A stretch of 63,996 nucleotides of DNA, the filler included, from Sphacelaria rigidula (taxonomy: Eukaryota), in NCBI GenBank assembly GCA_964200075.2. It is 4 parts of 4 records of this genome, joined end to end, with 100 filler letters (N's around TTAATTAATTAA, not from the genome) between each part and the next. Parts side by side here need not be neighbours in the genome. Positions count along the whole stretch, not along the records: positions 32,286 to 48,325 come from CAXNAA020001509.1; 3 more parts are not named here. One strand, given 5' to 3'. The position numbers and the translations under genes are program-made. How positions within the stretch are numbered: the stretch's first letter is position 1; every line of letters starts with the position of its first letter. This document shows, one piece after another, positions 1-63,996 of this stretch. The notes beneath the pieces are model-generated. The model did not search any database and had not been told where the DNA came from. It worked only from the letters and a program-made list of their open reading frames with translations.

Positions 1-39
1 CATAGATCAGTACATATACGTCCGGTTTTTTCATACTTC

Positions 40-420
40 ATCCGCTCAGACGAAGTAGCTGCGAGTGCATTGAGGCCACAGTGATGAAGCGAACCCTCCT
101 ACACGCCGGCCGCGTTGTGCGCATGCACGATGAACGCCTCCCCAATATCGTCATGCGGAGAGTCATGGTTAGGGGGAAGACGAGGGTAGGCCGACCAGCA
201 AGGCGCCTACAACACTGTATCACGGACTACTGTTCGTACTTCGGAATGGATGCGACAACGTGAACGCAGGTTGCCCAAGATGTGCCCGAATGTTCCCGAG
301 TTGTAGAGGAGGGGGCTAACATGTACATGGCAGCCTGAACGAAAGCACGCCACGCTGCATTTTGCTGTGCTACCACTAGAGCTCTCCCAGTGCCTACCGA
401 GGACCTCCAAAAGTAACCAG
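40..420 (+). mobile_element. Degenerate 3' fragment of an RTE-like non-LTR retrotransposon
   Basis: Translation LHAGRVVRMHDERLPNIVM...GKTRVGRPARRL matches the RTE C-terminal pattern (W.GHV.RM.D.RLP...G.R..GRP..R); it is interrupted by stops. Confidence 0.7.
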
Positions 421-1364
421 TAGTCCATCTTTGAGTCAGGTTCACTTAGAGTTAGTGTTAACCCTAACCCTAATCGGGTAGTACACTCACTATTACATCT
501 GCCGTCTTTCCGAACAGCTGTGGTGGTGGTCTATGAGGGTGCTTGTTTTCTTTTTTTAGTTGCCCCCGGCTTGGTGGCCGTGCTAATCCCTTTCTGTCAT
601 CTGTCTTTTTTTGTGTTTCCTTTTCTTTCCCTCTTCTCTGTGTGCTTTTCTTGGCAGATCTGAAGTTTTGTTTTGTTTCGTCTCCACCCCGTTGAACTCG
701 GGGAAGCCAATTTTCATGTTTTTCTCGGCGTCTCTCTTCTTATTTTCATTTTGTTAATAATTAGTTGATTGCTATTGTTCTTGTCATTGAGCTGGAGTCT
801 AGAACAAGATGGTGGAGGACTTCATGTCTGTAAATAATAGTAGGGACGGTATTGGAAAGACGAGCCTACGTCTGTGACCACGCGTTCGAGAGATCGGACT
901 AATGTGCGGCAATCATAATAATATCCAAATATAAATTATCCTTTTCTGAACAATATTCTACACTTGACGCTCGGACTGAAGAGGAGAAAACTGTCCCTCT
1001 TCTCTATCGTCCCGCAGAAGCAGTTTAAAAGACGATCCGTGACGAACGGTCGAGTTGTATGTCTACCCACAGGATCTGAAAACCCCGTAGCCTGGGATCC
1101 ACCGATTTACTCACTCACTCACTTACTCACTTAATCGATGCACAACAATTTAGTGTTTTTTTTAACGTTACGAACCCATCGACCAATAACGGGGGGTCCG
1201 ACGTACGTGCGCTGCTAGAACGCAGTGTGATGTGCGCCCTCCGCCCTCACCTATCTATCCACCTGCATTGTGTACCAGTACGATGGAATGTTGAGCTCTA
1301 TACTCCCCTGTGGACTGTTAGGCTAGGCATTTTATGTAATACCCACCACCTTCGAAACAAAAAT

Positions 1365-1720
1365 ATGTGCCCATGTGAGTGAGATGGTCCACGACTCCAT
1401 CTTGAGCAAATTTTGTTGTGCAAACACGGCTGGCACTCATCCAACACCTCACGGATCGTCGTCAAACAAAGAGCAAGAGTCAGCGTCAGGCGTCAGCCGC
1501 ACTGTGCACCAGTACCGTAGAATGCTGAGCTCCATACTCAAACGGGAATTTGTTACACTGTCTCCTGTGTGTACATACTGCATGTATTGTATGCCCATCA
1601 TCTCGGAAACAAGTGCGCCCATGTAAAAAGGTGCACGACTTTACTCATCTGGAGCAAATTTTGTTGAGCAAAAACGGCTGGCCTTCATTCAACACCACAC
1701 GGATTGCCGTGAAACAAAAG
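1365..1720. repeat. Diverged direct repeat pair (~110-130 bp)
   Basis: The gagcaaattttgttg.gcaaa.acggctggc...aacacc.cacggat...aaacaaa block occurs at ~1403-1470 and ~1652-1719. Confidence 0.7.
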
Positions 1721-2599
1721 CACTGTGTATGGACTAGCAAGAGCTAGCACCAGGCGTGTTGCACTCATGCATTACATGTCTGTGCGTGTTCTCAAGGTGT
1801 AACGTGGTTCAGTGATGTGTTTCAGTCACGCGTGTTGAGATTTCCAAACCTGTCTCGAAACGAATTTCCGTCAAACGAGGCTGATGTGTGTACATTATAG
1901 GAAGGGCTACCGCTAATGCCCACAGACTAGGAAGGAAATGCAACCTACAGTAGTGGGCGGCCTAACTAATCATATTGTGGTATTTTGGGATTTTTTCGTA
2001 TTTGGCGATTTTCGTGGGCTCTTTTCGCTTGCCACCGACTATCACATTGAGGATCTGAAGATATTTGTATCCGCTCCACATTCCGAGGAAAAAACGAGTG
2101 ACTTACGGGCTGACCGTTCATCGGGGGTCCTGCCACGTTTCAGCCCAGATTCTCACTCTTCGATATTTTCGGTCGATCGAGCCTGTCCCGATCATATTTG
2201 TGAAGAAATGTGCAGTTGCAGTTTTTCTGAAATTCTACCTGATCATTGAACTAGAGCCGGAAAACTGTGTTTCACGGTTAAAAACACCCACCTGATAAAC
2301 GGGGTATTTACTCGTATCGCCCGATAACACCAACTAACACTGACTTGGGCACTGTATTTCGAGGATGTTCATTGTGCCAAGATCTACCGACGCTAGCAAT
2401 TTCGAGTTCTATTATTTAGTCGTACGCGAGGAAAACCCCGAAACACCCCTGAATAGTTGGACCGCACACTACTGTAATGCACGTATCTTTTCGTGTTTTT
2501 TCAGGGCTCGGTGTTTATATGCTATGTTGCCGCCTTGCGTCTCCCGTACCGTAACAGTAAAGTTAACCGGCGTTGGGCTACAATACGTTCATGGTTGAT

Positions 2600-2815
2600 A
2601 TTACTTGATTTGGGTGTGAACAATCGGAATCGGATCTTTAGTGAGGCTGACAGGCCCGTGTGCCCCTCGCGTGTGCAAAACGCGTTTTCGTTCAAATCGG
2701 CGCCACAGGCTCCGGTTCGGGGTCTACCAATGCCACATTTTACCTAGGAAACTCAACGCACCTCCCTTCCCGGAGGGTTCTCGGTACGCCTGGGGTTAGC
2801 GTTAGGGTTGGGTGT
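2600..2815 (-). repeat. Dispersed repeat module with CCCTAA-like units (copy 1)
   Basis: Its reverse complement aligns with 4010-4247 and 49080-49300 (ccctaac...ggc.taccgagaaccctc...aaatcaagt). Confidence 0.7.
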
Positions 2816-4009
2816 AGCGCCTCCACCACCGAAACCTAACAGCTCCCGTTCTGGTTAACTGAACCTTGAAATACGCTTAGGACCGGGCTGTTGGGCAATG
2901 CCTGCCCTGCAACCGCTAGAGTGTCACTGCTTGCGTTGGGATCTGGGTGGTGTTCACGCCACCGCTGACCTGCCATTGATTGCTGTTGGACAGTGAGTGA
3001 TGTTCACGTCACCTCTGGAGTGCCACTGCTTATCGTTTGGCAGTGATTAATGTTCATGCCACTTTTGAATTGATTCTGACCAAGAATCTCCCCCCCCCCC
3101 CTCCTACCCCCCTTTGCGTATTTTTCCCAGTAACAATTGTGGTGGTCGAGCTAGATCATGTTGTGCGGCGTGGGATAACCTCAACTCCGCACAATGGGAA
3201 TGATCGCACTACGTAGTGTTTAGATGGTGAGACACCCATGAGGCAGTGTTTAAGTCGTCGCTGTCTCTGGAAGTCGCGATACCAGACAATAACGCAACTC
3301 ATTGGAGGTGGTCACCCAAATGTAAGACAAGCAGTAGGCTTCGGGCGGAACAGGATGCAGCTCACCCTTCATGTGACTCGCCGAACATACCAAGGCGCTT
3401 CGCGCTTGGGGATTGAGTGCGAGCNNNNNNNNNTCCCGGCTATGAAGGGATGCGAGGGGAATGGTCTCATGACTATGGCATGCATGATCATGAGTACACC
3501 CCCCAACCCCAGCCCCCTCTGCCCACCCTCATTTTTCATTTGCTTTAATTGAGGACGGTGGGTTGGTCGGGCGACTCCTTCGAGGGATAGACTTCGATAC
3601 CCCACTTCTCCTCGGCGGTGTGTGCGATTTTAGGACTGTTTTTTGCGTTGTGCGCTCGGAGTCTGAATGCATCAATTCAAAACGTTTTTCCCAGTAGAGG
3701 CCCTGCACTCAACAAAATAAATCGGGGAATTACTTATTCTTGCAGGTTCTGAGGGTACGCGCGAAAGACTCTTGAAAAAAGGTTCGACCTGGGATGTATC
3801 AGCGTTGTGGAGGTGTACGTGGCGTCTGAGCAGAGAGGGCATCACTTTAACCCTCCGACAGCGACCGTTGCGTTGGAACAGTTCCACAGGATGGCAGTCC
3901 AGGGAAATCCGGAGGTTTGGAGGGGAAAGCGGGGTTTTTGACAGGGGGATGGGGGGGGGGGCGACCTGAAGATATGTTCGAAAACAATGCTTGGTATTAT
4001 TGAGGTGCC

Positions 4010-4247
4010 GCCAACCGTAACCCTAACGCTAACCCTAACCCTAACCCTAACACCGATGAAGGCATACCGAGAACCCTCGGGCAAGGGGGGTGCAGAGTGT
4101 TTCCTAAGTAAGGCGTGCCTTGCGAGACCTCAAAGCAGCACCTGCGGCGTCGATTTTGCACGAAAACACGTTCTGGACGAGCTGGGTCTACTGCTCACCT
4201 GCCCCAAACCATACATTTCGTCAAAACGTTCATTCTGAAATCAAGTA
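4010..4247 (+). repeat. Dispersed repeat module with (CCCTAA)n (copy 2)
   Basis: ccgtaaccctaacgctaaccctaaccctaaccctaa is followed by gaaggcataccgagaaccctcggg, which is shared with 49080-49300. Confidence 0.75.
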
Positions 4248-5577
4248 AAGTCAAGTACTAACCATTGTTCACGAACATATCTTCAAGTCTACTGGGGTGG
4301 AGGCCTGTTCGCTGTCCAACCGAAAAGCTCACCAAGTCAACCATGTGTGTTTCGAATTTTCCCGCGGATTTGTTCATGTCAGATTTAAGCCAGGAACGAG
4401 TCCCTAGAGGAGCTGAGTGACCATTCTGACCGACTACGGCTATCAAAATGGTCACTTTGTTCCCCTACAGGTTGACTACTTCGCTGTCTAGCTGTCTATT
4501 CCCCATCATGATCATGAAAATCCAACAACGGATTACATGGGCACAAATATCGTGCTTTTTACTCTGCTCGCGATCTGTCCCGCCTGGCTCTCACCTCATG
4601 TATTACCAGCAGAGCTTCGTGCTGCCTGTAGTTTTGTTGTGGAGCACTGAGCACAGACATCAGCAGCATGCAGCAGACTGCGTCCAGTGGAGAGCGATTC
4701 CACGCTTATTGGCTCTTGCCGTTGTATCCAGCCAATACATACAGCACACGCACTGACTCCGTATGCAATTGACAGGAACGTCAAAATCGGTCAGCGTTTT
4801 TTGGAGACTCTTTTCTATACAGATGCCCAACACCCGCATGTTGATGAAAAAAGGCGTTTCGTATAGCGAGAAAGAGCTGTTCAGATCCCCCAACGTGGCA
4901 TAGTCCATCGGACTCCATCTGAGAGGGGTTCACAGTCTAAGGGCTAACGCACGATTTCTCCATTTCAAGGACGTCGTCTACAATCAAGTGTATCCAAGGA
5001 AACGAAGAAAAGCGGTCGATGGTCGGTAAAACGTCGAACAGCTCGCACATTTTTTTAAGGCTAATATCCCCCACCCCCCGTTAGCACCCCTGGCGGCCAG
5101 GCTTACTCTATTCTTCCGTGGTGGTGACGGTTAGCCGTGAGGTTTGAAGTCCTTATCTGCTTATACTAAAAAACAACGGTATATGTCAGGGTCATTTTTT
5201 TGTTTTTCACCATTTTGTTGACCTTCACGCATGTGAGACCCGTGGCGTTGATGTCTGCGGTCTTCCTGCCACGCGCGTCAGCCGTGACTCACCACTAGCA
5301 AGAACATTCATATTCAATAATCGATAATCGATGGCGTGGTGTCGCAGGGGGAGTGGTAGGAGTGGTCATCATCCAATGTTCAATGGTCGGTCATGATGTA
5401 CGAGACTGTATGATATCTTCCCGTGCAAGGGGAAAGACGAGTTGATTATTCGAGACAAATTGCACCGACTCGACACGACTCGATAGGGAAATATAATGAA
5501 ATCAACGATGCTCCCCCTGCCCGCCGCATTCCCCTTATTCTCGACCCTGTTCGAATGGTCATGGCTCACCTGTGCAG

Positions 5578-5740
5578 GGTATTTTACATCGAGCGTTCCC
5601 GTACGCCAGCTTGTCGGATCTGAGTTTTTTGCAAAAAAACAGCTTCATCGCGGGAGTGACAAATCCAATGTTCGAGTCACGGAGGGAGTGGTGGGACGTG
5701 TTATGTCAGCTCGATTTGCCCAATAACTCTGGGACCGTGG
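5578..5740 (+). CDS. Internal exon of an Afi1/MesA-like (SPA / DENN-superfamily) protein; 3' boundary approximate
   Basis: tgcag acceptor, then GILHRAFPYASLSDLSFLQKNSFIAGVTNPMFESRREWWDVLC. This matches the FPY..L......FIAGVTNP.F....WWD.LC motif of MesA/Afi1 as I recall it. Confidence 0.8.
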
Positions 5741-6582
5741 TTATGGGCGAGAGTGTGTTGTCCGAGGCATGGAGGAGGTACGGGCAAGATGACTGGTGGC
5801 GGGGGGTAAAGAAAGTGCCGCCCGATAAGAATACTTTTACTTCACACGAGAAAATGGAGAAATACAGTGAAAGGATGGTTCTGTGCACAGCGTTTTGGCA
5901 TAGCACAACACCCACACGTCATTTTCTCGCACGCACAAGTTCTACCATGGATCAGCGAACCGCTCCCCGGCGAGACTGATTGAATAAACCGTGGTTCATT
6001 TCACTACTTTCACTATCTCGTACGTAACGCTCATCCTGTACTGTTAGGGGAGTATATTACCTCACTCTGCTTGGACGAGGCTCGTTCGGCTTTTGCCACC
6101 AAGGGATGCATGACCGAGGTGTTGGGGGCAGGTATTTCTTTCAAGTTGTTCCGTCATTTCTGAACAGACCCTGTAATCGTAGGGGGGGTGGGGTCTGTCA
6201 CTTGTCGTATGTTCCGTGGGTGCAGCACTTAAGCGGGGATGGGAAAAAGATAACAGTTGGATTTGGTTCGCGAGTGGTTTCGTGAAAGCTGCGATGGTCG
6301 GTTAAACGATTTTTCAACTCGCGTCGGAAGTAATGGCGACTGATATTGGAAAGTGGGGACATTTTCCCGGGTATCAACCTTGTGCGATCTCGGCGGGTAC
6401 ATGCTAGAGCACATAATTAAGTCGTACGATTGACCCTTCCTTCCAAATTTGTTGAACATATCCTGCCTCTCTTTTTTCGAAGAAACCGAACGCGTGTGAA
6501 ATTTACCACTGGATGTGCGTACCACGATGCACTCATTACGCGTTACACTGTATCACTACCACACTGCCGTCGCCTGGCAAAG

Positions 6583-7056
6583 AACCAAACGCCTCCCCGT
6601 ACCCCCGCCACCCCCCCGCGCTTCTCCCCTGCCGCCCGCCCCAAACGCTCGCATAATAACACCGTCAGCGGTCAACGACAAAAGGGCGGCGGAGGTGGAG
6701 GGAGTAGCTCTGGACACGTGAGCACCTTAAGCGGCGGACTTGGCGGGTGGGCAGGAGTAGTAACTGCAAACCATGGGAATCCTACGGCGAGCGGTAGTGG
6801 CGGGAGTGCAGATGCTGGGGATGCGGGGGGGGGCGGATCGGGGGGCGGCGGGGTTTCATCGCATTTATCGAAAGAGCTCTTGTTTTCGGGGGATACGTCG
6901 TTTATCACGAGGCTGCTGGCAGGGATCAAGGCTGGCAAGGGGGAGCCCTGGGCGCGAAGTGAGTTTCACGATTACACGCAAGGGTTGGTGAACTTGGCTC
7001 TTGACAGGGAGTCTGGATTGCTCGGCGTGCTCTCCGCGCCTGGACTGTTGCTTAAG
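6583..7056 (+). CDS. Following exon of the Afi1/MesA-like gene (Gly-rich linker plus conserved helical block)
   Basis: Open frame ending in DTSFITRLLAGIKAGKGEPWARSEFHDYTQGLVNLA, which resembles the MesA D..F...I.....GE...R..F.DY block. Strong donor AAG|gtgaga at 7057; the acceptor is approximate. Confidence 0.7.
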
Positions 7057-10000
7057 GTGAGAGATGTGAGCCGCCGGGCGGGGGGCTGAGAAGAGGCAGC
7101 GGGATTTGTATTCCGTGTTGTTTCCCTCGTGGGTTTGGGAAGCGGGTTGCTCATAGGAGTCGGAAAGAGGTGGCCTCTTGACCCCATTTGTCATGCACCA
7201 CGAACGTGACACTAGATGTTGGTCGTACCTTGTCGAATGCCTTGCCTTTCACATGATGTACGGAGTGGTGGTCTGTCTCATGGGAGGTCGTTTTCGTTGG
7301 CTTGTGGGACAGGATTACGCTCAACCCGCTGTGTTGATGTTCTCGGCGACGCCTTCACGTCGAAATGCCCGGTTTTGTCGTTCAAGATTTTTTGTTCATC
7401 AGCTACCGCGTCCACTTTTTTGAGTGCCCAAGTCTCCGGAAATCACAACTAGAACAACAAGGTCGCTTGATTTTGAATTGCGCGTAGCAATTATTTTCGG
7501 GTATTGTTTTCGAGCTGTTGGGTTTACGGCTGTACAGATCACTTGCATCAGAGAGTTCTGCTGAACGGTACTGCGTGTGCTTGGGTGTTCATCAGCCCCC
7601 GCCGTCATACAAGTGCCTCTGGAACGACAGTACACTGTTCAAAGTATAAGATACCGCCAGTGACAGAGCAACACCGCTGGCTGGACGCCAGCCATAGGCA
7701 CACCCGCCTACACACGAAAGGGCAGTATACCACGCCAGAAACACTTGAAAATGGCTGCGTGGTGTGGCTGTGTTGAGCGTTGTAGGTTACCATCTATAGT
7801 AATATGCTGGAACAAGTCAACCTCCCCATACAACTCCTCCGACGAGGAACCGTCCAGTGCGTAATGTGGACTATCTCCGTGGTTCCTCGTCAGTGCCGTG
7901 ATGACGCCAATCAACTCACTAAGGTGTGGCATGAGATTTCGCCTGCGTGGGAAGGCCGGGTGCACCCCGAGCGAACGGCTAAAATGCACTCATAGCTTGT
8001 GGAGATTTGGTGAACACCCTCATCGTCGGTGTTGTCGGTCGACTTGAGACCGCAAGCAGCACACCCATTTTTTAGGCGTTATTTGGGGCTGTAGGGTTGA
8101 CGGTGGTGACCATTTCTCGCGACGCAGCGCCTCCGAATACCTCATGTGTCCCCGTATCTGCATATTTCTATGAGTACAGTACGTGCATCACAGCCACGGG
8201 TACATTGTCTTGTTATTGTCTGCCTGTGCTACTTATTTGTGATTATTTTGCACACCTACATCCCCTTCCCTCTCCTTCACCCTCCTCGGAACGATCCGTC
8301 GTCTTGAGTCGTCTCAAAGGATCATGCCATTCTTTTCTATTCACGTCCTGATGCCTCCAACAGCTGAAATCAGATACTCCTCGGAAATTGTGTCTCGTAG
8401 CACGTCTGGCGGGAGTCGAAGCTGACCCGTACTCTCCCTTCCGATCCCATTGATTCTACAGTATTATACTTGTACGGGTTACATGGCCAGAGCGCGGCGG
8501 CAATGGCGGCATATACTGGGCTGTATTAAAACTGTCTGTTCACCACGGTGGTTGGTTGATACCATTCTTTTGGTGTTTCTTACTTGGTGTTGTGATGGGC
8601 GAGGTCGGAGCGAAATGTTCGTCCTCGTGCTTGATGCGCTGCTGCGTCAGTGCTTTATGGCGAGATGTTTGTGATTGCCAAAGCCATGACGACCTGCGAA
8701 TACTTTCATGTAGTACTGTATAGCAGACGGAGATTCTATCGCTGCGTAGGAGCTGGTCGGCATTGCATCGTCGGGGATTGGGTGCGTTGCGAGGTACCGG
8801 TGTCTGAACGTTGAAGCTACTGTATTGAACGTTGTGATGAATGAATCGGAGTAGAATATTCTGTGTGTTGTGCCGACCAAAACAAAATGCGGATTGCTGC
8901 CTCTGTCCCAACCCCGTTGGTATCTCTTGCAATAGACAGTGTCCTGACACACTCGTTGTATCTTGGCTGACGCGGAGAGACTAGGCGTCACGACAAAATC
9001 TGTGCTGTGTCGCAATGTCTGCCTGAGAAGAACTGCGTCTGGAGAAGGGAGAAGGCTGAGATTGGGCGTGGCTTATATAACCCGTTTGGGATGTTCGCAG
9101 TCGAACTCGGCCCCTAGCCAGCAAATTGTGACAACCTCGAGTCTCAAGCCGGCATCGGGAAATTATACATCGGAGGAGTGTGTGTGATGCAGGGTTCACG
9201 AGCAGTCTGTGAAACGGTGCGACAATGATATCTTTTCATGCCGCGAGAAAAACGACCCGTCAGAGAGTCAGAGACGGAGCAATCTCACCTCTATGAAGTG
9301 CCTTGATGCCACTACGTACTTGACTGTAGTGGCTACATGGCTATATGACTACGAGCTGGGCCAGCTTAAAAACGGCCAAACGTTGTCCACACTACAGCTT
9401 TCCCATTTTCCCGGATGAACCTGATGTGAGCATATCACTGTAAGGTGCAGACTAACCTGGTGACGCACGGCACCGCCGCTGAATAAATAAACAAATAAAG
9501 AAAATGCACTGCATACTAAATGATTTTAACTACGGAAAAAAAAACGAAATGAATCTGTCGAGATTCGAACTCATGACCTCCATTTTTGGAGTCTCGTAGA
9601 ATTACAGGGGTGCAGCAGCGTCACGCAAAACGTTGCACCCACGGCCCAACTCGATGCTTTTGAGCTGAAATTTCATGAAGACCTTCTGCACCCAAGGAAA
9701 TGATACATCACCGGACCAGCTGCAGATTCTCGCATTTTTCCTTGACTCATCACATTATCTTGTTTTTGCTGAAATTTCAAATCCCCCTACTTTTTTTTTT
9801 TTCTTCGCTTCTCTCGTCATATTCTGCACGTCTATCATAATATGCTGCTGTCAAGATTTCAGCGTCCAACTCCTAATTTACGCTGTGCGTCGCCTGAGCG
9901 AAAAAACTCCCGACTGTTGGCTGGCCCAGCTCGTACATGAGCCGTGTTTCAACACAATGACAATGGCTACATGAGCCATGTTCCATAAACCTGTTACGCT

Positions 10001-10352
10001 GATTTTTAAACACGACAAGAGAGCTTATCCGTGCGAAGCTAGCGGCAGCGTCAAATACCTTCACCAACGCCGTGGTAACCGACCCTTGTAAGAGGCGGCA
10101 CATATCTACAAAGAGTTTGGATGATGGGCCACCGAGGTTGGATGCGCAGGCGTAAGCCGCTAAGGCGAAACCGGCGTGTGATCTATATTATATTACCTTT
10201 AGTGAGCATTTCGACGGTATCTTCCGTTTCTGTGTACCTCCTTTGGAATGAAATATATCTCCACGCATGTCGCACCTACTAAGATGGAACCACCACAATC
10301 CCGATGTATAGCTCAGACGTATGGTTACCGAGATGGAAAGTATCTGATGCGA

Positions 10353-10354
<2 letters not shown>

Positions 10355-10396
<42 letters not shown>
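10355..10396. repeat. (TTG)n microsatellite
   Basis: About 13 perfect TTG units. Confidence 0.95.
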
Positions 10397-11191
10397 TGTT
10401 GTCTTCACATTGAAAAACGGTTCTGATGCGGACGCCTTCCGTAGTCACAGGTCATCTAACCCAAAAAAAGGGTAAGAGAAAATGAAGAAAAAATAGGAAA
10501 CAGAAAAATTCACACAGACGCGATACAAAAACGTAACGGAGTGACAAACAAACACAATGATGAGAAGGAAAAAAAATGAAAAAATACCGCTAGCCTCCTC
10601 AGTTCCAATGCCGTATGCGACGATTTAGGTGGATATCGCATTTTGTCGTGAGGCCATGATCATTCTCCAGGCCTTGCCCCTACCCTAACCCTAACCTTGA
10701 AGGTCGCTGTGAGAAAGCCCGGCTTTTGTGTACAGTGGCAGTACTCAACACGTTTGACAGTACTGTATTACAGCACAGTATAGTACAGTACAGTACAAGA
10801 TGCGTTGTACGCGGTCGCGTTTGGGATGCCAGACTGAAAAATGACTTGAAGGATTGTGCAAAATGCGCAACTGCTGTTCCAGCTTCGGATCAGTATCCAT
10901 CGCCATTCTTTGTGCCAATGGTTCCGAGACGGTATCTCCAGAGGTGGTCGGTAGTGGTGTATTGGTGTCTTTGCCAAAGCACCGTGCTTGATTGAATTCG
11001 TTGACTCCGTCGCGTCTTCACTGTCTTGGGGCAGTAAACAACGCCACACAAACACTTGCGCAACACGGTGTGTCGAACATCCCATTGCCGATGCCGTGCG
11101 CTGCCAAATGTGAATTTGAGTGTCATGACCATTGTGTTGAGACGGTCTGTGGCACGATCATTTTGGGAGTCGCGTGTCGGAATAAATTTAG

Positions 11192-11432
11192 CATACGTCG
11201 GACGAGCACGAGTGTGACTCGTGGCAATCGCACTCGTTGGGCTGCTCGTTGGCCGTAAAAATTAATAGAGCGAGCACTCGAGTCATTGCTCGTTGCGGAA
11301 AAAGTAAGAGGGGAAGCACTCGAGTCATTGCCCGTTGTGGGGAAAAATATTAGGGCGAGCACTCGAGTCATTGCTCGTTGTGGGGAAAAATAATAGGACG
11401 AGCACTCGAGTCATCGCTCGTTGTTGAAAAAA
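11192..11432. repeat. Truncated MITE-like copy with ~43-bp tandem palindromic units
   Basis: Same leader as 12247 (catacgtcggacgagcacgagtgtgactcg), followed by about 4 units of cgagcactcgagtcattgctcgttg..aaaaa. Confidence 0.8.
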
Positions 11433-12246
11433 TTAACCCCTTTGGGACCGGGCCTCCAACACGACCAATGAGGCTGGCCAGGAATGACGTGTCTGGCGTC
11501 TGCACAAAACGGTGGCATGTTGCTGAAAATCCGCGTATGTAACCGCAGGGTTATGAGGAAGACTGAAAGTTTCATCCAATCTATTTTCAGGTGCAGGGTG
11601 CGCATTAGGTAATGCACATCTGATATAGCAAGCAGTATGTGTCGCCGTACAATAGAGAGCTTTCAACAGGATGCGGCGACCGGCGGGCCGCCCGCCACTT
11701 GTGGCTTTGGATGATATTATTGTCCCCATCACCTTTCCACACAGCCCTTTATGGTCAGGATGGGCCGCCCTTTCCTTCCTTGTTGCAAGCGGCAAATTAT
11801 CTTGGAAGGATATGGGCGTTGCGGTGCACATACATACAACAGTACAAAACAGTGCAGTACGCCTCTCCGAATGCAGCAGCAGCTGCCGCTGCATACTCCC
11901 TTACACGTTCTGGCCAGTGCTCAGCGATGGAGATCAGCTGTCTATACACAGCTTGTTCATCCCCGTCCACTACATACATGTTAACTGCACACTGCAAGTC
12001 ATGACGGTAGCTCCTATGAACGGCCCACCTGGGTTTAGTCCCTCCTGAAAAATGACCACATTGTGGCATGTACACTCGTTCCCGGTTTTTTCCACTCCAC
12101 CCTGTGTTAGTGTAACTACTACGTTTTAGTGTAGACTGGCGACCCAAAAAAACTCCTGGGAAATCCCGGGAACGCTATACTGAATGCAAGTAATACGATA
12201 AGCCATGCTCCGAGCATCCNNNNNNNNNNGAAACCTGGGAAGACTT

Positions 12247-12584
12247 CATACGTCGGACGAGCACGAGTGTGACTCGTGGCACTCGCGCTCCTTGGGCTGC
12301 TCGTTGGCCGTAAAAATTAACAGGGCGAGCACTTGAGTCACTGCTCGTCGCGGAAAAAATGAATAGGGCGAGCACTCGAGTCACTGCTCGTTGTGGAAAA
12401 AATGAATAGGGCGAGCACTCGTGTCATTGCTCGTTGTGGGGAAAAATTAATAGGGCGAGCACTCGAGTCATTGCTCGTTGTGGAAAAAATTAGTAGGGTG
12501 AGCACTCGAGTCATGCTCGTTGTGTTTTTGTAAAACACCCGGGAGTGCACTCGTCTGAACGAGTAATGACTCGTCCGACCTGTG
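12247..12584. mobile_element. MITE-like element with ~15-bp TIRs and an internal ~43-bp tandem array
   Basis: Ends are catacgtcggacgag ... ctcgtccgacctgtg (imperfect inverted repeat), with about 5 internal units. Confidence 0.7.
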
Positions 12585-12589
12585 AAATA

Positions 12590-14202
12590 TTTATTTATTT
12601 TTTTCACTCCGTCTTGCCATACTTCCTTCTTTTTCTGCTGTACCATATTTTTTACTTCCTTTAGCTTTAGTATACTCCTCCCATTCTGCCGTGGTTTTAC
12701 TTGATACTCATTTCGCGTGGGTCTCTCTCCTTACTCATATAGTCTCTTTTGCTTCCTCATCTCACCATTGTACTGTTGTGTTGCATGCATACTATCAGCT
12801 TCTCCACTATGACTTTACCAGCTGTGGTCTTGACCAGCTTCTCCCATCCTTCTATAATCTTCGCTCCTGCCCGATTACGTTCCAACAGCTCGCAAAATTT
12901 CAATGCATTTTTGGCCATCTCTTCTCGGAACACTTGCTGATTTTTCCCCTATCTAGTCTACCGATTCTTCATTTGTACAACTTCCTGCCCCGCCTATTTC
13001 TTTCAGCTCTCGTCTGTTGGCTTTCTGTCCATATTAGGCAATTATCTGTATAGTTCCCACGTCCTCCGCGCATACATGTACTTCCATTTCTATACAATTT
13101 CCATGCTCTACCACTATACAGTCAAGAATGGAGCGTTCTCTCTCATCTTTGCATTCCCTAGCCCATGTCCATTGCGCCTCTGGATTTTGAACTTTATTGT
13201 TCAGCGTCTTCATCTCATTATGCTCGATGAACTTCAGCATGTCTACCCCATTCGTGTTCTTTCATCTTCCCCGTATTGTCCGATTATATCATGCGGTTGA
13301 TCTGCTCTTCCTACCCTTGCATTGAAATCTCCCACTTAGATTACTTCTCCTTGCCTTTCATACAGCTGCCATCTCTCCAAACCTCCGCTGTATATCGTTC
13401 ACCCTACTCTTCGATTCTGGGGGCATATAGATGTGCCCTACGAAGAAGGCCTTCGTTCTCCGCTCTCCTGGTTCCCTTATCCATATGCTCTCGTCGAATT
13501 CGTGTCGTCGATAACTTCTATACTGTCACATAGATATTCCTTGACTAAGAATCCTACTCCCTCCGCTCCCCTGCTCTTGGCCTTCTGTCCCTTCTGCTTT
13601 TTTCCCTGTGCATGTGTACTCTTCAACTTTGCATCCTGTTTCCGCCCTCTCTTTCTGCCATGCCTCTTGGATACATACTATACCTGGGTCGCAGTTTCTT
13701 ACTTGTCGCGCTATCTCCATTATTTTGCACTTGTCTGTGGGGAATCCACACACGTTCCACGATTCTATTCTCAACCTCCTTTCCGAACCATTATCTGCTC
13801 TCGTGCTGTCTACTGATCTCTCTCTGTCGCTCTTACTTTTACTTTCTCTTGCTTGATTGTTATTCCCGTTTCCTGTTAAAATCTTTGTCTACTTGCTTCG
13901 GGCCGCTGTGTCCCCTCCTCTTCCCCTTCCGGGCGCTCACCTGTTCCTGCCCCTCTCGCCCTCCGTTCACCCGTGGACTACGTCTTGTGTTTGTTGTTCC
14001 ATTGGCTACGCATACTCTCCGCCCAACCCTTCTAACCCATGCCGATACCTTACTTATATTTATCCTTTCCCACTCCTTGCTTGCGCTCCGTTTTAGCGTG
14101 ACTCGGAAGTGTTCTCCCTCCCTTTCTACTCTTCCTCTTGCCAAACAGAATGGTCCGACTCAATTGCATTTCGTTTTGAACTCTATTCTCGCCATATCGC
14201 TA
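12590..14202 (-). mobile_element. Decayed APE-type LINE, endonuclease region (family copy A, part 1)
   Basis: Carries the APE motifs RIESWNVCGF...IVCIQEAW; colinear with the reverse complement of ~60030-61640; many stops and frameshifts. Confidence 0.85.
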
Positions 14203-15730
14203 CGGCTGGTTCAGGCTTATCAACCAAAAAACACTCATGAGCAAAACCTCACGCCGTTTTCAGGGGTCAGACCCTGAAATTTTGCACAGATGTTCTATGG
14301 GACATTACGCAACTTTCGAAGGTCGACGTTCTTCGACTTTTAGAATTTTTCACCGTTTTTCGGGGGTCCCCAGTTTTTTTCCGGGCAACATCGATCCAAT
14401 CGAACCCCCGTAGAACGATAACGAACAAATAAAAAAACCGCCGTCCATACAAAGTTACGTAATCGCCCATAGCACAGTTGTGCGAAAGTTCAGGGTCTAA
14501 CTCCTTAAAACGGCGTGAGGTTCTTCGCTTTTGTGCGATGAACTTCGACGTGCCGCGGTGAAACCGCAAACTACTTGATTTTAGTACGAAAACGGCGTTT
14601 TTGGGCCTTCTTTGACGTGAACATGAAAATTCAAGCGTCAGTTGATCGATTTTTACGACAAATATTTGAGGGGCCCTTCCTGGGGTTGTGTGGCGACAGC
14701 TCGTTAGCGAAAATATGAAGAAAAAAAAACGTAGTGCCGGTTTTCCGGGATCCTAGAATGGAGACTAACTCGAAAAACGATTTGGATCCCGTCGGACCCC
14801 CGAAAAACGGTGAAAAACTCGAGAAGTAAAAAAACCATCGTCCATGGAAAGTTGAGTAATGATACATAGCATATCTGTGCAAAGTTTCAGGACCTAACTC
14901 CTAATAACGACGTGGAGGTTTGCGCGTTTGTGGAGGACGTGGGCTGAAAACGTACAACTCCTAACTACTTGGTTTTAGAATGGAAACGTCTTTTGGGATG
15001 AATTGCACATCAAGGCAAGAAAAACTGTATGAGGTTTTCGAGTTCCTCGACCAAACTTTGTACATGTGTTCCTTGAACTACAGTATCCCGAGACGCATCG
15101 TTGGATTTTTTTTCTTCTGAGGGCTGTACTGCCTTCCGGGGGGTTTTATACTGGGACCCCCGGAAGGCGGTAGAGACCGGATAAACCATGATATATTGTC
15201 AAGAATACAATTTTTCCAATTTCGAGCATCAACACCTACGGAACTGCCAAGTTTGAGGGCAATCTGAGCTTTTCTACAACAGATATAGGCGACACCGTCA
15301 CGAGGCTCCCTGGGTCTTTCGTGCATGATATTAGTGGAAATTAGACGACGCCAACACTCGACATCACTGAAACATCACTGTTTCGGGTATAGTTAGACCC
15401 CCGTAGTATCCGTTTTCAAATATGCTATTTACGTTGGAGTCCCGATCCGATGACGGTTACTACGATTTGAACCATGTGGAGATTGGGTGAAAGTTGGGCT
15501 TAGAATTCGAAGCTTCGATCTCGGAACAGTTTGACGGGCGCTAATTGGTCGATATACCTTTTCGCCCTCAGCGCTATCACTATGGCCTTCCACACAAATC
15601 CGACTATGTCACGCTCTTCAGCTGTCCATGGCAGTCAATATGATATCATGTACGCGACGTTTGGGGAGGTATTGCGAAAGGCATTATTTGCTGATGGCAC
15701 AATTTTGGGTGATAAGCTTGAACCAGCCTG
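14203..15730. mobile_element. Non-autonomous Tc1/mariner-type DNA transposon inserted in the LINE
   Basis: TIRs c-ggctggttcaggcttatcaaccaaaa / ttttgggtgataagcttgaaccagcctg, with TA on both sides. The empty site (catcgcTAcgaactcc) is visible in LINE copy B at ~33548-33563. Confidence 0.85.
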
Positions 15731-16044
15731 TACCGACTCCACATACCAGCACGACTAGCACTTTACCCGTCCACTCTTTACTCCGCCATCCGCCCTTACT
15801 TACCGTCTCCCTTTCTCTATCTTTTTCGAGAGAACCTCCAGCTTGTTAATTTTGATTGTATTGGTGGGATGTAGTCAGCGTACTCGGATATCCCAGCCCT
15901 AGAACTCCTTGGGGGTCTGGTGTCTTCAAGTTATTTTGCTGGCTCACCGACACTAAATAATTCCGCTAACACGGGCTCGTAGCCTGAAGCCAAGTTCAAC
16001 ACCTTTGACACAAGTACCCCACGTTTGCGCCAGGCGATCTTCAT
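15731..16044 (-). mobile_element. Decayed LINE copy A, part 2 (5' UTR), cut by the contig end
   Basis: Colinear with 33555-33865 and with the reverse complement of 59710-60025. Confidence 0.85.
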
Positions 16045-16144
16045 NNNNNNNNNNNNNNNNNNNNNNNNNNNNNNNNNNNNNNNNNNNNTTAATTAATTAA
16101 NNNNNNNNNNNNNNNNNNNNNNNNNNNNNNNNNNNNNNNNNNNN
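16045..16144. other. Artificial contig linker
   Basis: N44-TTAATTAATTAA-N44, which places stops in all six frames. Confidence 0.97.
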
Positions 16145-16592
16145 ACAAGCGCAACGCAAGTGTGGAAGGATGTCCGACACAATTACAAGCCTCTTTTTTC
16201 GTGCAGCCAAGTACCCCACCCCCTATCGTTGGATGACTCTCATCACCGCAATTCAAGTGATCCCTCACGGATCCATCCACGGTCACATGATGGAAGCAGC
16301 CCAGACTCAACAACGAAACGGAAATAATCATCAGAAAAAGTGAAAAACACAAGGAGAAGAAGACATAACAGGAAAAACATGCAGAAGGAGACTGGAAAAC
16401 AGACGATGAGAAACTAGAAATGACTCGGCATTCGCCACATGCCCTTCATATGAAAAGTCTTCGGCAGCAACCACCGTTTCGATATCCAATTGTGATGACC
16501 AACGAAAGCGGGAATAACCAGAATGCCAATTGCTCGAAAGCAAAATTCAAAGTCCTACGAGCTACGGGCCATGTGTTGGACGTGAGACGGAC

Positions 16593-16680
16593 CTGTGCGA
16601 GCGTAGAAGGCACATGGAGGAGACCCGGCACGGTGGGGAAGCTGGTTCGGATCCGGATGCTGGACGCCCTGGGCGGACTC
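16593..16680 (-). CDS. CCCH/prion-like gene exon 11 (start of third CCCH finger)
   Basis: ttcccag|ESAQGVQHPDPNQLPHRAGSPPCAFYART G|gtccgt; phase-compatible with exon 10. Confidence 0.8.
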
Positions 16681-16899
16681 CTGGGAAAGGCAGCACGTTT
16701 CAGACAACAAGACCGATGTGTGAGGAAAAACAGTGATGTCAAAAAACATTTTCGACACGCATCACTGCACGAGTCCTGACGACGAGTTACCCCTTCGAAA
16801 AAAAATCGAATAAAAACGAGGTAAATCGTTTGGTCAGAATTCTACACATAATCACTTCTCACATGATACCTACGGGCTGGGGCGGATTTGAAGTTTGCA

Positions 16900-17172
16900 G
16901 GCCCATGCTCTTTTATACACTTTAGGTTGGGCCCTGAAATTTGGTATGGACAATGCATAAAGCATGAGAGAAAGAATTACTTTGGTACCGAAAGATTATT
17001 TTTTCCTCCATGAGTCAGGGGCATTTTACCGACACCTGAAGACCGATTATTGCTTCGAATCCTTGAAAAAAAAAACACTTTTGGTACTTCAGCAACTATG
17101 TTTCTTATGCCATATGCACTGTCCATACCAAGTTTCAGGGGCCAACTCTACATGTATAAAAGAGCATGGGCC
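16900..17172. mobile_element. Intronic MITE with ~70-bp TIRs
   Basis: ggcccatgctcttttataca...gccctgaaatttggtatggaca is inverted at tgtccataccaagtttcaggggc...tgtataaaagagcatgggcc. Confidence 0.75.
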
Positions 17173-17893
17173 GATCAAAACCCGGGTCGGTAGAAACTCG
17201 CAAGAGTATTCTGCGGGCCACTCACCGGCCCACGTTTGGTTTTCGTGTATTGAAATTTCGTATGGGTGCTCTGTAAGGCAAATTCAACAAAAAATATGGG
17301 TCAGATTGATTTTCTTCAATATTTTCCTCTGGTTTAGGGCGTTCCACTGTCAAGACCATTTTTCCACAGAAAAACCCTAACCTCAATCAAAAAAAATGAA
17401 GGTCCATATTTTTCTTCATTCGGTACTCCTTTGTGGTTTTCCACACCAAAATTCGTCGCCATCCGCCGAATGCATCGATCGGTAGGTTTATAGATCTTCT
17501 AGTATTGGCGCTATCTCCCTTAGGTATAGGTAAACCTAGACATGAGGTTCAATCAAAGAGAAAATATGGGCCCAAACTTTTCGGCAGATGGGCACCTTCC
17601 CCTCGGTTAGACGATCAACACGATATGAGGATCACGGCCCAACTCGTCTGCGTAGAAGATATATTGCTTCTAAAGCTTTCGTTTTTAGGCTGGCCCAGCT
17701 CGTAGCGCTCGAAGATCGACACAGGTTGGACGGGACAAGTCGTCACTCACGCCAAGAACCAACAGTGTTCACGCCCACGACGGCACCACGCTTCTCGATT
17801 CATGTCCCATTACTGAAACGCACGGACTCAGTGTGACAAACTATACGGCAAGCGGATTGCTCTCATAAATTGGCGTTATCCTTGTTCTCTCAC

Positions 17894-17959
17894 CATCGCC
17901 AGCTGTCCGCGAGTGATGTGCCTGAACCTGCACTTCTCCCCGAACGTACACGTGCCGGA
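17894..17959 (-). CDS. CCCH/prion-like gene exon 10 (second half of finger 2)
   Basis: gaag|SGTCTFGEKCRFRHITRGQLAM|gtgaga; splicing to CDTYLN gives an exact C-x8-C-x5-C-x3-H. Confidence 0.88.
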
Positions 17960-18875
17960 CTTCTCGAGGCATGCAGCATTGGTGTACAGGCGCGCGCACA
18001 GCAGGGGAAAAAAAAACGATCATCGGTGTGAAGGACGAAATCAACGGCTGCTCTGCTCATGTCCAATTTCACGAAACACAGAAGGAACATCCAAGGGTGC
18101 GATTAATTTGATCTACGCTTGAGCTGTCGGACCCGCCTACCCTTGTCATCAACCACCCCCGAGGTATGGCTCACTCGCTCGAGCTGCTTGTGGGTTTCCT
18201 GCAGAGAGATCAACATCGACTGGACGTTCGATAGTGAGCGATCAAATCCCGGTTCCGTGCGGTCGAACGGCAGGCTGCCACGCTGACGCATTTTCAAAAG
18301 CCCAGACGCCATTACACATCTCGCGCCACTCTGGGGTGTGGCTCGCTCGTGGATACCCCGCACTGAGCTGATTCCTGATTGCAGAGCTAGGGGCAGCGAT
18401 CGGAACCCAGATGCCTTTTCGTCGAAATGGGGACTACTTGGCGATAGGATCTATACCATCTCAGTTGCCACCGTATCATTACGTCTTGACAGTACCACAG
18501 ACGCAACACCTCCCTCAGTAGCTCACGAGGGGCAGCAAGTGATGGGACAAGTGTGGACACTCGAGTTCACAACCCTCCGACATGTCATTTTCTCGCACAA
18601 ACACTGCCGACCATGAAATTTGCCAAGCCCCCACCTCACGACACGGTAATATTCACGGTCAACTTTCAGGACATGTTCGTAGGGTCATTCGTCAGGACTT
18701 TTGTACACCTTGAAAATGCTCCGGACTTCCGGGACTGTCTACTGGGTTGCATAACTCATGAAAGCGACACCAGCCCCCACATCCATCATGCGTCACGACT
18801 TCCCGTGTCGATATCAAATCCTCCTCGTCACGATTATTTCCGTCCGGACATACACCTTCCATCACAACTTCTCAC

Positions 18876-19011
18876 GTTCAAGTAGGTGTCACAGGGGGCA
18901 CGCTCTTCTTCCCTGACCGGCCGGTTGCCGCTGTTGTCACTCTTGTCGGCGCCACGGTCGTTCCTGCTGTCCGCGGGTATCTGCCCCAGTCGGTTGTACG
19001 GGTGATTCCAC
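18876..19011 (-). CDS. CCCH/prion-like gene exon 9
   Basis: ccag|(R)WNHPYNRLGQ...RPVREEERAPCDTYLN|gtgaga; completes finger 1 and starts finger 2. Confidence 0.88.
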
Positions 19012-19404
19012 CTGGGCGTACATTCCGACGCAATTTCGGAACAAAGTCAACATCCGTGAGTCATACCCTCACGAAACAAACTGAGGTAACAACCAACTCA
19101 AACAAATGCATCGTGGCATCATCGATAACTTGGAAAATATTCAGAGTTACTCGTCTAATGCATTCCTCCTCACAACACAAGAGTACAGCATGATTCAAGG
19201 AGACCGTTCTCATGTGTGTGCGGAGAATCAGGCTAGACGAAATCCGAGCGGAAATTCATCACGCAATTCTTTCCCTGTTGCGCTTTCCGATCATACTTTG
19301 TCCGCGGTGTGCAAAAAATACTTGAAGTTCCACTCAATTTCTCACTTGTACATGTCAGCCCCCGACCTTTAGTGACTTTGCCCAGCTATGGAGGCTACAT
19401 TCAC

Positions 19405-19818
19405 CTGCAGTTGGTGCCGAACCGGCAGTATCCCGCCTTCACAAAAAAATTGCAGTCCACCTGCCCCGGCCTTTGCGGCATGTTTGGCGCCGGGTTGGTA
19501 ACACTGTACTTGTTATTGTTCGGCCCACCCTGTTGCTGACCAGGTCCACCCTGCTGACCCGGTCCGCCTTGTTGCCCGGGCCCACCTTGTTGCCCGGGTC
19601 CACCCTGGGGGCCACCCTGAGGACCACCCTGCGACCCGTTGGGAGACATCATCCCTGCCCCAGGAGGCATGTTTTGATGGGGGGCGGGCCCGCCACCGAT
19701 CATTCCAGGGTTCGGTCCGGGTCCACCAGGCTGATTGTTGTACATGGGATTCGGCCCGCCTTGCATGCCTTGAGGCTGGGGCGGACCCTGGCCGTTGGGT
19801 TGGTACTGTCCACCGGGC
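19405..19818 (-). CDS. CCCH/prion-like gene exon 8 (GQQGGP repeats, finger 1)
   Basis: tacag| ...PQRPGQVDCNFFVKAGYCRFGTNCR |gtgaat; typical P.RPG..C..F...G.C.FG..C CCCH signature. Confidence 0.9.
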
Positions 19819-20163
19819 CTGTATTGTACAAGTGATCGAATGGAGAGGACGATGTTAAGAAACGTGATTCGAGTCTCGAGATGAGCAGGCAGGAGGGAGG
19901 GAAGATACGATTCCACCTTCGAGACATGGGAAGACACAATACTCTGGACGGAACGGTTCAAGGTGATGTCACCAAACTTCCGACCCTTTGACAAGCCTCC
20001 GTGGAATGAGCACAAAAATACGAGGCACATCGTAAGTCCAACACATCCCCAAGGTCGCATGCCCACATACCCCCCAGTGCAACCCTCTGGGAAAGAGGCA
20101 AGGGAATGAGTGCTTCAACTTTGACGTCGGTCCGTGCGTTTCGACGAACCAAGCGGTGCTTAC

Positions 20164-20326
20164 CCGGGAGCGCCATTAAACCCCGGTCCACCCGGTCCGC
20201 CCGGCCCGCCCGGTCCGGCAAGGCCCTGCGACGGGTGCTGCGGCTGCTGTTGCTGCGGCTGCTGCTGACCCGGAGGAAGTTGTTGGCCATAAGGTGCCAT
20301 CGCACCATTGAAGCCCGGCTGCGGCC
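20164..20326 (-). CDS. CCCH/prion-like gene exon 7
   Basis: GPQPGFNGAMAPYGQQ...GFNGAPG|gtaagc; phases 1 and 2 fit both neighbours. An alternative acceptor would end the exon at 20338. Confidence 0.8.
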
Positions 20327-21095
20327 CTGCGTTCATGACTTCACGTGCCGGTCGATACAGGGGACGAGAAAAAATACGAACAGAACAATCGATCAAAGAT
20401 ACAGCAGGATAATTGGTGTCGTTGGTTACGGTTTCTTACAAAATATCCCAGACGTGGCGCGGCTTCCGTGTAGAACTCCGCAGGCTTCATCCAGCGCGTC
20501 AACGCCAGGGCGGTTTGAAAAGAAATCAAGAGTGCAGATTTGGGGGAAAGGTACGCTAGTCTATTTTGCACTCGTGCGATGATCACGGACTACTGGAAGG
20601 GAGAAAACGCCCAAATCGGCTACGCGGGGGCGGGGGGGGGGGAAGACCGAGAGGGGGGCTTGTATGATGAGGTCGACTCAAAAAAACAAAATGGGAGGAA
20701 TGAACGTGGAGAGCAAGCCAAGCACAGGTCTATCGGGTCACTGGAACACACGTACAGTGAGTATACGAAAAGTGTTCTCGGCACTACTGAAAGTGAGATA
20801 CTCTCGCCAACTTCGCGAGATCATATTTGTGCACGCTCAATGCCCAACCCAGAATTAGTGGGACCGGTGATCGATCGAGCGCGATGGCAGACGGCCAGCT
20901 CCATCCAAAATTCAACCAGTGAGCAGGTTCCCACCCCTGAATACGGTACATGAGCTACGCGCCTTTCTCGGAATGACAGGTGACATGGGATCATTCGTCA
21001 ATCATTACTGCATCATCACGGCACCCGTGACCGACGTCCTTCGTAGTCTTCGCTTTTAATCCAAACTCGCGAGGAAACTGGGTACCACAGCGCAC

Positions 21096-21399
21096 CTTGC
21101 GGTTGGCCAGGCATGCCCTGGGGTTGGGACTGAGGCTGATATCCTGGGTATCCCATGGGCTGCTGCCCCGGCTGCTGCTGTGGCTGCCCCGGCTGCTGCT
21201 GTTGCCCAGGCTGCGAGGGGCCCTGGGGCTGCGGTTGCGGCTGGTGCATTGGCTGCTGCTGCAAGGGCTGTCCCATCTGCTGCGGCTGCTGCCCCATTTG
21301 CTGCGGTTGCTGCCCCATTTGCTGCGGTTGCTGCCCCATTTGCTGCGGCTGCTGTCCCATCTGCAGGGGCTGTTGTCCCATTTGCTGCGGCTGCCAAGC
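21096..21399 (-). CDS. CCCH/prion-like gene exon 6 (QPQQMGQ heptad repeats)
   Basis: ttccag|AWQPQQMGQ... G|gtgcgc; 21-bp coding tandem repeat. Confidence 0.85.
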
Positions 21400-21864
21400 C
21401 TGGAAACCGCACGACGACAACCGATCGATTCACCCTGTTGAACTCGAGTAAGCGCGGGAGGAACTGATACGTTGCGTGTGTCCAACCTCAAACCCTTTGC
21501 CTTTCCCGACGACAATTCGACAGGACAAGCCCGGAAGGATGACAGTGCCGTGTTGACCGTCGGGGTGAACGCAGGGGAGACGGGCTGGTTGTACAGGCTA
21601 CAAGCATGAACGACCGTTGGCGTTTGATTGGGTTCCAAACAGCGGTAAGCCAGACAGCAAAAGCTACGGCGTTCGCCACTACTACCGAACGCGGCAAACG
21701 CCTTCGCGACAAGACGTACCCTTACCCGGAAAAGGTTAACGAACTAACAACTTCGTACTCGATAAAGTGGGTCGCAAACGCTTGCTTCACCTCGCCGCAG
21801 GGTTCACGGCTCCTGAATTACATGTACAAGCGTACTCTCATTACTCGTCTCCCGTTCATATCAC

Positions 21865-22104
21865 CTGCTGCGGCTGTTGCTGCGGCTGCTGGGGGGGCAT
21901 TTGTTGGGGCTGCCCCTGTGGGGGCGGCATCCCGTACTGCCCGGGCGCTCCCTGCAGGGCTTGCTGCATTGGTTGCTGCATAGGCTGCTGCTGTGCCTGC
22001 TGCTGCTGCTGGGGCTGGGGCTGCTGCTGCTGCTGCTGGGGCTGCTGCTGAGGAGTCGTCGGGTTACCATACGGGTTTGTTGTACCACCGTTTGCTGGAG
22101 GAGC
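21865..22104 (-). CDS. CCCH/prion-like gene exon 5 (polyQ/P)
   Basis: ctcag|APPANGG...QQPQQ|gtgata; 240 nt, phase 0/0. Confidence 0.85.
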
Positions 22105-22445
22105 CTGAGGTGATAGGGCGACAGAACGCAGCGTGAACAATATGGGAAGGTGAGCAATGCAACGTTTTTTCATCGAGAGAACTTCGTAGGCTTGGACTCG
22201 CGCTGCGATTGCCAGGCATAGAATAACAAGCACTACAGAAGGAAGGTGGGGTACTAAATTCAAATCATGAGACAGCTCCTGTGTTGACTCTCCTCCTGTA
22301 TGACCCAGGCTGGTGCACCCACATGCACATGGGGTACCGAAAGGTGTGAACCAACCGGCGCCCAAAATAGATGGGACACACACACGCACACACATTCACA
22401 CATACACATACACAGGCGGTCTCGCAACGCCTGCATGGACTTCAC

Positions 22446-22996
22446 CTGGCCGTACTGCGGCTGAGCACCGTTTGCCGGTGCCGCTGTCACTGGCTGCTGT
22501 TGTCCAGGGACGGCATACTGCCCACCAGGCGTCGGCATTCCATACCCCACCATCACCCCAGGTGCCGCTGCCCCAGGTGCAGCTGCCCCTGGCGCCGCTA
22601 CCCCTGGCGCCGCCACGCCTGGCTGCTGACCGGGATACCCGCCGGTGGCTGGAGGCGTAGCCCCCGGGACCGTGTACATGGGCGCGGCGGAGGCGGCACC
22701 AGGTGCGGGCTGAGTTCCAGCCGCGTGTGTGCCATAGGGAGCAACGGCACTGCCAGTGGTTGCACCCGAGGCGGAGGCAGGTTTCGCGGGCGACGGAGTT
22801 GCAGTGGAGGCGTTGGAGGCTGCCTGTTGGGCAGCGTAGGCAGCTGCAGCCGAGGCAAGGGGGTCGGACTTGGAGGAAGAGGCACCCTGGGCAGATGTCG
22901 ATGACGAGCTGTTACGGTTGCTGTTGTTGCCGCCACCGCTGTTGTTGGAGGACGACGACCTGGAGTTCGAGCTGGAAGACGAGTTCCGGTTGCCTG
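22446..22996 (-). CDS. CCCH/prion-like gene exon 4 (S/N-rich, AAPG repeats)
   Basis: cccag(cag) tandem acceptor, open frame, CAG|gtgaag donor. Confidence 0.85.
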
Positions 22997-23993
22997 CTGG
23001 GGGCGGAGTGCAACCGGGAGCAGACGGTTGCGGGAGGAAAATCAAGACAGGGGGATTCGACGTCGCGACAATGTCGACAGAATGTTGAGACGCGACCCGC
23101 TACCTAAGCGGGAAGATTACCGTCACCCGCTTTATAACAACAGTTCCACTGGATTACACGGACTAGTGGGCAAACCATCCAGACGAGACCCAAGATTTGA
23201 AGAGAACATATTCGGCGTGAAGTGACAAGTGTGCCAGGTGGTTCCTGCAGAGAAACATCGACTCCCGACAGATTATGGATAGTCATGCGTAGGATTTCTG
23301 ATTCGGAAATTTTCCTCGCGGCCCCGCAGAGAAATAGGTATACAATTGTATCGCGCTACTTCTGCACATTATCCATCTCACATCGTGCAAATCGCGGAGT
23401 GGGTGCCCTCCACCACTACTTCCGGTACTTGAACTCATTCAGCATGGAAAAACGACCAACCGCAGGGTCAAGAACATGAACGTGGTTATCACACGGGAGT
23501 TCTTCCAAGGGGGATATTTGCTGCGGCCCACGGTAAGGCCGCATGTTGTCGACACCCAAACAACTGGGAAAACGGGAAGCGTACGAAAACATGTTAATTG
23601 GTCCCCGCGCGAGCGTAAACCTGCTGCTTTTGGACGCCTGTTCCCGTTTCCGCTTTTTCGGGGAGGATCTCACTGAGGCACAGCCTGATGATCTCACTAA
23701 TCGTACTACACAGTACTGGGACAGCGATCGTGTGTGTCAACCGCAGACATTCAGCTGCCAGTAAAAACCGCAGGCTCTCTATGTCGCGTGGCTACCTTGA
23801 CATCCTACTTCAACTTGATTGTACTTCGCAGAGACGGTGCTCGTGACAGATTGTGTTATTCGCAACCAAATTTCAACATACGCTGTTACATCCGACATAC
23901 GCCATTACATTAGAATGCTGCCTCGAAAGCGTGATCAGGTGTGACAGCTAAGAGTACCAATGGTAGTGGCACAATGCATCCAGTCCACTGTAC

Positions 23994-24189
23994 CTGACTT
24001 GTCATTGCGACCTCCGCTCGAGTTGGACCGCGACGAGGATGATCCGCCACGGTTGTTCGTCCCCGTAGACCCCGACTGGGAGGTCGCAGTGCTGGCGGAC
24101 CCCGAAGGTCGTCCGTACGCGCCGTGCTGCGCGTAGCCACCGTCGGTCGGCGTAACAGAAGTGGATGGAGCGGGGGCGGGAGTAGACGC
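23994..24189 (-). CDS. CCCH/prion-like gene exon 3
   Basis: tgcag|ASTPAPAP...RNDKS G|gtacag; phases 0 and 1 fit the neighbours. Confidence 0.8.
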
Positions 24190-24660
24190 CTGCACATGCG
24201 AAATGAGAATTAATTAGAACGCGCAAGTGTGCACAGGCGGGTGGTAACATGTTTCACAGGTCAGCACGTACACGGGCCGATGTGTGGCTAGCGGTTCCAG
24301 GGAGTAAATACTCAACAGATGGGGTTTGGTTTCATTCGCGTCCACTCCCTCTCTCCTTCGTTGTTCTTCAGGCAGATCTGATTGTCTTCTCCATCTATGT
24401 CCAATTTTCCTCCCTCTGCGCGTTTCACGAGTGTTTCAATTGTTCACGTCAGACACGTCCGTGTCTTCACCGCTGGATTTGCAGCGGATTCATGTGTAAG
24501 GGGAGGTCATCACTAAAGCACAATGTGATGAGATCGCAGAGGGGTGGCTGCGGGAGAACCCACTAGTTTTCATGGGTCAATCTCCTGGACGTCAGGGTCG
24601 CGTTCTCAAAGGATCGCAACGCGTACGGCAGCTCACTGCAATCATCAAGTTATAGCAGTC

Positions 24661-24823
24661 CCTTTTACGAGGGGTCATCCTAGAGCATTCCTGCTCCAAC
24701 AATTGGTCACCCGAGAGCATTCCTGCTTCAACAAGTGGTCACCCGAGAGCGTTCCTGCTTTTACAAGGGGTCACCCGAGAGCGTTCCTGCTTTTACAAGG
24801 GGTCACCCAAGAGCATTCCTGCT
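24661..24823. repeat. Intronic minisatellite, ~32-bp unit x5
   Basis: cttttacaaggggtcacccgagagcgttcctg repeated. Confidence 0.9.
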
Positions 24824-24960
24824 CGGGTGGTCGGGAGAGTTGCTGCGATTACACCACGCCCGCACAAGACAAGAAACGGTCACTACATCAGCACATCTCG
24901 CACTTGCATATCTGTGTACAATCGAATGGGAGGGAATATTTCACATGTGTTATGTTTTAC

Positions 24961-27035
24961 CTGCTGCCCCGCACGCTGCGACACCGACGGGGCCTGTGAC
25001 GACGGCTGCTGCGGCTGCTGTTGCGGCTGCTGCTGCCCATACACCCCATACCCCGGTGCCGCCGCATACCCACCGGGGGGAGCGCCGTATGCACCCGCAC
25101 CGGGGGCACTTCCAGCACCGTTAGGAGGAGTCGCGCCATATCCCGCAAGAGTGGTGGAGGTGGGCGCCGCACCGTACGCTGACGGTTGCTGCTGCTGCTG
25201 TTGACCTGGCTGTGCGGCTGACCCTGCGCCGTACGGCGAAGGCGTTACAGATGCTGGGGTCCCATACGGTGAAGGAGCTGCCGCCGGTGTAGATGGGGTT
25301 CCGTACGCTGAAGGGGTCCCCGCAGGTGTCGCCGAAGTCCCATATCCCGGGGTCGTCGGGGTGGTGGAAGACTGTGCCGGGGTGCCGTAGGGACTGGGAG
25401 CCGCCGCAGAGGCGCCGTAAGCCGTCTGGCCCACACCGCCCCCTGGGGTAGCAGGGTTGCCGTAGGCTCCAGCATCCTGCCCCGGTGTCTGGGCCGTCTG
25501 CGCGGTACCATGAGTAGGAGTTGAAGCCGGGGTCGTGCCAGTTGTACCACCAGCCGTCGCGCCATAAATGTCGGTGCGGCCGTACGCGGAGGCAGAGTTG
25601 TCGTACGGGGAGGCAGCGGGGGCCGGGGCGGGAGTACCGGGGGCTGTCACTCCGCTCGATCCTGAGGCCGTCGCTGCGGGGCGACTGCTGTTGCTGCTAC
25701 CCGTGGTGCCGTAGCCGCCAGCAGGAGTGGCGGTTGCGCTGCCGTAGGCGCTCTGCTGCTGGTGCGGCTGCGCGCTACCATATCCACCAGGGTTTGTTGC
25801 TCCCGCCGGCTGCAGTGAGTTGCTGCTAATCCCGCCCCCCCTTTGCTGCTGCTGAGATTGCTGCTGTTGGGAGCCGTTGCTGTTCATGCCACCGGTAGCA
25901 CCACTGCGGGCAGCGCCAGCGGAGGTCGTCGCCACCGCAGATTCTGTTGCCCCGGTGGTGCCAGTCGAACCGGTCCTGGCGTCCACCGTTCCCCCTCCCG
26001 CTCCCGCTGCCGCCGTCGCGGCCGCGGTTGAACCGGGCGCAGCCGTCGGAGCGGCGACGGGAGCGGGAACCGACCACTTATATTGACCTGTCGTCGGATC
26101 GTACACCCATCCACCAGCACTTGCAGTGGTGGTGGTGGTAGTGGCGGCGGCGGCGGCGGAAACCGCTGTCGATGCTGTCGTCTCCGCTGCCGCGGCCGAC
26201 GGTTGCTGCTGTTGTTGCTGCTGCTGTTGCTGAGGAGTCGACGTGCCATACCCCGATTGAGAGGCGGGAGCACCGTAGCCGCTCTGGGTAGCGGGTGTTA
26301 CAGTCCCACTTCCCGGCGCTGCAGCAGCGGGGGTTCCGGCTGCCGCAGACGGCACACCGTATCCCACCTGAGATCCAGCCGTGTAATATCCTTGCTGTTG
26401 AGCAGGTGTACCTGCGCCATTAGCGGCGGCAGGAGTCGCTCCGTATGCGGAGGACGTACCAGATGCGACGGCAGATCCTGTCGTGCCAGCTGCCGGTTGC
26501 TGCTGCGGCTGCCCGGTAGGGTTGACCAACGCAGCGTTGCCACCATAAGCAGGGTTGCCGTATGAATTGGCGTTGTACCCAACATGCTGTTGCTGAGGAG
26601 TAGTTGAAGAACCCGGTCCGGTCGGGGTCGCCGTAGCCCCAGTTGCCGACGGAGCACCGTAAGGGTTGGAAGGATTCACGCCGAGAAGCTGCTGCGGCTG
26701 TTGCTGCTGTTGAGGAGGTTGTCCATAAGGTTGGTGGATCTGTTGTTGCTGTTGTTGGTGAGGAAGCTGCTGGTGCCCGGGTACACCACCGGGCTGCTGG
26801 TGTTGCTGCTGGGGTTGAGACTGGTGAGGGGTGTACGGGGAGGGAGTTTGCTGTTGTGCCCCACCTCTGGAAGATTGTCCATGCTGCGGTTGCTGCTGTG
26901 AGTGCGTAGGAGGGGGGGTAGAGTGAGAAGCACCTCCACTTCCTCGCTTGGAGGGGGTGCCGGGTCCTCCGCCGTAGTTCGAGCCTGTGCTGCTCCGACC
27001 CATTGACCGGGGACCGCCGCGACCCCTCTGCGGTT
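24961..27035 (-). CDS. CCCH/prion-like gene exon 2 (2075 nt; Q, A/T and [S/A/P]YG-rich)
   Basis: Contains the 706-aa ORF; aagcag|AA acceptor is in phase with exon 1; CAG|gtaaaa donor. Confidence 0.9.
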
Positions 27036-28637
27036 CTGCTTATTCCGGGAGGGAGAGCGGCATTCGGTAGAGAGTTGGTTAAACATCTTGATCGCATCAG
27101 ACATTTGTTGTTACACACGCATAATTTTCGATCTGAAAATTGATACATATCCTGGCTGAAAATCGCATGTGACGCAAGGTGAGCAGCAATTTGGGCCTGC
27201 GGCCGATTAAAGTTACCGGAGGAGGAATCAGGATATGACGCTGTCTACCGTGCAATTTTTTTTCATGTAGCTGGACAGACCATTTTTCGCTCAAAAAATA
27301 CAGACGCCCTCCGTGTGCAAGTCGTGTTTTGTCAGCTTTGTTGGAGATGGCTTTGTTCGAAGGAGGGTTTTGTTTGGAGAGGATCCAGAACACTTCCACT
27401 CAAATGGAAACAGTCTCAATACATCATGCAACCACGTCTGACGAGAGACAGCTGGGTTTGTTGCGACTATTGACACTTCTTAGTTTGATCTCGCAGGGAG
27501 AGGCTCTATTTCTCCGAATGTTGTTGAGTTTTCGATCCCGCACATACAGACAGCGATCTGATGTCGAGTCTCACCTCCGGCGCATTTTGGACTGTAAATC
27601 GGTTACTACACTGAAGCTGCTTACCGTGCCGTACACTGGATAAAACCACACCGAGCTACAGGTGTACAGAATCGTGGGAACGACAGATGAGCCCACACCC
27701 AGCGCCCAACGTCAAACCCGCATGCCTCACTGCAGGCCGTGTCCAAGGGTTGCATGTTGCACAGAAAAAAAGGACAACAGGCTCCTGTGTCGAGGCTGTT
27801 GTGGGTGGCAGGTGACAGCCGCCGAATCTTCCCCTCTTTTGAGACATACGTAGTGGCGATATTGAATGTTCATCATGCGTTGAAACACCGTAGCGCGGCG
27901 AGGAGGGGAACGTACAGCCCCTCATGCAGCGTCATCTGCCCTTTGGCTAACTTGAAGAGCATATACCGTCGGCCGACTCTGGCATCATTATTCTGAGATG
28001 TCTCAACAGCTGCTGTACAGCCCGTGACGACGGGGTGTTTGAGGCTCAATTGTCCGTACACAACAGAGGGAGATGTGAGAACAGAGTTGGGATCACTCGC
28101 TTCTTCATTGTCGTCTGTAAAAAAGCCGTCGGCAGGGCAGCGAGGTACGGGATCGGCAGAGGACATCACATACATGAACACCCCCCAAAAAACAGTCGAG
28201 TGATCAAGAGTTGCCCCCCCCCGACTAGTCTCGCCACACCAGTACCACCAGTACCAACCCCATCATCATCGACTCGATGAACATCGAGAGCAGATATCTT
28301 GTGTGATTGGCTCACACCAACACAGATCTCGTCTCCTGTCCCAGGTACTACACAGAGCCAATCAATGATTATCACCACCTGTCCCGATTTGTCCCCAGCC
28401 GATATTCTCGTTGTTCCAAAGAAAGCCCACGGGCCATACGTACCCGCGAGGCAAAACAAAATAACGTATCGACATCAAATGTATGTTGTCGTCCTTTCCG
28501 ATTAATGTGCCCTGATCTTACCCATGGTAGCCTTGCGTGTGCGAAAGCGATTCCTTCGCGCATATCAAGCACACGATTGGCAAAGCGGTGGATAGGTGTT
28601 CTAGAGTTTTTGCGGCCCTTCCATTAATTTTACTCAC

Positions 28638-28833
28638 CACCATACATGCCGCCCCCGCCCCCGCCGCCCCCGCCTCCGCCCATCTCAGGCCGGGCGCGCT
28701 TCATGTCATTAGCACCAGGGCCAGGATAGCCACCACCACCTCCTGCACCACCGCCTCCGGCAGGGCCGTAGTGGGAGCTGTTGTTGTCTAGAGGCCGCTT
28801 GTGGTGCATTCCTCTGTCCCCATTGTAGGCCAT
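28638..28833 (-). CDS. CCCH/prion-like gene exon 1 (start codon; Gly-rich, basic NLS-like patches)
   Basis: MAYNGDRGMHHKRP...MKRARPEMGGG...YG G|gtgagt consensus donor. Confidence 0.85.
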
Positions 28834-30407
28834 GTCTGGTAACTGGACCTCCGGATCTACAGGGTCCCTGAAATCCGCAGAGATGGAAATAAGATTTCCC
28901 CTGTTCGCCTTCGAAGAGAAAAATAAAGACTGTGATTACAGGGGCGCGATGCTGGCTTGTTTTGTGAGAAGGTGGCTTCCAAAAGGGGATCCGTTCCAGT
29001 CTTCTGGTAGATTTCGTTGCTCTGAAACAAACCCGATGTCGTCTGCTCCGTTATGTGGCACAATGAATCGATGTCGTAGTGTCTCTTCGGAGTGCCACGT
29101 CTCAAAACACTACTTATGATCTATAGGTCATAATCTTTCGGGTATGCTTCGGTTCTTGTTCCAGATCGCAAGGGAGTTTCGTTACCTATTCTACTACAGT
29201 ATATACACCTCTTATATGAAATATGTATTTTTGATCATTTCAAAACATCTGACCTATTATTTGGTATATACATATTTTCCTGCGTCGTCTCAACTACTAT
29301 CGATGCACTGCGACCGTCCATATTGATGTCACTTATTGTAACTATGTACTAGTTATGGGTTAGTTGATCGCGAGTCTGAAACAACATACCTATACGCAAG
29401 CAAAAGATATTTCCGTACTGCGATGGCTCCGATCTGGCCTCCCCTTCCTTCGAAGTGCTGCTTGAGGGATTGCCGAGTAGCACACCCGCTGTCGGCCATG
29501 GTTTTGAGCGATATTCTACGCACAGGTACAGCTTTTCACGCAATCTATCATGGTCTTGTGATGAACGTATCGCCATGCGCATGCACTCAATGGTAGTTGC
29601 GGTGCAGCTGTACTTGTGTTCAGTTTCGGGAAGTAGCAACGGAGTTCAACACCCGATCATAAATACGTTCAACAGCCGCATGTTGAGGCGAAAACTGAGG
29701 CGGCCACTTTCGTTCACGAAAATATATACCTTATGAAGTGTCCTCTAGATTTGTTTTTAGAGGGGGAGGGGGGAGGGAGTGTCGGAGATGCAGATGCTTG
29801 CTTGTCAGGACGATCTAGGTTGGACAGCTCATCCACGGACAGGGGGTTAGGGGGTGTTGTACCCCGTCATCTACGATGGACGTTTGGTTCGTTTTCAGGA
29901 GGCGCTGGTGATTGAAAGCTGCAGTAGATGCCAAAGGCAGTGAGGTGCTTCGCTGTATCGAAAATTGGTGGAAGAAGATCTTTGGGCGCTCAAACGGCAG
30001 CAAATGGCTCAATTTCAAGTTTTTGGGACCATGTTGTGAACCTGGTTCGTTCTGCTTTTGGCACGTGACAATGAAGACCCGGACAAACTGAGATCCACAA
30101 TAAATGCATGTGTGGTAAACTCGACACGGTCCGTTCCTCCGGAAAAGTGTATCCTTGCTACTCATCGTAGGCAATAATCTCAGGCTACATGCATGCCGAG
30201 TTGCTACTGGCATCATGAATTTGGGCGATTCACAAAAAGGGGTACGCGAACCCCCCTACTTTGGTCCAAAATGATATATAATGGATCTGGGTCTGGGTAA
30301 GCCTATGCTACCGTCCATGCTAGTGAGCTTATAATAACCCTTTGCGTCCAACGTTCGGAATGTGGATATGATGCCTATTATCTCCCGATCCCAAAAATAA
30401 GGATCAA

Positions 30408-30630
30408 TTGTTGACTGCTGGGATGAGCGGTGACACGCGGGAAAAAAAAAAAGAAAAAAAAAAAGTGCTGACGACGATTTTTTTTTCTAATTGTATTTTC
30501 GAGCTGGGAAGTTTTGTTTTCTTCTTTTTCTTTTNNNNNNNNNNTAAATATTTAACTGCTGGGATGAGAGGTGACAAGAGGAAAAAAAAAAAAAGAAAAA
30601 AAAAAAGTGCTGACGACGATTTTTTTGTCC
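30408..30630. repeat. Direct repeat pair (~80 bp) either side of a small N gap
   Basis: actgctgggatgag.ggtgaca..(A)n gtgctgacgacgattttttt occurs twice. Confidence 0.75.
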
Positions 30631-32185
30631 AATGGTAGTCTCGCGCTGGGAAGGTGCGCCACCCACGGTGCTGTTTGTTCCTCTGGACCACTTCACTCCA
30701 AAAGTAGAAACTGGTGCGAGAATGCATATTTTGATCCCTGCAACGTTTTTCGCGTCAGGAGACGGCCGGGAAAAAATATATAATGCCACCTCAGAATGAC
30801 AATGTACGAGTAGCTCCCGTGGATCCCGGCGCACATTGGCGATTTTGAACCGCGACTTTGTCTCTGCATTTCTGTGATTTGGAAAGGTTTGTACAATTTT
30901 CCGGGTGAAGAGTTGCCCAGAATCACGCTGAGGGCACCAGAATTACTTGAAACTTCGACCGCTAGGGTACGTCAACCGGTTCCTTCATCCATTTTTCAGG
31001 GGGAAATGATGGAATGATCACTACTCAACACATCCTACCCACCCTGGCAATCGAAGGGTCAACTGTGCAGCAATACTCTCTCGGGTAGAGGAGCAAATCA
31101 TTCCAAGGTGGCATTGTCTGCCCGCCCGCCTTTCCACGCCGAAAACGCTGCCTAAGGGTCAATATCTGCACTTTTAACCAGCGTGTATCTTCGATCCAGT
31201 ATATAGTTTGTGTTTGTGTCATCATCCGATCTACTCTGGACACATGTCTACACCTTTCGGTGTATGTGTGGGCGCATCAGCCGAGGTCACACAGGAAGAG
31301 GGTCAACACAGGAGATTTTTTATTATTTTTTGGTCCTTCATTACTTCACCTTCCTTCTGCGGTGCTCGCTCTTCTTTTCATCGCGAGAACGTTTCAGCAG
31401 TCCCCTACTCTCATCCACCGTGAGGTCGAATTTTGTGTACCCACGACAAGGTCGCTCTCCACTGTAGAGTGTGATGTGAGGGGAAATCCCAGATCATGGG
31501 ATTTCACCGAAATTCAAATCCACGTCCCAGCCGTCAAAAGGTTTCGAGGTTTTACCAACCGACGGGGGCAACCGGCGACAATAGTGGCAAGAGCATAAGG
31601 CGTATTCTTTTAGCGTACTTTCGTTCGGCGACAGGCTCCAGCGGCAAACACAATCTAATCGGTGCGGTGCAGTATATTGCTCGTCATATTTACAGAAGCG
31701 GAGACATATGGACAGCACATGGAATTTCTACGGTATGTCGTACAAACGCATACCGACCATCGGGATGATCTTTCAGCACGAAAGTCAGGGGTGGACTGGG
31801 AAGGTGAAACTGAGCACATGTACTCAAACTCGCAGAAAAATGCCTGTGGTCCCGCGGCAGGACCGATCGCTCAGACCCGCAGGCGACCATTTGTCCGTTT
31901 CGATTTCCGTTGTCACGAATGCCCCGTCTGACTTCCGTTTCATTGGTGAAGAAGGCTGTTGTTTTTGAAAACGAAGTCTTAACGCACGCTGAGTATGGAC
32001 AACAAGAGGTACTGACACATAGCACATGGACAATGACGGATAGTAGACAGACAAAAAGGCTACTTTCCCCCCACGTGTAGCAGGGAGGAAGATTGTCCCG
32101 CCCATGCAACACATCGACCAAACACCGGTCGCCCCGGTGGCTCAGTTGATAACCTCGTAATCTTCTGATGGTTGAGTAGGGGGGT

Positions 32186-32285
32186 NNNNNNNNNNNNNNN
32201 NNNNNNNNNNNNNNNNNNNNNNNNNNNNNTTAATTAATTAANNNNNNNNNNNNNNNNNNNNNNNNNNNNNNNNNNNNNNNNNNNN
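32186..32285. other. Artificial contig linker
   Basis: N44-TTAATTAATTAA-N44. Confidence 0.97.
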
Positions 32286-32424
32286 CGTGAGACTGCACGC
32301 GTTGAGCACCGACATTGTGGAAAGAGTGTTGTGTCTATCTAAAAAAACGCCAACGAATGCAATAAAAGGATCGAAAATCAAATCGGACACCTTTAAGGGT
32401 TCGTATAAACATAACGGACTTTAC

Positions 32425-34610
32425 TTATGGGGCAGAGGAAGTATATGCTTCACCACTATATAGTCAAGAGCGGAATGCTCTATCTCGTTGTTGCATTTTC
32501 TAGTCCATGTCCATTGCGCCTCAGGCTTTTGTGCTCTATCGTTCAGCGTCTTCATCTCGTTATGCTCGAAGAACTTCAGCATTTCTACCCCGTTCGTGTC
32601 ATTCTTACCTTCCCCGTATTGCCCAATGATACCATCCGGTTGACCTCCTCTTCCTACCCTTGCATCAAAACCTCCCACTAACATTACTTATCCTTGCCTC
32701 TTATACCTATGTACATCTGCCGCTATCTCTCCAAACCTCCGTTATATATCGTTCACACTACTCTTCGTTTGTGAGGGCATGTAGGTGTTACCTACGAAGA
32801 AGTCCTTCGTTGCCCGCTCTCCTGGTACCCTTAGCCATATGCTCTCGTCGAATTTCGTGTCGTCGATCACTCTAAACTGTCACACAGGTATTACTTGACT
32901 AAGAATCCTACCCCCCCGCGCTCCCCTGCTATTGGACTTCTGTCCCTTCCGCTTCTTCCCTATCCATACGTACTCTTCGACATTGCATCCTATTTTCGCC
33001 CTGTCTGTCTCCCATGACTCTTGTATTCCTACTACATCCAGGTCGTGTTTACTCACTCGTTGCGCTATCTCTTCTCCCTTGCGCTTGTCTGTGACGAACC
33101 CATACACGTTCCACGATCCTATTCTCAGCTTCCTTTCCGAATCATTATCTGCTCTCGTGTTGTCTCCTATTCTCTCTCCGTCGCTTTTGTTTCTACTTTC
33201 CCTTGCTTGGTTGTTCTTCCCGTTTCTGCGTTGGTCTTTGTCTATTTGCTTCGGGTCGCTGTGTCCCCTCCTCTTCCCCTTCCGGGCACTTACCTGTTCC
33301 TGCCTCTCTCCCCCTCCGTTCACCCGTGAACTACATCGTAGGTTTGCTGTTCCATTAGCTATGCATACTCTCCACCCTACTCTTCTACCCTATGCCGGCA
33401 CTTTACTTGTCGCTATCCTTTCCCACCCATTGCTCGCGCCGTTTTTCAGCGTGACTCGGGAGAGTTTTCCCTCCTTTTCTACTTTTCCTGTTGCCGAACA
33501 TTATGGTCAAACTCCATCACATTTCCTTTCAAACTCTATTCTTATCACATCGCTACGAACTCCGAATACCGGCACTACTAGTACTTTACCCGTCCACTCT
33601 TTATTTCTCCATAAGCCCTTCCTTACGGTCTCTCTCTCGACCTCTTTCGCGAGAATCTCCAGCTCGTTCGTTTCAATTGTATTGGTGAGATGTAGTCAGC
33701 GTACCGGGACATCCCAATCCTAGCTCTTGTTCGGGGTCTGGTGCCTTTCGGCTCTTTTGCTGGCGCACCGACACTGAATGATGCCTCCAACACCGGCTCG
33801 TAGCCTGAAGCCAAGTTCAACACCTTTGATACAAGTACCCCACGTTTGTGTCAGGCGATCTTCATGGTAACCATCCAGGCTTCCCACGATCGTATTTTCT
33901 ATCTTCTTGCCCCGTTGCTGTACTGGTTACTTTCTTCCAGGGAGGTCATTTTCACCGTGTAAGATTCAAGGACGGCTTCCATAACACGAGGCTTTACTCA
34001 CATCGGGATGTCCCGTACATAACGTATTTCCACTCCGTGTACGGTTCACCATGGGTCACTACTACACTCATGCTTCCGAGTAGACCTTCGCTGCTGGAAG
34101 CTGGGCCAACCATTCCCCCATACGTTCTACCAGCTTCTATCCTTCAAGATCGCAAGAAGTCTACGTACCGCTTGGTTCCCCTTCTCGTAGGTCATGTGGT
34201 CGGTCATCAGTAAGGTGTTTGTTTAACGAGTGCAGTAGGTCTTGACGTTCATGTCATGCATTGTTCACCCCGTCCCTTCATTGGGCGCCTTTTGCACCTA
34301 ATGTCGAAAATTTCTGGAAATGACTGGCCAGACTTCCCCCGCTCAATGGAAAACGGTTTTACGGGTATCTCACCATCAGACCCCAACCTCCATGTGAATT
34401 TGACATGGAGGAGGGGATGGCCCTACCCTATCCGTACTGGTTGTATATTCTGTAATTTCGACATGCAAGGTGGTCAACCTTCACGCTATTACTTATATGT
34501 CTAGGGTTTGGTTCTACTCTCATATTACGTTTGTTATGATATGGGGGGCAAGAATCTCAGTCGTTCCCCGACTTCATATGGGAAAGTACATCTGTTATTT
34601 TCTCGCTATT
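32425..34610 (-). mobile_element. Decayed LINE copy B: 5' UTR plus endonuclease region
   Basis: Carries the motifs RIGSWNVYGF...DVVGIQESW and GGFDARVG; colinear with the reverse complement of ~58980-61130. Confidence 0.88.
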
Positions 34611-36053
34611 CCGCGTTCATGTTCGGGCTGTGGTATGGTAGGTTAAATAAAAGGAGGGTTAGCTTCTCTACTCCATGTCTATGCCCGGCCTGTATTATGG
34701 TAGGTTATGTAAAAAGGAGGGTTAGCCTCCTTATTTCATGTCTATATCCGGGGGCCATGATCTAGTAGGTTGAAGAAAAAGGAGGGTTAACGTTCTTATT
34801 TCATATCTATGTCCGGGCTGCCTTTTGGTAGCTGATATAAAATGGGGGGCTAGCTTCTTCATTTCATGTCTTTGTCCGGGTTGTATTATGGTAGGATGAA
34901 GAAAAGGGAGGGCCAGCTTCTTTATTTCATGTCTGTGTCCGGGCTGTTTTTGATAGGTGAAAAAAATGAAGGTTAGCTTCCTCATTTCATGTCTATGTCC
35001 GGGCTGTGTTATGGTATGCTAAATATAAAGGAGGGTTAGCTTCCTTACTTCCATGTCTATGTCCGCGCTGTGTTATGGTAGGATAACGAAAAAAGAGGAT
35101 CGGCTTCTTTATTCCATGTCTGTGTCCGGGCTGTGTTATCGTAGGCGAGAGAAAAAGGAGGGTTAGCTTCCTCATTTCATGTCTATGTCCGGGCTGTGTT
35201 ATGGTATGCTAAATATAAAGAAGGGTTAGCTTCCTTACTTCCATGTCTATGTCCGCGCTGTGTTATGGTAGGATAAAGAAAAAAGAGGGTCGGCTTCTTT
35301 ATTCCATGTCTGTGTCCGGGCTGTGTTATCGTAGGCGAGAGAAAAAGGAGGGTTAGCTTCCTCATTTCATGTCTATGTCCGGGCTGTGTTATGGTATGCT
35401 AAATATAAAGGAGGGTTAGCTTCCTCATTTCATATCTATGTCCGGGCTGTTTTATGCTAGATGAAAGAAAAGGATGGTTAGCTCCAATATACCATGTCTA
35501 TGTCCGGGCTGTGTTACGGTAGGTGAAATAAAAGGGGGGGTTGGCCTCTCTATTTCCATAGCTGTGTATGGGCTGGCTTATGGTATGTTGAATAAAAAGC
35601 GGGGTTAGCCTCTTTATTTTCATATCTATGTCCGGGCTGTGTTATGGTAGGTGAAATAAAAAGGAGGATCAGCTTCTTCATTCCATCTCTATGTTCGGGC
35701 TGTGTTATGGTAGGTGAAATAAAAAAGGGGTTAGCTTTTTCATTTCATGTCTTATGTCTGGGCTGTGTTATGGTATGTTAAATAAAAAGGGGGTTAGCCT
35801 CTTCATTTTCATATTTGTGTCCGGGCTGTGTTATGGTAGGTGAAAGAAAAAGGGGGGTTAGGCTTTTCACTTCCATATCTGTATCCGGGCTGTGTTATGG
35901 TGGGTGAAAAAAAAAGGGAGGTAAGCCTCTTCATTTTCATATCTGTGTCCGGGCTGTGTTATCGGATGTGAAAGAAAAGGATGGTTAGCTCGTCTACGCC
36001 GTGTCTATGTCCGGGCTGTGTTATGGTATGTGAGATAAAAAGGGGTGTTAGCC
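34607..36053. repeat. Tandem array of ~63-bp monomers (~23 copies) with a local 190-bp trimer higher-order repeat
   Basis: Unit ttcatgtctatgtccgggctgtgttatggtaggtgaaataaaaaggagggttagcttc; anchors at 34997, 35061, 35124, 35187, 35251, 35314 and 35377. Confidence 0.95.
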
Positions 36054-39000
36054 CAGGGGGCAGCGAAAAAAAAACTTCAGGACACGTAGGCCCCAAGATC
36101 GAAAAGTCGAGTTTTTGAGGGAAGGGGGGGACACCCAGCCGTGTGTCCCCTGTTTTTTTGCCGAAGCGTTGGCGGATGCGGGTTAGCTGCCGTAGGCAGT
36201 AGAGATCCTTATATATATTTTATATCATGTACATGTATTATATGTAATATATGATATATTATATATGATATATATATTATATCATATATTATATTCCATA
36301 TATTACATTTAGTATACTTTATTTCGTACATTATATATCATATAATATAGACCTATATTATAGGTCTACATTATACAAATAAATGCTTCTTCTTAATATA
36401 TACTATATTATACATTGTAAACAATATGGAAGGGATAAGCCTCTTCTAGGTTTTACAAGGCGTTGGTCTCTTCTTCAGCAGTTTGGTGCGGAGTACACAC
36501 CGGGTTGTGTCGTGTGGGCGAGCCAGCTGGGCTGAATGTCCTACCGTCGACGCCACTATGAAAGGAATAAGCCCCTTATAGGTTCTACAAGGCGTTGGTC
36601 TCTTCTTCAGCAGTTTGGTGCGGATTGCACACCGGGTTGTGTCGTGTGGGCGAGCCAGCTGGGCTGAATTTGCACAGCAAAGATACCCCGCGTTTATCCG
36701 AGGAATGTTCCCTCCGAGATATTCCTCCGAGGAATCCCGGGAACGGTTCTGACTCTATCTGTGTAACCGCGGCCAGGACAACGGTTCTGGACGGCCATCT
36801 GACGTCACTTTACCGGTCAATCTATAGTGACATTTACAACAATATATGTACATGTATCATTTCACTTTTCACCACTTTTGCCGAGTTTTCTCTGGCGACA
36901 AGGCATTGTTTCCCGCGCTTTCTTTTGCAGTGCACTGAGAAGGCTTAGTGGTACATTACCGTTCAGGTTTGGGTTTCATCTGATTCCTGTGGCGCGTGTT
37001 CTGGCCACCGAAAGTCGCTCAAACTTGCTCTTTTTCACGAGGTGTCGATCCCGAACCACAAAAGCTCTTCCAAGATGATGGAAAACTTGAAACAGGAACC
37101 CGAACCAAAAAAGCCTGTGGAAAATGATGAAGCATACTTACTTGTGGCGGGGTATTTTTACCCCGTGTTTCCCTTTGTCGCGTTCTCGTTCATTCGGGAG
37201 CACGAACACACCGGTTATGCCGCCAATGTCACGAGAACATGAGAGCAAAGCAGTCGAAAACAATTGAACATTGCCTTGGCCTTAGCCAGCAGCAAACACG
37301 AGACCGTGCAATGGGTCGTTGGTAAGTTGAACAAGGCACAGCAGTATGGCAGCACAGGTCTATTTTGCCGCAAAAGACAATCACCCGTTGTAAAAAAGGG
37401 TCCGATGATGTGGAAGCTACAGACAGTGATGGGCAATCGTTTCAGACAAGAACCACAACTCTGCGGAATATATGGCTAGGTAGGTAGGTAGCTAGGCGAC
37501 GTTATCTGGCAACACATAGACTGTACTAATTGTTTTCGATTCCAGACCGTACAGTTCAGTAAGCCTGCAACCATAAGATTGGAAGGCTCGGGGGGTTCTA
37601 CCCTATTCATCTTTGAAACAAGATCGTGCAGTACAATAATTCCGCAAGCATGAGTTTGGAGGGCTCAGAGGTTTCCCCCCGAACACAAGAATAATTACAC
37701 GCACGTGCACTAACAACTACCGCACTCGAGCGGAATATATGTCTAGCTAGCTAGCTAGCTAGGCGACATTATCGCGCAACACCACAAACTCCAATCTGGA
37801 CGTCTATATCAGTGCCTTAGATGGACTTTCAAGCTTTCGATAAAAAAACGAAATTCGTGAAACGGTAGATGGTCACTCGTGTACAGTAGTACAGGCAGCC
37901 TGTACTGTCTGCAAGCAGGGTGTCTTGAGTGCGTGCTTCGTGCATGAGGATACAAAGGAGAAGCGGGTAACGTGCAGTGCAGACAGCCTCGGACTATCGG
38001 TTCTCTCTGCTAACAATACGACGTGCCAGGGACGTCGGCAACGTGCAGCTTTGTACTGCCTGCACTGTCCATGAGCGTGCACGCAACTCGGTTGCCCACC
38101 GTACCACGCAGTTCCGTCGCCGATCCCTGCTACCATGAGAGAAGATGCGCAAGTTTTCGCCAACAAAAAATAAGCAAAGCACACCCGACTACTGCAGCAG
38201 TGTATCTCTCCCTGTGCTTAACTCGTGCTCTATGCTGCAGGGTTGTGATAGTAGCTGAGAACGAGTTGGATGTAAAATGCGTGGTGCTGTGCACAGGCGT
38301 TATCTTGCGTAGTGGTCTGTCAGACAGGAGTCAAGTGCCGCTTCGTGCCTATGCAGATGTTCATATCTTTTCGACTGAGTAATTCTTCTCCGCGCGCCGC
38401 CAATTATAATTTTGGGTTCAAGCCTTCTAGGGACAAAAATACGGTGGACCTATCAGATCGGCCAAAAACAAATTTCGACGGCACTTTTCCGAAACGGTAC
38501 ATGGTCAGTCGTGTACAGTACAAACAGTCTGTACTGTCTGCAAGCAGGGTGTCTTGAGTGCGTGTTTTGTGCAGGAGGATATAACGTAGAAGCGGGTCAC
38601 TGGCGGGGGTCGGCAATCACAGAGTTTTGCGCACAATATTTTGTTCAGCGGCTAATCTCGAAACCTCTGAGCCAAGAGAATCTGAAAAGCAGACCAGGCT
38701 CTTCTCTGTGGGATGATGCAAAGTGTCCGAGACGTGTGTTGGCAGTTTTCCCTGTTTGGGGGTCAACAGTTGGGTCAAACGTCCCAAAAGTGAACAATCC
38801 GTGGGCCAAAAATATCTTTGCTATAACATCCGGCCTGAGAAAAGTCGTTTTGGTCGGTTTCCAAAGATTTTTCAGAACGCGAACTTATTAGGAGTATCTG
38901 AAACTCGGTTCCCGGTATCCTGGTTTGTTTTGTCAAGTACAATAGAGCAATGGCGATTCATCAGATGATGAGACCCTTTGACCGCTAGGTCAGGTCCTCC

Positions 39001-39440
39001 TATGAATCGTGATCACTTTCACTTAAAAAATGGTACACCTCAGAACCAGCGAATTAACCAGAATACCGGGAGTGGAGTTTGAGATACCTCTATCATTTGA
39101 CCCACTGTTTGACTCCCAGACAGGGAAAAAAGCCAGCACACGTGTTACGTCTTGGACCCTTTGCATCGCCCTACAGAGAGGAGCCTAGCCCACTTTCAGA
39201 TTCGCTCGGTTCCAAGGGCTGAACAATAATCCGTGTGCAATAAAAATAAAATATATGGCGATCTCCACAGATTATTGGGCAAACGACCATATGTTGGCGA
39301 CCACAGATTATTGGACACGAATTATTGTTCAGCGGCCAATCTCGAAACCTCGCAGCCAAGCGAACCTGAAAAGTAGGCTAGGCTCCTCTCCGCGGGGTGG
39401 TGCAAGGTGTCCGAGACGTGTGTTGGCGATTTTCACTTTT

Positions 39441-39901
39441 ATGGCAACGAATCCCGATTTTTACGAATAGGAGAGTTTCAGCCCGTCTACAGGCGATTTC
39501 TCCCGTGAATTGATTTTTCGGACCCCAGTCCGTTGGACAATGTTCTTCGGCTAGCGGTGAGCAAACCAGATCAATTCTCCGATTTACGTTGACTTTCGAT
39601 ACATCACCGTTCTGCTGAAATCGGGACACTCCCGCATCTCCCCCGCATCTCCCCCGACTTTTTTTTTAATCCCCCGACTTTTTTTTTAATCGGGGGAGAT
39701 GCGGGAGTGTCCCGATTTGGGCAGAAATGTGATAAACCAAACGTCAACGTCCATATAATCGGAGAATTGATCTGGTTTGCTCACAGCTAGCCGAAAAACA
39801 TCGCCCAACGGACTGGGGTCCGAAAGATCAATCCACGGGAGAAAATCACCTGTAGATGGGCTGAAATCCTCATCTTTGTAAAAATCATGATCCGTTGCCA
39901 T
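39441..39901. repeat. Foldback/MITE-like inverted repeat (~200-bp arms, short loop)
   Basis: atggcaacg...aaatcgggacactcccgcatctccccc pairs with gggggagatgcgggagtgtcccgattt...cgttgccat. Confidence 0.9.
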
Positions 39902-41739
39902 TTTTCATTTTAAAAGTATCTGGAAAAATCCCCAGACAGCGGGATTTTTCCAGATATCACTAGGAAAAGCCATCGATTCCCAGATACTTTTCTGTTCTCT
40001 GTCTGGGAATTGACGTTCCATCACACACTCGTCGCACACCGCACCCACAATGGTACAGTCAGTGTCACACTCCTGCCCTACAAGTTTAGTACAGTCAGTG
40101 CAAAAGTAGCTGTGCACGTTGCATGTACAGTACCGTGGCAACAGCATAGCTGCTGCAGCACTCCGCATGAATTCTCTTCATGACCGTAGGATCAGGAATA
40201 GACGGTGCAATACACTACAGTGCTTTTTCGCTGGCAGGGTTACTATTATAAAATAACACGATGTCGCCCCTGCTGGCTGTGTTGGCTGCTCGTATCGTTT
40301 CGTGCTCGTCGTGCCCGCCACCGATGACGAAGTCTGTAGTATTCTGTGTACTGAGACTGTTGCTACCACACTACCAACTTTCACGTGAGTTTGTTGTGCG
40401 CGGTATGGCACAAATCGTCTGCTGCACACACTGCACCGCTTGCGACACTGCCACCGTACCAAGCGGCGATCGGCTGTAGTAAGGGTTGGTACGCCTGTCA
40501 TTAAGAGATCCCTATCATACCAGTAGCTACTGTGTGTGTGCGTGCGTGTGTGTATGTGTATGTGTGTGCGTGTGTGTTACCATCCCATCTATCCCGTACC
40601 TCGACGGGATTATTTACGTGTTAGTGTACCGCGGGTGAGACAAGCACAAAATGCACATGATGACCACTATATATACCGCCGTCTGCACGCAGGCTAGATG
40701 ATGGCCTCGGATGTACAAATCCCCGGGAGTTTTCATAGACAGTAAGGTGAAGTTTTGAAAACCGATATCACAGGAAAAAGTCTCGGAGAAAAGTCATTTC
40801 GGACGACTTTTCTTAGACGCAGTCTATAACAAGCGGCCTCACACGAAGCATCATTTCTCAATGACGTCTGACCAGATTTGCGCAAGGTCACGCACAACGT
40901 GCACGGCTGATGAGCAGCTACGCATATGCCACACATGTCGAAATTATTGCTGCCCAACAATTGTACAATCTTCCATGCGTGTTACTTAGTTAGGTTGGTC
41001 AACCTTATCCGGAGCCACCATCCGATAAGACATGCGATGTTTGGTACAGCCACGATACTACTACTACAACAGCCTCTCTTAACCATATATTTTCGACTTG
41101 CGTCATCCCCGGGAGGCCCGTACCACCCTCCCGAAGGGGAACCTTGTATTTTTACGTGCATGTATCATTTCGCATTTTCAATCACTTTTGCCGAGTGTTC
41201 TCTGGCTGCAAGGCATCTTTGCCCGCGCTTTCTTTTGCAGTGCACGAAGGAGGGTCAGCGGTACATTACAGTTCAGGTTTGAGTATCATCTGGTACCTGT
41301 GGCGCGTGTTCTTGCCTTCGAAAGTCGCCCACACTGGCTCTTTTTCGCGAGTTGTCGATCCCGAACCACAATAGCCTCCTCAAGATCGTCGAAAACTTCA
41401 AACAAGAGCCACAAAAGCCTGCTCATGGCGGGGTATTTTTTCACCGTGATTTTATTTGCGTTCTTGATGATTTGGGAACACGAGGACAGTGGTTATGCAG
41501 CGAATGTCACGAGAACATGAGAGGAAATCAGTTGAAGACAGCCGGACATTGCCTTGACTTAGTCAGCAGCAAACACAAGTCGGTGATCTGAGATCCCTTA
41601 TCCTTTAGTTTTGACGTGAGGCCTCTGACACGGTCATATCTGCGTAATATGTGCCCCAATTATGCAAACGTTACAATCCACTAAAAAGCATCGTGGAGAA
41701 TACTGAAGAATGTGTAGATTGTTACTAGAGGAAGGGGTC

Positions 41740-42278
41740 ACAGTCACAGCTGCAGCAGGGGAAGTCGCTGATTGCCTGGTGTGCATTGATACGGTGGATA
41801 CCCACGGTGCGTGGCATTTTGTTGTTTCAACACCCTGCTGTCTGATGACGGCTAGGTAGAGTGGGTACAGGGATAGTTGATCACGCAGGCTGCGACGGAT
41901 CCTGCCGGCCTCATCATCAATCTTCGCCCAGTTATGGACGAACGATCGAAGAAACCCAGCAAATAAGCATCGTCTATGGTCCGCTACATATGTGAGGGTT
42001 GGGAGCTGAACATTTTCGCTTAAAAAATCTCGACAGTGGAAGATTGAGCTCCTGTCGCGCGACCAGTGGGTAGTGCTGCAAACCTTTGCCGGCGTACCTG
42101 GCACTGGGGGCGACATCCCGGTACAGACAGTCCCAACACTACCGGGACGGCCGTGCACAGGCCGGCAGCCGGAATGGCCGTTGCACTGGTGTTCTTCTAG
42201 CGTTATCAACTTAGAGTACGGCCGCACAGGCTTTGCACGCGAAGATTTCGGTGACTGCCTCACTTCCACTTCGGCCAT
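41740..42278 (-). CDS. Possible exon/ORF of unknown function inside the TIR element
   Basis: Part of a 214-aa ATG-initiated ORF with protein-like composition; no family recognised. Confidence 0.3.
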
Positions 42279-43600
42279 GTGCTGTGGATTATTTGATTAT
42301 TTCACGATCGCACCGCCTGATATGTACAGTATGGAAATGTATTACACCCTAGACAAGAGCTTTCTACAGTCAGTATACAATTTAAAAACATGTACTGTGC
42401 ACAGTATAAAAGCTATTGCCTTCTGCGACGTGCACAATACTCGTACAAAAAAGGGAACTGCGCGCAGTATGACTTCAAGACAGTGTAGAAATCGCCTGGC
42501 GGTATGAATTGGTACGGCCGGCTTGTGCGCTATAGCGGCTGTATTGCCATCCGCTCAAGATACAGGCAGAAATTATTACGGCAGAGGCGGCCTATTACTC
42601 TTGCGTGCACCACCTAGGGCAAATGCACACTTAGCTGCAACACCGACCGCTGTACTAGATGTGGTGAAGCGAGGGGTGGTACACCGCGTACACACAGACA
42701 TCAAGCAATATCATACATGTATACTGTGCACAAGTGTGATTCGAAATCCGTGCGTGCGGGGTCGGGCCGACATTTAGAGATCTCTGCACAAGTTCGCCGT
42801 GTACTACCGGGACACGACCTTACTTCAGTAGCGATCACTTGCGATGTGTGCTGCGACGGGTCTCGTGCGTGATAGTGTTTTTTCTATCGTTTTTCCACCT
42901 CCGCACACCTCTTGTGAAGCGTGCTCTTCATGGTGGAAGTGTTCACCGCTCTTTCCGCCACTCTTGGTCTGAGACATTCGAAACTGCGAAATGTGACAGT
43001 ACGAGTATCTACTGGAAGGTACATATTCTCCCACACAATCGCCTCCATAATATGAAAGAGGAATAACACTGGTATATTTTCGACTTGCGTCACCCCCGGG
43101 AGGCCAGTATCAACCCCCCGAAGGGGGACCTTGTAATGTATATATGATACTTATATTAGAAATATATATGTAAAGGAGCAGAAGCAAATATACACCCTGC
43201 GAAGCCCGCCCAAATTTTCGGATTTTGTCAATGTTCATTGATCAATTTCTTGAAACAAAGTTAACAGAAAATATATGAAAAAATCAGGATAATTTTAATT
43301 GTCGAAAAAATGCCCTCCTGCGTCTGACGTCATCGGGACAGAACGGGCAAGGAGCAGAAGCAGATATACGTACCTCACGAACCCCGCCAGACTTTTCGGT
43401 TTTTGTCAGCGTTTATTGATCAACTTCTTGTGAAAAAATTAACAGAAAAATCAGAAGAATGTTTATTGATCAATTCCTTGCGACAAACTTGACAAAAACA
43501 AATCGAAAAAACCATGACGAGTTTCGAAAAATTGCTCTCCGAGAGGGGAGGGCGGGGGGGGTGGGACTACGTGTCCGAAAGTTTCCTCAGCGCTGCCCTG

Positions 43601-43715
43601 GTTAGCCTCTTCATTTTCATATATTCGTGTCCGGGCTGTGTTATGGTGGGTGAAAGAAAAAGGGGAGTTCGCCTCTTCATTTTAATATCTGTGTCGGGGC
43701 TGTGTTATGGCAGGT
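43601..43715. repeat. Continuation of the 63-bp monomer array (~2 units)
   Basis: gtgtccgggctgtgttatggtgggtgaaagaaaaagggg units. Confidence 0.9.
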
Positions 43716-43733
43716 TTCCAGGAAAGGTTATAT

Positions 43734-44100
43734 TGTGGAGGATATCTCTTTGCAGTGACATATTAGAGACTGATGCCACACATGTATGCAGACCCAGCGC
43801 AAGCAGGGACAAGGTAGGAACGTTCCGGAAGGACCAGATCACCGAGGATCCTGTAATGCCGACGTAACTAGACAACTCGGGGGGATGCTAGGAAGAGCCT
43901 AATGTAGGACGGTGCAACATCTCGTGAGGAACTGGTCGCCCACGGCGAGCGCTCTCCTAGTCTGATCCCACTTCTTGCCTACATATACAAGAGGAAATCA
44001 TCGCCAGCCTCGGAGTTCCTTCGGCATCAGGACGGCAGTCTCCCCCCCGTAGGCCTCTGACTACTCTAGCGATACGCCTTCCTCACACTGGCGACACCAG
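43734..44100 (+). mobile_element. Putative 5' LTR (43734-44087) and primer-binding site (44089-44100)
   Basis: TGTGGAGG...CCTCACA inverted termini, then c-TGGCGACACCAG, which is complementary to a tRNA 3' end with CCA. It lies directly upstream of pol relics. Confidence 0.7.
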
Positions 44101-46620
44101 AACAGAACTCAAACAAGACAGGCCTTGGAAGTAAAAGTTGGAGCGAGAACCGACTGCTCCCCGACACCGGAAATACTGGGGTCCCCCAAGGAACGCTACT
44201 CCAGGTGAAACGTCTGGGTCATGTGCTCAATTATTCGAGTTGAGAAACTATTGGAGTCATGTGTTTGGATCAACACGAAATTTATTTGTCACCCGTATGA
44301 ATAATCAAAGAACGAAACGCGAGTTTAGACTCCCAAGGGTGCAGTATATGTCACCAGTACGACTAGTCAAACAGCGAAAACACAAAAATAATCTATTTAG
44401 TAGGCATTATATGTCACCAGAACGGCTGATACAACAGCGAATCCACAATCAACCAACCTTTCACCACCATCACGCGAAAGTCACGGCAATTAATCAAGCA
44501 GGCCGACCTCTGGAAACGCAGTGACTCAAAATAGCATCAACAACTAAGTTACCCAACCTGCGAATGCACGACCTTGTCATTCCCTACCAGGTTGCGAACG
44601 AAAGAAAAGAGGTGTATCGGATGGTCTTTTACCGCATCCCAGATCACAAGCTGAGAGAGGTTGAAAAGTACAGACATGTTCAAGTCCCCACACCTCATCT
44701 CGCATGAAATGTACGAAGTCTCAACCGTCTGGTGAAGAAACCATATAGGAGGAATGCGGGTTTCTCGGTCAGTACAACAACTCACTCCTTCAGAAGGGCA
44801 CCAAAACAGCCTTCAGTCGTGGTGTGAAAATACGTACGAAGAGCAAAAGCTGGAAAGAGCACGATGAGAGTTGGTCCCCAAGCAGCCTTCAGAGCAGCTG
44901 TGGGAAAAACAATACACCACACGAAGGACCATCATCAAACATGTAGCTCAATTTGTTGAAGCTCTCAAGTATGTTACATTCTGCGCCGTACCCCGAGGGA
45001 TCGGTAACGTTACATCCCGTTGCAAGCAGGGGCTGTTGATTCCACATCAAAACACCAGTCTTCCTTTTTTTTCAACCCGATCTTGGACGATCACTTTTAT
45101 GACTCATACAACACATCACCGCTCGCCAGGTATACAAATGCGCCCCTAGCGCTATCCTGGGCATCAGCCGCGTTAGAGTCGCAGCCAGAGTAAACGGTAC
45201 CCTCGCTGAAAACAATCACAATCGATTCCGCAGCAGGATGTACAGGGTATCAGCAGAAGTTCATCGATGCACATTTTGCCATCATGGCAGCTGATATTAA
45301 GCCAGTACCGCCAGAACTCACCGATCTCAGAAACGCGGAATAAAAAATCCGAGGGTTCCGGCATAGAATGGCAGCATTAGTTGAAACAGAAAACACCCCG
45401 TGAACAACAACAACAACGACTGTCGTGCGGCAACGCATAATAACCGAAGAGGACACTCGATCGTCGGATGTACCTCAGGCATTCACGGGCATCAGCCTTT
45501 CAAGGACAGCAGGCACGTAGTAGGTGACGAACAAAAAAAAGAAATCGTACAAATTACCAACCTATCGAGCCCACATGTAAACCCCGGAAAAACTCCATGA
45601 TAATGATAAGAGACAAAAAGCCGGAGAAACTTCATGTTATTCCGGACACCCTCACGACTGCTTGCGCTACTACAACTATGTGGCAACGTGCCAAAGGACC
45701 ATGTGCTGCAAATAGCTGAGCCGCAGATCACCGTCAAATATCAACTAAGAAGCTAGACTGTTTGAAGCCAGTGCAAAGAGACCGAGACCTGTCAGTCAAC
45801 CGGCCAGAATGTGCCGATGGGACACGTTCCGGTAGGACGGCTAGACGAAAGAGTGCCGGCAAACCTAGTCGAACGCACAACGAATCCGATGTAAAACGCT
45901 GGAGTACTAGGTGAATATGTACTGTCCGTAGTGGACTACCTCACCAAAAACTCTTTTTGACAGAGTCTTCACTACATTTGGCATCCCGGGAAAGCTGCGT
46001 TTTAATTCAAGAGCCAAGCAGCAACACCCGAAGAATTTTCCAACGAAACACGGGAAAACCTACAGTTTGGATTTGAAATTGCGAGACAAGCCCTACGAGA
46101 AGAGCGAACGAGCAAGAAAACAAGAACAAATTCAAATGTTTCCCGGTGTTCAAACCCGACCAAAAGGTACTCTTGTACCCACCATAACAGGACTCAGGAA
46201 GGCCGAGCCCGAACCTCCAATCTACATGGAGAGGACCTTTCATGGTAACCGAGAGACGATCGCCGGTTGTGCACATAATCGAAATAGGCGACGACTCTAA
46301 AGAAATGTCAGTACATCGCGCTAACTTGAAGAAATATCACCCGTGGGAAACACCACCGGCATCAGATGTCGATAAATCGAGCGAGTTGTTCCTAGACAAA
46401 CAGATACCTCCACCAGAGAGACCAACCACACAAAACATTGCCTACAATGAAACGTTGCGCTGCCGAAAAAGTGCTAGGTCACGCGCCAGGCCCAGGTCGA
46501 AGAAGTCGTTACAACGATGAATATCTGTTGAGACACCAGGGCTACGGCCCAGCGGCTGACCTGATCTACCGAAGAATTGCTCAGCACCGAACTTTGACAA
46601 AGGGTTAGCTGAATGCTCAC
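44101..46620 (+). mobile_element. Heavily decayed Ty3/Gypsy (chromovirus-like) internal region
   Basis: Integrase motif EYVLSVVDYLTK (~45913-45948); GPY/F motif WRGPFMVTERRSPVV...VHRANLKKY (~46227-46340); chromodomain-like EYLLRHQGYGPAAD (~46519-46560). Confidence 0.8.
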
Positions 46621-47969
46621 ATCCAGACTTGGAATCCAAAACTACAGGGAAACGGAAACGGATGTGACTGTTTAGCAGAATGTTTAAGCGTCCTAGCAAA
46701 ACGCTCAAAGGTTGAGCAGTAACCTGAGATCAAAATTCGGAGATTAATGAGACTAAAAAGCTACAGCCCAACAATTGACCTAACCTATCGAGCTGACGAA
46801 ACAACACAAGGTAGACACATCCTCGATATATACCGTCATGACAACGAGTTAGCAAAGCGCTCACATCCTGAGTCGTAACCCCAAAATACCGGGTAACGGA
46901 AACGGATGTGACCGTTCAACAGACTGTTCAAGCGTCCTAGCAACACGCTCAAGGGTCGAGCAGTAGCCCGGAGTCAAAATTCGGAGATCAAGGAGAGTCA
47001 CAAGAGAAGAAAACAAAAAAACAACGTTAGAACAATGCAGACATGAACGGAAACATATCTGACATGTCAACGGTGACCGGAGTGCAACTTCCCAAGGAAG
47101 ATAGCTTCTCAGCAATAGGGGTAGTGCCGATCATTTCAATGATGTTTAGACAAAAAAGCACAATGCTCACACGCCGAAACATCGTATTCATCGCTTTGTT
47201 GCTAACACGATAACGCTGTACTATTTCGGTGTCAGCGGAACCGAAGATATCCCAGAACCCGGATATGAAAAACCCAGGCGCCCGTGCACCGATCAGTGTC
47301 CCAGTGCCCAGGCATGTAGAAACAGCAGATGCATCCAGCACCAGAATGCAACGCATCTAGTGGATTATCTAATGGGACACACGTATATCCCACAAATTGA
47401 TACGAAGCAAAGAACATGTCGATGTTTCACCAAAGAGCACAATGCTCGGAAGATACACATCAAACCCACCGCTTTGGTACTAACGCGAGGACTTTGTCCT
47501 ATACTCCGGTGTCGGTGGAACCGAAGGTATCCCAGAACCCGGGCAGAAATATCCCAAGCGCCCGTGGACCGGGTCCGCCTCCCAGTGCCCAGTCAGGTAT
47601 ACCTAACTGATGCAGCCTGCACCAAAGTGCAAAAAGCATCCCATACGAGCTGGGCCGGTCATCAGTGATTTTCAAACGAAGAGTGGAGATGCGTTTGGCA
47701 AATCGAAGAGTTCGGCGCTGAAATTTTGACACGACATTTTCATCATCAATCCGCGCAACACTCCGAGTGGTGCAGAAGAAGAAGAAAAAACAAAAAGTTA
47801 GAGCGAGTTAAAGTTTCAGCAAAACCAGGAAAAGTGCTATAACTTCCTCAAAAAATGTTCAAAACCATAACAACGCTCGGGTACATACGAGCACTCGCAT
47901 CACCCATATCCTTATAAAGTTTCAGCCAAAAATACGCAAAATTGGGGTTCGCGTCGCACGTTTTGTGTG

Positions 47970-48052
47970 ACCCCGGTGGTCAAACTGATACAACAGCCCC
48001 AAAACACACAGGTCATGAGTTCGAATCCCGGCATGACCACTTTTTTTTTTTT
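47970..48052 (+). other. tRNA-derived (SINE-head-like) sequence with A/B boxes and a T-run
   Basis: ccccggtggtcaaactg...ggtcatgagttcgaatcccggc...T-run. A related B-box lies on the minus strand at ~9557-9580 and a related A-box start at 32131. Confidence 0.45.
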
Positions 48053-48325
48053 CAAGGGGCATGACCACATGCATGATGCCATGCCCGTGTCATCAGTTGC
48101 GGTACCCGCGCCCTACGATACAGCCGTGCACGCGCTGTAGGAGCTGCATGGCGCTTTTACTTCGACCAGTTCTCATGTCAAGCACGACCAACAACCTCTT
48201 ATCGCAGAATGTGGCCATGTCTTTTGGAGGAGCATGAAACGGGGCGGAGACAGGTAACAACAAATTGTGCGAATTGAGGTTTAACTTCGAGATGAGGCTC
48301 AAGCCTAAAACAGTGCTTTCCCCAC

Positions 48326-48425
48326 NNNNNNNNNNNNNNNNNNNNNNNNNNNNNNNNNNNNNNNNNNNNTTAATTAATTAANNNNNNNNNNNNNNNNNNN
48401 NNNNNNNNNNNNNNNNNNNNNNNNN
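48326..48425. other. Artificial contig linker
   Basis: N44-TTAATTAATTAA-N44. Confidence 0.97.
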
Positions 48426-48694
48426 CCCTTGGACCGCGGTGCCCGTAGTCCATCTGGACCACGCGTGTACTTTTTCCAAGTGAACATTGATGCCGATTCA
48501 GCAGGTGACCTACTCTCGCGGTCTTACGGTCAAGTCCTCCTGCGGAGTTTGGGGGGGGAAGATATTTTCGCTCTGTGTTACTCTTTCGTATCTTCCCTGC
48601 AATAGAGAAATGCGACTTCAGCCCCATTTTAGTGTTGAACCTCAAAATTTAAAATCGGCTGTTAAATGTAAAATAATTATATAAGCCTGGGAAT

Positions 48695-50586
48695 TAGTGT
48701 TGGATATCGTCTCGAAATCTTCGATACGTGGTATCGAGATATCGTTATCGTTATCGTATCGAAAACTGTTCGATAAAACGATAACGATAGCGATTGCGAT
48801 AAGTTCGACACGATACAATACGATGCGACACGATACGGTACGGTACGATAAATAATGTATTTTTACCCGAATAATGACGGGTTATGCAACATTTTGCTGC
48901 TGAGGCGTAATAGTTACAGTACGCTCTCACCCATTCTGCTTCTCGTGTTGACGTTTTCTGAACCTAAATTCGGGCGAGCATATGCCCCAAGGAGGCATTT
49001 GGGCTCCTTCGTGAGGTCAGTTTACCACTTGGGATGATGAAAAAAATCTCAGAAACTTATAACTTCGAATAAACTGTAACACCAACACTAACTCTAACCC
49101 TAACCCCGACGAAGGCACACCGAGAACCCTCGGGCGAGGGGGTGGAGAGTATAACATGGGCAAAGGGTACGTTGCCAGACCTCAAATCGGCGCCCCAGGC
49201 GCCGATTCCGACCAAAACGCGTTCTGCGCAAGCCAGGAGAACGCTTGAAACATAGCCCCATTAAAGATCCGGATTTTCGCTGTTCACACTAAAATCAAGT
49301 CGAACTATCTGAGAAATTTCTCACTATCCCAAGTGGTAAACTCTACTGTCCTTGGTGATGCTACTTTGCGGTTGAATAAAATTTCACACACCTCTCCTCG
49401 TTAACAATGGCTCCTTGGTCATGCTACTTCGAGGTACACAAAATTTTCACACCTCTCTATGTGTCAATTAGGCCTCTTTTCTTTCCTCCTTCGACTTTTC
49501 ATTTCATACATTTCATTGCGCGCTCATTTTTTTTCTGATGTCTCCGTGTTCGCGTAGTATATGTTTTAAACCGTCTACCTCAAGTCTCGCGCCAGGATGA
49601 TGGGCACAATGATCGCATACTCCATCCAATATGGAGGTGCCCGGCGCCTTCATGCCCTCTATCAACCTCTTGTCTTGACTTTCTGCTCGGAACGGAAGTA
49701 CACGTGGTAACATGTGCTCGTTATTCCTCTCATGACATGAAATTTTACAAATTACGGGTGGATTATTTCAAGGATAAGCCTTGGGAACGTTCACAAGCGA
49801 ACATCGAAACATTTCCTAGCGAAACTAGAAGAGTATTCTCCGGCTGTGATATGTGGCCTCGCTCACTTGAACAAAACAGCAAGTTCGAAAATCCCGTGTC
49901 TTTTCCGAACAATTTCGACGTCTGCTCGTTCCCGTTTTTCAGAATCCCCTGTAATCACAGGATCTTACAAGTTGCGGCTGGATTTGATTTCGAAGATAAG
50001 CGAGTCCACACATCACGACCGGAGAGTACGTTTGCATTTTCTTTCAAGTAACTCGGTTCTTAAGGAAGTTCCCGGCTCATTCATCCTCGAAAGCAAATCC
50101 GTCCGCAATTTGTAAAACCCCATGCTTGATGCTCCTGACTCTGCTGGAAAGGCTCCGAGTTGTTCTGGCGAGGCTTTTTTTGTCAAACCTGCTTTGGTCG
50201 TGCTCGTTCCTCCTCGGTACAAATGTACTCATATTTCTTCGTCCAGAATGAATAAGGAAGGCCCTGGTGATTGTTGGGGTTTGTCAAACCTGGACACGTT
50301 CGTTTCTCCTGGGCTAGGAGGCCTTGAATAAAGTGCGCCAATTTTGATGGGAAATGAAGCCAAATAACCCAGTGTTCTCGCCTCCAGCGGCGCCTCCCGC
50401 GCTCCTGCCACACCAGTCGGAGGGGCGGGGGGCGTTCAGCGCTCGCACAGCAAGCGGACTCGCTGCGCTCGCCCGACTGTGCTGGCGGTTGGGCTTCACC
50501 GAAATTTATTATTACAATCATCGTTATCGAACGCTGAAAATGTCGAGATCGTATCGAAGTGCTGATTGGTTCGATATCCATTACTA
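48695..50586. mobile_element. Non-autonomous hAT-like element
   Basis: TIRs TAGTGTTGGATATCG / CGATATCCATTACTA; 8-bp TSD ctgggaat / ctgtgaac (6/8 match); subterminal ACGAT/ATCGT repeats. Confidence 0.75.
49018..49343. mobile_element. Nested MITE carrying the CCCTAA module
   Basis: TIRs agtttaccacttgggat...aaatctcaga / tctgagaaattt...atcccaagtggtaaact. Confidence 0.75.
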
Positions 50587-52896
50587 CTGTGAACGTTGCT
50601 GTACATCTGTACACAGGGGCACAAGAGAAGGACAGAAGCTGCTGCTCATGTTGCTGCTGTTGTGCTCCTGTTGTTGCACTAGGGCACTGCTGCTGTTTGT
50701 TGCTGTAGCGCTCGAGAAGCACACGCCCGCGTGCGGCCACACCACGTTCACCGCCCATGTGAACACCATCAGACAATATACGAGTATCAGCAGTAGTGGA
50801 GGCCACAACACACCACAGCAGCAGGAAACGTTTTCCTGAAATTATACTGCTAGTACCGCCAAGATCCTGCTGGTCCCAAACCCAAAAGTGCCTATTTTTA
50901 AACGCGGATATCTCGGCAACCAAGCAGAGCATTGGACTGCGATTTTTCGCGTGCGTGTGCCGCACACCCAAACGATGGAACTGTAAGATAGATTTCCTTG
51001 GTACGTTCCACAAACACTGCACCAAACTAAGGTGGACTATTTTGGTCATTATGGCTCTCATTCTCACCCATAACAGTGTCGGAGCGTGGTACACTAGGGC
51101 AATGCAGTGCAGTACACTCCATCATCAGAGTATACGATAATGCCGTGTGGTAATACATGATTGCATAGACGGTATTGCAACAACAGTAAACAACGTGCGA
51201 GAAGAGTTCAGCAGTGCAGTGTCGTACATCATCCTTCGAGTACAGCGGCAACAGAGAGTGGGATAGTTCAGTACCATTCGTTGTGGTGGTACTTACGGCA
51301 GCGCAGTACGGCACAAGAAGTTACCATCGCCGTGGGGTACGACATCAACACTCCGTATCCGCTTGTCAAACCCCGTGCGACCCGTGCGAAGCTGCTCCAG
51401 CAGCTGGCGCGGGCAGGCACGGCGTGCGCTGTCACGAGGGTGTGTGCTGCTGCTGTCGCAAAAATATCAAAAGCCTGTTGCCCTATATCACCGTACGTCA
51501 CTGCACGTACGTCACTTCCTACAGAGGGGGGGAACCCTAACGTCCCCCCGATATCGGCGAAAAGCCGAGGAAAATCATCTTCAAATTTTGACACCCCAAT
51601 TTGAGCTTCCTCGATCTGGCTCATATTTGGGCCCATAAAATGCGTTTCCCGGTTTTAGGTTCCCCCATCTGCGTACAGATCGAGATTGATGACTACCATA
51701 AAAAGTAACCTTATACCCCAAAACGGGGTATTTTGGTGATGTGAGGTTTTGGCGCCGTCGGATATCCATTGATGATATACATCGAAGTCGTCGGACTTCC
51801 ACTGTCACTCACGCCAACGACCATACCAATTTCAACGTGTACCTCTGACGTTTGGGTCTCTACTGTTAGTCACCGAAATGTTTCCACAACAATCAGTCGA
51901 ATCGGCAACGTGCACATATCGGATATACACATCATATTCGCTCCGATATATTTCTTCTCTCACCCGCCAGTCATATCTAATTGTATCCTTTGATGGATCA
52001 TGGCGAAATTTTACATATTTCACCGCCCCGCAATCATATTACATTTGACCATCCTGGATGAAGCGATTGCAGTTCCTCATCAGGAGGAACGAAGGCGCTA
52101 CATACACACCTCCTCCCACACCACAGATTTTGTAGACTCAAGTGAATTCCAAACAATTATGGATGCCAAGAAATTGAGGTGTAACGAGGAGGACCAATTG
52201 AATGAAACGAAGAGAAAACTTATGAAGGAAAAATCTCAACTGTCGTCAGCGGTCAGGAACCATGCCGAAAAACATCGAAGACGTTCCATCGAAACGATCA
52301 TTATATACTCTTATTGCGATATCATTTCGAGAACAGATATCTCTTGAAAAATTCACATACACTCAGCTTTATTGGTGAAAATAACGAGCAAGCAGCCCAC
52401 CAAGACATTAAAATCATGAAGCAATGAGTTTGTGCCTATCATTCGACTCATCCATCAGCAAATGCCAACAACGTATAAACGACTCGTCAGCGGGAAAAGG
52501 ACTCATTCCCGCGAGTACAACGCGTTGAAAGTATAATCATCGATACCGAAGAGCCAACTGCTTGTGCATGAGTCAATTTTGGTACATTTTTCTGTAGAGT
52601 GTCACATGTTGACAAGTGCGACTGCGTGACGGTCCAGCCGTAAAGCAAGATGCTCCACCTTCCCAATGATCTACTAAACAGCCGATCGGTAACGAGTGAT
52701 TGGATGTCCGTAGACCTTGCAAGAAACCCAGTTGAAATATACACAGCCATCGGAGATAAACCCGAGGCGGATAACCCAACACGTTTCTGAACCACGACAA
52801 GCACTCAGAGGAAGGGTGCCAACGAGTTCGATCCCTCGGTGGTTGCCCGTTCGGACGGAAAACGAGAGGGTGCGCATACAACGGAACGCGGCGAAT

Positions 52897-53872
52897 CAGT
52901 CGTAGATTCGGTCATTCAATGTTGTGATACGTTTGTCGAGGGTATTGACGAGGATGTTTGTGTTGCCATAGATGGTCCGGAGACTGCTTTCAACGAAGCG
53001 GTAGTCGATATGCATACGGGAATTGATCTTCCTATGGATGCCGCCACCGTTGCTATCAACAACCGTGAAGCTACATTTTCGGCAGCCACCGATAGCGTTG
53101 GCCATTCTTCTGTCGATGTCTCCCCATCATCATCCTCCCACGGGGGCCCCGATACTGTAGGGATCATTTCCCCTTTGTAGTGAAGACTTCACTACCCAAT
53201 CAGGTACTAAATCCTATGCCCCTCTGTCGTAGCACTTGAGAGTGGCCGCCAAACGGAAAAATCTCCGTCCGCGCGCCCGCCGGAAAAAGTACGAGACAAG
53301 GGGCAAGACGCACTTTCAACATAGCCGCCTCACCTCTATCCCGCCTCACGTGTGGGATAAATTTACCCACGCCAAGCAGGCCGCATACGGTGACAATCTC
53401 TTCGCCCAAACTAGCCAAGCCCAAACCGAACGAACACCCGTCAAGGCTTTGAGCGCGCACAAGAACTCGCGGACGTTCGTCGTGATGTTGATGTGAAATA
53501 TAATGCTCGCGCGGACGGAAAAATTTCGTTTGGCGACCACTACCAAGTGTTACGGAGAGAGGGGCATAGATTTAGTACCCGTTTGGATACTGAAGGCTTC
53601 ACTGGGGAAGAGCCCCTACAGCATCGGGGCCCACGCGGGGGGCTGCTGATTGGGAGTCATCAATACATAAATGGCCACCACTGTCGGTGGTTGCCAAAAA
53701 TATAACTTCACGGTTGTTGGTAGCAACGGTGGCGGTTTCCACAGGAAGATCAATTCCCGCATGCATATCGACCGTTGGAAACGGTCCCCGGGTCATCTGT
53801 GGCAACATGAACATTCTCGCCAATATCCTCGACAAACGTATCACAACATTAGATAGCCGAATCTACGACTGC
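52897..53872. repeat. Long diverged inverted repeat (~375-bp arms, ~230-bp spacer)
   Basis: 52897-53274 aligns with the reverse complement of 53507-53872, and the translations mirror each other (DMHTGIDLPMDAATVAINNRE vs DMHAGIDLPVETATVATNNRE). Confidence 0.9.
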
Positions 53873-56269
53873 TTCACCGATTCATCCTAATGGTGACCAG
53901 CAAATTAGTGTCAATAAAGTTCAACATCTTACGCGTATCTATACCTTCAGTAGGGAACTGCGGCATGGCCTATCTGTGCTGGTGTCAATTGACCTCAAAA
54001 CAAGGGCTCTCCGACGCCAACACGATCCATGCATAGTGAGGGTCATAGCGTGTCTACTCCAAGAGAGTAGCCGGTATTTTATCCAGGAGGCCAACAGGAC
54101 ATCGTGGTTCAAGCTCAACACGTCTTGGGATCTTGTTTCCTGGTCACTTCTTCGTTTGGTCCGGGGATGGTTGCGGCAGTGACGGTTGAGGATATCTGGT
54201 AGTCGGAAGTTTTCAAAAAGACACTTTTTCACAGCATCGACGGGATCGGCATGTTTTAGGGACCGAAGGGTGTCCATGACAGGCGGTTCAACGCCATTTC
54301 ATCCAGGTGGTCGATCGCACGATGCAATTGAAGCTTAGAAGTCATGCAGAGGCACACTTTGAAACGCGGTGTAAAGTGTAACGGGCCTTTGACCAGAATT
54401 GAGTACCATTTTCGACCACTCGACCGATCGTACCATATTACACACTGCGTGACAACCCGAGCCGTAGGAAAGTCTTGCCCCATGCTTGTCATGTGCGATC
54501 TCGTGAAAGGGCACGGAATTAGGGCACTGCCCAGTGAGGAATCCGCCCTGAAGTTGCTGCAAAAAAAGTGCTCGGCGCGAGACTGATCACGTCGGGAGCG
54601 AGTTAATGGGAATGTTTCTCCTCTCATAGTGTCGGCCAATCGAACACTGTTTCTCTGAACGTGTTTCATGTTGTACCGACTCGTGCATGTAAATATAATC
54701 AACCGCCAGGAAACTTGGCGGTATCTTGTTGGCGATAGTTGCTCCTGTCCGTGTCCACTCTTTCGGTTCCAGTGTACGTCCAGCACGACTGCATTGTACC
54801 TACCTGCACTGGCATCGGGCATGGATTTTACCTCAGACCGGCCAGACCGGTCAGATGCGTGTACCGTTCGCGTGCTGTAGTTTACCCATGAGTTTGCGGT
54901 GGATACCCTCCGAGCGGCGACAGCTTTCCCCCTAACTCGCCGGACATAGACTTCCATTGCTCCACAGCGTTCTCAGTCCGTGGAGTTGTGTTACATCGAA
55001 AAGACGTGTTACAATCGTGTTCACAGTCACGGATGGTCGTCTAGAGATGTAGATGGGCCTGAAGCTGTGGAGCCAGGGTATAGAGTCACGTGCGAGTACT
55101 CGTCGTAATATACCGTGAAGATTTGAAACTAAAATGTACACATCAAAAGCAGAAACCACTCAGGCGCAACAGCGACCGGCTAGACAAGTTCGGGCATTGC
55201 GTAAAGGTACCCGCAGACTCACACGTCTCATGCCCCTCTCGCCGTCCCAAATTGGCATTCCCCTTCTCAGGCATGTGTCTATTCGCCAGATACACAAGAG
55301 TCGAGGAATTTGTATTCACACTGTAATCTCCACTTGGCAGATTTCTACTTGCCAGAGACGTGCAAGGAAGACTCGGGGCTTGAGTTCCAACAATTGACTC
55401 ATATAGGTACCGTTGCACTGTGTCGGCAGTTGATCGCACGACATCGTAGACCCCGCGGGAAGCACGATTTACTACTCAAGATGTTCGAAAGGGAGACAAA
55501 TTTGGACAAGCACTCTAGGGTCCGCTTGCAGACGCCGTGCGGTCAACACAAGCCCAACACGATATCCTCCCGACTGCTGTATTTGACCGTCTTAAATCAC
55601 ATGTATTGCACGCGCAACTAGGCGCAAAATGCCCGGGGAAGCGTTGCTCCCAGACCATGTCGAAGTTTCTTGCACTCATGACAGCAGCCTGCATCATAAA
55701 TTCGCCCAGTGCCCTCACTGTGGGGTTTGACAGAGTGCTTTTTGCCAGCAGCCCCCACAGAAAAAATGTATCCTGAGCTTGTTCCTCACTAAACTTTGTG
55801 TGCTGACATCAGGCACTGCCGCCCGCGGAAGGTCAGCCATGGAGGGACAAAAGGTGCTACCCCAACTGCGCCAGGGTCGCGCTAGTAGCCTCTCGGAGAA
55901 AGAGCACGCTGCCGAAAGTGGACATGTCGCCGAAGACTAGAACTTTCATAAATCAGTACGATGCCATCTGCTGCAAATGTGGCCGGTATATCGAGGTAGG
56001 GGAAGCGATGGATGCAGAAATTTGCCCGCTGCTGCAGCCGAAGTGGCAGAACAAGAGGCACAGCAACGGGAAATGCCCGCCTCGGATACACTTTTTCCCG
56101 GACCACTCTTCGGAGGTGGAGGGGGACATGCCATTGTGGGTTTTCTCGTGTATAGCAGAATGTGGACTGCCGCCTGCCTGTTGCCGCACTTGGAAGTGTA
56201 TGGTTAAGCTTACATGTTTGTTATCAGTGGCATTCTGTACAGCAGCAGTAGAGCTTTGAAACGCATCAT

Positions 56270-56647
56270 TGTGGAAGGGTGATTCCTTGACAGACACTCG
56301 TGGGAATTTGTCCCTTTTATGTGGGGGTTGCAACATGACCCAACGGCTCATGAGCCGCTTGAAGGTTTTGTAGGTATAACCTTTTACGCAGGCTAGTGTT
56401 TGGAATCTTTGATTTTAATCCATACGTCTTCCACGTGTATTGCTTTATCCGTGAATTTCGAAGTCTGGTTCAGAGGGTACTCATAATTTGTTTTGGCTCC
56501 CGCCATTTTGGTGGGATCCGGGAGTTGAACCCGGGACCTTCTGTTCGTGAAGCGTACGAGCTATCTCACTGGTGTCGCCAGTGTGAAAAGGTGATTCCTT
56601 GACAGACACTTGTGGGAATTTGTCCCTCCCATGTGGTGGTTCCCACA
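56270..56647 (-). mobile_element. Mini-LTR (TRIM-like) element with ~66-bp LTRs
   Basis: Direct repeats 56270-56335 and 56582-56647 have TG...CA ends. On the minus strand TGGCGACACCAG lies 1 nt from the right repeat. Confidence 0.7.
56509..56569 (-). other. tRNA-like sequence (intact T-arm, CCA end, no proper D-arm)
   Basis: Minus strand reads ...cttcacgaacagaaggtc CCGGG TTCAACT CCCGG atcccaCCA. Confidence 0.6.
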
Positions 56648-58920
56648 TTATATTATGATCTCGCCAGCCTAACGCAGGCTTTCTGTCCCTTCTCCGCCCT
56701 GTTTCACGCTCCCGCGTACATCTGTATTTTGTCGTGCCTCCCGCCCTTTCTCCCTCACGAATGTGTGCTACAGCCACGCGCGCGCAACGTTCGGTGCAAC
56801 TTCTCGTAAGTGCGCGAAACGTTATTGCGGCAGATGTCACCACGTGTTTGAGTTCGGGAGTTACGTCGAGTCATCCAACGGAGAAGCAATCTGCACGGAC
56901 TGCGCGGAGGCAGGTGAGTCGCGACTAGCTGGAATCAAGTCCGCTGCTCAACATGCGCCTATGGGTTTGCGTTTGGCACCGTGATGCTATGATGGTAAGG
57001 GTACTTCAACGTGACTCATGCTTTTGAGTTTGGAACACGCACCGCACGGTTTGGTGTATTTGTTACACTCTGTAGAAGGGGAATCGGAGGAGGAGGAGGA
57101 GGAGGAGGAAGATGAAGATGACGATGACGACGACGAAGACGACGACGACGAGGATGAGGATGAGGATGGTGATCACGAGGTGAAGAAGGAGGAGGACGAG
57201 GAAGAGGAGGAACATGGAGAGGAGGAAGGTGAGGTAGCAGATGATCCAAGGCATTGCCCAACCTACCACATGCAGCTAGCTAGGCCGAAACGACGAGACC
57301 ATGAACACCACACCTGGGAAGGTGTGGTGATGCTGCTGTCGTTTACATTCCGACGCGTGTTCCGTCCCGTACTGTCTCATGTCACCCTTGATACCCCAAA
57401 ATGTGGCCCCTTTTTCCGGTTGCAGAATCTGAGTTTACCTTCATCAAGTCGACCATGCGTTTGAGGAAAACCGTGTGTTATGCGGTGAGGGGTGTGTCCT
57501 AACCGGCATTTCTCGCTGACTATGTTCACATATCTAGACCACGGACAGACTCATAGCACCTAGCGTCGAGTGTAGGCCTTGGGTAAACTCACACAGCCCC
57601 AACTGTTGAGTTCGCAGTAAAGCAAAGACATGTATACAAGTGTCATAAATTAGTCGCTCATTGCCCCTGGAGAAAGTACTTTTTCACACCGATGCTCAAG
57701 GCAATGATAGAGCGCACAAACATAAAATCGATCGCGAGTGGTGAAGCTCGCACGATTCGCTATCTCCTAAACTTCTACAAGTAGCCATCCCTCAATGAGA
57801 CCCACTGACTCATGCGTCATGCTACCATTCAATGTACCTGTATGTCTAGAGAAATATCCTAAATATTGGAGACTGTACATGGAGACCCATTACCAGTTTG
57901 GGAATCACTCAACGAACACCCCTGATTTGAGCCCTGGTGAGAATATTGATAAATTCGTAAATACCAAACTGCAAGCATTCACCGTGGAGTAAACGTTAAC
58001 GCGAGAGCCCTAACGGGGGAAGCAATAGTAATGGTAAATGGGGGCCATAACGACAAAAAAAGCGTGGGCAAAAAATAAAAACGCGGAGGAATAATAAGGA
58101 ATAATAAGGAATAATGAAGACGTCATCGACTCGCCGGACCTGTGCCAAACTTCTGTAGGCTATGTGCCGAACAGAACACACGTTCCATCTCAAGTTTCCG
58201 AGGTTTAGTATGTGACAGCTGTAATATTTTTCATCGCGTCGTTCTCGAGACAGGAATCAAACCGGCCTGTGGCACTTCACAACCCCCCGCACACACACTA
58301 GACCTAGTCACTCGCGCGGCGGATCTGCTCAATTCGCCACAGCACATTGTGTGTTAGGTGCGGCGGTTTGCAGAGTGCTGCGGCGTCTGCGGCACGCGGT
58401 TACGGAAACCCGCCCCGCGAGTGACTAAGGTCTGGTGTGCGGGAAGCGCACGCATCAAGCCGCAGTCAAATCCTCTGCTTGGTTGCCGAGAAAACTGCGT
58501 TGAGAGATCGGCACAACAACATACTGCAACACGAGGGGCACAAGAAATGCACGAGCTGCGGTTTCTATCCTCTTTTTATGACTCGGTATACATTTGCACA
58601 GCAACGTCAATCACAGGTTTGTTGTAGAATGATCTATAATAATAGTACATTTCATATGAGCGAAGTCGTTATTTGTAGGTGACGCGTGTATTTATTATTC
58701 ATATGATTGGCTCGATTACAACCCATTTTCTGCAGAGCGGGGTGGGTCTCCATTTTCCGATATATAGTGCTCAAAATCGGCCCCCATTTATCCCCATAAC
58801 AGTGATCGACTATATACAATGTTAAATCGAATGCAACCACAAAGAAAGGATGTAATTACCGAAATCATTTTCATTGGCTTGAAATTCACGACCAATTTCG
58901 GAAGGTTAGTTCCAATCCCC

Positions 58921-61900
58921 CAGCTAACCCTCCTTTTTCTTCCACCAACCAGAACACAACACGGATATAGACGTGAAATAGCGAGAAAAAACAGATCTAA
59001 TTTCTCATATCAAGACGGGAAATAACCGAAGTTCTTGCCACACCATAGCAAAGGTAAGACAAGAAAAAAGCCAAAACCTAGACATTAAGTAATAGTGTGA
59101 AGGTTGACCACCTTACATGCAAATCGAGCATACAAAATACATAACAAGTACGGATAGGGTAGGGTCATCACCCCCTTCACATGGAGGTTAGGGTGTCGTT
59201 GTGAGATACCCGTGAAACCTTACCGGTTTCCAGTAGGCGGTGGAAATCTGGTCAGCCAAAAATTTCCCATATTAGGTGCAAAAGGCTCCTAATGAAGGGA
59301 AGGGGTGCATAATGCATGACATAAACGTCAAGACCTACTACACTGTACTCATGAAAGAAACACCTTGCCAATGACCGACCACATGACCTACGAGAACGAG
59401 CACCAAGGGGTACGTAGATCTCTTGAGATCTTGAAGGATAAAAGCTGGTACAAAGTGTGGGAGAATTGTTGGCCAAGCATTCGGCAGCGAAGGTCTACCC
59501 GGAAGCATTAGTGGAGTAGCGACCCGCGGTGAACCGTACACGGAGTGGAAGAGTGATGTACGAGACATCCCGATGTGAGTAAGACTTTGTGCTATGCAAG
59601 CCGTCCTTGAACCATATACGATGAAAATGATCTCCCTGGAAGAATGTCCCCAGGACGGCAGCGGGGCAAGAAGATAGAATATACGATCGTGGGACGCCTG
59701 GATGGTTCACCATGAAGATCGCCTGGCACAAACGCGGGGTACTTGTGTCAAAGGTGTTGAACTTGGCTTCAGGCTACGAGCCCATGTTGGAGTCATTATT
59801 CAGTGTCGGTGAGCCAGCAGAAAAAGTGAAAGGCACCAGACCCCCAACAAGTGCTATGATTGATATGTCCCAGTACGTTGACTATATCCCACCAATACAC
59901 TCGAAATGAACAAGCTGGAGATTCTCTCGAAAGGGATCGAGAGAGAGGCGGTAAGGAAAGGCGGATGGAGAAGTAGAGAGTGAAGGGGCACAGCATTCGT
60001 AGTGCTGGGATTCGGAATCCGTCGCGACATGACGAGAATAGAGTTTAAAAGAAAATGCAACGGAGGTGGACTATACTACATGGCAAGGTGAAAGGTAAAA
60101 AGGGAGGGAGGACACTCCCGAGTCACACTAAAACAGAGCGCGAGCAAGGAGTGGGACAGGATAGAGACAAGTAAGGTCTCGGCATGGCTTAGAAGGGCAG
60201 GATGGAGAGTATGCATAGCTAATGGAACAACAAACCTAGGACGTAGTCCACGGGTAAACGGAGAGAAAGGCAGGAAGATGTGAGTGTCCGGAAGGGGAAG
60301 GGGAGGGGACACAGCGGCCCGAAGCAAATAGACAAAGACCAAACCAGAAACGGGAAAAACAATCAAGCAACGGAAAGTAGAAGTAACAGCGACGGAGAGA
60401 GAGCAGCAGACAACAGGAGAGCAGATAATGATTCGGAGAGGAAGTTAAGAATGGGATCGTGGAACGTATGTGGATTCGCCACAGACAAGGGCAAAAGAGT
60501 AGAGATAGCGCAGCAAGTGAGAAACCGCAACCTAGATATACTGGGAATCCAAAAGTCGTGGGAGAAAGAGGGGGCGGAAATAGGATGCAAAGTTGAAGAG
60601 TACGCATGAAAAGGGGAAAAGCGGAAGGGACAGAACCCCAAGTGAAGGGGAGCGAGGGAAATAGGGTTCTTAGTCAAGGAACACCTGTGTGGCAATGTAG
60701 AAGCGATCAACGGCACGAAATTCAACGAGAGCACATGGAAAAGGGTACCAGGAGAGCGGGGAACGAAAGACGTCTTCGTAGGGAACATCCACATGCTTCC
60801 AGCATCGAAGCGTACGGTGAATGATAAACAGCGAAAGTTTGGAGAGATAGCAGGAGATGCACATGAGCATAAAGGGCAACAAGAAGTAATGTTTGTCGAG
60901 GGTTTTGATGCAAGGGTAGGAAAAGCAGGTCAACTGGATGATAGTATTGGGCAATACGGGGAAGATAAGAACACGAATGGGATAGAAGTGCGGAAGTTCC
61001 TTGACCATAACGAGATGAGGACGCTGAACGGTAGAGCACAAAAGCCAGAGGCGCAATGGACGTGGATGAGAAGACGCAAAGACGAGAGAGAACGCTCCGT
61101 TCTTGACTATACAGTGGTGGAGAATGGAAACAGTGAAGAAATGGAAGTACATGTATGCGCGGAGGACGTGGGAACCACAGATCATCGCTTGATGTGGACA
61201 GAAAGCCAACAGACGAAAGTTGAAAGGAATAGGCGGGGTAGGGAGTTGCACAAATGGATGACCGATAAACTATATATGGGGAAAAAGCGGCAATAGTTCC
61301 AAGAAGAGGTGGCCAAGAATGCCGTGATTTTTTCCGAGCTGTTGAAACGCGTAGGTACAGTTGACACCGAAATGGAAAGAAATCGGGCAGGAGCGAAGGT
61401 TGTGGAAGGATGGGAGCGGTTGGTCAAGAACACAGAGAGTCAAGGCAAGGAAGAAACTGATCGTGTGCAACAGAGCAGTAAAATAGTGGTGTGATGAGGA
61501 AGTGAAAGAGGCTATGAGAGTAAGGAGGTCCACGCGAGATGCGTGTAAAGTAGAACTACGGCAGGATGGGAGGAGTATACTAAAGCTCGAACGGAAGTTA
61601 ACTAGATAGTACAAGAGAAAAAAAAGGAGTGTGGGAAGATGTAGTATATAACGTAAATGGGGATTTCGAGGGCGGGATGAAACAAATGTGGGTAGGGATA
61701 AAAGGGATAACGGGATACCAGGCAGGAAAGATGGACACGGGGATAGCCACACTCCGGGCACAGAACGGTAAAATGGTCAGTAGTTCGAAGGGAAAGAGAG
61801 GAGTGCTAGTCAAGCACTACGGTAAACTAGGAACCTTAAAAACTAACACGGAGTTCGACATGGAATTCGAAAAATAAATCAACACGTGGGCAGAGGCAAA

Positions 61901-63996
61901 TATTGAGACGTCAAAACAAGAGGATAGTGTTGCCCGAAAAAGACGCAGAGAGAATTTTCCAGAGATGAAGTAACGGAGTGCGTGGCTAAACTCAAAAGCA
62001 GAAAGGCAGCAGGGGCAGACGAAATAGTGAATAAACTTCCAAAGTGTGGGGGAGACGGAGTGATTACCATGATGGTTATGCTGTATAAGCTGGATCTGGG
62101 AAAACGAGTACACACTCAAGAGGTGGAGAGAAGGAGTAGTCGTCAACCTTTTCAAAAAAGGAGACAAGACTGACCCAGGAAATGATAGAGGCTACTGAGC
62201 ACGGTAGGGAAAACATTCTGTAAGGTTCTGAACAATAAAGTAGGAACGGTCCTAGAGAAAGGAAGAGAATATCAGCAAGGGGTAAGCGGGGTTTAGACAA
62301 AACCGTAGTTGTGGAGACCATGTGTATACGCTAGGTAAGGTTATTCAGGGCAGGAAAAACACGGGCTGATAACGTACTGTTTCTTTCTGGACGTGCCAAA
62401 GGTTTATGACACAGTATGGAGAGATGGGTTGTGGGAAACGTTGTGGGGAACTGGGATCAGAGGAAATACGTGGAGAATGGTGAGGAAGATGACAGAATGC
62501 GCTCAAAATGCGATCATGATCGACGGGGAAATATCGCAATAATTTGATATCTTACAAGGAGTTGCACAAGGATGTACGTTATCACCGACTTTGTTCATGG
62601 TGTTTATTAATGACGTGATATTAGCAATAGAAGCAGCAAAGAGAGGAGTCAAGGTGGGTGAAGATATGGCATCAAGATTGATGTTCACAGATGATTTTGT
62701 GGGGTTCCAGAAACAGCAGAAGGATTACAGAGACAGATAGACAAGGCGCTAGAATACACTTGGAAATGGAGAGTGACAGCGAACGTTAACAAATGCGCGG
62801 TACTCGTCTATAGCGGAGATGAGAAAAATCCGGTAGAGTTCAAATGGAAGTGGGGGCAAGAGGAATTGTCGATCGTAGACCAGTATACATGCCTTGGTGT
62901 GAAGGTATAAAAAAAACTGTTCTTGGGATGCATACATGAGGTAATGGAAAAGGGTAAGATACAGGTAGGCAGAATGGACGTTATCCTCAGAGACCCGCAC
63001 CTTGACACTAGGATCAAGAGATGTATCCTGATGAACGTGATTGTACCAAAGCTGGGATATTCAGGAAACGTATGGGAGGGGAACGTGAACTTGGTTAAGA
63101 AGTTGGAAACAGTATGGATGACAGCAGCAAAGAAAATACTGGAATTCTCGAAAACGACGAGTAATACATCATCAAGAGCAGAGTTGGGAATGTACTCACT
63201 TGAAGCAAACTCAAACATGAGGAAATTGAGGTGGCAATATAGCGTAAGGAACATGCAGAGAAAGAGACTGCCAGCTATAGTTGATAAGGCTGTATGGAAG
63301 AAAAATTACGAAAGGGTGGGCTGGAATAAGGTGGGATAGAGAAGTCGAGAAAGTATGGAAGGAGATAGGAGGAAACCAAGACGAAATACTGTCCATACGT
63401 GAAGGCACGGTGTACAAGACAAAAGTAAGAAACATGATAGAAAGAGGAGAAAGAGGAGCGCTCAGTCGCAAAGTGCACGAGGAAGAACACTTGAAAATTT
63501 ACAGGGGGTTGAGAGAGGGGATAGGGACAAAAACATGTTTGCATAGCCCAATGGACGCGGCGAAAAGTTTCGAACTGCAATTTTGGGTTGGAGACCTGGA
63601 TATGCCAGAAAGAAAGAGATTTGCCAGTAGTAGTGTGGAGGAGGAAGTAGATGCACAGAACTGCCCCTGTGGCAAAGCAAAAGAGAGTAGAAGGCATACA
63701 GTGGCAGAATGTGAACTATACAAGGAGAAACGGGACGTGCCAGAGGGGGAAATGCAGGACGTGTATGGAGGTGGCATGAAATCGTTTGATGCATTAGACG
63801 GTCGGGAGAAAGCGGTGGCTATACTAGGAGATAGGTGGTGGCCACAGACGGCGAAACAAGACGGGGATAAGATACGTAAAATATTTTTGTGCCACACATG
63901 GAAGAAACGTAATGAGAACCTGAATGTTGGAGGTGTCTCTATTAGGAGTAGGAACGTTGCTCTGTCTCGAAAGGGATGCGTGGTCAATGGTCAAAC
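58921..63996 (+). mobile_element. Near full-length decayed LINE (copy C): 5' monomer, UTR, APE endonuclease, RT, CCHC finger
   Basis: Motifs in order: GSWNVCG, GFDARVG, TDH (APE); KAAGADEI, FKKGD..DPG, GVAQGCTLSPTLF, MFTDD (RT); CPCGKAKESRRHTVAEC (~63662-63713). Many stops and frameshifts. Confidence 0.92.

Follow-up and report, generated by a model that had tools for sequence, protein, structure and literature searches.

Tandem 63-bp units at the 5′ end of a single-ORF LINE from a brown alga: a possible counterpart of the rodent L1 monomers

LINEs lose their 5′ ends on each round of copying, and their promoter must be located within the transcript. The answer of rodent L1 to this 5′ loss is a set of tandem promoter units, the activity of which is proven. 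In the brown alga Sphacelaria rigidula (assembly GCA_964200075.2), one LINE copy has a 5′ untranslated region (UTR) that runs into an array of 63-bp tandem units, which raises the question of whether the array is a heritable part of the element, an outgrowth of it at a single locus, or an older satellite into or beside which the element came to lie. We addressed this question in the window, namely the whole stretch of 63,996 nucleotides, in which N44-TTAATTAATTAA-N44 linkers divide the pieces 1–16044, 16145–32185, 32286–48325 and 48426–63996.

Three copies of the LINE are found in the window. Copy A, on the minus strand (12578–14205 and 15732–16044; blastn and tblastn), has a 1.5-kb insertion between its halves; as the contig stops short of its 5′ end, this copy is uninformative on the 63-bp units. 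Copy B, also on the minus strand, retains an ORF remnant at 32445–33692 (tblastn and blastn), which corresponds to residues 1–392 of the relative P0003 and comprises the N-terminal domain plus the greater part of the endonuclease; its homology ends at 32445, about 160 bp short of the contig edge at 32286. On the plus strand, copy C has an ORF remnant at 59885–63994 in several frames (tblastn, ORF list and weak RVT_1 matches), with the N-terminal domain, an AP-type endonuclease, a reverse transcriptase (RT) and a C-terminal Cys/His motif; it reaches the window end at P0003 residue 1353 of 1360. The 3′ ends of the LINE fall outside the window, copy C being at the window end, copy B stopping at 32445 and copy A at about 12578.

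P0003 is a single ORF of 1360 aa with 58%–65% identity, and it maps along copy C by tblastn. It matches RVT_1 with an E-value of 9.8e-31, and RVT_1 also matches two of the 11 copy C fragments (E 3.7e-5 and 0.0099), both under the curated cut-off. Exo_endo_phos was detected on P0003 residues 170–392 (E 3.4e-12), and tblastn aligned these residues to 60268–61626 of copy C and 33626–32445 of copy B; the decayed window fragments gave no direct Pfam match to an endonuclease domain, which is seen via the P0003 alignment. Against solved structures, P0003 matched L1 ORF2p and R2 best, with similar E-values (7e-21 to 6e-10), and an ESM Atlas lookup led to LINE-like clusters. Judged by these homologies, the element is an AP-endonuclease LINE, having both an RT domain and an endonuclease N-terminal to it. 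Ectocarpus sp. CCAP 1310/34 has relatives of the LINE protein with 42%–71% identity, at least five being named among the 120 matches listed. The tree of copies A, B and C is a star, with 85, 85 and 93 unique changes, respectively, over 1093 aligned columns, which sets an upper limit of 7.8% on the decay of copy B itself. As a separate observation, Pfam was run on 54 of the 124 ORFs in the window that are 110 aa or longer; apart from two weak matches, it detected only a SPA-domain exon, which was used in placing the host, and a CCCH zinc finger.

In copy B, coding homology begins at 33692 (tblastn, P0002 residues 1–140). Between it and the last unit lies a non-repeated 5′ UTR of about 0.9 kb (33693–34601, minus strand), referred to below as the tether. 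Upstream of the tether, 23 tandem 63-bp units, designated M01 (UTR side) to M23, occupy 34602–36053 on the minus strand, that is in LINE sense, as defined by Tandem Repeats Finder, phasing and nhmmer. The array continues on the same strand at 43608–43715 (phasing and nhmmer) with the full unit M24 (43608–43673) and the 42-bp partial unit M25 (43674–43715), and its far end falls mid-unit, at unit position 23. Copy B is the copy in which tandem units stand at the extreme 5′ end, in sense orientation, upstream of UTR and ORF. Tandem Repeats Finder reported 34619–36052 with a period of 63, 22.7 copies, 77% matches and a score of 1421, together with higher-order periods of 190 and 253. By repeat finding, phasing and a hidden Markov model (HMM), copy B has about 24.7 units in 1.55 kb, in agreement with the roughly 25 monomers of a preliminary description of the locus; the start of the feature, previously placed at 34430, has to be moved to 34602 (34619 by Tandem Repeats Finder), as 34430–34601 is non-repeated UTR. 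The unit HMM, made from 24 units and run over the window, gave 23 matches in 34604–36053, two in 43614–43716 and one at 58922–58983, whereas the remaining five matches in the window, with E-values of at least 2.3, were treated as noise. Each of the 26 significant matches belongs either to a LINE 5′ end or to the single array, and no LINE-free unit was found within the window.

The UTR had also been described as running without a break into the array. This is true of the UTR/unit junction, which is continuous, but the array itself is interrupted by a 7.5-kb element with terminal inverted repeats (TIRs) at 36054–43600 (no strand assigned), inserted at the start of unit M23. Its TIRs are imperfect (36058–36093 and 43563–43598; 36 nt, 78% complementary), and it is flanked by a 7-bp target duplication, GTTAGCC, at 36047–36053 and 43601–43607. 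The motif GGACACGTAGNCCC is present only at the two ends of the element, in inverted orientation; at least two matches occurred in none of 100 shuffles. Pfam found no transposase domain in the four interior ORFs searched (of 21 with at least 90 aa). Deleting the element together with one GTTAGCC gives back a continuous unit, which shows that the element inserted into the array. The idea that the units are subterminal repeats of the TIR element was rejected, as the units on both sides are direct and not inverted.

A second event within the array is a young higher-order repeat spanning M07–M13 (34979–35421, minus strand; pairwise matrix, nearest-neighbour distance 0–3%, period 190). The identities are 98% for M07/M10, 97% for M08/M11 and 100% for M09/M12, and M13 is identical to M07. 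A 190-bp block of three units has been recently duplicated here, locally and in place. Among units that are 97%–100% identical, the number of copies given by a draft assembly may not be reliable.

Copy C provides an independent view of the 5′ end. The linkers place it on another contig, as previously described, and nhmmer and global alignment agree with the earlier account that the same UTR is here preceded by exactly one monomer. This unit is at 58922–58984 on the plus strand (nhmmer E 1.2e-13; 77% identity to M01), followed by the non-repeated 5′ UTR at 58985–59884 (plus strand; blastn, tblastn and global B–C alignment). By blastn, 32445–34664 of copy B aligns to 61125–58922 of copy C with 81.4% identity over 2237 columns, continuously across the UTR/unit junction, and the UTRs are 85% identical. 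At the junction, M01 and the copy C unit both end in ATAGCGA, whereas most other units differ, e.g. ATAAAGA. The DNA upstream of the copy C unit is unrelated to the unit, and the upstream flanks of copies B and C are unrelated to each other. At an independent insertion with a different flank, one unit is joined to the UTR. Given that copies B and C, on different pieces, share the same unit–UTR junction, the 63-bp unit is part of the LINE 5′ terminus, in line with the previous proposal that the satellite is part of, or derived from, that terminus. The visible 5′ ends are two in number (24.7 units and one unit), with a multi-unit array at one locus.

The same junction bears on the explanation that the array length or the array–UTR join results from misassembly of repeats. 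The pieces do contain N10 scaffold gaps, one of which (30535–30544) lies between 88%-similar duplicates, and M07–M13 are nearly identical. Most units, however, differ by 11%–22% from their nearest relative and are thus easily assembled uniquely; moreover, the junction recurs independently in copy C, and a clean transposon insertion with its target duplication sits within the array. We consider an assembly artefact very improbable.

A more serious alternative is that a one-unit 5′ end was amplified in place at locus B, producing a LINE-seeded minisatellite with no role in the life cycle of the element. Local amplification does occur here, as seen in M07–M09, M10–M12 and M13; the window has a single array, and its higher-order periods are satellite-like. 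In addition, exactly one unit is present in copy C, the 5′ end of which falls no more than about 4 nt from the unit boundary set by the array/UTR junction. By arithmetic, random truncation gives this coincidence about 8%–14% of the time, and a one-unit founder fits better than random truncation. The divergence of the units argues in the opposite direction. Against their own consensus, 20 non-redundant units differ at 213 of 1252 positions (17%), about twice the 7.8% decay of copy B (binomial p 1e-26), a comparison that presumes the same neutral rate for the array as for the ORF, although tandem arrays may mutate faster. Had the array grown from one unit once integrated, pairwise divergence could have reached about 16% at most, whereas the mean pairwise identity of the units is 74%. 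In a simulated array derived from one unit with 8% decay, the nearest-neighbour distance was 9.4%, whereas it is 11%–22% for the units outside the higher-order repeat. Singleton changes account for only 46 of 1252 positions (3.7%), which is compatible with 4%–8% independent decay, roughly the age of copy B, while minor variants that are shared occupy 13.3% of positions and therefore point to several older unit types. The excess over 7.8% and the low share of singletons thus indicate that the units were diverse before the array of copy B began its independent decay. This diversity disfavours growth in place from one unit after insertion, and we regard the minisatellite explanation as somewhat unlikely.

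The divergence is not evenly spread along the unit. A 23-bp core (unit positions 24–46, CCTACCATAACACAGCCCGGACA in LINE sense) differs at 41 of 459 positions (8.9%), compared with 172 of 793 (21.7%) in the rest of the unit (chi-square p 1e-8, column-permutation p 0.007), which implies that the diversity predating integration spared the core. From this pattern the core looks to be under constraint, a feature that a neutral local array leaves unexplained. In the copy C unit, however, five of the 23 core positions differ. Every unit also carries a purine/pyrimidine self-complementary pair. RNA structure in the unit was considered and rejected, six unit-dimer and junction folds giving z from −1.2 to +0.55. 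Searches for HDV-like and hammerhead ribozymes in 33500–36100 and 58700–60000 yielded no Rfam match at E ≤1, and the whole window yielded none at gathering score. In prokaryote genomes, a 17-base unit core matched once at each of 18 loci, never in tandem; these matches were dismissed as chance, about 69 matches being expected arithmetically in 596 Gb on both strands.

Old diversity of the units would also fit a satellite that existed at the locus beforehand. According to this explanation, either the LINE inserted in or beside the array, by target preference or homology-guided 5′ joining, or copy B, lying downstream of the array, serves as a source copy: its transcripts begin in the last unit, and its progeny, like copy C, carry one transduced unit. 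The unit diversity, which predates copy B's own decay, fits both versions; the star tree of the three copies is consistent with B as source copy, and the beginning of copy C at a unit boundary is as expected from a start site opening the last unit. On the other hand, the other ~60 kb of the window is free of such units, and the array of copy B is in LINE orientation with the same UTR junction as copy C, for which an independent insertion would need homology-guided joining. At copy C, the upstream flank viewed is not repeat in which the copy could be embedded; satellite targeting is disfavoured because this copy has only one unit and then unrelated DNA upstream. An older satellite at the locus is accordingly unlikely. 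The preliminary description had offered three readings, namely a monomer promoter, a LINE-seeded satellite and a satellite-targeting LINE; the present evidence narrows them without settling the choice.

The explanation that we favour, and to which we give an even chance, is that this single-ORF LINE of a brown alga has a heritable, variable-copy monomer 5′ end like that of rodent L1. The 5′ end of the family would consist of n 63-bp units, a non-repeated UTR of about 0.9 kb and the ORF, which would be the rodent L1 layout of monomers, tether and ORF. Copy B would have come with, or sat from the start behind, an array of already-diverged units, the 23-bp core having presumably stayed constant while the units diversified. 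The single unit of copy C may stem from 5′ truncation inside an array or from an RNA start in the last unit. The phases differ, as the array of copy B ends at unit position 23 and copy C begins at position 1, so that a fixed start site per unit is not evident. After integration, decay would have affected the array of copy B as it did the remainder of the copy, a three-unit block would have been duplicated in place and the TIR transposon would have inserted. We infer that arrays pass on through RNA. Going by its conservation, the core is a candidate transcription-factor or initiation site, and extra units may buffer the promoter against 5′ truncation. We tentatively propose, as a possibility, that a stramenopile LINE unrelated to rodent L1 independently evolved a putative multi-unit promoter, in which up to about 25 units of 63 bp each present the 23-bp core as a binding or start site and unit number buffers 5′ truncation.

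Comparison with known systems places these units among several partial counterparts. Like satellites derived from transposable elements (TEs), as described in the available part of a review (PMC9659126), the array is a tandemly amplified TE piece with higher-order structure; unlike them, this 1.55-kb array is still attached to its LINE, with no free copies in the window. The LINE-derived satellites covered in that part of the review stem from ORF2 or the 3′ UTR, and none from the 5′ UTR (PMC9659126). Should local expansion be the right explanation after all, the locus would be a small instance in which the 5′ end of a LINE gave rise to a minisatellite. In Ectocarpus, LINEs have been classed as RTE-X, RTE and unknown (PMC12477816), and its single-ORF EN-RT LINEs resemble the present element in having a single EN-RT ORF and a length of about 5.5 kb. 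Of the 12 rows on the LINE subclass in the curated TE table of Ectocarpus, which concerns another species, none mentions 5′ unit arrays; a 'divergent 5′ end' is recorded in one row, and a non-autonomous family is said to occur on occasion in tandem ('can be present in tandem') (PMC12477816). A word-match full-text search of part of the literature, which is weak evidence, found no description of 5′ unit arrays in a non-mammalian LINE. For the annotation of brown-algal TEs, the favoured explanation would define a 5′ module and offer the 23-bp core as a regulatory candidate.

Among mammals, according to the accessible portions of the sources, L1 elements of rat and hyrax have two tandem copies of a 5′ UTR motif, those of horse, elephant and opossum have three, and those of mouse have many (PMC5381506). 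The motifs of horse, elephant, opossum and hyrax, of about 70–100 bp, are near the 63 bp found here (PMC5381506, PMC5872511), but they come in two or three copies only and belong to elements of the L1 clade. In mouse and rat L1, as in the algal LINE, the extreme 5′ end consists of tandem units, after which come a non-repeated stretch and the ORF (PMC5381506, PMC6454616 and PMC9022269, in the parts available), and unit number differs among copies (here n=2); mouse L1 copies vary in monomer number, as stated in the text available (PMC6454616). The algal element differs in unit size (63 bp, compared with about 200 bp in mouse and 650 bp in rat L1 in the accessible part of PMC5381506), in having up to about 25 units, in its tether of about 0.9 kb instead of about 250 bp, in its single ORF with no separate ORF1, and in its brown-algal host; moreover, promoter activity is proven for rodent L1, whereas for the algal units it is a putative function. 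Occurrence of this layout in a brown alga, in a different lineage of LINEs, would point to a convergent strategy. If this holds true, monomeric 5′ ends would be a general convergent answer to LINE truncation rather than a mammalian peculiarity.

Three decayed copies (A, B and C) of one LINE family lie in the window, whose four pieces of about 16 kb each (1-16044, 16145-32185, 32286-48325 and 48426-63996) are joined by linkers of the form N44-TTAATTAATTAA-N44. Copy B occupies 34601-32445 on the minus strand, and copy C begins at 58922 on the plus strand and continues to the end of the window; the two share 81.4% identity over 2237 columns and provide the two comparable 5′ ends in the window, where no 3′ end of the LINE is present. 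Copy A, also on the minus strand, is divided into 12578-14205 and 15732-16044, with its 5′ end past the contig edge. A 216-aa endonuclease fragment of copy C used as query retrieved three longer proteins of 58-65% identity. One of these relatives, P0003, is a single ORF of 1360 aa with Exo_endo_phos at residues 170-392 (Pfam E 3e-12), RVT_1 at residues 740-989 (Pfam E 1e-30) and, read by eye in the sequence, a Cys/His motif at the C-terminal end; among its solved-structure matches, L1 ORF2p and R2 proteins rank best. P0003 maps along copy C in several frames from 59951 (residue 1) to 63994 (residue 1353), and its residues 1-392 correspond to 33626-32445 in copy B. A second relative with a longer N-terminus, P0002, extends the coding homology to 59885 in copy C and 33692 in copy B. 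Pfam searches of 11 copy C fragments gave two RVT_1 matches, both sub-threshold, and nothing else. Five named relatives from Ectocarpus sp. CCAP 1310/34 (42-71% identity) are among the 120 matches listed; Ectocarpus LINEs are described as RTE-X, RTE, CRE or unknown, with single EN-RT ORFs and lengths of 4-5.9 kb (PMC12477816).

Both B and A are disrupted. Homology of copy B to A and C breaks off at 32445, which corresponds to residue 392 within the endonuclease, and about 160 bp unrelated to the LINE (32286-32444) remain before the contig edge, reflecting either an insertion or the breakpoint of a deletion. The 1.5-kb insertion dividing copy A (14206-15731) holds a long palindrome (14245-14522, self-pairing at 68%) and an inverted pair at 14244-14369 and 14794-14921. 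Adjoining the point where copy A breaks off (about 12578-12593) are two related 43-bp tandem arrays (11243-11433 and 12297-12524; region 11192-12524), which sit within direct repeats of about 245 bp and 90% identity (11192-11435 and 12247-12492), with an N10 gap between the arrays at 12220-12229. A further element, with repeats at its termini, may have inserted into copy A here.

At the 5′ side of copy B, Tandem Repeats Finder reported an array at 34619-36052 with a period of 63, 22.7 copies and 77% matches, along with periods of 190 and 253. With the unit phase set by the first base of copy C, the copy B array spans 34602-36053 with 23 units and continues past an insertion with a full unit (43608-43673) and, at its outer end, a partial one of 42 bp (43674-43715), making about 24.7 units in total and breaking off mid-unit at 43715. 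The preliminary description of a variable-copy 63-bp monomer array forming the LINE 5′ end at 34430-36053 proved real and accurate, except that the array starts at 34602 and is interrupted by 36054-43600. An HMM built from 24 units gave 23 matches in the array, two at 43614-43716 and one in copy C at 58922-58983 (E 1.2e-13); five further matches in the window all had E values of at least 2.3, and thus no unit lies elsewhere in the window.

Global alignment of B and C is unbroken, both copies running continuously from unit through UTR to ORF with identities of 77% in the unit, 85% in the non-repeated UTR and 82% in the ORF, which bears out the proposal that the unit is part of the LINE 5′ terminus. 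The unit adjoining the copy B UTR (M01, from which numbering runs outward to M25) and the copy C unit have the ending ATAGCGA in common, and most other units end differently, for example with ATAAAGA. Given the 63-bp period and a unit-UTR homology that stops at unit position 59-63, the repeated segment starts at most about 4 nt from the first base of copy C. On the simplest reading, the element would open with this 63-bp unit and carry it along. We give an even chance to a LINE family whose 5′ end is inherited as several units, as in rodent L1; the units would be followed by a tether of non-repeated sequence (about 0.9 kb) and then the ORF. Copy C, whose single unit is preceded by unrelated DNA, would have been truncated within the array or have started from the last unit. 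It is rather improbable that the array is an older satellite, which the LINE targets or from which it picked up one unit through upstream initiation.

The segment interrupting the array (36054-43600, 7.5 kb) is bounded by a 36-nt inverted pair at 36058-36093 and 43563-43598, 78% complementary. The sequence GGACACGTAGNCCC occurs at two sites only in the window, the ends of this pair in inverted orientation, and two matches arose in 0 of 100 shuffles. Furthermore, GTTAGCC flanks the segment on both sides (36047-36053 and 43601-43607), deletion of the segment plus one GTTAGCC regains a continuous unit, and the units on either side have the same orientation. Thus, the segment is a TIR transposon that entered an already existing array and duplicated 7 bp of target (8 bp with one mismatch); the restored unit and common orientation led us to reject it as part of the repeat system. 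It has 21 interior ORFs of 90 aa or longer; four were searched against Pfam, and no family was matched. The element is crowded with nested inverted repeats, such as those at 39441-39901 and 39147-39419, and contains direct repeats of 77% identity (36845-37308 and 41153-41585); it probably represents a non-autonomous DNA transposon of composite structure.

Over the 1093 columns common to the three LINE copies, A, B and C carry 85, 85 and 93 unique changes, and 15 columns differ in all three. These counts indicate a star tree in which each copy has decayed by about 8%, and the decay of copy B since integration would be at most 7.8%. In twenty units, leaving out the partial unit, the copy C unit and the young duplicates M10-M13, 213 of 1252 positions (17.0%) depart from the consensus of these units (binomial p 1e-26 against 7.8%); pairwise identity across M01-M24 averages 74%. 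Of the 1252 positions, 46 (3.7%) carry a change private to a single unit, and 13.3% carry minor variants present in several units. When 20 units were simulated to decay independently from a single ancestor, singletons amounted to 3.4-5.2% at 8% decay and 2.1-3.7% at 4%; the median nearest-neighbour distance was 9.4% at 8% decay, against 11-22% observed for non-duplicated units. These comparisons suggest that independent decay of the units has lasted about as long as that of copy B itself, and that the units were already unlike each other when it began. Such prior diversity argues against growth of the array in place from a one-unit founder after integration, an explanation we regard as possible but on the unlikely side, and this argument fails if the mutation rate of arrays is about double that of the ORF remnant.

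The diversity is unevenly distributed along the unit. Positions 24-46, CCTACCATAACACAGCCCGGACA in LINE sense, are off consensus at 41 of 459 positions (8.9%), compared with 172 of 793 (21.7%) outside this core (chi-square p 1e-8; column permutation over any 23-column window, p 0.007). Since the core stands at the level of post-integration decay, the older diversity spared these 23 bp, as expected if the units had diversified with the core under selection. In the small sample of the copy C core, 5 of 23 positions differ, above expectation. A 17-base unit core gave 18 single matches in prokaryote genomes, taken as chance.

M07-M09, M10-M12 and M13 are 97-100% identical, reflecting recent in-place duplication of a 190-bp block; the locus is therefore also minisatellite-like. 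Unit identity by lag is 72-77%, rising to 79% at lag 3 owing to this block, with no further distance effect. Folding of six unit dimers or unit-UTR junctions gave z-scores of −1.2 to +0.55, and Rfam had no match in the array, either UTR or the rest of the window; a ribozyme or structured RNA in the unit is thus unsupported. Just past the array, an A-rich plus-strand region (44000-46520) with a weak, below-cut-off Integrase_p58_C match (46188-46520, E 0.0099) is probably a decayed LTR-retrotransposon fragment, which may have cut the array. Taken together, the array is old, diverse, core-conserved and later reshaped in place, and an assembly artefact is highly improbable.

Elsewhere in the window, a host exon with an SPA domain lies at 5500-5976 (Pfam E 6e-15). 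Its best named relatives are brown-algal, namely a record from Undaria and proteins of Ectocarpus and Ascophyllum, with 70-76% identity covering about 40% of the query; the DNA is eukaryotic, and its source is placed no more narrowly than a brown alga or close ochrophyte. An interstitial telomere-like run, (AACCCT)6.5 at 4013-4051, sits within a dispersed repeat that has further copies of 75-78% identity, one inverted at 2673-2819 and one at 49077-49226 on a different contig piece. A host gene on the minus strand (19404-27039), GC-rich at 56-62%, encodes very long Q/A/G/P/T-rich low-complexity stretches, among them a 718-aa open frame (24886-27039), together with a CCCH zinc finger (19404-20114; Pfam zf-CCCH, E 5.6e-5), and contains many TRF matches with 12-21-bp periods. 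Copies of about 100 bp, 88% similar (30411-30511 and 30552-30653), surround an N10 gap at 30535-30544 and look like scaffolding or gap-closing duplication, not biology.

Among known systems, the L1 5′ UTRs of mouse and rat consist of tandem monomers of about 200 bp and 650 bp, with a tether of about 250 bp to ORF1, and L1s of hyrax, horse, elephant and opossum have motifs of about 70-100 bp in two or three copies (PMC5381506). Perissodactyl L1 5′ UTR types with tandem repeats have gained and lost copies (PMC5872511); mouse copies differ in monomer number, and duplication has been proposed to keep promoters despite truncation (PMC6454616). In the available part of a review of TE-derived satellites, the LINE sources are ORF2 and the 3′ UTR, not the 5′ UTR (PMC9659126). 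The 12 LINE-subclass rows of an Ectocarpus TE annotation table do not note 5′ unit arrays (PMC12477816), and a word-matched search covering part of the literature found no report of them in a non-mammalian LINE. The window probably adds a LINE to those known to carry tandem 5′ units, from a distant host and another LINE lineage; its units may be functional and, on a comparison of two 5′ ends, may be a general trait. Its arrangement of monomers, tether and ORF is reminiscent of rodent L1, whereas the tether is about 0.9 kb here and about 250 bp in rodents.

Follow-up and report, generated by a model that had tools for sequence, protein, structure and literature searches.

How an LTR element as small as 378 bp can be transcribed and primed is the question raised by positions 56270-56647 of the DNA analysed here, a stretch of 63,996 nucleotides, filler included, which is called the window below. 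The element belongs to a real and very abundant family of non-coding TRIMs. The locus as a whole is best, and quite probably correctly, explained as an old and fixed copy of this high-copy TRIM with a tRNA-derived module.

The window consists of four pieces of about 16 kb, separated by spacers of the form N44 + ttaattaattaa + N44 at 16045-16144, 32186-32285, and 48326-48425. The mini-LTR element is found on the fourth piece and the junction proposed to belong to a "Gypsy" element on the third, and their order in the window does not imply that they are neighbours in the genome. Domains of eukaryotic type (SPA, CCCH zinc finger, LINE-type endonuclease) are encoded by ORFs of the window, and several repeats are dispersed in it, which indicates that it originates from a repeat-rich eukaryote. 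A dispersed repeat found in three copies that are 79-82% alike (32445-34664, 58922-61125 on the opposite strand, and 12593-14205) is probably a LINE-type retrotransposon, since an Exo_endo_phos endonuclease domain lies within it at 32883-33389 on the minus strand.

A direct repeat pair is found at 56267-56336 and 56579-56648 (70 nt, 86% identical; E 6e-16 in a BLAST comparison of the window with itself), and this is the sole repeat family within 55900-57000. Trimming to the units common to other copies of the family leaves 66 nt on each side, with 57 of the 66 positions identical, so that the two TG...CA direct repeats of about 66 bp described in the first-pass annotation are indeed present. 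The ends of the repeats are TGTG...CACA whichever strand is read. On the minus strand the right-hand repeat terminates in ...CTTTTCACA, followed by a C and then by TGGCGACACCAG. Besides the repeat pair and one 18-nt match, no other copies of the element were detected by BLAST within the window. A Pfam search gave no family for the stop-to-stop frames over the element (55956-56414, minus strand), nor for the plus-strand frame 55807-56256, which ends just before it. With the minus strand as sense, the element is composed of the following parts:

56648..56651, no strand: right candidate TSD TTAT, read from the sequence
56582..56647, minus strand: 5' LTR in element sense, 66 nt, TGTGGG...TTCACA, delimited by the repeat pair and the ends of family contigs
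56581, minus strand: spacer base between LTR and PBS, C in the window copy and T in most of the family depth
56570..56580, minus strand: PBS TGGCGACACCA, 11 nt, or 12 nt when G 56569 is counted
56510..56569, minus strand: tRNA-derived module, with a 28/29 nt identity to tRNA-Thr(AGU) and high family depth
56518..56534, minus strand: T arm and box B GGTTCAACTCC, matched by the tmRNA and mascRNA T arms
56498..56516, minus strand: hairpin TCCCACCA-AAA-TGGCGGGA, within the minimum-free-energy fold
56336..56497, minus strand: rest of the internal domain, little of it shared with the family, about 4x flank depth at 56370-56469
56336-56349, minus strand: eroded PPT at the 3' end of the internal domain, reading ...GTTGGGTCA in the window copy
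56270..56335, minus strand: 3' LTR in element sense, 66 nt, TGTTGC...TTCCACA
56266..56269, no strand: left candidate TSD TCAT, matching the right TTAT at three of four positions

The family was studied by aligning contigs of four public runs (X1, X4, X5, and X6) to 55770-57269 at 80% likeness; the runs in which this DNA occurs are labelled with one organism and with "algae metagenome". The summed depth of the flanks was 27.6 in X1 and 24.5 in X4, while it reached 18,817-20,927 (X1) and 23,339-24,372 (X4) at 56520-56619. The repeat, the PBS, and the tRNA-like part display a summed depth 680-760 times that of the flanks. The left repeat reached up to 1,309 and the interior at 56370-56469 about 115, both in X1. 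The depth of the tRNA-like part is about equal to that of the LTR, although two LTRs per interior would predict a ratio of about 1:2, which collapsed contigs cannot settle. As its depth equals that of the LTR, the module belongs to the family and is not a private SINE insertion of the window copy. The module has been kept as well as the LTR, while the remaining interior has not.

Summed contig depth is not a copy number, and the junctions are therefore better evidence for a mobile family. The loose ends of the family contigs are found before 56581/56582 and behind 56647/56648. Unrelated AT-rich sequence precedes 56581/56582 in 37+65 contigs of X1, 32+64 of X4, and 12+17 of X5, and unrelated sequence follows 56647 in 65, 66, and 20 contigs of the same runs. 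In the deep runs X1 and X4 each repeat edge has 64-72 contig ends, with a fifth, register-shifted row of 32-37, and the flanks at the repeat edges agree among contigs at only 0.35-0.40. At each edge at least 65 contigs per deep run have unrelated flanks, which shows that the copies are dispersed in different genomic contexts. Behind 56648 the LTR continues into CACCCCCCCC... on the plus strand in 72 (X1), 68 (X4), 30 (X5), and 6 (X6) contigs. This C-run, which reads CACCCCCCCCTTCCC..., corresponds on the minus strand to a G-run polypurine tract immediately upstream of the repeat. Four junction types, flank-LTR, LTR-PPT side, PBS side-LTR, and LTR-flank, occur in similar numbers, and these are the junctions of an LTR-PBS...PPT-LTR element, that is, of a TRIM with the minus strand as sense. 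Among the 15 joints listed out of 56, 12 connect an LTR position at 56626-56649 with one at 56456-56570, which falls within the tRNA-like part or immediately ahead of it. Depth and junctions in the public runs together show a high-copy family and not a single-copy element, and the earlier assignment to the TRIMs holds: terminal repeats, family junctions, and family PPT all fit, and the stop-to-stop frames over the 378 bp gave no Pfam family.

The window copy itself is old and worn. Its LTRs have diverged by 14%, its PPT is eroded while the family has a good one, and the candidate TSD reads TCAT on one side and TTAT on the other; the weak TSD and PPT already remarked on in the first-pass annotation are both seen. 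All four runs contain the left flank-LTR junction, and X1, X4, and X5 contain the right one as well, with three flank positions at which X4 departs from the window. Individuals or strains thus have the insertion in common, and it is not new. No contig skipping the element, as expected from an empty site, is found among the 15 of 56 joints listed. An old, fixed, and inert copy is the best explanation. Of the two LTRs in the window, 56582-56647 is nearer to the family bulk. The C that separates LTR and PBS is the less common letter among the family contigs, as 56581 displays G>A in 8118.7/13761.3 of the depth in X1 (59%) and 9679.5/15491.9 in X4 (62%). A suspected internal duplication within the interior of the window copy was dropped, its local alignment score of 13 being below the shuffle mean of 16.3. 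The contigs of X6, a run guessed to be RNA, cover 55809-56135 and 56774-56913, and not 56670-56769. The two covered blocks encode Cys-rich repeats of the CxxC type on the plus strand, and the element may accordingly sit antisense within an intron of a host gene.

The module is tRNA-derived, but it is not a tRNA. It contains a 5' acceptor-like GTGAGAT, a TAGCT corresponding to half of box A, the 3' strand of an anticodon stem (ACAGA), the variable loop AGGTC, the T arm, the 3' acceptor strand ATCCCAC, and a C as base 73. The T arm CCGGG-TTCAACT-CCCGG, found at 56534->56518 on the minus strand, is perfect and is followed by ATCCCACCA, and GTGAGAT is able to pair with ATCCCAC at six of seven positions. 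The minus-strand sequence 56546->56518 is identical to a tRNA-Thr(AGU) at 28 of 29 nt, covering base 37/38, the 3' anticodon-stem strand, the variable loop, and the T arm. Even the sole mismatch, at 56524, has the letter of the tRNA in 92% of the family depth (G>T, 10621/11542.8 in X1), most of which thus displays the classic loop TTCAAAT.

The tRNA gene used in this comparison (locus L001, 683-786, minus strand, on a contig of 26% G+C) was found in a metagenome collection using a 20-mer of the module, as a single locus on an unrelated AT-rich contig. It scores 54.8 bits against Rfam (E 1.4e-11) and contains, according to ARAGORN, a 28-nt intron, which is unusual in a tRNA-Thr(AGU). It was considered as a copy of the element and ruled out, as it is an unrelated, genuine tRNA gene. 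Exact matches to an 18-mer of the module were likewise discarded as relatives. Three are found in genome contigs and one in viral contigs, namely in two archaeal MAGs, a Bacillus relative, and a viral contig, and no tRNA is present there; about 17 such matches are expected in the 596 billion bases searched, and those observed are thus due to chance.

None of the detection methods recognises the module as a tRNA. ARAGORN reported no tRNA in it in normal, relaxed, mitochondrial, or intron mode, and the one call obtained at the lowest threshold was a nonsense model of 90 nt. The Rfam tRNA model gave no match up to E 10 on 121 nt, and of the module Rfam recognised the T arm alone (tmRNA 11.5 bits, E 0.0034; mascRNA 13.8 bits). 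Hits to the Tymovirus tRNA-like element (14.1 bits), sR32, mir-3957, and HIV-1 SD were far under their thresholds and were treated as chance. In the minimum-free-energy fold (z = -2.55) the T arm is formed, while the acceptor stem and the cloverleaf are not. The body is about 24 nt too short, portions of the D and anticodon arms being absent.

The first-pass annotation had described a tRNA-like 3' half ending in CCA and had taken it for a captured mature tRNA. The T arm stands, and the letters CCA can be read at 56511->56509, but counted from the T arm they occupy tRNA positions 72-74 and not 74-76, since the module ends with the acceptor strand ATCCCAC, base 73 C, and then A. The CCA is thus shifted by two bases from its proper register, which leaves the capture of a mature tRNA unsupported, and the missing 24 nt or so and the blank ARAGORN and Rfam tRNA searches also speak against it. 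A tRNA gene or the head of a SINE is a simpler source.

The two internal promoter boxes of tRNA genes are differently preserved in the module. Published motifs are TRGCY...YGG for box A and GGTTC for box B (Kojima, 2024, PMC10886601, section 3.5). Box B reads GGTTCAACTCC in the window copy and GGTTCAAATCC in most of the family, and its commonest variant, at 56526 in 16% of the X1 depth, retains a purine at T-loop position 57. As for box A, the TAGCT is present without the following YGG. The 3' end of the module is further able to pair with a PBS-like complement located 3 nt downstream. In the window copy seven of eight pairs are formed, while the majority letter at 56502 (G>A, 3879.4/4408.8 in X1; 88% of the family depth in X1 and 87% in X4) gives TGGTGGGA, an exact 8-nt complement with eight of eight pairs. 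This complement resembles an additional PBS-like site, one that would fit the module's own parent tRNA. A bolder and unlikely idea is that the hairpin made up of the ...CCA end and the complement represents a remnant, or even a functional component, of a priming device that mimics a tRNA.

The PBS proper starts with TGG, one base past the CA of the LTR, and TGGCGACACCA is complementary to ...(C)UGGUGUCGCCA, the putative 3' end of the primer tRNA. A primer ending in ...CUGGUGUCG(CCA), with G at position 73 and such a stem, may be a tRNA-Ser, one of the two types (Ser or Leu) expected in the first-pass annotation. No tRNA genes were found in the window by ARAGORN or Rfam, and at gathering thresholds Rfam gave 0 matches for the whole window. 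In intron mode ARAGORN suggested a tRNA-Ser(GCU) with a 146-nt intron at 26763-26997; this was rejected as a false positive in a GC-rich, coding-like stretch, and its end does not match the PBS of the element. A literature search with the letters of the PBS returned PCR primers only. The PBS is also part of a 6-bp hairpin, CACUGG-CGACA-CCAGUG (56564-56583, minus strand), which takes in the very end of the LTR as well as the beginning of the tRNA-derived module.

The 12-mer TGGCGACACCAG is found exactly twice in the window, at 56569-56580 on the minus strand and at 44089-44100 on the plus strand. With up to one mismatch allowed 0.30 matches are expected by chance, and two were reached in 1 of 100 shuffles. 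The identity of this second site to the minus-strand junction of the element, noticed in the first-pass annotation, comprises 18 nt including TCACA-C and was also retrieved by BLAST. Two features are of relevance for this locus:

44083..44100, plus strand: putative LTR end and PBS, TCACA-C-TGGCGACACCAG, found by 12-mer search and BLAST
46188..46517, plus strand: decayed remnant of an integrase C-terminal SH3-like domain, 2.1 kb downstream of the PBS at 44089

The remnant is below the Pfam cut-off (Integrase_p58_C, E 0.0099, 16.4 bits against a cut-off of 27; SH3_Tf2-1, E 0.093), and its atlas neighbours, which serve as leads only, carry the same families. The interval 44101-48325, where the internal end and the 3' LTR of the proposed Gypsy element would be located, was translated on the plus strand in three frames, both as stop-free frames and through the stops (X at stops), and contained no reverse transcriptase, RNase H, integrase core, or chromodomain. 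The G-run PPT motif of the family has 17 loose matches in the window and none in 44101-48325, and no LTR pair that would provide the locus with a second LTR was found. The 44.1-kb locus is probably a decayed fragment of an LTR retroelement with the same primer tRNA. The shared PBS weakly favours a common helper lineage, and a chromovirus identity is without support; mobilisation of the element by chromoviruses or by the 44.1-kb partner is thus unproven.

The third piece also contains, at 34603-36053, a tandem array whose period is estimated from self-match offsets at about 63 nt; two related units are found at 43600-43716, just upstream of the putative LTR end at 44087. At 48008-48053 a hairpin GGTCATG...CATGACC surrounds a box-B-like AGTTCGAATCC, and 12 consecutive T come after it. 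This segment resembles the 3' portion of a Pol III unit, but gave no Rfam match up to E 1.

In element sense, a 66-nt 5' LTR is followed by one base, a PBS of 11-12 nt, the 60-nt tRNA-derived module, and the short hairpin, and then by a variable spacer, a G-rich PPT, and the 66-nt 3' LTR. Reverse transcription would be primed by a host tRNA ending in ...CUGGUGUCGCCA, and an autonomous LTR retrotransposon with the same primer would provide reverse transcriptase and integrase in trans. As to its origin, the module probably descends from a tRNA gene or from the head of a tRNA-derived SINE, its 3' half being of the tRNA-Thr(AGU) type.

As to the role of the module, the best guess, which is a tentative one held with less than even confidence, gives it the cis-acting function of an internal promoter element for RNA polymerase III. 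Such a promoter would make up for an LTR too short to contain an ordinary one. The intact box B, the TAGCT of box A, the T4 run near the LTR end, and the LTR length of 66 nt point in this direction. Against it, the module is located downstream of the PBS, so that a transcript initiated only a few bases ahead of the module would not include R and U5; box A is without its second half, the T4 run is present in the 5' LTR too (LTR nt 59-62), and none of the runs recorded as RNA contains the stretch. Alternatively, the module may be a structured RNA signal for packaging or priming instead of a promoter.

The rival explanation that survives best, though it is doubtful, is that the module has no role in transcription or replication. 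It would then be a passive relic, derived from an old SINE or a piece of a tRNA gene that had inserted into the internal region of an ancestral TRIM, and carried along only through recent amplification of an abundant subfamily. That no detector calls the module a tRNA, that the fold is without a cloverleaf, that box A is incomplete, and that a Pol III start at this position would miss the LTR are all in keeping with such a relic, and insertion of a SINE has been proposed as the origin of such parts (Kojima, 2024, PMC10886601, section 4.2). However, the window copy is old, with LTRs that are 86% alike, and it still aligns to the family bulk at 56491-56648 and not in the other interior. Retention of LTR, PBS, and tRNA-like part together with loss of the other interior is the pattern predicted by cis-acting constraint. 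Box B also fits the consensus, and even its commonest variant leaves the purine of the T loop in place.

A particular form of the promoter role has been considered in view of the LTR length. As 66 nt is too short for a promoter, the element may use a split downstream Pol III promoter. Box B, conserved close behind the PBS and accompanied by half of box A, would set the transcription start to the end of the 5' LTR or just within it, and the transcript would stop at the T4 run of the 3' LTR. This arrangement is unlikely. If true, it would represent the TRIMp3 design (the group that comprises Helenus, Cassandra, and Ajax; PMC10886601) with the promoter placed internally and not in the LTR.

It is improbable that the module goes back to a template switch in which reverse transcriptase moved onto a mature, CCA-ended tRNA packaged alongside the element RNA and inserted a copy of it, in sense orientation, between PBS and interior. 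In favour of this, the module does have the sense orientation, begins right behind the PBS, and ends in ...CCA, and the complement that follows this end offers a site at which such a tRNA could have annealed. A mature tRNA would, however, read ATCCCAC-N-CCA, while ATCCCAC, base 73 C, and A are observed; the D and anticodon arms lack about 24 nt, and the PBS implies a different primer tRNA.

Also quite improbable is that the element is of the Helenus type with a true LTR of about 145 nt, made up of the 66-nt unit, the apparent PBS, and the tRNA-like part, and that the second LTR in the window is truncated. The real PBS would then be the TGGTGGGA-like sequence right after the long LTR, primed by the parent tRNA of the module. 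This would account for the similar depths of the tRNA-like part and the 66-nt unit, and for the 8-nt complement, perfect in 88% of the depth at 56502 (X1), which stands 3 nt downstream of the module and includes its CCA. The best-supported left edge is nevertheless 56581/56582, with unrelated AT-rich sequence before it in 102 contigs (X1) and 96 contigs (X4), and no comparable edge is found near 56509 among the loose-end rows listed. The other repeat in the window is followed by unrelated flank and not by a tRNA-like part, and an identical 12-nt PBS is found at another LTR-like end.

That the 158-nt unit 56491-56648 is instead a tRNA-related SINE or a satellite-like repeat, with the second repeat as a chance neighbour, is very improbable: the strongest depth is limited to this unit and joints that go back about 158 nt are among those listed, but such joints are also expected of one LTR-interior-LTR copy when both LTRs are aligned to the same repeat, the four junction classes occur in similar numbers and include the conserved G-run before the repeat, and a SINE would have its tRNA head at the 5' end and an A-rich or LINE-like tail, while here 78 conserved nt (LTR, spacer, and PBS) come before the module and the tail is absent.

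The preferred reading thus remains that of an old copy of an abundant TRIM with an internal tRNA-derived module. The family is among the most repeated sequences of its host, and it would inflate the number of tRNA-like and box-B (TFIIIC-site-like) sequences genome-wide, which is of relevance for the annotation of tRNA genes and repeats in algal assemblies. TRIMs that have borrowed parts of small-RNA genes, such as Cassandra, Helenus, and Ajax, are the counterparts of SINEs among the LTR elements. The borrowed part has so far been described inside the LTR, while here it is found in the interior, fused to the PBS of an element whose LTRs measure just 66 nt. Literature searches returned no TRIM described as having a tRNA-derived part fused to the PBS, although the supplementary tables of Kojima (2024) might contain one, and the accessible text of an Ectocarpus transposon paper and of a sugar beet paper describes no such element.

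Compared with tRNA-derived SINEs (SINE2), the element has in common a tRNA-derived segment with a box B, a short length, and a high number of repeats. SINEs, however, have the tRNA head first and a LINE-like or A-rich tail, and are without terminal direct repeats, PBS, and PPT. With SMART and the canonical TRIMs it shares two short LTRs, a PBS, a PPT, and the lack of coding capacity, the canonical elements being mobilised in trans. SMART, at 292 bp, is the shortest TRIM group (Witte, 2001; Gao, 2012; as cited in PMC10886601); the present copy is longer, at 378 bp, though its LTRs are very short. Canonical TRIMs are without a part derived from a small RNA, while the present element has one.

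In Cassandra, a TRIM of plants, the LTR contains a Pol III promoter and terminator that derive from 5S rRNA (PMC10886601, section 1). The present element likewise is a TRIM with a part from a small-RNA gene, and the T-run in its LTR could serve as a Pol III terminator. The borrowed part is, however, a 5S sequence in Cassandra and a tRNA sequence here, Rfam giving no 5S match in the element or the window, and Cassandra transcripts are described as starting and ending in the LTRs (with an R of 18 bp).

The closest resemblance in the type of the borrowed part is to Helenus. Helenus elements are TRIMs of 311-1263 bp with tRNA-derived sequence in their LTRs; they are described from fungi, animals, and Selaginella, and the accessible text of Kojima (2024, PMC10886601) does not report them from algae. 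Some Helenus families are reported there to have tRNA-Thr-like parts. Both are short, non-coding LTR elements of high copy number with a PBS and a PPT, in which the tRNA-derived part is not a functional tRNA and the GGTTC of box B is conserved. Unlike the tRNA-like part of Helenus, which according to the same text is present in both LTRs, the module of the present element is internal and adjoins the PBS, and the LTRs are only 66 nt. As the module is absent both from the second LTR and from the left edges of other copies, the element is without the defining feature of Helenus. The family is a TRIM, and it may also work like the TRIMp3 elements.
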